DNA of 46,401 nt, filler included, from Jimgerdemannia flammicorona (taxonomy: Eukaryota): the NCBI GenBank assembly GCA_003990765.1. It is 2 parts of 2 records of this genome, joined end to end, with 100 filler letters (N's around TTAATTAATTAA, not from the genome) between each part and the next. Parts side by side here need not be neighbours in the genome. Positions count along the whole stretch, not along the records: positions 23,256 to 46,401 come from RBNJ01001149.1; 1 more part is not named here. One strand, written 5' to 3'. Both the position numbers and the translations under genes were made by a program. A model generated the notes under the pieces. The model had not been told where the DNA came from. It searched no databases and was given only the letters and a program-made list of their open reading frames with translations. Positions 1 to 46,401 of the stretch are shown in pieces (the first letter of the stretch is position 1; each line of letters begins with the position of its first letter).

Positions 1-1788
1 ACCGGTGGTGGCTTCCAGGCAGCAACCTCTTGGGGTACCTCTCTAGAGGGCCATAGGAGTGGAGCTGGGGGGGTAGCAGCTGGGGTGGGGACTGCTGATG
101 GGGGTGTGATGGGTGATCCAGAAAAAAATCTAGATGGGACTGCTGATGGTGAGCCGAGCGGTGGGAAGGGCACGAGGCCTGGGGACCTGGCAGATGGTGT
201 AACGGGACTGGCGGTGGCTCTGTTACTCAAGAAGTCGATCTTGGTGTTCGCAGTCACGCTGTGCTTCCGGGGCTTAGTGGTGATGGCAAAAATAGTGTTG
301 GGGCTTATTGCTAAGCAGGTGGTGGGAGTGGCTTTGGTGAAGTTTCTGAAGGAACTGGAGGGGGTAGAGGTGGGATTTGAGGAGGTTGAACTGCTGGAGG
401 AGGTGCTGAAGGTTGGGTTAGTGGTTGGGGAGGTGTGTGTTCCAATGGTGAGGTGTTTGAAATGGGATCCGAGGGTGGTCCAACTGCTGGTGAAAGGAGT
501 ACCCACAGTGATGGTGATGGAGATGAGGAAGAGAGTAGAGGATGTCATGGCAGAGTATGGAGAGGTGGTGGATATTGGATTCAGGGTCTGGGAAAGGACC
601 ATGCTCAGGACTGGGGATGTGGATGTAAGGATTCGGCTGGCTGGAAAAGAGGCTACCAGGAAGACGAGGGACTGGCCTTCAGTATTGGTCTGGGGAGCTT
701 TTCTGTACAAGGTGATGCAGGTGAAAGGAAGTGAAGAAGAGGAGAAAGATTTATTGGAAGTGCTGGAGGAGCTGGATGGGGCTGTGGAATGGTGAGCTAA
801 GGCCTGGAAGACTTTCAAGAAGTCAATGCTCCTGGAGGTGGTGGATGGAAAGAGGATTTGAGTAGACAAGGTGCAGTGGGAAAGGGCTCAGAGGCAGAAG
901 AGGTAGAAGGATCTGCTGGCTAAACTGGGGGGTGGACCACAGAAGGATGCGAGCATGAAGATGGGTGCAGAAGGGGCCAGAGCGAGTGTCTGGGCTGGTG
1001 AGAGGAGTGGGAACGATGGGGCAAAGTCAGGGAAGGCTAAGGAGGCGAAGATTAGCGACCTATATGCTGACGGCACCTTGGAGGTTTGGGATGAAGTCTG
1101 GGAGAATTCCCCCACCCCTTCCCCTCTTATCAGGTGTGGCCCAGCTTCCAGGAACAAGTCTGGGGAGGACGTGATGATGCTGGGGACCCAGCAGGTGAAA
1201 TTTAGCATTCCAGAGGTATTGGATGGGGACCGAGTAGTGGTGGCAGGGGAGGAGGAACTAGTGGATGTCTCAGAGGTGTGGGATGAGGATGCAAGTGCGG
1301 GAGCTGACACCACGATGCTGGATGGAGGGAGGCCGGCGACCCCTGGTGGAAAGGAGGTGGGGAACCTACTTTGGATGTGCTGGATGATGAATAACCTGGC
1401 GGCAGAAGAGCTGGGGGAGGTGGACTTGTGTGGAATGGGTGATGAGCACTGGATGAGAATTTTGCAGAGGGAAGGAGTGGCGATGGTGCTGAAGGCAGAA
1501 ATTCTCGCAGTGTATCTGGAGGAGGAAGGGTATGAGGTAGATAAGAAGAGGGAGGTGGAGTTGGCGGTGGTCACTGGGGAGAAGGCTGAGTACTGTTGGA
1601 ACAGGCATCATGGGTTACAGCTTTGGCAGGAGGCTTGCATTGAGTACTGAGAGGAGTTTGAGGAGAAGGCTGATGAGGAGATGAATGAGCTATTGGCTGG
1701 ACTGGAGGCTCAGAGGGCTGAAGAGGAGGAGGTGATGGCTGAACATAATCTGGACATGGCACAGGAGGAGAGGGGCATAGAGCAGTAG
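1..1788 (+). pseudogene. LINE ORF1 (nucleic-acid-binding protein), interrupted by nonsense codons
   Basis: ORF-track pieces 85..795 and 955..1650 share one frame that continues to TAG 1786-1788. The segment VKGVP..MAEYGEVVDI..RTGDVDVRIRL..WPSVL resembles the RRM-like core of L1/Tx1 ORF1s. Homologous to copy B. Confidence 0.7.
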
Positions 1789-1818
1789 GGATTGGTTGAG
1801 AACAAACCGTATTTTACT

Positions 1819-4800
1819 ATGAACAGTACAACCAACATTTTTTCTTTGAACATGAATAGGCTGAGGGGCGCGGTTTGATGCAGGAACATTTTTATTTGGT
1901 TGAAGGGATTGGAGGCCGATGTCTTCCTCTTGCAGGATGTCAGGTGCGAGGATGATGCTGATAGGATGGAATGGACTAAGGAATGGGGTGGTATGGCAAT
2001 TTGGAACAGCAAGGTCAGGATTCCGGTTTGGAAAGGCAGAGGGGAGAAAAAGGATGTGAGGAGCTGGAGTGAGAGACTGGTCTGGGGTGAGTGGATTCAT
2101 GCAGGTTGGGAGCTGGTCACAGTTGGCTCCTGTTACTGCCCTGCTGTGCAGGGGGAGCATGTGGATTGGGTGGAAGGGCTCCTGGAGAGTGGGATCCTTG
2201 CTGAAGCTGGGTTGGATATGCTTGGAGGAGATTTCAATATGGTTCGGGATATACAGCTGGATAGAACTGATGGAGGACAGGGTGCAGAGAGCAGGAGTGG
2301 GGGGTTAGCGACATGGAAGGAGATTGAAAGGCTAGGAGCACTGGTGGATGCTGGTAGGGAGTACTGGGGGGACAGGAGGGTGTATATGCATTGGGCTGGA
2401 GGTCTGGGGATAAGGATTGACTGGATTCTGACAGCTGACTGTTGGGGTCGCGATGTTTGGAAGGTGATAGAGGTAGAATGGTGTCTATGGTCAGATCACT
2501 GGGGCCTCTTGGGACAGGGGTGTTTTGGGGGAAGTAGAGATGGGCCTGGACATTAGCACCTAAATTCCTCCTTGTTGGATGATGAGGCCTGGTGGGAGGA
2601 GTGGGTGAAAGACATTCAGCTGAAGGTAGCAAATTGGCAGCAGGAAGGGACCGTAATTGGGGTTCGGTGGATGAGGATGAAAGAGATGGCCAGGATATAT
2701 TGGAGTGAGGCTGGTAGAGTGGCTGGGAAGCAGCAAAGGCAGAAAGTGTGTTGGGCTTCTACTAGATTGGCTAGGCTCCTAGAGGAGTGGGCGAGACTGG
2801 CAGCAGTGGAGAGAGAAGAGAATTAGAGAATAACGAGGGTGAGGATGGAGGTTGGGGAACTGCAACAGGTGCTGCGGGAAGAGGAAGAGTCAAGGGTGCA
2901 AGGCCTGGTGGCACGGCTTCGTTGGCAGGGGCTGGAGGAAGGGGAGAGGCCTTCCAAGTTTCTCACAAGGACACTTCGAGTGAGAAGGGTACAGCAGTGG
3001 TGGGAAGGGGTACTTGACTCGGATGATGTACTAGTGCATGGTGTACAGGACATCCTTGAAATGCTGAAGGCATGATGTAGTAGATTGTGGAGTGAGGAGG
3101 AGGGTGGGGCAGATGCTACAGCCATTGATCAAACATTAGAAGATTGGCACCCACCACAAGCTGAGGGACTAGGTGACCTGGTAATACCTGTGAAGGAGGA
3201 TGAGATCCACCAGGTTCTTGCCGCGAAAGCCTTGGGTATGGCGCCTGGGGAGGATGGCCTCCCCTGGGACTTCTGGAAGTGAATGGTTGGAGTCCCAGGC
3301 ATATTGGGGGAGTTGACAGCACTGTGTGACTCTATATTGCAGTCAGGGAGATGGGTGGGAGAGCAAGACCTTGGGCTGGTGACGATGCTTTATAAGAACA
3401 AGGGAAGGTGAGAGGATTGGAAGAACTGGCAGCTGATAATGTTGCTAGATATGGACAGGAAGTTGGTGACTAAGGTGGTGGTCACAAGGCTACAGAAGAT
3501 AGCCCAACAAATTGTGGGTGTTGAGCAGAGGGGCTTCATAGGGGGTCAGCTTATTAGAGATGGCATGGCCTGGGTATATGAAGTTATTGAAGGTGCTCGA
3601 GCCTGTGGACTAGATGGGCATCTTGTCTTCTTGGATCAGGAGTGGGCTTATGACCGAGTGTGGCGAGTCTGGCTGGCGAAAGTATTAGATAGAATTGGAG
3701 TTCTGGGCCCATTTCTGTCAGCAATGGTCAGCCTACTGGAAAGGAGTAGGGCTGTGCTCATGTACAATGGGCATCGAGGGGTGGCTTTCCCTCTGGATAG
3801 GGGAGTGCCCCAGGGAGACCCACTGTCCTCTATTTTGTATGCTCTTTCATTGGAACCTCTAATGGACAGGATTTGGCAGAAGATCATGGGGCTCTCCATC
3901 TATGGCATTGGCTGGAAGGTTGGAGCCTTTGCAGATGACATGGTGGTTGGTTTGGGAGTAATTGCAGATGTCGAGGAGCTCTGGAAGACAGTAGAGGGGT
4001 ATGAGGAGAACTCTGGGGTAAAGCTGAATTGGCACAAGTGCGAAACAATGGTACTGGGCAATAGCTTGGTGGGCAGAGAAGTTATTGGAACAATTGTTCC
4101 CACTGGAGAGACAGTGTGGTACTTGGGCATCTATTTGTCAGTCTATGGGTCTGTTTTGCCCAGGCTGTGGTGGGAGCAGAGGATTGGAATTTGGGAAGAA
4201 GACCTGCAGGGTTGGGGGGGTAGATACTTCTCTCTGGCAGGAAGGATCTCGATTTTGAATGTATACTGGCTGCCGAAGCTGTGGTATTTGGCCTATCATC
4301 TGGACTTCCCAGCCTGGGTAGTGAAGAGATTGGTGAAGATGGCCAAGGGATGGATTTGGGCTGGTAGACAGAGTCAGATTGGTTGGGAGACTTTGTCCCT
4401 ACTGGTGGCAAGAGGTGGTCTTGGGCTGGTGGACTTCTCCAAATGACTACACTGCTTGAGGGCTTGGTGGCTGAGGAGGGCAGTGGAGTTGCCTGGAGGG
4501 GGCTGGGTCCCCCTGCTGCAGAAGATATGGGAGAGGCAGACATCACCTAGAGGCTTGACTGGTGATCTTCTTTCATTAGTTGGGCTTCAGAACACTGCGC
4601 AACTGAGATATAAAGGCTTCTGGTGGGGGATAGCCAAGGGGGTACACTGTATTGGTATTCGCTGACAAGGGGATGAGGGGGAGAGGGCTTGGGGCCCAGC
4701 GATGTGGAGATGGGATAGCATTCTTCTGGGAGGCATGCCTTTACTGGAGTTCAACATTAGTGATGGCATCGAATGCCAAAGGGGTCCAGGCCAGGATCTG

Positions 4801-5474
4801 TGGCCTAGTTGTTGGCAAGGAGTTGGAATTGGTGAGGAGTGGAACTGGCATGGGGTTTGGATCTGGAGTGCCGCAGTGAAAAATTGGATGCCGCCGAAGT
4901 ACTGGGTAGTCTGGTGGCATGTGCTGAGGAGGAATGTGATGCTTAACTTCTGCTCAGGACACCTTATTGTAGGGGGCTGCTTTGACTGCGAGGAGTGCCA
5001 TAATGTGGGGCAGGAAGGGGGATTGGTACAGATGCCAGAACATTGGGTAGGGGAGTGTGAGGTGTTGGGAGACTTTGGCAGGCCATTGGGGACCACTTGG
5101 GGGTAAGGCATAGGGGTGATGATGTACGGTTGAGGTGGGAGAACCTGAGGGATCGATTGATAGGAGGGGTAGGGGAAGAGTGGATTACTCTAGGCTGGGT
5201 GTTGGCTATTTGGGTTGGGCTGGCTGGCCACTGGCTATTTGTATTTGAGGAGGAGAAGTGACAGAGCTTGGGGAGCCGGTTAGCAAGGTGGCAGTTCCTT
5301 ATGGAGGATATCTTGACAGGCTGGTGGCTTGGTTGGGGGCTGCAGGGGGGTTGGAGGCACCACTTAGTGGTGAAAATCTGTGGTCAGAGTGGTGAGAGAG
5401 TTGGAGTTATTGGTGAGAGGGTGGTCTTTATATGTGAAGAGGTGGGGTGGGGCCCTCCGATGGGGATTGGATAG
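1819..5474 (+). pseudogene. LINE ORF2: APE endonuclease - reverse transcriptase - C-terminal zinc finger
   Basis: ATG 1819 (IFSLNMNRLRG), VFLLQD, LGGDFN, RIDWIL, SDH (APE); APGEDGLP, RGVPQGDPLS, AFADD, YLG, SLAGRISILN..KLWY (RT, L1-type); CFDC..PEHWVGEC. Same frame 1819-5106 with point stops, then a frameshift. Confidence 0.92.
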
Positions 5475-5549
5475 TGGGTGGTGATATTGTATACTTATTC
5501 ATAGGCTGGTAATAAAGACAGAGTCCAAGGGACTATAAAAAAAAAAAAA

Positions 5550-8500
5550 GACAAGACCTCCCAGATGATCTGACTCCTTCTTCTAGCCCAGATTCACTCC
5601 TTGGCCAGCTTCATCAATCTCTTCACCACCCAGGCTGGAAAGTCCAGATGATAAGTCAGATACCATAACTTTGGCAGCCAGTAGATATTCAAAATCAAGA
5701 CATGCCCCATCAGAGACAATTGGTGACCCCCCCCAACTCTGCAGAGCCTCCCCCCAGATTCCAACCCACTGCTCCCACCAGAGCCTGGGTAGAACTGACC
5801 CATAAGCTAACAGATAAATACTCAAGTACTGCACTGCCTCACCAGCAGGGATGGTTGTTCCAATAACCTCCTCTCCCATCAGACTATTGTCTAACACTAA
5901 TGTTTCACACTTATACCAATTAAGTTTAGCCCTAGAGTTCTTCTTGTACTACTCCACTATCTCCTTAAGCTTCTCAACATCAGTAATTAATTCCAGGCCA
6001 ACCACCATGTTATCTGCAAAGGCCCCTACTTTCCACCTAATATCAAAGATGGAGAGCCCAACTATCTTCTGCTGAATTTGATCCATTAAGGGTTCCAGAG
6101 AAAGAGCATATAGAATTGGGGACAGTGGGTCCCCCTGGGGTATCCCTCTACTAAGGGGAAATGCTACCTCTCTATGTCCATTATATATGAGCACAGCCCT
6201 ACTCCCTTTCAGTAGGCTGATCATTGCTGACCTGAACTAGTGTGGAACCTCAGTCCTATCCAATACTTTTGTCAGCCAGACTCACCTCACCTAGTCATAA
6301 GCCTTCTCCTGATCCAAAAAGATCAGTCAATCATCCAATCTACTAGCTTGTGCCCCTTCAATAACTCTATATACCCAGGCTGTGTCATCCCTAATGAGCT
6401 GGCCTCCTACAAAGCCCCTCAGCTCAATGCCCATGACTTGCTGGGCCACCTTTTGTAGCCTTGCGACCACTACCTTAGTGACCAACTTTCTGTCCATATT
6501 CAGTAGCATAATCAGCCTCCAGTTCTTCCATTCCTCTCACCTTCCTTTGTTCTTGAAAAGCAATGTCACCAATCCCAGATCCTATTCCCCCACCTATCTC
6601 CCTGTCTGTAAAATAAAATTACACAATGCTATCATCTCATCTAGTACTCCTGGGACTCCCACTATCTTCTTCCAGAAGTCCCAGGGCAAACCATCCTCCC
6701 CAGGCACTGTACTCAGCATTGTTATGGCAAGAACTTGGTGGATCTCCTCTTCTTATACTGGCAATACCAAGTCTCCCAATCCATCTATTCACAGGAAGTA
6801 CCAATCCCCTAATGCTCAGTCAATGGTATCAGCATCTACCCCATCCTCCTCCTCACTCCACAATCCACTCCAACACTCCTTTAAAGATCCAAGAATGTCT
6901 TATATATTATGCACCAGTATACCATCAGAGTCAAGCACCCCCTCCTATCTTTGCTGCACCCTTCTCACCTGAAGGGCTCTTGTGAGATACTTTGAGGATC
7001 TCTCTCCTTCTTCCAAATCCTGCCAATAGAGCTGTGCTGCCAAACTCTGCACCTTTGCCTCTTCCTCCTCCCGCAATACCTGTTGTAGTTCACCAACCTC
7101 CATTTTTACTCTTCTTGATCTCCAATTCTCCTCTCCCTCCAATGTTGCCAGTCTTGCCCAATCCTCCAAGAGTCTAGATAGTCTACTAGAAGCCCATCTC
7201 ACCCATTGCCTCCTCTGTTTCCCAGCCTCCTTGCCAGTCTCCCTCCAGTAAGTCCTGGCCATCACATCCACTGAACATCAACTGGGGCACCTTCCTGTCT
7301 CCAGCACTCCACCCTCAGTTGAATGTCTGCAGCCCACTCATCCCACCAGAACTTATCATCCAATAAGGAGGAATTGAGGTGCCAATGTCCAGGCCCATTC
7401 CCACTCCCCCCAAAATGCCCCTGTTCTAAAAGCCCCCAATGATCTGACCAAGGACACTATTCCACCTCCAGTGACTTCCAAACATTCAAACCCCAGCAGC
7501 CAGCTGTCAGAATCCAATCAATTCTCATCCCCAAGCCCCCTGCCCAATGCATGTATATCCTCCTATCTCTCCAGTACTCCCTACTCACATCCACCAGAGT
7601 ACTCAGCCTTTCCACTTCCTCCTATGCTGCTAGTCCTTCCCTCTGACCCTCAGCTCCTCGTCCTCCATCAGTTCTATCCAACAGTACATCTTGGACCATA
7701 TTGAAGTCTCCACCAAGCATATCCACCCCAGCCTCTGTGAGGATCCCACTCTCCTGAAGGCCCTTCATCTAATCCACATGCTCATCCCATATAGTGGGGC
7801 AGTAATAGGAGCCCACTGTGACCAGCTCCCATCCTGCACATATCTACTCACCCCAGACCAATCTATCCCTCTAGCTCTGTATATCCCTTATCTCCCCTCT
7901 GCCTTTCCATGCCAGAATCCCAACCTTGCCCTTTCAAACTGCCTCACCTCCCCATTCCTTCATCCATTCTAGTCTATTCAAATTATCTTTACACCTGACG
8001 TCCTGCAAGAGGAAGAGATCGGCCACCAATCCCTTCAGCTAAGTAAAAATGTTCCATCATTGATAAGTACCCCATAATCCATTCATGTTCAAAGAAAAAA
8101 TGTTAGTTGTACTATTCATAATGAAATATAGTATGTTATCAAGTCCTTCCCTACTGCTCTATGTTCATCTCCTCCTGTGCCAAATCCAGATTATATTCCA
8201 CAGTCACCTCTACTTCCTCAGCTCTCTGAGCCTCCAATCCAGCCAACAGCTCATTCATCTCCCCATCTGCCTTCTTCTTGAACTCCTCTTGGTACTTCAG
8301 ACAGACCTCCTACCAGAGCTGCAATCTATATCACTTGGCCCAACAGTATTAGCCCTCTCACCAGTAACCCCAGTTAGCTCCACCTCCTGCTCCTTATCCA
8401 CCTCATACCCTTCCTCCTCCAGATATACTACAAGGATCTCTGCCTTCAATGCCATCTCCATACCATCCCTCTGCAGGATCCACACCTGATGCTCATCACT

Positions 8501-10200
8501 CATTACTCTCAAGACTACCTCCCCCAACTCTTCAGCTATCAGGTTATTCATCATCCTGCACATCCAAAGTAGATTTCTCACCTCCTTCCCTCCAGGAGTT
8601 GCCAGTCTCCTGCCATCCAACATTGTAGTATCAGCCCCAGCACTTGCAGTCTCATCTCACACCTCTGGGATATCCACCAGTTCCTCCTCTCCAACTGCCA
8701 CTACTTGGCCCCCATTTGCTATCTCAGGAACTCCAAATTGTATATGCTGGGCCCCCTTCATCAGCATATCTTCTCCCACCTTGCTTCAGGAAGCCAGACC
8801 TTACCTAATAAGAGGAGTAGAGGTAGGTGATCCCTCCCAGTCTTCTTCCCAGACCTCAAACATACCATCAGCATATAGGTCACTGCCAGCTGCTTTCCTG
8901 TCCTCTCCTGTCCCCTTCCCTGCACTCTCACCATCCTCGTCAGCCCAGACACTCACCTTGGCACCCCCCATTCCCACCATTCCACCTGCCACTTCTGTGG
9001 TCAATCTTCTATCTTAGCCAGCAGCTCCTTCTGATGCTTATATCTCTGAGCTTTTTCCCATTGTCCCTTGTTCACTTGAATCTGCTTCCCATCCACTACC
9101 TCCAGGTGTGTTGACTCCACAAAAGCCCTCCACACCTTCGCTCACCACTCTACTGCTCCACTCAGCTCTTCCAGTGCCTCCAGCAAGTCCTCTTCCTCCT
9201 CCTCACTCTCTTTCACCCTCATCACCTTGTACAATATTGCCCCTCAGACCATCCCTGAAGGCCAGTCTCTTGCCTTACTGGTAGCTTCTTTCTCTGCCAG
9301 CCAAATCCTCATGTCCACATCTCCAGTCCTGAGCAAGGTCTCTTCCCAGACTCTGAATCTGATATCCACTACCTCTCTATACTCTGCCATGACCTCCTCG
9401 ACTCTCCTTCTCATCTCTACCACCATCACCATGGGCACTTCTTTTACCAGCAGTTGGACCACCCTGGGGTCCCATTTCAGGCAGCATACCATTGGAACAC
9501 ACATCTCTCTAACTATCAATCCAACCTTCAGTGCTTCCTCCAAAGGCTCAGCCTCTTCAAAGTCTACCTCCACTCCCTCCAATCCCTTCAGGAACTTTAT
9601 GGATACTGTTTCAGCCACCTGCTTAGCAATAAGCCCCAGTACCATTTTTGCTATCACTGCTAGGACCCAGAAGCACAATATCACTGTAAATGCTGAGATT
9701 GATTTTTTGAGTAACAGGGCCACTGCCAGGCCCATCACACTATCTACCAAATCTCCTTGCCTTCCAAATCTCAGTCACTCAGCCATGCCCTCAGCAGTTA
9801 CATCTGGATTTTTTTCCAGATTGGCAGTCTCTTCTCTATCAGCCATCATGCTCCCCCCAGCCACTACTCTCCTAGCTCCACTGCTCTCACTACCAAGAGC
9901 TACTCCCCTGTGAACTGCAGTCTTCTCCATCTTCTTGTCTTTCCTCAGTCAACCCTCTAACCCAGATGACTGCTGCATCCCCTTCACCATCTCTACAAAG
10001 CTCACCCTCCCAGACCTCTGTCCTCCACTGCTGCCTCCTCCCCCACCTTGTCCTCCTGCCAACAGCCCCCTCATACCCCCTCCGAGGCTAGGATCTCTTC
10101 CCATCTGCTGCCAGTTGAATATACTAGGGCTGCCCTGCCCAGTATATACCCCAGATTGCTTGTTATTTGTCATTGCCTTAGTACCTTTCTCTAATAAATG
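5550..10200 (-). mobile_element. L1/Tx1-like LINE, copy B (same family as copy A, more decayed); truncated at 5550 by copy A
   Basis: Reverse-complement homolog of copy A: RGIPQGDPLSPILY and AFADN (5949-6224), ORF1 pieces 8297-8623 and 9244-9750, probable ORF1 start ATG at 10173. Ends at a point homologous to ~4397 of copy A. Confidence 0.92.
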
Positions 10201-10375
10201 ACTTGAAAGTGTGTTGTAAAATTGTGTGTAATATGAATGGTGTTAAAAATTGTCTCAATATTGGAGCAATATTAGAGTAAATGTGAGTATTGACTTTATA
10301 TAAATAATGACTACTCATTGTCAGTCCTATAATATAAATAATATAAGTATATCAAAAATAGGATATTATATAAAT

Positions 10376-12451
10376 TGTAAGAGGGTTACTTAATAGGATA
10401 ACTGTTACATAGTTCTGAAAGGGTTTTCTGAAAGTTCTAGATATTCTGGAAGACTATTTTCTTAAGGTCAAGATCAATTTCATATAGAGTATGTTCTCTA
10501 TATTTATTGATTTCAAGATCAGATTGATGTCTCAACCAAAGTCCTTTTTTGGACTAGTTCTAGATGTTCAGGATTTTCTATATTTCAGGAAGTTCAAGAA
10601 ACTAAGACCAGCTTAGTTGAATTGATATATTGCTATAGATAATACTCAATTAGAAAATTTTGTGATAGAGTTAGAAGTGAGATCTAATGGAGAGCAAATT
10701 TACTTAAGAGTAGTTTGTAGATTATTAAATAGGTTTATTTACTATTCATGATATTGCTATACTAGGAGTAGTTGTATGAAGGGATATTGTAGAGAAGTGT
10801 TCAGGATTGTTCTTATATATTTGAGTCTAAGATTCTGAGATCTGGAAGAGGGGGTATTTATACTAATAGAAGGCTATCTAGACTATGCTAAATATGGATG
10901 TAGTACTTAGTGTCTTGCTGAGTCAGAATATAGTTATATAGTATAAGTATGAACTGATATGTCAAGAGATCATCTGACTGCTGAGTCAGTTTATAGTCAC
11001 ATCATATGAGGCTAATCTAACTATACTAATGACTACTAAGCTATCTATAGATTCAGATACTATCTAGATAGTCTTTGATGACATTACCAATAATGACATC
11101 ATCTCTGATAAAGTAGTTATTTAGAAAGAGTGGTTCATTGATTAATTCTCCCTGTTTACTGAGATAATAATATATTGAGACTTCATCACTATTTTATAGG
11201 ATAGTATCATCTGTCTTATATGCTGAATAAGATATTGATAGGTGAAGGAGGGGTACATCATCTTTACTTTCATTGGATTTGCTGTCTGCATATCTTTTAT
11301 AAATAATGATACTATGAGTTGCAGAATTATAGTATGGTGGCAGCTGTGGCTCACTTCATTCATACTCAGGAGTTGGGGTTGTTGGTTCAATATTAAGGAT
11401 TGTTTGTAGATATAGGTTGTGTTCTTCAGTCTCTTTATTATAATTGAAGTAGTTGAGGGTAAAGGCAGATTAGTACTTATATCAGTGGTCATTATTCCAA
11501 TAGGTCTTATAGGTAGTTATGAACTATTGTAAGTTCATCAGCAAGGTTGGCGGAGTGACCAGAGTTGGCAGGAATCCTTGGCTCAAGATCATATCAGTAT
11601 CAGAGGAATTATTATCTTCTGCTTCATCATCATCAAATCAGATTATATTATAGATATCCTTTATAGCATATCTAACTTAAGGCATTTGCAAGATATGATC
11701 ATCAGGATGTAGAAAGGTTCTGTCAGTGGTCTGAATATACTCAATATACTTGTGGTTGAGTTCTTGTACCATATTATTGATTTGGCCATAGGACAGAGTG
11801 GTAACCATTTCAGTAGTAGTAACTCAGAGATGGGAAGTAAAGGTACTATACTCATAGAAGAGTTCTTAGTATTTATATATAATGAGTTTCTGATATTGAG
11901 ATACATATCTAGATAATATCAGTATCATGGTAGTGTTTGATCATATCTTTTAGAAGGCAGTCAATCTGATAGTAGCTTGAGATTTATCTGATTTGGTAGG
12001 CTTCACTAAGTATGTTCAGGGCATTCTATCAGACTTCTATGAAGTAGAGAAATACTAGGCTATGGATATTCATGAGGGGTAGAGGGGGTGTAACTTGGTT
12101 GATAATGGTATTTCAAATGTCAGTGCAGATGCAGTTGTAGATCTCAGTGATCATATTTGTATATATGTTTAAGAGTTGGAGTTATTTGTTTGATTTATTG
12201 TAGTTCTCTATTTTGAAATATCTCAGTACTCAGTATATATATATTCAGTTCTGATTGGTAAGACTCCATTTGTATAAATCTTATATTTTATAACTTCAAG
12301 TTGACTTAGCTTTGTATATTGTGACTTTGGTTTAACTCAGCTTTGTGATCATACATGTGATTTCTGGATTTGTTCAGAGGTTATATGTGATTTCAGTGGC
12401 TTTTTCAGAGGATGACATATGATTTCAGTGACTTGGGGTTGTGTACTTACA
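10376..12451 (-). repeat. 3' LTR of the chromovirus (2076 bp)
   Basis: TGTAAG...CTTACA inverted termini; adjacent to the PPT; homologous to 18883-20752 and 38614-40675. Confidence 0.95.
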
Positions 12452-12462
12452 ACTCTCCCCTT
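12452..12462 (-). other. Polypurine tract (PPT)
   Basis: Minus-strand AAGGGGAGAGT immediately before the 3' LTR. Confidence 0.85.
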
Positions 12463-12889
12463 CTTAGCTTTTGATATCCTCATTGAGGTCTTTTAATTTT
12501 AGACTAGTATTATTATACCATTTGGATAGTCAAAAGTCTGATAATATCTATTTTTCTCAGAAAGTAGCATGCTCATAGTACAGTTGTCTAATATATTAGA
12601 TTCAAACATAAAAGAGTCATATGTTCAATATTATGTATCAGAAGTGATTCTGATATCATTTACTGCCTCTAAGAAATCTTCTTAAATATCTATACATCAT
12701 TTCCCACTGGTGATATAGAGAGAATAGACTGGCTTTTATTTTTGCTGTTTTTCTAGAGAGTCAGTATTCTTTTGTCTTGACTTGCTGAGTTCTTGATTTG
12801 GTCATGATAATTATAAGGTACTTAATGTTTGAAAGGGGTAATATATAGTATTATAGATACTGAGGTGCTCAGGTTTTAGTTATTTAAAG

Positions 12890-15800
12890 AATCATATTTT
12901 TGAACTAAGTCAGTAGTATTCTGAAGATTGGTTTTAGGTTCCCACATCACATTATGGATAGAATAATCTTTCTATTTGACAAGATACTTGGGATGGTTCT
13001 TGTGGCCATATTTGTTCAACTTCTTAGTTATTAATAATGACAGGTGTGGTTTTGTGATATAGTTCAGAAATAGCTTATCATCATTTTCATTATATCACTT
13101 GAGATATTGAATATTGAAAACTAGGTGAATCTTGATGGTATCTGGTAGTACTAATTTGTAGGAAGTTAGAGAGACTTGTGTGATGACTTCAAATAATCCA
13201 ATGAATTTACTGTTTAGCTTTATAGATGGTCTGTGCTTGAGATTATCAACTCAGTATCCTCAGATGTCCAGTAGAACCTTTTCTCTAATAGTGAAAGTTT
13301 CTTCTCAGTAGTATTGGTTGACATATTGTAACTATTGTTCTTAAGCTTGAGATAAATTCTCAATAGTAATCTGGTTTAAGTTGTACATTTGGAGTAGGAA
13401 TTCTTTGTTGGCTTTGACAGTAGAGAGTTCATCAGTAGTTAAGATAAGTATCAGAGAAGTGTTTGGGTTTTATCCTATATTGGTGAAGAATGGGGTCATT
13501 CCAAGAGAAGCTTACTTGCTATTGTTATAGGCAAACTTGACTCTAATAAGGTGTTCATACTAATTATCTTATCTATAAGAAACATAGTTCCTTAGTATTT
13601 TTTTTAGAGTTCAGTTTATTCTTTCAGTTTGGCTATCAGTTTTGGGGTGAAAGGCTGTAGATAGTGTAAGTTTGTTCTAAGGTGTATATGTAGGGCTTTC
13701 TAAAAATAGCTGGTAAACTTCAGGTCTCAGTTACTAATAATTATTTTAGAAAGACCATGATAACAGAAGATATTGTTAAATAATAGTATAGTAATTTCAG
13801 ATACTATTGCAGTTATAGCAGTAGATACAAAGTTAGCTTATTTACTAAGATAGTCTATGAAGACAACAATTATATCTTTTCTATTCTTGGTTCAGGGTAG
13901 TTGTATAATAAAGTCTATAGAGATTCGTTCCCAATTAGCAGATGGTACTAGAATGAGATGGAGTAGATCAGATTTTGCTAGTGTTGAGGATTTGTTGTAT
14001 TGGTAGATATCATAGGAAGTGATGTAGGTCTTTAGCTGATCTGCCATATAGGGCCAATAGAAGTTTTGGGAAATAACTTCATAGTATTTGTTGAATCCTA
14101 GATGTTCAGCTATAGGGGCATTATGATATTTGAATAGGATAGTTCTTTAGAGGTCTCAATTATTTGGAATATACAATCTGTCCTTATAGTAGATAGCATT
14201 ATCCTTTAGTTGGTATTGATGATACTGGGTATGCTTGTTAGCATTATTACTACTTAGGATTTCTCAGAATACTTGAGCTTCTTTATCATCAGCATATACT
14301 ATAATAATTTATTCTATAATAGAGTTGGTAACCAGATGAGAGTTTGGATAACTTCTTCAATTAGTGGTCTAGAAATTACATTGGCAACAATGTTCTCCTT
14401 GCTAGAGTGATACTGGATTTTATAGTCAAAGTTGGTAAGGACTTTCATCCATCTGGCTTACTTTTAGGAAAGGATAGCCTGGATCTTGATATTAACTAAT
14501 GATTTGTAGTCAGTAAATATAGTGAAGTGTACTCCTTCTAGGTATGATTGCCATTTGATCAGAGTGTCTACAATGGCTAGCATTTCTTTCTTATAGGTTA
14601 TATAGTTGATTTTGGCATTATTGAACTTGTGAGAATGATAGGCCACAAGGTATTCTTCTTGTATGAACACTGCTCTAAGAGCTAGATCAGAGGCATTAGT
14701 AGTAACTTTGTATAGTAGAGCAGAGTTTGTTACTTGAAGTACTGGAGTAGTTATCAAGGTCACCTTTAGTGCTTAAAAGGCTGTATCTTGTTCAGATTCC
14801 CAATTTGCAAGATTGTTGAAGTCTTTTTCTTACTTTGTGGTCCAAGACTATTCTTCTTTCTTACTATGCTTAGTTATTTGGGTAAGGGTAGTAGTGATCT
14901 TAGCAAAGTTTACAACAAATCGCTGATAATAGTTTGCTAATCTCAGAAATAACTAGAGGTCTTTCAGCTTCTTTGGTCTGGGCCAATTCTTGATTGTAGA
15001 GATTTTGCTAGGGTCTACTTTGATTCCATTCAGTCTAAGAAATAGAATTTCTTTCAGGAGAAATTTACATTTGCTGAGTTTTGCAAAGAGTTAGTTTTCT
15101 TAAAGTTTCAGTAGTACTAGTTTAAGATGTTCAAGATATTTCTACAGGGTTTTGCTGAAGACTAGGATGTCATCAATGTAGACAACAATAAATTTGTCTA
15201 GATATGGGTATAGGATGATATTCATCAGTGTCTGGAAGGTTGTGGGAGTATTAGTTAAGTCAAAGGGTATAATTAGGAACTTGAAATATCCATGTGAGTT
15301 CCTGTTTTGTAGATATCTTCTTCTTTCATGGCAATTTGCCAGTAACCATTTTGCAGATCAAAAGAGCTCATAAATTATGAGTTAGTAAGTCTATCAAATA
15401 TTTCATCAATTCTGAGTAGTGGGCAGTAGTTCATGATTGTTTGCTCATTGAGATCATAGTAGTCTATGTACATTTATAGGTCTCCTCCTTTCTTGACAAA
15501 AAGAGGACCGATATACTATAGAGTAATACATGTGCATCAATTTCTCTCAGAGATATGTGGTAGATTGACTTGAAGGCTAGCTTGATATCTGGGATGGTCT
15601 TGATGATATAATCTACTACTTGTTTAGATGGTAGGCCTTTTGGGAGTTTCTTTGGGAATATGTTCAGAATTTCTAGAGTAGGGGTCAGACACAGCTGTTA
15701 ACTTTGGAAAAGTCTTCTTCAAGGTTCTCAGATTCTCCTTTAGATGGTCAGATAGAGATAGCAAAGAGATGGCATTTCTTGGCCAATTTCTTAAGTTGTA

Positions 15801-16250
15801 GCTTATTGATATAAGTGATTTTTGAGCCAGGATTACTAGAACTGAGTGGGTCTTTTTCACTTTGCAGTTTGAAATTGTGGCATTCTTTCTTGATGGTCAG
15901 AGAATGGTTTATCCAATTGATCATAAAGTTCTCTTGTTTTAATTATAAGGTTCCAAGGATGATTTCATTATCAGGAAGTAGTATAATCTGGAGGATAACA
16001 TATATTCAGTAGTTGCCAATTCAGAAGAGTATGTTGCAGACTTCTCTGCTAATGATATGAGAGGATCGATTTGTTGTAGCAACTGCTTGAGTCTGTTGCA
16101 CTGGAGAGATCAGGACCTTGAGTCTGTTGGCTGTTTCTTCATTGATAAAGTTGCCTGAGACACTGCTGTCTATCATAATCTTAATAGATGCTCAGTTGAC
16201 AAAAGCTTGGAGTCTAAGCTATTTGTCTAATTCAATAGTTGTAATTTCAG
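12890..16250 (-). pseudogene. pol: pol: aspartic protease, RT, RNase H, integrase, chromodomain
   Basis: Protease IMIDSSVSGNF (~16150-16180); RT PFDLTNTPTTFQ and VVYIDDILVFS (~15160-15190); RNase H TTNASDLAL..NYITYKKEMLAIV (14464-14763); integrase STAFHPKTDSQTERIN; chromodomain YLVK*KDY..WEPKTNLQN (~12920-12990). Many stops and frameshifts. Confidence 0.93.
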
Positions 16251-16259
16251 TTATAGGAG

Positions 16260-18830
16260 CTTTTCTTCTGTTAGTTCTTCTTTGAGCCAGTTTGCTGATA
16301 CAAAAGAAGTAATTATTGATCATTCAAGAAGAGTACATTCCAATGTCATGAGGGCATCAGCTGCTTGGTATATATCTATTTTTGATTTTCTTATAGAATT
16401 ATTTTTCCTTGCTTATAATAGATTGGGCTAGAGTCTTATTTGATGAGTCAAATCCTTTAGATTCTCAGATGATAGGTAGTAGTTCAGAGACTTCCTTGAC
16501 TATTAGAGTTGACTTAATTTTTTTGAATAGAATCTGGATAATATAGAAACTAATAGAGATCTTAAAGGATGTCCAACTATGGTTTCAGATAAGAATAATG
16601 ATTTTGCCTGTATAATCTTCATCAATAACTTCTTCTTCTACTGAGAGTCCTTTCAATGCTAGACTACTGTGACAGCATATTCTTCTAATATATCCTTCAG
16701 GAATTTGAATATTAATCTCTATGTAGACTTACTTGACTTCTTGATTGGAAACTGTAGCTTCTTTGGCTATATATAGATCATAACTAGCTGCTTTTTGACT
16801 TTCTTTAGTTGGGGTTTTGGCAGTTAGCCTTAACTTGACAAAGTCTAATGTCTTGGTAGTCAGATTGTTGAGGTGATGTAGAGTGGTAACAGTTGCTTAT
16901 GTTACTGTTTAGGGTTTTCAGTTGGGGCAGATACTGATCATATGTCCTATCTTACAGCAATAAAAGTATACTTCACTTCTTCAAAGTTTATTTCTTTCTC
17001 CTTCAGTAAGTTTCTTGAAGGTACTTGGCTGGGTAGGTTTATGATTTCAGAGTGTCCAAGAGATAGATATAGAGGGAGCTCAGGATGCTTTATGCTTGGG
17101 TTCTTCTTTCTTAGTCAAAGTTTTTTCCTTATTGTTGAATTATCTTTAATGCAGAATTGGTCCAGCTGTCAGGATTTGCTTGACCATAGTCTTGATTCTT
17201 ACTAGATATCATTGTTAGTGATCACAACCAACTAGATGTCCTTGTTCTCAGATTTTTCTAGTAAGCCATTCAGGCAATACATCAAATAAATGATCTGCTC
17301 TTATACTATTTTGTACTTCATCATTGGCAATGTATCCTAGGCCAATGGTATTCAGGAGTAACTTGAGTTTTGTACAGAAGGTTTTGAATTCCTCTTTACC
17401 ATGTATATTAAATTTGATATTGCAAAGTTTTACTTGAGATTTAGCAATCAAGGTTTTGCTGTGATATTGAGCAATCATGAGTTATTTGAGTCTAGGGGCT
17501 CCAGGATGGGCTCCATATCCTGGGACATTATTTGCTGCATTTTGGGCAACTACTGTAGATTGGATATCTCATATAAGGGGTTTTTTAAGAAGGGTTCACT
17601 ACTATTCTTTAGTGGGTCCTCAGAAGAATGTATGTAACAACTCAACAGACATAGGCTGTAGTAGTAGCAAAGAGTTATTCCAGAGTGTGGTTTTGATTGT
17701 TTGTCAGAAGGCAGTCAGCAACTTACTTATTGGTTCATTGATTGACTTTGAAGTTGGTATCAACTATACTAAAAAAGCTTTGGACTTCTTGTATAGTACT
17801 ATTGAAGATAGGTAGGCTCAGATTTTTTATTGGTTAGGTTTGTTTGGCTAAGGCAGTAATGGTTGCTATAATTATGGCTATCTGGGCTGTGAGATCTAGA
17901 ATCTATTGGATTGTCATATTGTTTACTAGAGGTAGTTGGACTACTGGTAGTAGTATTACATACTGGTACTACTTGAGATACTGGTGCAGAGTGTGATGAT
18001 ATTCTTTGAGTCTATATAAGTTGCTGAAGTAATAGTTGTAGGTCTGGAGTAAGGGCTCAATAGGTAGCTATCTATTACTGTATAGGTGTGTTTTGTTCTA
18101 ATAGAGGTATGTCTCCTTTAGTGATATATCTAGGATCGAATTCACTAAGATACTCCTCCTTCTCTTCAGTTTGGTCTCTGTGTAGTTGAGTTTACTTGGT
18201 ATCAAAGTAGACAGAATTAGTTATATATCAGATTTCAGATGGGCTTAATTCAAAATCAAGTTCTAGTTCAGTATTGGTTTCAGTTTCAGGTAAGATTATA
18301 GCTAGGCCTGCTACTGGTTCAGAGTCAGGTTGTTGATAAAGAGTTTCTCTTACTTCTTCTTTGAGAATATAGTGGGCCTTATAATTCTGAAAGTAGTAGT
18401 ATAGGCAGTCTTGGTCCTGGTATGGTGAAAGTCAGTAGAGTTGAGCTACTTGACTATAGAGGCTTGGGCTTCATAAGAAACTAAGGTTAGAAAGACTACT
18501 GCTGGTTATCCTAGGTTACTTGGATTTATAGAGCTGACAAAATTTCTATTGAGAAGAGTAAAGAAGGCTTCTATAAGATCTTCTTTATCTTGACTTGTAG
18601 GATGTAGAGCAAGGAGTTCAGTATATAGAATTTCACCTATCTGCTGATTTAATTAGAGTACATTTTTTTGTAAATAAAGTCTGTCTCACTTATTATAGGT
18701 GTAGAGGTCAAATTGTCCTTGTACATCAGGTTCAATTCTTTCCAGATTGTCAGATAGTTTAGGATAGATTCCAGTTCAGAGATTGGACTTTATACCAACT
18801 TATAGGAATTCTTATAGAGGTTTATAATGG
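16260..18830 (-). pseudogene. gag: gag region with degenerate CCHC zinc knuckle; boundaries approximate
   Basis: (Y)FYCCKIGHMISICP at ~16921-16970 fits CX2CX4HX4C with the first Cys mutated; coding-like fragments such as 17248..17478; lies between the PBS and protease. Confidence 0.7.
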
Positions 18831-18867
18831 GGTGAGGAAGTATCTTGAAGTGAAATTGGATTGTAAA

Positions 18868-18879
18868 CTGCTGCTACCA
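18868..18879 (-). other. Primer-binding site, probably initiator tRNA-Met
   Basis: Minus-strand TGGTAGCAGCAG 3 nt inside the 5' LTR edge; complementary to a ...GCUACCA tRNA end. Confidence 0.75.
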
Positions 18880-18882
18880 AGT

Positions 18883-20752
18883 TATAGGAGGGTTACTTAT
18901 TAGGGTAACTATTATATACATAGTTCTGGAGGAGTTTTCTAGAAGTTCTGGATATTCTGAAAGATTGTTTTCTTAAGGTCAAGATTAATTTTATATGGAG
19001 TATATCCTCTATGCTTATTAATTTCAAGATTAGATTAATGTCTCAACCAAAGTCCTTTTTTGAACTAGTTCTGGATGTTTAGGATTTTCTATATTTCAGA
19101 AAGTTTAAAAAACTAAGGCCAGCTTAGTTGAATTGGCATATTGCTACAGATAATTCCTAATTAGGAAATTTCATAATAGGGTTAGGAGTAGGACCTAATA
19201 GGGAGCAGATTTACTTAAGAGTGATTTGTGAATTATTAAATAGATTTATTTGCTATTCATGATATTGCTATACTAGAAGTAGTTGTGTAAAGAGATATTG
19301 TAGAGAAGTGTTCAAGATTGTTCTTATATATTCAAGTCTGAGATTCTGAGGTCTAGAAGAGGAGATATTTATATTAATGAGAGACTATCTGGACTATGCT
19401 AAATAAGGATATAGTACTTAGTGCCTTGCTAAGTCAGAATGCAGTTATATAGTATAAGTGTGATCTGATATATCAAGAGATCATCTGACTGCTGAGTTAG
19501 TTTGCAGTCACATCATATGAGGCTAATCTAACTATACTAATGACTACTAAGCTATCTATAGATTTAGATACTATCTGAGTAGTCTTTGATAACATCACCA
19601 TCAATGATATTATGTATCTCTGATAAAGTAGTCATCTAAGAAGAGTAGTTTGCAGATTACTTCTCTCTGTTTACTGAGATAATAATATATTGGGACTTTG
19701 TTACTATTCTATAGGATAGCATCATCTATCTTATATATTGGATAAGATATTAGTAAGTGAAGGAAAGGTGTATCATCTTTACTTTTATTGGATTTGCTAT
19801 CTGTATACCTTCTATAGATGACAGTACTATGAGTTACAGAGTTATAATATAATAGTGGCTGTGACTCATTTCATTTATACTTGGGGGGTAGGATTATTAG
19901 TTCAATCTTGAGAGTTGTCTATAGGTATATGTATTCTCCAGTCTCTTTATTATAGTTGAAGTAGTCAGGGGTAAAGATAGATTAGTATTCATACCAGTGG
20001 TCATTATCCCAATAGGTCTCATAGATAGTTATGAACTATTGTAAGTTCATTGACAAGGTTGGTGGAGTGACCAGAGTTGGCAGAGATCCTTTGCTCAAGG
20101 TTATGTTAGCATCAGAGAGATCATTATCTTCTACTTCATCATCATCAAATTAGATTATATTGTAGATATTCTTCATAATATATCTAACTTGGAGCATTTG
20201 CAGGATATAATTATTAGGGTGTGGGAAGGTTCTACTGATGGTCTGAATATACTCAATATACTTGTGGTTGAGTTTTTATACTATATCATCGATTTGGCCA
20301 TAGGATAGAGTGATAACTATTTCAGTAATAGTAACTCGGAGATAGGGAATAAAGATACTATATTTATAAAAAGGTTCTCAGTATTTATATATAATAAGTT
20401 TCTAGTATTGAGACATCTGAATAATGTCAGTATTATGATAGTGTTCAATCATATCTTCCAGAAGACAGCCAATCTGATAGTAGCTTGAGATTTGTCCAAT
20501 TTGGTGGACTTTGCTAAGTATGTTCAGGGTATTCTATCAGGCTTCTATGAAGTAGAGAGGTACTAAACTATAGATATTCATAAGAGATAGAGGGGGTATG
20601 GCTTGATTAATAATAGTATTCTAAATATTAGCATAGATATAGTTGTAGATCTCAGTAGTCATATTTGTATATATATTTGAGAGTTGGAGTTGTTTGTTTG
20701 ATTTATTGTAGTTCTCTGTTTCAATACATCTTGGTGCTCAGTATATATGTAT
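18883..20752 (-). repeat. 5' LTR of the chromovirus, interrupted ~220 bp from its outer end by a nested element
   Basis: Colinear with 10376-~12240; similarity stops at 20752, where TGTAA of a different LTR begins. Confidence 0.92.
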
Positions 20753-22223
20753 TGTAATGTGCTGGCTCAATGGAGGCAAATTACAAGGTTGGGGGTTGAT
20801 GTAGTTTGGCTTGAGCCCCCAGTTACTTTGTTAAAAAGCAACAAAATGTTCGAAGATTCCTGAGGTCCTTGGTGTTTAGCAGTATAATAGTCAAAGCTGG
20901 ATATCTGCAAGCGATTTCCTTATTGGGATGGTTCTCTGGGTGTAGCAGCGATTTGTATGTCTTTTCCTTCTTGGGTCAACTAGGAATGGCACAATTTCTG
21001 TATAGCGCGACAATCTCCTTGTGCATGACGGTCTGGCAATTTAGTGGTTCTCCTTATGTGATTTCTGCGTGATGATCTCTGTGTAGCACAACGATCTCTG
21101 TGTAGTGCAGTGGGTTCCTTATGTGGGATGTTCTGATAATTTGGTGGGTAACTCGATTTGGCTCACTGGGAATTGTATGGTGTGGATTCTTCCTGAAATG
21201 GCAGAGTTCTTGAGGAATGCAGATAACTCGGAAATGGTGGCTTCAACTGAGAATTATCTTGGGTGGTGGATAACTCGATAACTCGGGCTCACTGGGAATG
21301 ATGAATAAGTCACGGTTTCGGCTTCAACTGAGAATACAGCAGATAACTTGGAAATGGTGGATGATGCAGATTCTCCTGAATTGGCGGGCTCTAACTGGGA
21401 AATGGGATGGTGCAGATTCTTCTAAATCGGCAGCTTCAACTGAGAATACGAACTACTGGTGGCATTCTTTGAGAAAGGGTCTCTTGGCAAAGTTGCATCA
21501 AAGACTGGCTTCGTTTGTGTGAATGGATCACTGTGAAGTTGCATCAGAAACTAACTTGGGCAAGGTGGCTTTCTCTGGGAAGGCAGAGGATAGTGTTCTT
21601 CAGGCTTATCTGGCAAGCATACCAATAGCATGGCTTATTCCTTTAAGCGGCGGGTTCTTCAAAAGGCGGCGAAGTTCTCCTTGAACTTAGGTGGCAAATC
21701 TTCAGGCTTATCTGGCAAGCATACCAAAAGCGTGGCTTATTCCTTAAGCGGCAGGTTCTTCAAAAGGCAGCGAAGTTCTTCTTGAACTTAGGTGGCAAAT
21801 CTTCAGCTTTGTATCGGAAAGTGGACTGGAGTGGAAAGGGGACCAATGCTCAATCTTTAGAGGCTTCTTTGGTATTTATATTTCGGACTGAGGTTTTATT
21901 CACTCTCATCTCTAGGGTAATTTATACAAGTTGGTTGCTATCTGGTTGCTATGTGGCTAACTATAGATTTGCTATCTTCAGTAATGTTTGGGTGTGTCCT
22001 CTGGGTACAGGTGTGTCTGCAGGACATGAGTGTGTCCGCAGGACATGAGTGTGTCCTCAGGACACAGGTAAATAATCCTGATCTGGTGTCTTGGCTAATT
22101 ATAAGTATGGCAGGCATAAGTAACTATGATATACTGGAAGTCACATCATGCTGAGTAAGTATGCTAATTGTTCACATCATCTGGCTAAGTTATAATTCAG
22201 GTAGTACATTTTGGTCTGTTACA
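20753..22223 (-). repeat. 3' LTR of the nested gypsy element (1471 bp) with internal tandem duplications
   Basis: TG...CA termini; ~103-bp tandem duplication at ~21599-21805; repeated GCTTCAACTGAGAAT; minus-strand TATAAATA at ~21873-21880. Confidence 0.8.
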
Positions 22224-23155
22224 TCAGCCCCCACTGAAGGGTAGTCTGTCCCAGACTATTCTTCAGTCATCATCTCAATAGGCATAAGCAGCTTCTGCAT
22301 CTATACCTGTTCCATTATCATTATCTGAGCTGCAGTCACTCCATTCCAGGGGCTCTTCTTCTTCCTCAGGAAATAGGGTCTCCACTTGGTGGATAATGCT
22401 GAGGTAGGTGGGTAGTGTCATCCTTTAAAGGTCATTTAGAGAAAACTGGGCCTGGATTAAGGCAGAAGGATTTCGTTTATATATGGTGTATAGTCTGTCT
22501 GCAGCAGTAGTATTCCTTCTGTTTAGGCCAGTGGTGTTTCGGACATAGGCTAGGTCTGGGAGAGGAAGATTCTGCAATTGTTCTCCAATTGCATAATACA
22601 TATGCCTGCAGCTGGTGGACCTGGAGTAGCCTCTTGGCCAGAGTGAGGTTTTCTTAATGTACTCAGATTCTCTGAAGATAGGTCCCATTGGGTTCCCAGA
22701 ACTGAGGCAGGGGAACTGGTAGGGCTTGGAGGGAACTGAGAACAAGAGTTTGGAGGTAGTTGTCAATTCTCTAATTCATGGTATGCGAAGAAGTATATCT
22801 TGAGGTAATTGATGTGTACTGGTGTTCATAGGGTTTGTCTATCCATGATTCTTAAATAGATGCTGGTTCCTCTGATGTTGTGTACAAGATAAGGTCCTTC
22901 CCATTTTGGTTCCAGTTTGGCAGCAAAGTTTGTCTCAATCATGCTTCTCCAAACTAGGACTTGATCTCCAATCTTGATCTCCTGATCCTTCTGTTTTTGG
23001 TTATAGTACTTCTTTTGTCTTTCCTGGACTTTGATAATCTGTCCTTGGGCTTGATTTCATAACTGTTCTGCCTTCTTGAGGAGGTCTCTGAGATTCTCAT
23101 GGTCAGCAGTTCTGGTTTTCTTGGCAAACATCATTTCGAATGGCTTTTGTTTGGT
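20753..23155 (-). mobile_element. Second Ty3/gypsy-type element (3' LTR, extra ORF, integrase C-terminus), nested and cut by the assembly gap
   Basis: LTR 20753-22223 with TGTAA...TTACA ends, purine-rich tract (GTGGGGGCTGA) next to it, integrase tail IGDQVLV..KLEPKWEGPYLV..PVHINYLKIY at ~22765-23155. Confidence 0.88.
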
Positions 23156-23255
23156 NNNNNNNNNNNNNNNNNNNNNNNNNNNNNNNNNNNNNNNNNNNNT
23201 TAATTAATTAANNNNNNNNNNNNNNNNNNNNNNNNNNNNNNNNNNNNNNNNNNNN
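23156..23255. other. Artificial scaffold linker / assembly gap
   Basis: Exactly 44 N + TTAATTAATTAA + 44 N = 100 bp; the 12-mer gives stops in all six frames. Confidence 0.97.
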
Positions 23256-23470
23256 TCCCTCCCTCCCTCCTTCATTCCATTGTGTCTGGCTATCGGCCTC
23301 GATGATGGTTTCCTTCCCTCCCTCCTCTCTCTCTCTTTTATTCATGGGTGTTCCATTGTGTCTAGCTATGCCTCAATGATGATTCCCTCCCTCTCTCCCT
23401 CCTTCATTCACGGGTGTTCCATTGTATCTGGCTATTAGCCTTGATGGTTTTCCTCTATTTCTCTCTCTTA
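23256..23470. repeat. Three degenerate ~70-bp tandem repeats with CT-rich spacers
   Basis: TTCCATTGT(G/A)TCT(G/A)GCTAT..CCT..ATG.. recurs at ~23275, ~23351 and ~23417. Confidence 0.7.
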
Positions 23471-23572
23471 TTTATATTTATTATTCCAGCTATTTCTATT
23501 CTTTTCTATTCTATCTACTGACAAGTCTATTTATATGTATTTATATTTTTTATTCTTCAATTATTTTACCAG

Positions 23573-24898
23573 ACAACCTCCAATGCTCTAATTGGTAGTC
23601 TTCCCTTTTCAACCTGTTGTAAATGTGGTGCTGGCGGACATATATATGAAGGGTACAATATTGCTGGTTGTCAGAATGTGATCTGTGTTGGTCATATTGA
23701 TGAAGACAGACCATTGCTCTGTGCTCCTAATATAATGGAGGATTCTTGGACATGTCCAATGCACAGTAGTATACCAGTTAGTATTATTTATTTTATTTTC
23801 TAATTGTTATATTATTTTGAATCATAGTTAATAAATATAATATATTTTATAAAATATATTTAGGAATCTATTCGCTTTGATGCCAATATCAATATTGATA
23901 TTCAGACAATTGAATTCCATGAGATGGCTTGGGGTGATATTGAAGGTGCTGCATGTACAGTATTTGCAGGATACAGATATGGTCAGGTTACAATTGTTCC
24001 ACATATATTTCAAGATGGAGATTCTCTTCAGGAATGTGCTAAGAATATTAATAACAAGTAAGTAATAAATATTATAAATAATATATTATTTATTTATTTT
24101 ATATTAAATATTTAAAGTTATTAATATATTTTTATTTAATTATTTTTAGATGGCATTCAGGATCTCAAAAGTGGTTGATTATAAAGACTCATACTAATGA
24201 GGAAGGTGATCTTTGGTTTGAACGTGATGTAAATGGAGATGCCTGGTCTCTTACACAGCAAGATGTAAGTTATATATACTATATATATTATTATTATTTA
24301 TTTTTATTTTTATTTTATTTTTAATATATATTTTATTCTATTAATAGTTTTTGAAAGCACTCTTTGAACCATCTAAATTCAATAATATCAATATTGTTCT
24401 ACTTGTGTGTGGCACACTGGTGTTTCCCAAGATCCACAAGACTAAAGATCAGCTTTTGCATTCATATCAATCTTTCATTGATACTGTCAAAAGGTTGGTT
24501 TTATTTAATATATGTTTATATTTATATTTATAAAATAATCTGATATATATATATTTCTATTTATTTAAATTAGTATTACTCAAGGCAGTTGCATTTTTTT
24601 TACCAGACATGAATTGGAACCACCAAGGATAGTATATGCTCTTATGAGATCTATTGAAGATTCTGAGTTTGGTCATAAATCTTTAAAGGAAACTGTGATG
24701 GATCATTTCAATACTCTTAATGATGCAGATGGGACTCCAGTCTGGGTTCTGGAGAATGGAGGAGGAACATATATTTATAGAAAAGTTACTTCTTGTACAA
24801 AGCATCCCTTTGGTCAAAAGATTCAAAATAGGTTCTGTGTTGAAATCATCAATTATTCTGTTCAAATTGTACAATGCAATGCCTCCAGATTGAAATAA
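23573..24898 (+). CDS. Spliced gene, at least 327 aa: PHD-like Cys/His finger followed by an uncharacterised domain; 5' end not identified
   Basis: Exons 23573-23776, 23864-24057, 24150-24264, 24348-24493 and 24574-24898, separated by AT-rich 80-92-bp GT..AG introns. They splice into one stop-free frame ending at TAA 24896-24898. Confidence 0.82.
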
Positions 24899-25479
24899 AT
24901 TAGTAATGGACCAGATGACGAAGGGCTACAGGATGACGATGGTCTAGATGATGAAGATGGACTGTAGGAAGAGGGACCTCAGGAAGACGAGGGATGAGGG
25001 ACCACAGGACTGCAGGATATGATGGATGACGCTGGACCGCAGATGATGATGGACAGCTGGACTGTTCTCTACTCACCACTGCTCACCACTCATCATTCCA
25101 CCACAAAACCACCAGCTGCTCTTGCTTGCTGCGAATAGCTAGCCCATTTGCCACTCATTCCCAATAGAGTGAGGGGCAGTTATTGTCTGAGATCTTTTGC
25201 GTCATGCTGGAACCTGTTGAGGCAAAATGAATCTGCCGATGAATAACCCACTAGCACATACATAACCCAGATTACCAGAAATTTCACCTGAAATTCCACG
25301 TACATAACCTATGCTGCAGGAGAACAAGGGATAGAAGACTGGCCACAGGACTGTAGTGGAAGATGGACTGCAGGATGGATGGACGGACGACAGACTGCAG
25401 GATAGATGATAGACTTTGAGATAAATGACATAGACTGTAAGGACTGTAAGATAGGCAATGAAACCTTGCATACCAGTAG

Positions 25480-25660
25480 CATGATGGACCAGTGTTGCTG
25501 GGCAACCATAACCCACCACTGCATAACCATAGCCTTGCCATGTAACCATAACCTGCCCCTGCATAACCATGTACTTGCCATGTACTTGCCATGTAAGCAT
25601 AGCCTTGCTGCATAACTGTGATCTGCCACTGTGTAGATGGCATAACCATCGCTGCCTAGT
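25480..25660. repeat. Degenerate minisatellite (GCATAACCAT / CTTGCCATGTA units)
   Basis: Repeated ~10-20-bp motifs visible directly. Confidence 0.65.
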
Positions 25661-25759
25661 TGTATTTCAAGCACTCTTACTCACTGAACCACAGGACAGA
25701 TAATGGATAAATGATAGACTGGGCAACCATAATAACCCACTATTGCATAAATGGTTTTC

Positions 25760-26005
25760 TTGAAATTGAGAGACCAGGTGGGCCCTAAATCGAGATATTG
25801 GGTGGCTTTAAGTCAAGAGCAGGTGGCCTTAATTACGAGGCTGACAGGCAATCTTAAATCGAAATGCCAAGTGGCCTTAAGTCAAGAGTAGGTGACCTTA
25901 AATTGAGAGACTGGGCAGCCATAAAATCTAGAGGCCAAATGGCTGGCCTCTCAAATTAAGGCTGCCTGGTCTCTTATAGGTAGGTGGTCTTAAGAGACCT
26001 TTAAT
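25760..26005. repeat. Array of ~23-24-bp units (consensus ~CAGGTGGCCTTAAATCGAGAG), forward copies then inverted copies
   Basis: About 7 forward units at 25760-25935, then reverse-complement units (CTCTCAAATTAAGGCTGCCTGG) near 25945-25975. Confidence 0.75.
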
Positions 26006-26153
26006 CAATCTGGAGAGGCTAAAATTTATAAATAATAATAATAATATTTCTCTATTTAATTGGATTCAATAAGATTTACGATTATATTATATAGTACTAT
26101 ATTATATATATTAAATTTTATAAATAGTAACAAATGAATATATATAAATTAGA

Positions 26154-26237
26154 TTATGTTTAGGGTTAGGAATTAGGGTTAGGGTTAGGGTTAGGGTAGC
26201 TTTAGGTAGGGTTAGGTTAAGTTATGTTTAGGTTAGA
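26154..26237 (+). repeat. Interstitial telomere-like (TTAGGG)n tract
   Basis: Four perfect tandem TTAGGG at ~26173-26196 with degenerate TTAGG/TTAGGG copies on both sides. Confidence 0.85.
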
Positions 26238-27554
26238 TTGGAAAAAATTCAAATAAAATGATTTATATTATATATATATATTATTTATATAATATATTTA
26301 TTATAATAAGTAAAATAATATATAATTAAGTTATAATAGTTAAAGTAGTTATTGAGATAATTGGTCTCTAAACTGCTTTTATCATTATAGCTTACTGAGA
26401 TTTTCATTTATATATATATAAATATATACTTAAAGATATTTATAATAATTAAAATCTATTAAAACAGTCCAATTACTAAATATATAACTGATTAATATAA
26501 AAGACAATAAGAAAACAAAATGAAGTATACAAATAAATTTGAAAAAGTAGAAAGCAAAGAATATAAAAAGATAATACATATTCTAGATTAGAATTATATA
26601 TTTTATTTGCAAAAGTTTTAAAAAGAAGAGTAAAGAGAAAAGAGGCTATTAGAAAAGATCCACAAGATATGCTTAAGTACAGAAGTATAGCTACAAATAT
26701 AGCCTTAGTATCAATTCTTTATATTAATTATATCTTTTATATTGGTCCTATCTCTCACACTAATATATATATATATATATATATATTATTATCAATAATC
26801 CTATATGTTTGCCCATACTATCTAATATATTTATTTCTGTTATCTAATATATTTGTCCTGCTCTTTGTGATATCAGTCATTACTAATATTATATAATTTT
26901 CAGTTCAAGTTTTATACTATTAAATGTTATTCTATATAATTATATTATCAGAAAGCCTTTAATCAGTATACTTATTTTGGTTGAATTTGGATGAATATTC
27001 ATATAGAAATTGAGATTTTTGTCACAGATCTATATTTATTCATCTCTATCATTTGCCATCCACCACTTACTACTATTGCTCACCACTGCTCACTATTTCT
27101 GTAGACCATTTCCATTAATATATCCTAGCAAAATAATGTTCACTTTTGATATAATACTATAGGCATAAATGTCCAACATGTCAAATCAGACTTTTGCTCA
27201 TCTATTTTATTAAGAATGACATAGTCCCACAATCTAGAAGATAGGCAGTAAACCATTTAAGTTGGTGTTCAAGATTCAGATAATGGTTTTGTTTTGGAAT
27301 ATAAGGTAGAAGGGGGTATTCTTCTACATACTGCACTATTACATTAATAGTTACAATTGTGGATGTAAATATTCTTCTGCACTAGTCACTGAATTGCTAA
27401 AGCTGCTAATTTAAAGATCTGGTATCCAAGGCTACAATTTAGTAACTAATATAGTTATGGATATTATGATGACAATTTCAGCCTTAAATCTATGTCTAAT
27501 TGAGGCCATTAGATGGTCAATCTGAAATTTGGTGTTTGATATGACAGGTAGTCT

Positions 27555-27705
27555 TGAGTTGTGAGAGCAGGTGGCCTTAAATTGACAGCCTTAAATCGAG
27601 AGGCCACCTGGTCTCTTGATTTAAGGCTACTCTCAATTTAAGGCCATCTGCTCTCGACTTAATGTCTCAATTTAAGCCCTTTAAAGTTGCCTGGCATCTT
27701 GATTA
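27555..27705. repeat. Second array of the same ~23-bp unit, forward then inverted
   Basis: CAGGTGGCCTTAAATTGA and CCTTAAATCGAGAGGCC followed by CTCTTGATTTAAGGC, CTCTCAATTTAAGGCC and CTCGACTTAA. Confidence 0.75.
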
Positions 27706-27824
27706 TTTTATTTTTATTTTATTTTATTAAGTGTATCAAAATAGTTACAATGATGATCCCAAAGTTTCAATTGTGCAATATTCCTCTTTTATGAATAGCA
27801 AACCACACCATAAATTTCTCTTCT

Positions 27825-28375
27825 ACAGTTTTGACCTCTGCCCAGTGAGTGGCATTTTATTTCGGAGATTTTGGAACACCATCCTCTTTAATTCCAAGTA
27901 TGTGGGAGATTTCAGTATGAAAAAGCACTTCGAACTCTTATTTTGGTTTCAGATTAACAGAAAGTACGCAGCTTCGACCTCTGCTTCTTGATTGGCCTCA
28001 GATTGACAGAAATTCTGTGCATTTTCCTACCTTGCAGTTTCGACCTCTGCCCAGTGAGTGGCCCTTTATTTCAAAGATTTTGGAACCCTCTCTAATTCTA
28101 AGTATGTGAGAGATTTCAGCATGACAAAGCACCCCAAACTTTTATTTTGGTTTCAGATTAATGGAAAGTAGTCACAGCTTCAACCTCTATCTGAGCATCC
28201 TCCTAACTTACAGTTTTGACCTCTGCCCTTAATTCCAAAGTATGTGTCAGTAAGTGGGAGATTTTGATATACCCCTCTTGATGTGCGGCCACATCCTGCC
28301 ACATATATGGGCAGGTCCATCATTGATCTAGGCAATAATCCCAAATACCCTCCCTCATAGCTTCGACCTCTGCCC
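27825..28375. repeat. ~210-bp tandem duplication plus recurring GACCTCTGC motif upstream of the pogo transposase (possible subterminal repeats)
   Basis: 27828-27985 is similar to 28037-28190; GACCTCTGC occurs five times. Confidence 0.7.
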
Positions 28376-31210
28376 TATTACTAGCCATCAAATCGAAATA
28401 GAGCTCAATTGAATCGATTGGATCGTTCGGATTGTTTGGAGGCTGTCAAAAATGCAGTGCAATATTTTCAGAAATTTCCAGAGTCAACATCTCATAGTAT
28501 TTGTGGTGTTACTGGACAATTTGGAATTGATGAAAAAGTTTTACGTCAAGCTCTGAAAACCGGATTACCTGGTCTAGGTCCTAAAACTATTCTGACTACT
28601 GAGAAGAAGAAGAAGTTATTGGATATTGTCTTAATATGCAACAACTTGGATTTGGCTTGACAAAATCTTCAATCAATTATTCAGTCTTGCAGATATTTAA
28701 AACCAGACAACATTCGTTTTCTACAACAAAAGGTCCAGGTTGAGATTGGTGGAATAGATTTTTAGCTGATCATTCAACTATATATTTCAGAAAACCTCAA
28801 CCACTGACATAAGTAAGAGCTAAAAAAGGCAGATATCATGGATTCTGGTGAGGAGTGGTGGATGGCACTCATAGGATTGGTCTGTGTTGGGAAGGGAATG
28901 TAGCAGAGGAACAGTGAGGGCCGGGAATGTGCAGTGGCATAAGCTACTGCTGGGAGAATCACTAGTGATTGACTTTGAGTTGGGGGCAGGAGCAGAGAGT
29001 CAGTATGGTGTGGATCAGAACATATAGTCAAAAGGCTGGCAACATGTTGGGATTGGAGAGGAATGGGATTGGGCAGGGCTGTGGACTTGGGAGGTAGAGG
29101 TAAAGTAGATTCCTCCCAAATTCTAGATTGTCTAGTAGAGGGTGATGCAGAGGAATGTCATGCTGAACTTTAGGTCTGGACATTTGGTGGCAGGGGGCAC
29201 TTTTGAGTGTGAGGAGTTTCTTGGAGTTGAACAGGTGAGGAAAGTGATACAGATCCCGGAATATTGGTTGGGGGAGTGTGATGTTCTACATAGTTTCTAG
29301 GAGGTGGTGGCATAGCATCTGGAGGGGGGGGGGCTCTAGGGGATCATGGGGATGGCCAATGGGATGCTTTGAAGTGGTGGATGTTAGGGAGGATTGGTAA
29401 TGAGTAGCTTACCTTAGGGTGGGTTCTTGCTATATGGGTTGGTCTAGCAAATCATTGGCAGGCAGTTTTTGAGGATAGCAAGTTGATGACAAAGGGAGAG
29501 AGATGGCATGATGGAAATGGTTACTGGTGGATATTATGTCTGGATGGCAGAGGGGGTGGGGGAGTAGGGGAGGCTGTTGGCAGAATTTGGTGAGATGATT
29601 TATGACAAGAGTGGGGAGAGGATTGTAGTTTCAGGATCAGAGATAGTGTTTGATAGGGAAGGGGTGGGAAGGAGGGTGAGTGTGGAGATATGGTAGGGCA
29701 GAAAGTGGGGTGGAGGCTGCTGGTGTGGTATGAGGACTCAATGCATATATATATTGTGAATAAATAAGGACCATAGCCTATAGAAAAAAGAAAAAAAAAA
29801 AAAAGAGGTCAAAAAGACAATCCTTTTATTATTAATAATCATTTTGATGAACTTCAAAAAATTGTCAATGAACATTCTCTTACTGCTGAGCAGATATAAA
29901 ATATGAATTAAACTGCTTTTAGTCTTTCTGGAAGACTTCAACATGTCTTAGCTCTAAAAAGTGCTTAATAGATATCTAAAGTATCAGTAGCAAATACAAC
30001 AGACCATATATCTCTTTGTATGAAAATTTCTACTGCTGTACCACCATTGATAATCTATAAAGGAAAAAGAGCTATTGGGAATCTATTAGATGGAGCACCA
30101 CCTGGTATAGTTATGGGATTTACTGAAAAAGGATATATCAAAGAAGATCTCTTTAATCAGTATATTCAACATTTTATTAACTCAATTTCATCAACAAGAT
30201 CTACACCAACAAGATCTGTTCTACTTATGCTTGATGGACATAAAAGTCATATCAATCTTTCAAGTATTAAAGCTTGCAGGGCTAATAATATTTTGTTATT
30301 AGCATTATCTTCAAATACAACATATATATTACAACCCTGTGAGCTTTCTTTCAAGACTTAAAAACTGGATATGATCATGCTTGTGATCAATATCATAATA
30401 CAAACAATGGAGCTATAGTTACAAAATATACATTTGCAAGACTATTTGATGAAGCTTATCTGAAGACTTATACAGCTGGAAGAATTATCAATGCATTCAT
30501 ATATACTGGTGCTTGGCCAGTAGATTGTAAGCTATTTCTGCTGATAGATTAGTACCATCTTTACAAACTCAGTATTTTATACCTTCTCAACCTCTATCTC
30601 AACCTGAATTTCAATCTGAACCTCATGTTGAAACTCAATCTCAACCTCTTCAACTTCAATCTCTATCTAAATTACAACCTCAGCTTCAATCTTTTCAACT
30701 TCAACCATTACACTTCCAATTTTTAACACCAGAAGAGGAGATAAAAATATTGAAGCAGAAAGTAAACTCTCTGGAAAATGAATTGATATTGCTTAGAGAA
30801 GAAAATCGGCAGAAAGTAAACTCTCTGGAGAATGAATTGATATTGCTAAGAGAAGAAAATAAAAAATTAAAACATCCTGGAACAACATCATTGGCAACTA
30901 TATTCAAATATCTTATACAACCACCTAAACTGCCTCAATTAAATAAAGAAGAATCAATAAGAAGAAAACAATTTCCATGTCTCAATTATCAATAGCTGAA
31001 GAAATATATCAAATTTTCAAGCATCAAGAAGATGATGAAAAGAAAAAAAAATGAAGAAAAAGAAAGAAAGAAAAATGAGAGAGAAAAGAAATGTGAAGAA
31101 ATAAAGAAAAAGAAAGAAGACATAAAAAGAAGGAAAGAATAAAGAAAGAAATAGCAAGAAGAAGAGAAGAAAAAGTAAGAAAAGAAGAAAACACAAGGAA
31201 AGAAAAAAAG
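28370..31210 (+). pseudogene. pogo/Fot1-type (Tc1-mariner superfamily) transposase, interrupted by a LINE fragment
   Basis: HTH/CENP-B-like N-terminus (GPKTILT.., GPG*DWWNRFL); NMN*TAF (cf. NMDETGF); PPLIIYKGK; LLMLDGHKSH; LSSNTTYILQPCE (cf. LPPHTSH.LQPLD); K/E-rich tail. 54-bp tandem duplication at 30755-30860. TIRs not identified. Confidence 0.88.
28832..29802 (+). mobile_element. 5'-truncated LINE (related subfamily) inserted in the pogo transposase
   Basis: G-rich; QIPEYWLGECDV matches copy A QMPEHWVGECEV; AATAAA plus poly(A) to ~29804; diverged 17-bp TSD AAGAGCTAAAAAAGGCA (28815-28831) / AAGAGGTCAAAAAGACA (29803-29819), 14/17 identical. Confidence 0.85.
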
Positions 31211-31814
31211 AAATTAAATATTACAGGTCAATGGAGGCAATGGGTGGCCACTTGCAGTCATCTTATACATTAGCTTTAGACATTGGTGCCAAGTTATGCA
31301 CATTATAATGACACTGGTTCTAGACATCGGCACCAAGATGTATCTTCTATAGATAGCCTCTTTTAGTATTGTTATAGCCTTTCAAGCCTCGAATGCTTGT
31401 ACATTCACCTTCACTTTACTTTTCATTCTACATCTACACCTGTTCTGTTTTGTTCTTTCTTTCATGATTTTCTTTGTACTGTCCTTTGTTGGGGCCAGAC
31501 TTTATAGCCTTTTCCTTTTCAGACATCCCAAATAAGATACATTTGTATAAATATTATATTCACATATAATTTTATAATTATCTTGCTCAGGTAGGTCAGT
31601 TGCATAGAGACATTGAATAATTTTAAAGATGAGCTATGCTTGATTGGGTGAGGTTGATGGGTTTGGTGAATATGGAAGCAGGCATAAAGTGAAGGGGCAA
31701 TACCAGGGCCTAGGGGTGGTCAGGCTCCTAACTCGCCACCCACTACCACCACCGATGTGGTATATAACCTGCCGATTTCCAGCAGCCTGCCAATTGAATT
31801 GTGAAACGAGCCAT

Positions 31815-32060
31815 TCTGTGACTAGGGTGCGCTTTTCTTCAGGGAGACTGATCATCATTGAAGGGGCGTCGAGATGGAAACCCACGTATTCAATCAATGG
31901 ATGTCCTTAAAGGACTTGAGTGGGAGTGAAATCGTGTGTACAAGGAGAGCACGCTGGCTGGCAGTGCAATATAGATGAAGTCATCGACGAAGTGATCCAA
32001 GAGGTGGGTACAGATCCATGTAAAGAGGTCCATGAGGGAGTGAATATGAATGGGGTGAAT
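31815..32060 (-). pseudogene. Reverse transcriptase fragment, DIRS/Ngaro (tyrosine-recombinase retroelement)-like
   Basis: HLLDHFVDDFI followed, after a frameshift, by IEYVGFHLDAPSMMISLPEEKR, the LG..D...M.I.LP..K pattern of DIRS-type RTs. Confidence 0.65.
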
Positions 32061-32899
32061 CATGTCACAACTACTCTCAGTATGCATACTATTATATATT
32101 AAGTTATACTGAAATCTATAATTCAAATATCTTTTTTTTTTTTTATAAAAAATCTGACTAGAATTTATAAATATATATGTCCATTGGCATCATGTATATA
32201 GATGACAAAGAGCCTTTTGTTTGGAAGAGATGTAATTTTACAGGCAAATATGCAGGAAGAAGTATATAAGGAGTACTATCAATATAAGCTGCATCAATCA
32301 GCATAGTGTAGAGTCACTATGGCAAGCAAAACAATGTCCAAAGCATGCTATATAGATGTAAGTTTTGACAAAGATGTATAAGCATAGTTTTTGCAGGCAT
32401 ATAATTATTTCCCGTCGACCAGAACCACGATCCTATGGACATTTTGTCGATTTTCTCCGCGAATAATCATCCAAATTCAACGAAATGTATATTTCCAGAA
32501 AGCCCTTAATCAGGCGAATCCAGCACACTTAATTAAGTTGCGTTTGGATAAATATTCATGGAGAAAATCGATAAACCGTCCACAGGTCGTAGTTTCCATT
32601 GACCAGTACCCACATATGATAAAATCAGATAAAATCAAGATTTGCGAGTGTTTACCCACATGCGGCAGAATACCCCCTTCTACATCATGTTACAGAAATC
32701 AGGAACTGGAATAACAGAGCAGATGAGCAGATGAGCAGATGAGCCATTTTGTATATGTTATAGGATTCAGAGACCAGGATAATAGAGCAAATGAGCAGTT
32801 TTACAGCTACAGACAATATATCTAAAAATTGAATTTTATATCAGAAATTGTAGAATAAAATCATATATAAAATAGTGTTAAAATAGATATATAATACTA

Positions 32900-35800
32900 A
32901 CCAATTAATTATATCCATCCTTGCATTTTAGCCTTTTTTCCATATGTATTGTACAAAATTTTCCTAATATCTTTGCCTCTTTTATCCAATCTTTTACTTT
33001 AGAACTTTTAGACTCTTTACTTGTAATTCTAATATGACACTTTTGATTATTATTTTTTACTATAAAAAAAGTACATTATTCATCTTCAGATATATCTGTT
33101 CTTTTTCTTTTTTCTTTTGTATACTATCTCCTTATCTATTATCTATATAAGCATTGTCTTGTACTTATTTAGTTAATGTATGATTTCTAATAAACTCTTT
33201 GTGAGATTTAAGATATTTTTTTCTTTTTTCTGTCAAATTCATTATTTGATATTGTTCTTCTTCTTTTGCAAGATGTGAGAAGAATTGTGCTCCTTTAGAA
33301 AAGAGTATAATATTTTGACATTGAAATACCTTAATTATATACTCTAGTCCTTCATTCTAAGCTAAGTCAGCTTCATGAATTCTATTGAAATATTCTTGAA
33401 AATTTTTATACTTATATCCAATATAAGGAAGTCACTTATGATGTAGACTTTCATTTTGATTTGTTCCTCCACCATCTGCATAGAAAGCATAGTCTTTGAG
33501 CATAGCTTATATAATTTTCTTTTTCCGAATCTCAGCATCCTGATAGATAGAAATTGTTCTTTCATCAGCTCCAGGCTCTGGCCTATATAATTTATCTTAT
33601 GTCAGTGGTGGTATACAGATTTGTTATTGATTGAAGAATATGATGATATATAGAATCAGCAGTGAACTGAAGTTGTCCTGATAGTAATTCTATATTGTTC
33701 ATTGTTGATACTTCTTCTCCAAGCTGTTTATATGGAAGCTGGATATAATATGCTTCATTACCATCCTCATCCTCATCCTTATCCTCACTGTCATCACTAG
33801 ACTGATTGTCAGAATAATTGTCAGGCTGTTCTATCAAACCTTGTTACTCTATGGATAGGCTATCAGGCTGCTCCAGAAAATCGAGCCCAAGGGATGGGTC
33901 ATCAGAATGACCACTGTGTTTCAGTAAATTGCATCCATCAGAATAATTGCCAGACTGCTCCACTAAACTGAGTTGCTCTTTAGAGCTGAAATCATCTTGT
34001 AGCTCTATGGATGGGCCATCAGAATCATGGGCCTGCTCTAAATCATCAAACTGCTCCAAATCAAGTTGCTTATCTTGTCACTATATGGATGAGCCATCAG
34101 GATGACCATTATGTTTCAGTAAATCATGTCCATCAGAACTGTTGGGCTGCTCTAAACCAAATTGTTCTTTGGAGCCGAAATCATCTTGTTGCTTTATAGA
34201 TAGGCCATCAGGATCATCGAGCTACTTTAAATCGTCGAGCTGCTCCAAACCAAATTACTCATCTCATTGCTCTATAGATGGGTCATTAGGATGACCATCA
34301 CGTTTCAGTAAATTGTGTCCATCAGAATAACTATCAGGCTGCTCCACTAAACCAAGTCACTCTTTGGAACCAAAATCATCTTGTTGCTCTATGGATGGAT
34401 CATCAGAATTGTCAGGTTGGTCCAAATCGCCAAGCTGCTCCAAATCATCAAGCTGCTCCAAATCATCAAGCTGCTCCAAATCATTGAGCTGCTCCATTAA
34501 ACCGAGTTTCTCATCTCGTCGCTCTACAGATAGGCTATCAGGACAATCATTGTATTCCAGTAAATTGCATCTATCAGAATAATTGTTGGGCTGCTCTAGC
34601 AAATTGAGTCTATCCAGCTCTGGCAAATCTAGTCCAGGTCCTGGAGATACATTGAGAATGTTTGGGACACTTTTGTAAATATTAAAAATTCTGTAAAGGA
34701 ATATTATCATTATCATCTGTATAATGAGAGAGAATAATATATGAATATGTTCCAATATCAAAGTGATTATACTCTGATATATTAAAAGGAATAGATGATA
34801 AGTCAATTGTCTCTGATCTCAATTGTATAATGTCTCCTTTATATATATTCTTAATATTAGCAGTTGCTTGAAATAGTAATGATGTACTATTTAAAATAAT
34901 ATCATGAAATCGATGAGGACATCCATCTGAACAGTTATTATGATTATCAATATTCCAGATTTTTTAAAAGCTTGAGTAGATTGTCTTTACCACCTTTGCT
35001 CTGAAGATTAATCTTAATATACTGACTATAACTTTTAAGTATAGATGCTGCAAATCTTTCTTAAGTTCTTCTTTTTATGAGCAAAGTCATATGTGCTAAT
35101 CATCCCAGTATTATCAGGAAGATTGCCTTGAATCTGCTTTACTTTAGTAAAAGCTTTAGAATCTGTATCTGTATATAGAGATTTAATCCAAATATTTCTA
35201 TCTTTTAGCTGCTTCATAATATTATTTAATACTTCTCCTGCCATTGCATTACTAGATCTATAGAAATTCTGATCTCCACTAGATTTCATAATTCATTTTC
35301 TATTAGCATCTTGTTGAGATATATCAATATTATTTCTAGATACAATACTTGTTACAATAATTTTAGCTTTTGAGTTCTGCTTCTGTTCTTGTATTATAAG
35401 TGTTCCTGAATAATTTTGTATATTTCTTTTATGTGTCCATGGTTTATCTCATATTACTTGCAAAATAATTCCATTTTTATCTGCAAGATTAATAGCATGT
35501 TTTCTCTACTTTTTTGTGCCAATAGTTTACAAATATTCCCATGATGTTGATGTTATTGATGAAAGGTTTTTTTGCTAATAAGAGAAAGATCTATTGCTGC
35601 AAAGAATTCACTATATTCTTTATAATCTATAGTAGCAATAGCAGAAATAGCAGCAACTCTAACTTGAGCAAGAGATTGTTTTTTCTTTCTAGCTTCAGTA
35701 GGTTGTATCTTTAGTCCTCCATTAAAGATATTTAGTTTTTTGCAATTTATATAGATAAATGTTAATGCTATTGATAGTGCATATTTTTGCTCATTACAAT

Positions 35801-36378
35801 CAATACAAATAATTGAATTTATTGCTAGACATTTGTTGTTTCCATAGCTAAAAGTTTTTGTAATAAAGTCAATTAAAGTTTGTTGACTAATAATTGCCAT
35901 TCTAGATTCATCAATAGTATCAATAGATTGATATTGCTGATATTGATTATGTCCTGAGAAAATATACTGATTACTGTTATCAGTAAGTTGTTGAAAGTTG
36001 TCACACAGCTGTTTTGGTAATATAGGTTAACTTTGACAAAGATAGTATTCAATAAATGTACATATTATAGAAATCTGTATCAAGTCCAAAAAGTTTTAGT
36101 CTACTAACCTTTTCATCTAAAGCAAGATTCCATGCCTCTATTAGTGTCTTTTTGATAAATATTTGATATGTTGTCTGATCTTGTACACTGAAAACTGATT
36201 CTTTATTAGTTATAGAGATGTTAAATTGAAATGTTTTTTGATCAGTTGACTAAGTATAGAAGCCAGCCCAGCCTTCTCGAATTGGATATCCTTTATATGT
36301 TAGCTCTTCTATCTTCTTGCCAAAATATGAAATCTTTATAGGTTGTCTGATTGATGTATTCAATATATATACATTCAT
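32900..36378 (-). pseudogene. Mutator-like DDE transposase with internal acidic repeat expansion; boundaries approximate
   Basis: ISKKTFH; KPWTHKRN; NFYRSSNAM (cf. NF.GSS.AME); TDTDSKAF (cf. DGDS); DFAHKKKNLRK. Coding-like sequence resumes at 33362..33565 after the repeats. Confidence 0.7.
33780..34620 (-). repeat. Hierarchical coding tandem repeats (18-bp LEQLDD units within ~190-bp units)
   Basis: (GCTGCTCCAAATCATCAA)n at 34415-34495; CAGTAAAT..CATCAGAA-like blocks recur at ~33925, ~34120, ~34310 and ~34560. Confidence 0.85.
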
Positions 36379-36394
36379 TTTTAAGTTGGTAAGA

Positions 36395-37170
36395 GGATTC
36401 AGCAAATTCTAATAATAGAGGGTGATTCAGAAATCCAGTAATAAAGAGCAATCCAGGAAATCTAGCAGTCTAGCAATAGAAGGCAATCTGCACTAGAGAG
36501 TAATCCAATGATCCAGCAATCCAGCAATAGAGATCAATCTAGCAATTTAGCAATAGAGGTTGATCCAGAAATCCAGCAATAGAGGCCAATCCAGCAATTC
36601 AGCAATAAAAATTGATCCAGCAATAGAGGTTGATTCAGCAATCCAGCAATAGAGGTCATCAATCCAGCAATTCAGCAATAAAAGATAGTCTTGGTTACCT
36701 GATTTGGAAGACAGAGCAGTTTCCTTATCTCAAGTTTGGTAGGACTTCAAGTTGGAAGATCTTGGTAACCAGGTATTAATTGTTCTAGTAATCATACTAT
36801 TATTCAGATGATTTCCTAATTCCTGGGTACATTCAGATGATTTCCTAATTTCTAATTCCTGGGTATGTTCAAATTCATTCAGAGGGTGTTCTCTGATTTT
36901 AATTTCTAGAGTGGTGAATAAGAGATGACAACTGATGAGTTTGGCAATAGAGGGCAAGCTGACAATCTGGCAACAAAGGGTGGTTTAGCAAGAATAGAGG
37001 GCAAACTGACAATTTACCAATAAAGAGTAATCTGGTAAAATCAGAACAAAGTGAATTGGCAAACAAGAATAGAGGGCGAACTGGCAATTCAGCAAAATAG
37101 AGTGATTTAGAAAGAGAGGGTGATTTAATAGAGAGTGGTTTGGTGATTTCAGTTTGGTAATAGAGAAAGA
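36395..37170. repeat. Degenerate minisatellite arrays (ATCCAGCAATAGAG(G) and related units) upstream of the Mutator-like gene
   Basis: Many CCAGCAAT/AATAGAG copies at 36400-36685 and related GGCAA..AGAGGG units at 36940-37170. Confidence 0.7.
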
Positions 37171-39092
37171 TGTTGGATATATTGAGGTTGGATGTTGACA
37201 GTTGTCAAGTGACATTTAGAAGGTGTAATTATTGACCGGATTGTGATATGAATGATCAGACAGAAAAAGCAGTCTTCACTCAGATTTCACTCAGATTTCA
37301 ATAAAGTGTGCTCACAAAAAAGGTTTTTATGATAGAGGGTAATTATATATAATATAAATTATCATTATGCTCAATGAAAGAGATATTAGTAAACCTAAAA
37401 ATAATTTTCAGAGATTTTTCAGACTAGCTGTATAGTGAGCTATCAGGTTGGTAGGCAATTTCCGAGGCCATTTATCGGGCCTCTAAAAAAAATTTTGACG
37501 GAACTTCCCCTGTATCCTTAAGCTGACCGAGCCACCTGAAAAGCAGCCTAAGCCTATCTGGAGCGGTTAAGTTACCTGAAACCACCAGCCAAGCTACGTC
37601 AAATTATAGTAACACGGATATAGGAAACTGCCAGCAGAGTCTTTTCCTACTGTCAAACTAAATTTTCAGTCTGATAGCCCATTGGGCCAGCCCGGGCCAG
37701 CCAGGCTCAGCCCGGCCTGCTAATATACCTAGTTGGATTGCTTGTTTTGGAGGCTGTGATATTCCACCAAAAATTAGGTACTGCATGAACTCTAAGTCTT
37801 GAAATCTGCCAGTCTGCCTTTATTATCTTTGACAAATATCCCTATTTATATAGCTTTATTTGATGAATACTATAAACTATATTAGTTCTCATCATTTTCC
37901 CTTTTACTGAATTCTCTGAACTCCAGATTGAGGAGATCTCCATCCTCTTGGCTGTCATCAAAATCTTCCTCTGAGACTGCATATACAGTTATCTAACCAT
38001 CAATCAGATTGGTAGGTGTGTTTGTAGGTATGTTGGTGAATGGGTTGATGAATGAGTTGGTGGGTGGGTCAGTAGCTTTCAAAAGACACCCTCTAGGAAA
38101 ATGTCAATTGAACTCTGTTAGCTATTCAATTGCCTCTTTTAACTACTGCTTGTAGACAGAAAGCTGTCCATGAATCAAATCTTCCTCTGTATCAAGATGC
38201 ACTGCTGCATCAGAATGCACTGCAGTAAGTTTCTTCTCTTTACATTGTACACACATTTGGAGTATATCTACTTGAGCCTGTACCCACTTTCTCATCCAAT
38301 AAATCTTAGCCTACAGAATCTCAAGCTCTTCCTTAGTACATTTAAGAAGAAGAAGGTGTCAGACCATGATTACTTCATGAGGAAGAAGAAGATGCCCTTG
38401 TCCAGCCAGCTATAAAGTATACTGAGTTCAGAAGACTCTATTCAGTTTTGCAACTGTAACTAGATTAGTGTTTCTGAACTAAGCTAACTCAGGATAGCTC
38501 TTTGTCATTTTATTTAATCTTGCAAGTTGGGTTTTAATATTTTTGTTTTTACACTATAGATCTTCTGCAATCTTCTGTACTTATTTAGTATCAATATGTT
38601 GTCCCTGACTTAGTGTAAGAGGGTTGCTTTTTAAGGACCTGTTATATAGTTCTGGAAGGGTTTTTCTGGAAGTTCTGGATATTCTGGAAGACCATTTTCT
38701 TATGGTCAAGATCAATTTTGTATGGAGTATGTCCTCTATACTTATTGATTTCAAGATCAGGTTGATGTCTCAACCAAAGTCCTTTTTTGGACTAGTTCTG
38801 GATGTCAGGATTTTCCATATTTCAGGAAGTTCAAGAAACTAAGACCAGCTTAGTTGAATCGGTGTATTGCTGCTGACAATACCCAATTAGGAAATTTCGT
38901 GACAGGGTTAGGAGTGGGACCTAACAGGGAATGGCTTTACTTAGGAGTGATTTGTAGGTTATTTAAATAGATTTATTTGCTATTCATGATATTGCTATAC
39001 TAGAAGTAGTTGTGTGAAGGGATATTGTGGGGAAGTGTTCAGGAATGTTCTTATATATTCTAGTCTGAGATTCTGAGGTCTGGGGAAGGGAG

Positions 39093-39100
39093 TATTTATA
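39093..39100 (-). promoter_or_regulatory. Probable LTR TATA box (TATAAATA); AATAAA ~115 bp downstream at 38972-38977
   Basis: Both motifs are present at equivalent positions in all three LTR copies, in the order expected for U3-R-U5. Confidence 0.6.
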
Positions 39101-39289
39101 CTAGTGAGAGGCTATCTGGACTATGCTAGATATGGATGTAGCACTAAGTGCCTTGCTGAGTTGGAATACAGTTACGTAGTACAAGTGTGATCTGCAATAT
39201 CAAGAGATTGTCTGACTGCTGAGTCAGTTCACAGTCACATCATACAAGGCTAATCTAACTATACTATGACTGCTAGGCTATTTATGAGT

Positions 39290-40387
39290 TTAGGTACTGT
39301 CTGGGTAGTTCTCGATGACATTACTATCGATTGTATCATCTCTGATGAAGTAGTCATCTAGGAAGAGTAGTTCATGGATTACTTCTTCTTGTTTGCTGAG
39401 GTAATAATACATTGGAACTTTGTCTCCATCCCACAAGATGGCATCATCTATCTCATATGCTGGATAAGGTGTTGGTGGCCAAAGGAGGGGTGCATTGTCT
39501 TCACTTTCATCAGATTCACTGTCTGTATACCTTCTGTAGGTTACAGCACTATGGGTTGCAGGGTTGTAGTAAGCTGGTGGCTGTAGTTCATGTCGCTCAT
39601 ACTCGGGTGGTGGAGTGGTTAGTTCAATCTCGAGGGTTGTCTGGAGATACAGGTTGTGTTCTCTGGTCTCTTCATTATAGTTGAAGTAATTGGGAGTGAA
39701 TATGGATTGGTATTCATGCCAGTGGTCATTGTCCCAATAGGTCTTGTAGGCTGTTATGAATTGTTGTAAGTTCATTGGCAAGGTTGGCAGTGTGACCAAG
39801 GTTGGTAGAGATCCTTGGCTAGAGGTCATGTTGGTATCAGAGGGATCATTATCTTCTGCTTCATCTTGATCGAAGTGGATTATATCGTAGATGTCCTTCA
39901 TGGCGTATCCAACTTGGGGCATTTGCAGGATATGATCATTGGGGTGTGGGAAGGTTCTGTCTGTGGTTTTGACGTACTCGAGGTACTTGTGGTTGAGTTC
40001 TTGTATTATGTCATTGATTTGGCCATAGGATAGAGTAACAACCATTTTAGCTGTGGTAACTCGGAGGTGTGGAATAATGGTGCTATACTCATAGAAGAGT
40101 TCTCAATGTTTGCAGGCGATGAGCTTCTGGTGTTGAGACATCTGGGTGATATCTGTATCATAGTGGTGTTCGATTATGTCTTCCAGGAGGCGGCTGATCT
40201 GGTAGTAGCTTGAGATTTGTCTGATTCAGTGGGCCTCACTAAGCATGTTCAGAGCATTCCATCAGGCTTCCACGAAGTAGAGGGGTACTAGGCTATGAAT
40301 ATTCATAAGGGGCAGAGGGGGTGTGGCTCGGTTGACAATGGCATTCCAAATGTCAGCACAGATATGGGTATAGATCTCGGTGGTCAT
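39290..40387 (-). pseudogene. LTR (U3)-encoded ORF, ~365 aa, unknown function
   Basis: ATG at 40387 is in frame with the open 251-aa ORF 39290..40045; only three TGA interruptions (40262-64, 40226-28, 40103-05). Start and stop positions are conserved in the other two LTR copies. Confidence 0.8.
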
Positions 40388-43074
40388 GTTTGTGTGTTTG
40401 GAAGTTGTAGTTATTATTTGTTTTGGTTCTCTGATTCAACGTGTCTCAGTGCTCAGTATATATGCATTTGATTCTGATTGGTAAGATTCCGTTTGTGTAA
40501 ATCTTGTATTCTGTGACTTCATATTGACTCAGCTTTGTGCACTGTAACTTCATTTTGACTCAGCTTCATAATCAAGCAGGTGATTTCTAGATTTATTCAG
40601 AGGTTGTGTGTGATTTCAGTGGCTTGTTCAGAGGGTGATATGTAATTTCGGTGGCTTGGAGGTTGTGCGCTTATACTTAGATGAAGAACCTCAAAAGCTT
40701 TTCCTACCACCAAATAATGTAATTTCTTTATGATCACTATAAACTTCCAGTGATATAGTTGCACCAGTTCTTCTTGATATAGTATTCTATCTACTGGCCA
40801 CCAATGTCCCTCTGCCAACTCCTCAACAAGCTTCTCTACCTCTCTGCTCACTTTTCTCAACTCACCTTCCAACCACTCTGCTTTTGTTATAATTGTATAA
40901 TGACTATTATGATCAGTCTCAGCTATAGCCTGATCATACTGATAAAGAGTCTCAAAGTATTTATCAGCTACTGTCAGTTTGGCTATATTATCTTGCTGAC
41001 AAAGATATGTCTTATGTGATCCCCACAGTTCAATCAACTTATCAGAACTCAGAATATCACTCTCTGCTGTATTTTGTTGATACTGCTTCAGATCTGTATT
41101 GCTTACTCTCATTATCTCTAGATATACCATATCATAGCCAGCCCTATTCTCATTCTGATTCAGTTATTCTACTCTAGAATAACAACTTCAAGAATTTGAG
41201 TTTGATGCTCTGATGTCATCCTTTTTGTTATCTCAATAAAATATACAAGATATGGCCAGAGCCTCTCTATCTATTCACTATCAGTCAGATCATAACCTCT
41301 GATATATCAAGGATAGAATTGAGTTTGATATCTTACATTATAAGCATAGATATGAAAGACTGTAATTGCATAGCTAATATAATAAGTCTTCTCAGCTAAG
41401 TTTGAATTTTTTTAATTTAATAAAAAGTATATATAATTTAAATTTAATTTAATACCTAAGTTGTAGTTTATTTTAAATCTTATATAACTTATCTCAACAT
41501 ATTTCTTAAATATACAGTTTGTATCATAAAGAGTTCTAATTCTCTCTGCTTTTCACTTATTAATTAATCAATCAAGAATATTAAGAATATATATCATTCT
41601 TTCACCTGTTCCATGAAAGTTCAGTCCTCAATAAGCTCATCTATGATAAGTACATATCATTACAAATACACCTGTGATCTCTATTGATCTTTTATCTATA
41701 AATTTTCTTATGCTACTTTAAAATGATCACTATATTTACCTTTACTCTTTCTACTAAGTTATCTATATTCATAAAGCTTATCAAAGATATTAAACTTATT
41801 ATCAAGTATAAAAAATATCTTCAGTCTCTTTAACAGAGTACTGATATCATATGTATTATGTACACATATATACTTCAGCCTATAATTACTATCAAAATAA
41901 ACAAATATCTATCAGTCAAGTCCAGTCTTAGTCAGGTCTTCAGAGTTATAAGTTACTTTTGGTGGTAGACATGTAATATATTCAATATTAAGACTCTAAT
42001 TAGTTTGATATAGCTGGTGCTCAATAATCTGACTTCTTTATAACCAAGTATGCTCATACATACTGATGATATCAATAAAGAGTTTATAGTAAGGTAATTC
42101 TTCCTAATTATTTTAAGAAAATTTAGATAAATATTTTAGAAATATTTCAGAATATCATAGTGAGTTATATGGTTTCTATATTAAAGAGTATATAGGTATT
42201 ATAGCTTCATATAACAGAAGTGTAAAAAATATATATACTCATTTACTTACTATGCCCTGTATATTAGTATATGTATATATTCTATAGAGTATTATACCAT
42301 GCTTAGTATGAAATATCAAAACTAAAAAAATAATAATAAAACTCAAACACTTAGATATAGAAGGTCTTTTTTTGTATTTCAGGTGAGATAAAAAAGTACC
42401 CAGCATAGATCAATACATAATGAATTGGATATTCATTATAAGAAAAAATTTTATAGTATTTACTTTCTATATATATGAAATTATATTATTTATTTATATA
42501 AGAAAATACAGTAATAGCAAATTTATAATACTCATCTTTGAGACTAATATACTTTACTGTCTTTCTGATTTTTTGTGAGTATGTATTAAGTACTATTTTT
42601 GAGATCAACTGTGTGAAAAGATAGTAACTCTCAAGCCAGTTCCTCATAAATATTTGCTCACTTTGCATAGAGTTATTCTTGTTTTTCATAGTATAACTTG
42701 GTAGATAACTATATGGTAGTAAGAAAATATCTCACTTCAACTTCATCATCATTATTGTTAGCATGTACAGACCCAGCCTCCATGCTTTTATCCTTCTTAT
42801 TTTTACAGAACTTAAGACTAGAGCTTTGTTCCTACTCTATATATTATTACTTCTCATTCTGCTATATTTTCTTTATAATATCAGTGAGTCTGCAGAAACC
42901 ATATCCAGTCAAAGAGTCTGAGCTTAGTTCTATAATATTCTCAATCTTGCATTTCTTCTAAAGAGGACTGAAATGAATCATGATTGAGTTTTGATTATTT
43001 GTTTTAGTTTAATAAAGATTTATTAATATTTTTCCATTTATATATATATATATACCATACTATAATTATAGTTT

Positions 43075-43262
43075 GCTAGAATTGAATACCAGATACTGAT
43101 TTTGCTCAATTGAACAAGTGGGATTGGGGGGCTTTGACTATTCAATTTTGGGTCAATATAGTCTATAATTGTATTTACTAGGATTGAATATCAGGTACTA
43201 ATTTTGCTGGATTTGCATTCAATTGAACAGATGGGATTGGGAAACTTTGACTATTCAATTGA
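43075..43262. repeat. Two ~75-bp direct repeats
   Basis: CTAG.ATTGAATA.CAG.TACT.ATTTTGCT..CAATTGAACA..TGGGATTGGG..CTTTGACTATTCAATT at ~43076 and ~43178. Confidence 0.7.
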
Positions 43263-43289
43263 ACCTATTTTTGGATTGATACAAATAGT

Positions 43290-43959
43290 ATAGTTCTGGT
43301 ATAGATGACTGTTTCTCAGATATTGTTGGGATAAGAGAGGAGAAAATAGTTACAGATAGGAAGAAAAGTGATAACAATAGACTAATAGGGTACTAGGCTG
43401 GGGGTGATCATCAGAGCTAGAGCAGATACTGCTTCAGTGGGGCCCTTTGATTGGTATGGGGTAGTTAAGTGATAGGTGTCACTTTTGGCTTCTTTTGGCA
43501 ATTTGTAGGATTAGGCTCTAGTCATTGAAGAGAGCTGGGGGGTTTGAGGCTATCTATGTTAGATATCTTGGCTATACTTAACTGGAACTGAGAGCTGATA
43601 TGGCAATATAATTGAGGCTTATAGGCTTGAGTAGTGGAGTATTAGAGGTCTCCTCTTATTTTATATATAAGTTCTCTACTTATCTTATTTGAGAGAATTA
43701 GACTTTATCTATTATTTTGTATCTTAAAAAGAGTTTTTTCTTTATCTATTATTTCTACTTGAGGTAGTAGAGCTATTCATTTAGCTCAGACATGGTCTTG
43801 TATATATATTGGAGTTTTAGGTATATACTTTTGATTATTAATATATAGCTAAGTTCTCTTTAGTAATAGAGAGAGTATGATATATAGAATGAGATATGAG
43901 CTACTTTATATAGAAGATAGATAGGCATACTGGTTAATAAAGGATGGAGTCCAAGTGAC

Positions 43960-43993
<34 letters not shown>

Positions 43994-44170
43994 TATGAGC
44001 TACTATAGGCCCTACTATATCTGGTATAGTCAAGTCACTGGACAATAGCTAGCCTAAGTTTAATGGGGGGGTAGTGCTCAGGAAGTGGTGGAGGAGAGTT
44101 TTGGCCTATATAGTCTAGTTTTCTTTTAATAAAAATCTACAGAACTCTAAGTTTATAAAATAAAAAATAA
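43290..44170 (+). mobile_element. Old, G>A-rich copy of the poly(A) retroposon at 44407-45598
   Basis: Reverse-complement similarity to ~44420-45195 along its length, ending in AATAAAAATC and an A-rich tail. Confidence 0.8.
43906..43990 (+). mobile_element. 85-bp extremely 5'-truncated LINE tail with perfect 14-bp TSD
   Basis: TSD AGATATGAGCTACT at 43892-43905 and 43991-44004; tail AATAAAGGATGGAGTCCAAGTGACTAT-(A)28 resembles the 3' end of LINE copy A. Confidence 0.92.
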
Positions 44171-44406
44171 GATGTAATTATATATTTAACTTTATTTAAA
44201 GAATAAACTCCTCAGTTTAATCAGTTTTTTCAAATATAAATATTTAGATTAATTAAATTTTAAATTTTTAAAATATTTATTTTTAAATATTTATATTTTA
44301 AATTTAATCTCTTTTCTAAATAGATTATAGATAAAATATATAAAATATTAAAAATTTTACATGACAGACCTAGAAAATTCATTTAAATCTTGACAGAACA
44401 GTACAT

Positions 44407-45598
44407 TTTTTTTTTTTTTTTTTTTATTTAACGGACTCATGTCCCGTGGATTTTTATTGGAAGAGAACCTAAACTATATAGGCCAAAACCCTCTCCCACT
44501 ACCCACCAAGCACTACCCCTCCATTAACCTAGGCTAGCTATTGTCCAGCAGCTCAACCATGCCAGGTGCAGCAGGACTGATAAGCCTGTACCTCATTCTG
44601 CACACCATACTCTCTCTACCACCAGGGGAAACCCAACTATATGCCAACAACCGAAAGCACATACCTGAGAACCCAACGTATATACAAGGCCATGCTTGAG
44701 CTAAATAGAATAACCCCTGCCACCACAAAGAGAATGACAGACAAATAAAAACCCTCATCAAAGCACAATATGGTGGGTAGGACCTGGTTCTCCCAGATGA
44801 GGTGAGTAAAGGACTTACATATGAGGCAGGAGGAAATCTCCAATACCCCACTACTCAAGCCTGGGGGCCTCGATCACATTGCCATATCAGCTCTCAGTTC
44901 CAGTTGAGTGCAGCCAAGATGTCTGAAATGGGTAGCCTCAGGCCTTCTGACCTCCTCTGACGACTGGGGCCCAACCCCGCTGACCGCCAAAAGAAGCTGA
45001 TAGTGACACCTACCACCTAACCATGCTGCATCAATCAAAAGGCCCCACCGAAGCAGCACCTGTCCCAGCCCCAATGACTATCCCCAGCCTGGCACCCTAC
45101 TGGTTTACCGTAATCACCCTTCTGCCTATCTATAATGGCCATCTCCTCTTCCATTCCAACAACACCCGAAAAGCAGTCACCTACACCAGAACCATGCTTG
45201 CTGGGAAGTTCGCCAAAGCCAGAGGGCCCCACCACAGGCACTGAGGACCTGCAGGTAACCTATACTAAGTACTTGATGCCCAAGGTCAGCCAACTCCCTA
45301 CGTAGCCTGAGACACACTGAGACAACTCCTTGTTGGCAACAGCAAAAGGAAGAAGGCGCCGCACCAAAATGGGTACACCCCAGATACAGCTGAAGGCACC
45401 AGAATCCGTGAAAAAGTGGAGGAAGCACCGATCCGACACCGATAAAGGGGCAACTCATCACTATTACCCTCCTCCCACCATGCTCCTGCAGGCACAGCAA
45501 ACCAACCCAAGGTAGAGGGGGTAATAATAGGAGAAAGGGGACTCAGAAGGTTGCCTACCAAACCTTGTGACTGGTAAGGTAGTGGAGAAAGGAGCATG
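44407..45598 (-). mobile_element. Poly(A) retroposon, probably a truncated LINE 3' region, with 15-bp TSD
   Basis: T20 at 44406-44425, minus-strand AATAAA at 44453-44458, TSD GACAGAACAGTACAT at 44392-44406 and 45599-45613. No recognisable protein motif. Confidence 0.85.
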
Positions 45599-46401
45599 GA
45601 CAGAACAGTACATAATCTATCACAATCAATATATACAAGCAATTTGTGGCTTGAACTAGATGGTACGTCATCAAGGGGACATCATCATTACTAAGCCATC
45701 AATTTTCAACGCGTAAGAACGCGTAACTTGAGCATCAATAAACACCCTCCCTTTTCGCGTTTCTCTCCAGTAATTCTAGTAAAAATCCCAACAAAATGTT
45801 ATGAGCCCCGCTAGCGTCAGCTGTTAAACAGCTAAGATAATACACCTCTTTACTATACGCCACACTACGCCAAGATGACTACAAATACATCAAGCACAAA
45901 CGCGTCCGCGAGCGGCGCAGCCAGCACTATAATTACGACGACAAAAGGACAAGGGGTCGGTTGCGCGATTGTGAGATACAACTGATGACGAAAAACAAAC
46001 CATCTCCATTTTATTAATAAAACTCGTCATGGAGCCTTTCTCCATCAATGACCTCTTTACTTCGCTCATTTATACACCAGTACGGCCATGGAGATACTAC
46101 GTTTCTATTCCCACTCTGCAATCAACGTGTTGAGTTTAACCCACACCAACCCTACAACCCCGCCCACAACTGAATTCAATTTCGCCCCAGCCACAAAACA
46201 CTCCAAAAAAATCGGCCCAATATTAAGTCCAACGTATGTATCATGGGTACCCACTTGTAGCAAATGATGTACGCCTGCCCATTGCACCACGCATCTAGTC
46301 GGAGAAATGGAATTCTTCATTATCACTTGTATCTTGAATTTCCACCCACTGGCCACTAAATTATTAATGGCTTTGTTTCGCTCTCTTCCATTCCCAACGC
46401 T

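Follow-up and report, generated by a model that had tools for sequence, protein, structure and literature searches.

A repeated gene family of Jimgerdemannia flammicorona that may join a histone H3-tail mimic, a PHD/ADD-like finger and a putative protease-like domain

The window, by which we mean the whole 46,401-nucleotide stretch of Jimgerdemannia flammicorona DNA that was analysed (assembly GCA_003990765.1), consists of two contigs joined end to end, and the gene considered here lies near the start of the second (RBNJ01001149.1). Positions 1-23155 belong to a separate contig, and the real upstream DNA of the gene amounts to 317 bp only. The following features surround and make up the gene, with exons numbered from the first one visible in the window.

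23156..23255, no strand: contig join, composed of an N run, a 12-base TTAA-repeat linker and a second N run; the features flanking it are not neighbours
23256..23572, plus strand: 3' end of intron 0, a remnant of a ~65-74 bp tandem array, with its AG acceptor at 23571-23572
23573..23776, plus strand: exon 1 (the second exon of the full gene), encoding a PHD/ADD-like Cys-rich finger that ends in W-x-C-P-x-H, with Tyr at the third Cys position
23777..23863, plus strand: intron of 87 nt, phase 0
23864..24057, plus strand: exon 2, in which a putative alpha/beta domain begins
24058..24149, plus strand: intron of 92 nt
24150..24264, plus strand: exon 3, with a hydrophobic strand closing on the conserved His147 (CAT, 24190-24192)
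24265..24347, plus strand: intron of 83 nt, phase 0
24348..24493, plus strand: exon 4, with a hydrophobic strand closing on the conserved Cys192 (TGT, 24408-24410)
24494..24573, plus strand: intron of 80 nt
24574..24898, plus strand: exon 5, which completes the putative alpha/beta domain and also carries a small Cys/His-containing segment at the C-terminus and the stop
24899..25942, plus strand: 3' flank, wholly or partly common to C2949, C4156, C13383 and C312

The remains of LTR and LINE elements located 5' of the gene in the window were rejected as gene context because they lie on the other contig, across the join. They comprise a decayed LINE-like element (1879-4446) with Pfam matches to an endonuclease and a reverse transcriptase, a second LINE-like copy, apparently in the opposite orientation, at about 6300-9900, and an LTR retrotransposon RNase H fragment (14467-14772, Pfam). 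On the gene's own contig, the stretch at 25600-27433, which contains a TTAGGG array (26160-26216), is also found directly 5' of exon 1 in contig C10384 (L024), where it replaces most of intron 0; it may be a small mobile element in its own right or reflect a tandem arrangement. A DDE_1 transposase fragment (29972-30358, E 6e-13) lies 5 kb 3' of the gene and is absent beside other copies, and a 189-bp tandem repeat containing an 18-bp subrepeat occupies 33893-34444. The gene region matches 37 contigs of the genome, the window's own included, and the 3' flanks of the remaining copies of the window's clade differ from that at 24899..25942.

The original prediction of five exons and four GT-AG introns was reproduced exactly, giving 984 nt that encode 327 aa and a stop, and all of the motifs quoted in it are found in the spliced translation. 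The introns have a GC content of 4-10%, compared with 34-41% in the exons. Alternative acceptors for the last intron, which lead to a stop at residue 228 or to a 322-aa frame, were set aside in favour of 24574, which fits the homologues best. Among the 12 other copies of the window's clade, each of nine splice dinucleotides is covered by 11-12 copies and conserved in 8-11 of them, and indel events are about 15 times denser in introns than in exons (32.8/kb and 2.1/kb, respectively). The exon structure in the window is confirmed as real, beyond chance, because splice sites are kept across copies and indels are concentrated in introns, with splicing itself predicted from these alignments. Intronless homologues from other sources are, moreover, collinear with all of exons 1-5.

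The 327-aa frame has no start codon, and position 23573 directly follows an AG acceptor. As a complete gene, the five-exon model falls short by one exon, since sister copies with more upstream DNA carry a further first exon, which begins with an ATG, ends at a phase-0 GT donor and precedes a tandem array of 1-1.8 kb. The repeat at window 23256-23460, formerly described as a flanking array, corresponds to the end of this 1-1.8 kb array and is in fact part of the gene's own first intron. The additional exon encodes a mimic of the histone H3 tail, MART[R/K]QTAKKST; in C1904 it reads MARTRQTAKKSTFG, and the host histone H3 reads MARTKQTARKSTGG. It is in register in nine copies of the clade, with a phase of 0 that matches exon 1, and in C1904 and C11061 the ATG is accompanied by a GT donor at +111, exon 1 beginning 1187 and 1293 bp after the ATG, respectively. 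When the PDB was searched with the tail exon, all 59 matches listed were H3 or H3-like (best E 0.003), and none of the 25 matches to this exon in the genome runs on into a histone fold. Its first 12 residues are kept despite varying codons, and the remainder of the exon diverges. Lys9 is conserved in 31/31 copies and Thr7 in 30/31, with position 4 occupied by Arg in 14/31 rows and by Lys in 16/31. Copies such as C12322 and C16440 start with Met-small-Arg-x-Lys, Arg taking the place of this Lys in the window's clade. The tail exon of the window copy is invisible because it would lie beyond the contig end, outside the window; judging from its sisters, the window copy very probably possesses one as well.

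The finger encoded by exon 1 follows the pattern C-x2-C, C-x4-C-x4-C, a variable loop, C, and then W-x-C-x2-H. Its initial description as PHD-like, better put as PHD/ADD-like, is in keeping with a PDB comparison in which the PHD fingers of KDM5A, ATXR5 and PHF21A account for three of five matches, all of them weak (E 0.33-3.8); a finger-only profile search returned no match. The zinc motif of PHD fingers is Cys4-His-Cys3 (PMC8166343), and the family departs from it with a C4-C-C-C-H arrangement, in which the fifth ligand is Cys in 44/52 rows and the last His is present in 36/51. The finger is thus best termed PHD/ADD-like and non-canonical, a candidate PHD member at most. The claim that the window copy has no visible disabling mutation did not survive comparison with its relatives, as the third Cys position carries TAC (Tyr) at 23654-23656 and is Cys in 39/51 other copies. 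The replacement is a G>A-type change, the window copy being the sole row without Cys among 18 selected, and the copy is thus without the full set of finger zinc ligands.

Downstream of the finger, His147 and Cys192, 45 residues apart, each close a hydrophobic strand. The His column contains 41 His, 4 Tyr and 3 Phe among 48 rows, and the Cys column 34 Cys, 10 Tyr and one stop among 45; in both columns one C>T or G>A change is enough to produce the Tyr codons, and Phe comes from the three rows of the intronless clade. The expectation that His and Cys would be conserved in homologues held across all four intron-bearing clades, which are only 33-37% identical, and failed in the intronless clade (C335, C2478, C30351; P0003, P0005, P0009), in which the finger and the whole domain are kept and both residues are absent. 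Among outside homologues, His is kept in four of the eight that cover it and Cys in one of the four that cover it.

This layout of strand-His and strand-Cys had been taken as the sign of a caspase/CHAT-like domain, and the layout itself was recovered; the fold found no match in Pfam, profile comparisons no better than shuffles and a moderate signal from ESM. Scans with Pfam and NCBIfam, run exon by exon or on His/Cys-less homologues and of lowered power for that reason, gave no meaningful family match, nor did one with PADLOC, and a search of the genome for DUF6642, likewise of reduced power, found no match. The genome contains 93 CHAT-domain matches, mostly within long open frames; the family's loci are absent from these matches, in a search of the same lowered power, and no family contig is among them. 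Profile-profile comparisons with hhalign covered four host CHAT domains and 7-18 DUF6642 proteins, with DUF6642 against CHAT as the positive control; the real scores were reached by 28/100, 34/60 and 3/60 shuffles, and the positive control failed too. The best local alignment to a host CHAT domain placed Cys on Cys, with an overall score within the shuffles and under the same failed control. In the ESM Atlas, two different queries led to DUF6642 clusters at 0.92 and 0.88, one of which is 11% CHAT, with recognition scores of 2184 and 2299, below the guide value of 2300, and fewer than 170 shared features.

DUF6642 is presumed here to belong to the caspase-like clan CD, on the basis of the mixed ESM cluster and of motifs only. 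A strand-His-Gly followed by a strand-Cys is present in 4/18 of the DUF6642 proteins examined, the other 14/18 being without them. A glycine after the catalytic His is usual in clan CD, and the His of the present family precedes Thr, Ala or Val, not Gly. Counted by hand, the spacing from His to Cys is 45 residues here, 43 in one host CHAT domain and 37 in one DUF6642 member. A caspase/CHAT-like fold is, on these grounds, a lead that we consider reasonably probable, and for activity as a clan CD cysteine peptidase the chances appear evenly balanced.

The finger exon has at least 56 matches in the genome, so that the question of copy number raised at the outset is answered in favour of a multi-copy family. 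A tree of 43 rows, built from five outside proteins and those copies in which 180 or more codons align and stops number nine or fewer, separates about five clades: that of the window, its sister, another two with introns and one intronless group. The ratio of 0-fold to 4-fold transversions is 0.11-0.30 in 7/7 pairs that do not include the window copy; it is 0.33-0.56 between the window copy and other clades, values that are inflated by saturation, and 0.78 and 1.4 in two pairs inside the window's clade, which offer few sites. At the level of codon change, the family is shown to be under purifying selection. Most copies have decayed through C>T and G>A changes and contain stops, including the two nearest to the window copy. 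The window copy itself deviates at one of 68 well-conserved columns, compared with a median of nine, and is among the three least-changed of the 33 copies scored. It contains 3 CpG dinucleotides where 32 are expected, whereas five modelled copies of other clades contain 35-40 against 47-64 expected, and its depletion suggests a long methylation-driven decay.

Copy C12246 splices, as a predicted model, to a stop-free 370 aa with an ATG, the tail, all finger residues, the His and the Cys, and is apparently intact, with two in-phase sites that could each be its first donor. Spliced models of C12322, C12085, C16440 and C2739 as intact copies were discounted, as an intron was retained or mis-placed. 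Paralogues of different clades occur in tandem at L103-L104 (C944) and L108 (C2739), each with its own array motif and adjoining a PD-(D/E)XK nuclease gene on the opposite strand, with an AAA-ATPase-like match also at L108; C944 carries three sites of the tail exon and C2739 two genes. Beyond this genome, a profile search of 1.84 billion representatives identified 13 relatives, and of the ten looked up two come from Endogonales fungi, the others including metagenomic proteins. Word-based protein searches returned nothing, or just two proteins known already, and no relative was present in the metagenome contigs and phages searched.

In the 27 copies having both first exons, intron 0 measures 0.5-1.8 kb and contains a repeated core. 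Three 11-bp motifs sort by protein clade in 26/27 of these copies, the one exception being a decayed copy without an exact motif. The first 11-mer is found in 10 copies, belonging to the window's clade and its sister, the second in another clade (11 copies) and the third, which is near-palindromic, in the last clade (5 copies), with array units of about 54 to 163 bp. The remnant in the window retains three copies of its clade motif, at 23283, 23359 and 23425 (0-1 mismatch). Genome-wide, the paired motifs occur 300, 168 and 36 times, and the reversed controls 0 times. Eight further array sites consist of one with a whole gene, two with the tail exon alone and five with no exon in the stretch examined. 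Adjacent arrays of two clade motifs are observed at L251 (C132:3900-7600), where no exon of the gene was detected. The match of motif to clade could also be explained by shared descent alone.

When the copies were checked for neighbouring KDZ or other transposases, one clade showed a transposase of another type. That clade is collinear with a convergent rva_4 integrase-core transposase (E 3e-59) located 0.5-2 kb downstream on six contigs, and its upstream gene is HECT-like by eye, with no Pfam match. We infer that the transposase is of IS3EU-like type, elements that have been described previously (PMC10045372). No KDZ transposase, and hence no KDZ carrier, was found among the 133 flanking ORFs scanned, which were picked from 413 by length and complexity. 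Flanks in the window's clade are of several kinds, with no transposase common to them. Mutator-like, FAR1, Harbinger-type, PiggyBac-type and LINE neighbours were set aside as carriers, since they differ from copy to copy, and common flanks run into AT-rich sequence, insertions or contig ends, defining no element ends. The intronless clade adjoins a Rad52-like gene, both here and in the case of an Endogone protein, after which comes a frame identified as helicase-like from its motif only. At L113:9017-10000 and L114:1-4000, the Rad52-like gene is followed by a long decayed frame with primase-like and helicase-like motifs by eye and no Pfam match; the stretch is common to C2478 over 4.7 kb and may be a self-replicating element. 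A Sir2-family gene (L129:2514-3212, E 5e-23) lies just 3' of one copy on the opposite strand.

Our preferred reading, held tentatively and with somewhat less than even confidence, is that the family encodes a chromatin effector of mobile elements, in which the tail gates or baits, the finger docks and the peptidase-like domain cuts. The gene family would have spread as cargo of mobile DNA, with the window holding exons 2-6 of six, and the full protein of about 365 aa would comprise the H3-tail mimic, the PHD/ADD-like finger and an alpha/beta domain with strand-His and strand-Cys. The PHD fingers of KDM5A, ATXR5 and PHF21A read unmodified H3K4, and the finger of this family may read unmodified H3 tails. 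The protein's own tail could dock on the finger or receive marks from host H3 enzymes, and so serve as a switch. Once on chromatin, the putative protease would cut a silencing factor or the tails of histones, allowing the carrier to escape silencing, and the tandem arrays would act as cis docking sites, by analogy with VANC. A more elaborate version, in which a self-gated histone-tail protease serves as a transposon counter-defence, appears unlikely. Here the protein's own H3 tail would be the internal ligand of the finger, host H3 marks or nucleosomal tails would switch the caspase-like domain on, each clade would target its own motif array, and the module would have been swapped between different mobile elements.

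It is conceivable, if rather doubtful, that the protein cuts nothing and acts instead as a decoy or scaffold that uses its tail and finger to sequester or recruit host writers and readers of H3K4 and H3K9, with the His and Cys being structural or metal-binding or the domain a dead protease fold. The intronless clade, which retains finger and domain without the two residues, the 14/18 DUF6642 proteins that are likewise without them and the empty protease family scans (Pfam, NCBIfam, PADLOC) would all be expected of such a protein, but both residues persist, at strand ends and with dyad-like spacing, across the four intron-bearing clades, whose identity is only 33-37%. No tail exon was detected 5' of the His/Cys-less C335 and C2478, and therefore tail and dyad tend to co-occur, which also argues against a decoy. 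The family could also be a host immune or cell-death sensor, in which the tail baits the histone-modifying or histone-cutting proteins of invaders and its modification releases a CHAT-like protease, the copies having multiplied via duplication and hitch-hiking on repeats. We regard this as quite improbable: stops and C>T or G>A changes fill most copies, as they do silenced repeats, the 93 CHAT matches include none on the family's contigs, a transposase runs collinear with one clade and Rad52-like and helicase-like genes with another, and no NTPase or gasdermin neighbour was found among the 133 ORFs, even though the abundance of CHAT matches in the genome, the tandem paralogues of different clades (C944, C2739) and the variation of flanks between copies are in keeping with a sensor.

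For the window copy alone, the balance tips slightly towards a recent pseudogene, a probably damaged member that has acquired no stop yet and has no function. Its low number of deviations from conserved columns (1/68 against a median of 9 in 33 copies) and its nine intact splice dinucleotides run counter to this, and are set against the G>A-type replacement of a finger Cys by Tyr, the CpG count of 3 against 32 expected, the stops in the two nearest copies and a first exon of its own that is unseen. This reading is compatible with a mobile-element chromatin effector at the level of the family.

No description of an architecture joining a tail mimic, a finger and a putative protease was found in the literature searched, which was mostly outside subscription journals. 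Few transposon-encoded anti-silencing proteins are known, and the VANC study leaves open how silent marks are removed (PMC5735166). If the effector reading is true, uniting the mimic, a reader-like finger and what may be a protease in a single chain would provide a direct anti-silencing mechanism and extend histone mimicry to fungal mobile DNA, and with this combination mobile DNA could interfere with host gene silencing. The apparently intact C12246 and the naturally His/Cys-less clade make the idea testable.

Several known systems share parts of this arrangement. The PHD fingers of KDM5A, ATXR5 and PHF21A (PDB 7klo, 5vab and 2puy) align with the family finger at the C-x2-C start and the W-x-C end, whereas the family has Cys in place of the central His, a terminal His and a sixth ligand beyond the variable loop. 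CHAT and DUF6642 proteins share with the family a hydrophobic strand that ends in His, then a short aromatic strand and a helix, and lastly a strand whose terminal Cys lies 37-45 residues after the His, and they include inactive offshoots; the family differs in having no HMM or profile significance and a His without a following Gly, and in the fusion of its domain to a finger and a histone tail rather than to TPR or NLR modules. Like VRK1 and other proteins that mimic the H3 N-terminus (PMC8166343), the family protein begins with Met-small-Arg as H3 does, but its mimic extends over 11-14 residues, shares its chain with a PHD-like finger and belongs to a repeated fungal gene. Chromatin-related cargo is carried by other DNA transposons, including TET/JBP in fungi and SET in HarbingerS and MuDR (PMC12730594), and the present family resembles these in its chromatin-related gene and in the position of one clade beside an integrase-core transposase. 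The cargo here is instead a mimic, a reader and a putative protease, and the terms PHD, protease and peptidase are absent from that paper (PMC12730594). VANC of Arabidopsis VANDAL (MuDR) is likewise an element-borne gene with arrays of a family-differing short motif in its own intron and upstream, and its targets are family-specific arrays in introns (PMC5735166). VANC binds DNA and causes demethylation (PMC5735166), whereas the arrays here would be read by a protein in which no DNA-binding part was identified. The family resembles VANC in layout, by analogy and not as a member of the VANC family, and, unlike VANC, it combines mimicry of a histone with a finger and a putative protease.

Follow-up and report, generated by a model that had tools for sequence, protein, structure and literature searches.

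A probable gene inside the 2-kb long terminal repeat of a dUTPase-bearing Ty3/gypsy chromovirus family

The long terminal repeats (LTRs) of LTR retrotransposons are regarded as control regions without coding content and are masked by annotation pipelines. To our knowledge, genes within an LTR are known mainly from a few retroviruses. The window analysed here, a stretch of 46,401 nucleotides (filler included) from Jimgerdemannia flammicorona, contains three copies of a 2.06-kb LTR, all on the minus strand, of which one is solo and two flank a dead, dUTPase-bearing chromovirus. All three contain a long sense-strand frame, which raises the question of whether an LTR of a gypsy-type element can hold a gene of its own. 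The 2-kb LTR of this Ty3/gypsy chromovirus family probably does hold a complete sense-strand gene that was selected while the family spread.

The repeat and its carrier element

The exact LTR ends were set by three-way alignment of the copies and direct reading of the sequence. In a repeat search and by blastn, the solo copy (38614–40667) is 80.1% identical to 10376–12443, and its 38643–40468 part is 80.3% identical to 18917–20753. The features of the repeat and of its carrier, which occupies 10376–20753 (−), are as follows.

38614–40675 (−): solo LTR, 2,062 bp, with a TATAAG start and a CTTACA end (three-way alignment, blastn)
40676–40680 (−): target-site duplication CTAAG, upstream copy (sequence reading)
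38609–38613 (−): target-site duplication CTAAG, downstream copy (sequence reading)
10376–12451 (−): 3′ LTR of the full-length element, ends TGTAAG..CTTACA, with an ORF copy at 11053–12154
18883–20753 (−): 5′ LTR, first ~215 bp missing, with an ORF copy at 19564–20662
12452–18882 (−): decayed internal region with dUTPase, RT, RNase H, integrase zinc finger, Tf2-1 SH3 and chromodomain
12453–12465 (−): polypurine tract AAGAAGGGGAGAG, one base upstream of the 3′ LTR (direct reading)
18868–18879 (−): PBS-like TGGTAGCAGCAG, three bases past the 5′ LTR end (direct reading)

The solo copy has both ends intact and CTAAG on either side, with no internal region alongside. The TG..CA-type ends, the adjoining polypurine tract and PBS, and the 5-bp duplication around the solo copy bear out the initial annotation, which took the 2-kb repeat for a true LTR. 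The target duplication is read at the solo LTR, the 5′ LTR of the full-length element being truncated.

A Pfam search of three frames of the internal region, with stops read as X, recovered the Pol domains in order: RVT_1 (residues 1189–1283), RNase H (1362–1486), Integrase_H2C2 (1576–1632) and SH3_Tf2-1 (1884–1931). These are followed by a chromodomain (PF00385, residues 1954–1998) at E=1.4e-5, which at 25.3 bits against a cut-off of 25.1 is a marginal match in a decayed copy. The dUTPase matches at E=2.6e-19. No protease, gag or rve core was detected by this search in the decayed copy, and the best named Pol relatives are only 33–36% identical. The ordered domains agree with the earlier identification of the carrier as a chromovirus.

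The 5′ and 3′ LTRs differ at 286 of 1,833 sites, and 276 of these differences are transitions. C>T changes private to one LTR number 40 (3′) and 60 (5′) at CpA, 40 and 27 at CpC, 14 and 21 at CpT, and 7 and 4 at CpG, and the observed/expected ratio of CpG is 0.02–0.05. This preponderance of C>T and G>A changes, biased by dinucleotide, is as in RIP-type hypermutation. The repeats have undergone C-to-T hypermutation together with CpG loss, through either classical RIP or methylation-driven decay.

The frame, its relatives and the selection on it

The frame common to the three copies starts at homologous ATGs (40387, 12154 and 20662) and stops in homologous columns at 39290 (TAA), 11053 (TGA) and 19564 (TAA), as first described. 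The solo copy is the best preserved.

39290–40387 (−): LTR-borne ORF of the solo copy: 365 codons and a TAA stop, interrupted by in-frame TGA at codons 42, 54 and 95

This frame lies wholly within the LTR on its sense strand, with the ATG 289 nt inside and the stop 676 nt short of the LTR end. Direct reading reproduced its 1,098 nt (366 codons including the stop) free of frameshifts and interrupted only by TGA at 40262–40264, 40226–40228 and 40103–40105, so that the longest open part spans 270 codons (39290–40102). The sense frame of the solo copy has 4 stops including the terminator, and its other five frames have 9–34. At 40226–40228 both other copies read CAA, as the initial annotation said; it did not include the TGA at codon 42 that is common to all three copies, or codon 95, which is TGA, TGA and TAA across them. 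The 3′ LTR copy has a +4 indel that shifts the frame, the 5′ LTR copy has −3 and +4 indels, and both have many stops. All three ORF copies in the window are now dead.

The predicted product, of up to 365 codons, is an acidic, Tyr/Pro-rich, soluble protein whose C-terminal half is acidic and aromatic-rich. Its highest 19-residue hydropathy is 0.98, and it has no signal or membrane segment. No Pfam family was found at E≤1 for P0001, P0002 or P0003, and no relative of the ORF protein was found in the PDB, where the best sequence match has E=0.13. The AlphaFold2 model, at a mean pLDDT of 32.6, is of too low quality to be used in a fold search.

Among 1.84 billion representative proteins, the only relatives of the ORF protein are P0002 and P0003, apart from one weak repeat-driven match. 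P0003 (128 aa, JGI metagenome) shares the Met start of the ORF, is 81% identical and has Arg at all three TGA sites of the solo copy; 18 of its 24 differences from the window are as expected if the window codon had decayed by C>T or G>A. P0002 (ENA metagenome, 247 aa) aligns to codons 115–364 at 61% identity and 79% positives; its two gaps are both whole codons and its terminus is one residue off. In neutral simulations run to 61% identity, 13 of 2,000 sequences stayed stop-free and none reached 79% positives (maximum 77.6%). P0002 and P0003 are known as metagenome proteins, and their own frames need not sit in LTRs.

Selection was assessed from fixed differences, defined as sites at which the 5′ and 3′ LTRs agree and the solo LTR differs, with the post-insertion differences between the 5′ and 3′ LTRs as a control. 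Fixed transversions fall 5/1/16 by codon position (chi-square p=0.0003) and fixed transitions 44/17/66, while post-insertion differences are distributed 75/51/67 (p=0.10). The third position thus takes 82 of 149 fixed differences compared with 67 of 193 post-insertion differences (Fisher p=0.0002). Crude Nei-Gojobori dN/dS is 0.124 for the solo copy against the element LTR pair (202 codons) and 0.403 for the post-insertion control (346 codons), ratios that omit stop-bearing codons, ignore the strong transition bias and are meaningful only relative to this internal control. Within the frame, codons 115–365 give 0.124 against a control of 0.528; codons 1–114 give 0.125 against 0.222, and their position counts are no different from the control. 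Selection, as estimated here, is firm only for codons 115–365, and the signal for codons 1–114 is weak.

Together with the open reading of the two relatives, the low ratio and the third-position bias indicate purifying selection on a coding sequence, in keeping with the original proposal of an accessory gene. On these comparisons the frame is, or was, a real gene under purifying selection during diversification of the family. Since the signal derives from LTR-borne copies compared with each other, selection would have been at work when the frame sat in the LTR.

An open frame arisen by chance in a non-coding LTR, which the absence of a known domain and the low confidence of the structure model might seem to favor, is hardly conceivable: among 2,000 Markov-1 random LTRs, the longest open run averages 94 codons (maximum 216) against the observed 270, the fewest stops per 366-codon window average 13.6 (minimum 4) against the observed 3, and not one random LTR reaches either observed value. 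The third-position bias and the open reading kept in two diverged natural proteins argue against chance as well. The part of the gene that is functional in this lineage may be only the C-terminal 251 codons, from Met115 to the stop, with the N-terminal 114 lost or dispensable; the first residue of P0002 aligns with Met115, the longest open frame of the solo copy spans the codons from Met115, and the strong selection signal is limited to that same part. In addition, the stops at codons 42 and 95 are found in all three copies, so the N-terminal part was possibly already broken in their common ancestor, and these shared stops may predate the split of the copies. An origin of the TGA stops by CpG decay, as suggested at the outset for the one at 40226–40228, agrees with the Arg found there in a natural relative and with DNA stripped of most CpG, yet the solo copy has TG at just 15 of 56 detectable old CpG sites, which makes three independent CGA-to-TGA events somewhat unlikely. 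Against the shorter gene, P0003, at 81% identity, stays open over the junction from Met1 to residue 128 and has sense codons at the three stop sites; the CpG sites of these copies are hit recurrently, which makes parallel stops plausible; and the start of P0002, from a contig of 998 bp, may be a gene-calling artefact. On balance a C-terminal-only gene is possible but doubtful, and a gene of up to 365 codons is preferred.

Promoter-like modules and the place of the frame in the LTR

The frame is flanked on both sides by motifs of the kind expected of control regions.

40596–40658 (−): enhancer-like tandem 32-bp repeats close to the LTR 5′ end, with a counterpart in the 3′ LTR (12353–12434)
40504–40565 (−): tandem 31-bp repeats with TGAGTCA in each; one of these units doubles as the upstream arm of a 31-nt inverted repeat
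40457–40481 (−): candidate promoter P1, CCAAT (40481–40477) and TATATA (40462–40457), ~70 nt upstream of the ATG
39218–39248 (−): downstream arm of the ORF-flanking inverted repeat, with TGACTCA (motif and repeat search)
39093–39100 (−): TATAAATA, candidate promoter P2 for genomic RNA, 190 bp past the ORF stop, conserved in three copies
38972–38977 (−): AATAAA poly(A) signal, 123 bp past the start of TATAAATA, conserved in three copies

The TATATA of P1 is conserved in three copies, and its CCAAT in both copies that retain that part. The initial annotation placed the ORF in U3; this placement derives from the positions of the TATA box TATAAATA past the stop and of the AATAAA after it, and with a further promoter-like module ahead of the ATG, alternative transcript maps are conceivable. 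We infer that the gene, which sits downstream of the tandem-repeat/CCAAT/TATATA module and upstream of TATAAATA and AATAAA, lies in U3, with TATAAATA driving the genomic RNA. The upstream module would drive an mRNA of ~1.5 kb that ends at the poly(A) site of the same LTR, and each LTR, solo ones included, would be a self-contained transcription unit.

The same motifs can be arranged differently. If the upstream CCAAT/TATATA were the sole promoter and TATAAATA incidental, the gene would lie in a very long R rather than in U3, and the ORF would be the first cistron of the genomic RNA. This layout has a textbook promoter ~70 nt before the ATG, tandem repeats of the type common in LTR enhancers, and A at position −3 relative to the ATG; we consider it unlikely, because an R of ~1.45 kb would put the poly(A) signal of the 5′ LTR far from the cap, and we know of no retroelement that suppresses a 5′ LTR poly(A) signal at such a distance. 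Moreover, TATAAATA with AATAAA 123 bp on is the usual LTR arrangement, and it is conserved in three copies.

Capture of host sequence by LTR retrotransposons does occur, and the ORF protein is unlike any retroelement protein, as expected if the frame were a captured host gene with no role in the life cycle of the element. Added ORFs in LTR retrotransposons are treated in passages of PMC5408684 and PMC7264820. Such a passenger is quite improbable here, given that the selection signal comes from LTR-borne copies compared mutually, that no host-type homologue is present among the 1.84 billion representative proteins, and that start and stop positions are intact in all copies. Less probable still is a separate element nested in a once-shorter LTR, its ends marked by the inverted repeat (31 nt, 77% complementary) that brackets the ORF at 40503–40533 and 39218–39248. 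No target duplication is seen at the outer ends of this repeat, and the full 2.06 kb is bounded by LTR ends, polypurine tract, PBS and target duplication. The upstream arm is one tandem-repeat unit, and both arms have TGASTCA-type sites by TATA boxes, more like shared enhancer modules. Even with a nested origin, the gene is now part of the LTR.

Comparison with known systems and possible significance

A close parallel to the proposed U3 gene is sag, the superantigen gene of mouse mammary tumour virus (MMTV), which is present in two copies per provirus and one per solo LTR. Like the frame described here, sag is a long sense ORF wholly within a long LTR (passages of PMC2664473); it lies upstream of the main LTR promoter, as the present frame would if placed in U3. 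The carrier of sag is a betaretrovirus, whereas here it is a Ty3/gypsy chromovirus without env. Sequence similarity is absent, with no Pfam family at E≤1, and a Sag-like membrane protein is unlikely since the ORF protein has no signal or membrane segment. The nef genes of HIV/SIV and the bel/tas genes of foamy viruses are likewise 3′-end accessory genes overlapping U3. Foamy viruses use a second promoter for bel/tas, and the transactivator Tas contains an acidic activation domain. PMC2664473 has passages on long ORFs in the LTRs of lentiviruses and of bovine foamy virus. These genes start in the internal region and overlap the LTR in part, unlike the present frame, whose start, stop and promoter-like module are all in the LTR, and they share no sequence or fold similarity with it. 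Homology to Sag, Nef or Tas was not found (no Pfam family at E≤1; best PDB match E=0.13).

The additional ORFs (aORFs) of plant and rotifer LTR retrotransposons are known from the internal region, either after the 5′ LTR and ahead of gag, or past pol and ahead of the 3′ LTR. The present ORF differs in that it is found in a solo LTR, not between LTRs beside gag-pol. Plant and rotifer aORFs resemble it as extra genes, mostly of unknown function, that accompany gag-pol (passages of PMC7264820 and PMC5408684). PMC7264820 nowhere uses “in the LTR”, “within the LTR” or “inside the LTR”, and the single passage of PMC5408684 that matches is unrelated. Cassandra TRIM elements resemble the proposed arrangement in that their LTRs enclose a separate transcription unit, which is copied along with the LTR. 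They carry a 5S RNA gene in each LTR; this gene is transcribed by pol III and belongs to non-autonomous elements of plants, whereas the frame here is protein-coding. Among fungal chromoviruses, PosPlaTy3 of Postia placenta, elements of Phanerochaete chrysosporium and Tmt1 of Tuber melanosporum are, like the present carrier, Ty3/gypsy elements with a chromodomain and with a dUTPase in Pol, and the main-text passages of PMC2864245 that describe them make no mention of a gene in their LTRs.

Purifying selection during diversification suggests that elements with a working gene copy would have left more descendants. As a guess, weakly held, the product may be a trans-acting regulator that activates the LTR or counters host silencing, because its C-terminal half is acidic and aromatic-rich and by analogy with foamy-virus Tas and other 3′-end retroviral regulators. 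More tentative than the presence of a gene is the proposal that every LTR is a complete, independently expressed gene, with enhancer-CCAAT-TATA, a 365-codon ORF and its own poly(A) signal, whose product is a trans-acting factor needed by the element (LTR transactivator or silencing antagonist). The earlier suggestion that the gene could spread independently of gag-pol was overstated; a solo LTR cannot transpose and can only persist and perhaps be expressed. If the proposal is true, working accessory-gene copies would be scattered genome-wide at each recombination of an element to a solo LTR, and a retrovirus-style regulatory gene would have arisen independently in an env-less chromovirus.

In practice, long LTRs should be checked for coding signal before they are masked. 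The ORF protein has no known relatives, which makes it a candidate factor of a new type in the interaction of transposon and host. If the finding is true, solo LTRs, generally taken for dead remnants, can be copies of a gene, and the habit of complex retroviruses of placing accessory genes in U3 would also have arisen in a simple gypsy-type element.

The LTR family and its surroundings

A repeat of about 2 kb occurs in three copies in the window. It was located by repeat finding and blastn, and its ends were set by three-way alignment and direct reads. The copies and their adjoining signals are as follows.

Copies of the LTR and adjoining signals
38614-40675, minus strand: solo LTR, 2062 bp, with TATAAG..CTTACA ends and CTAAG (5-bp target duplication) on either side
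10376-12451, minus strand: second LTR copy (3′ LTR), starting TGTAAG one base past the polypurine tract
12465-12453, minus strand: polypurine tract AAGAAGGGGAGAG, adjoining the second LTR copy
18883-20753, minus strand: third LTR copy (5′ LTR), without its first ~215 bp
Three bases beyond the third LTR copy, minus strand: PBS-like TGGTAGCAGCAG, from direct read

Between the second and third copies, a Pfam search of three frames with stops written as X found dUTPase, RVT_1, RNase H, Integrase_H2C2, SH3_Tf2-1 and Chromo, in that order. This domain order, the polypurine tract, the PBS-like site and the target duplication of the solo copy bear out the initial annotation, which had described a chromovirus with a 2-kb LTR. 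The element at 10376-20753 is a dead full-length chromovirus, the copy at 38614-40675 is a genuine solo LTR belonging to its family, and the entire 2.06 kb is LTR. Unrelated DNA occupies the place of the ~215 bp missing from the 5′ LTR, of which no remnant was found anywhere else in the window. This DNA (20754-23155) is richer in GC (0.44), carries a 101-bp tandem repeat (21597-21806, 2.1 copies, 94% matches), and may be another element that cut off the 5′ LTR; a weak integrase C-terminal match lies at 22829-23056 (minus strand). At the solo LTR, a 188-codon open frame without a Pfam match (40600-41163, minus strand) bridges the flank and the first 76 bases of the LTR, and probably belongs to an older repeat that was the insertion target.

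The dUTPase domain of the chromovirus Pol lies upstream of RT at 16441-16821 (minus strand; PF00692, E=2.6e-19). Passages of one paper (PMC2864245) describe a dUTPase in a few chromoviruses of fungi, from Postia, Phanerochaete and Tuber. The closest named Pol relatives come from a charophyte alga (36% identity) and, at 33% each, from cyprinid fish and a rust fungus; unnamed metagenome proteins reach up to 43%.

The 5′ and 3′ LTRs of one element are identical at insertion. Here they differ at 286 of 1833 aligned sites, 276 of which are transitions, and the C>T changes private to either paired LTR fall mainly at CpA and CpC. The observed/expected ratio of CpG, 0.17 across the window, is higher in the solo LTR (0.30) and lower in the paired LTRs (0.02 and 0.05). 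Old CpG sites could be detected at 56 places, of which 20 survive in the solo LTR and 1 and 2 in the paired LTRs. Because of this transition excess, the CpA/CpC bias of C>T changes and the loss of CpG, the LTR repeats are concluded to have gone through RIP-like or methylation-driven hypermutation, with the solo copy least damaged. That mutation is far lighter in the solo LTR (GC 0.41) than in the closely linked pair of LTRs (GC 0.32) would fit a process striking linked duplicates harder. The hypermutation, together with a chromovirus that bears a dUTPase, suggests a fungal host.

Across the window, 82 ORFs with a length of 75 codons or longer were taken from 122 and searched with Pfam; six had matches and 76 had none. 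All matches were transposon domains (LINE endonuclease, LINE RT, DDE_1, Mutator and an integrase scrap), and no host gene was found by Pfam among the 82. Two LINE-like copies form a large inverted repeat at 175-9762, with arms at ~175-4397 and 5550-9762 that are ~77% complementary, and with endonuclease (1879-2553) and RT (3412-4443) domains. Its composition differs extremely between strands, with 38% G vs 15% C on the sense strand and a GC skew of about +0.5 and then −0.5, and several open frames of 200-340 codons persist on both strands in spite of the decay. DNA transposase fragments are present at 29972-30358 (DDE_1, plus strand, E=5.9e-13) and 35038-35292 (Mutator-like, minus strand, E=4.7e-7). 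A 189-bp tandem repeat (33893-34444, 2.9 copies, 75% matches) overlaps an acidic open frame at 34360-34818 (minus strand), and an interstitial telomere-like array of TTAGGG x 9.8 (26160-26216) lies in AT-rich surroundings (GC 0.20 at 26001-27000).

Evidence for a gene within the LTR

Each LTR copy contains a sense frame whose ATG (40387, 12154, 20662) and stop (39290, 11053, 19564) fall in homologous columns across the three copies. In the solo copy the frame has 365 codons plus TAA and no frameshift, and is interrupted by TGA at codons 42, 54 and 95, counted from the shared ATG. It holds 4 stops including the terminator, compared to 9 to 34 in the other five frames. Its longest open run is 270 codons, whereas in 2000 random LTRs of matched dinucleotide make-up the longest run had a mean of 94 and a maximum of 216 codons, and the minimum was 4 stops per 366-codon window vs 3 in the solo copy. 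The shared ATG and stop, the solo frame without frameshift and its three TGA codons had all been described in the initial annotation, and each was confirmed in the alignment and direct reads. The contrast it drew at one stop between TGA and CAA is that of codon 54, the only one of the three to show it; codons 42 (TGA in all three copies) and 95 (TGA, TGA and TAA) are stops throughout.

Differences between the 5′ and 3′ LTRs arose after insertion, are neutral, and serve as a control inside the window; by codon position they number 75/51/67 (chi-square p=0.10). Sites at which the paired LTRs agree and the solo LTR differs in part reflect how two active lineages diverged, and there transversions are distributed 5/1/16 (p=0.0003) and transitions 44/17/66. 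Third positions make up 82 of 149 of these solo-versus-pair differences against 67 of 193 in the control (Fisher p=0.0002). The crude Nei-Gojobori ratio is 0.124 (202 codons) vs 0.403 (346 codons) for the control, which falls below 1 because of transition bias and the skipping of stop-bearing codons, so that the contrast alone counts. Since both lineages compared are LTR-borne, selection acted with the frame already inside the LTR. When the frame is split, codons 115-365 have a ratio of 0.124 vs 0.528 in the control, and codons 1-114 a ratio of 0.125 vs 0.222, with position counts near those of the control. The signal of selection is firm in the former region and weak in the latter.

Relatives of the product of this frame, termed the window protein, were sought in 5.8 billion clustered proteins and 1.84 billion representatives, and two natural ones were found.

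Metagenome relatives of the window protein
P0003: 128 aa, JGI metagenome, 1180-bp contig; same start Met, 81% identical
P0002: 247 aa, ENA metagenome, 998-bp contig; codons 115-364, 61% identity, 79% positives

P0003 has Arg at each of the three solo-copy TGA positions, and 18 of its 24 differences match the outcome of decay in the window codon by C>T or G>A. Two gaps of two whole residues apiece interrupt the alignment with P0002, whose end lies one residue off the same terminus. In 2000 neutral simulations run to 61% identity, an average of 5.3 stops accumulated and 13 stayed open; positives averaged 71.5% with a maximum of 77.6%, and the 79% of P0002 was never reached. The codon-position bias and these two relatives thus support the core of the original interpretation, that of a real, selected gene inside the LTR. 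A further weak match from the same protein search, P0004 (E=1.7e-4), was treated as chance: the protein is built of 68-residue repeats, six short matches add up to its score, and none of its Pfam matches has a significant stretch. Recoding of TGA was also rejected, in view of TGA as the frame terminator in one copy and of the Arg residues of P0003.

The stops at codons 42 and 95 common to all copies, the start of P0002, whose first residue aligns with Met115, and the weak signal over codons 1-114 would allow a shorter gene of 251 codons in the window lineage. P0003 is open across this junction, which favours the full 365 codons in at least one lineage.

The predicted product and similar arrangements elsewhere

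The window protein is acidic (pI 4.5, and 4.05 for the last 190 residues), and Tyr, Thr, Asp, Glu and Pro are among its commonest residues. It contains no hydrophobic segment, with a top 19-residue hydropathy of 0.98. No Pfam family matched the window protein, P0002 or P0003 at E<=1, and a PDB sequence profile found no relative (lowest E 0.13). The ESM Atlas returned no usable match for P0002 (stored model pLDDT 0.39) and only mixed matches with few features in common for P0003, and AlphaFold2 on the 3-row alignment gave scattered helices at a mean pLDDT of 32.6. The window protein has PPxY motifs at residues 260 and 270; P0002 lacks them, and they were therefore not taken as functional sites. 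The product is not in any known accessory-gene family. A trans-acting regulator is the leading guess at its function, weakly held, and is suggested by the acidic, aromatic-rich C-terminal half and by the regulators encoded at the 3′ end of retroviruses.

Cassandra elements carry a 5S RNA gene within the LTR, which offers a parallel to a transcription unit lying there. The extra ORFs described in LTR retrotransposons are not known to lie outside the internal region. The likeness of the LTR frame to a sag-type LTR gene is one of layout. Long sense ORFs in retroviral LTRs are on record for MMTV sag, lentiviral nef and bovine foamy virus, according to passages of PMC2664473. The searchable text of a plant aORF review (PMC7264820) nowhere has “in the LTR”, “within the LTR” or “inside the LTR”, and in that of a rotifer paper (PMC5408684) the one passage matched is unrelated. 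Full-text searches of openly accessible articles for LTR-internal ORFs turned up retroviral examples and no retrotransposon case, and an LTR-borne retrotransposon gene may have been described elsewhere.

Promoter-like motifs and proposed placement in U3

Candidate transcription signals lie on both sides of the frame in the solo LTR.

Motifs of the solo LTR
40658-40596, minus strand: two 32-bp tandem repeats, upstream of the ATG
40565-40504, minus strand: two 31-bp tandem repeats, TGAGTCA in each, upstream of the ATG
40481-40477, minus strand: CCAAT, upstream of the ATG
40462-40457, minus strand: TATATA, with the ATG ~70 nt on and A at −3
39100-39093, minus strand: TATAAATA, 190 bp past the ORF stop, kept in all three copies
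38977-38972, minus strand: AATAAA, kept in all three copies

Together, TATAAATA and AATAAA have the usual TATA-R-poly(A) layout, under which transcription would begin near 39070 and the gene would belong to U3, as first proposed. The gene would fall outside U3 if the R region were very long, an arrangement that seems unlikely. The frame is also bracketed by an inverted repeat of 31 nt with 77% complementarity. Its arm upstream is one of the 31-bp tandem units, and its arm downstream (39218-39248), which contains TGACTCA, falls between the ORF stop and TATAAATA. These arms might be taken as the ends of a nested element containing the ORF segment, but no target duplication was found at their outer ends, and such an origin is highly improbable.

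The motifs can be read as two promoter modules with a common enhancer element. TGASTCA is not enriched across the whole window (7 found vs 8.7 expected); its placement beside two TATA boxes, and placement alone, is suggestive. The initial annotation had further proposed that the gene could spread independently, which is overstated, because a solo LTR persists but cannot move. Judging from these motifs, the upstream module would produce an mRNA of ~1.5 kb ending at the poly(A) site of the same LTR, and each LTR would then be a complete gene in its own right.
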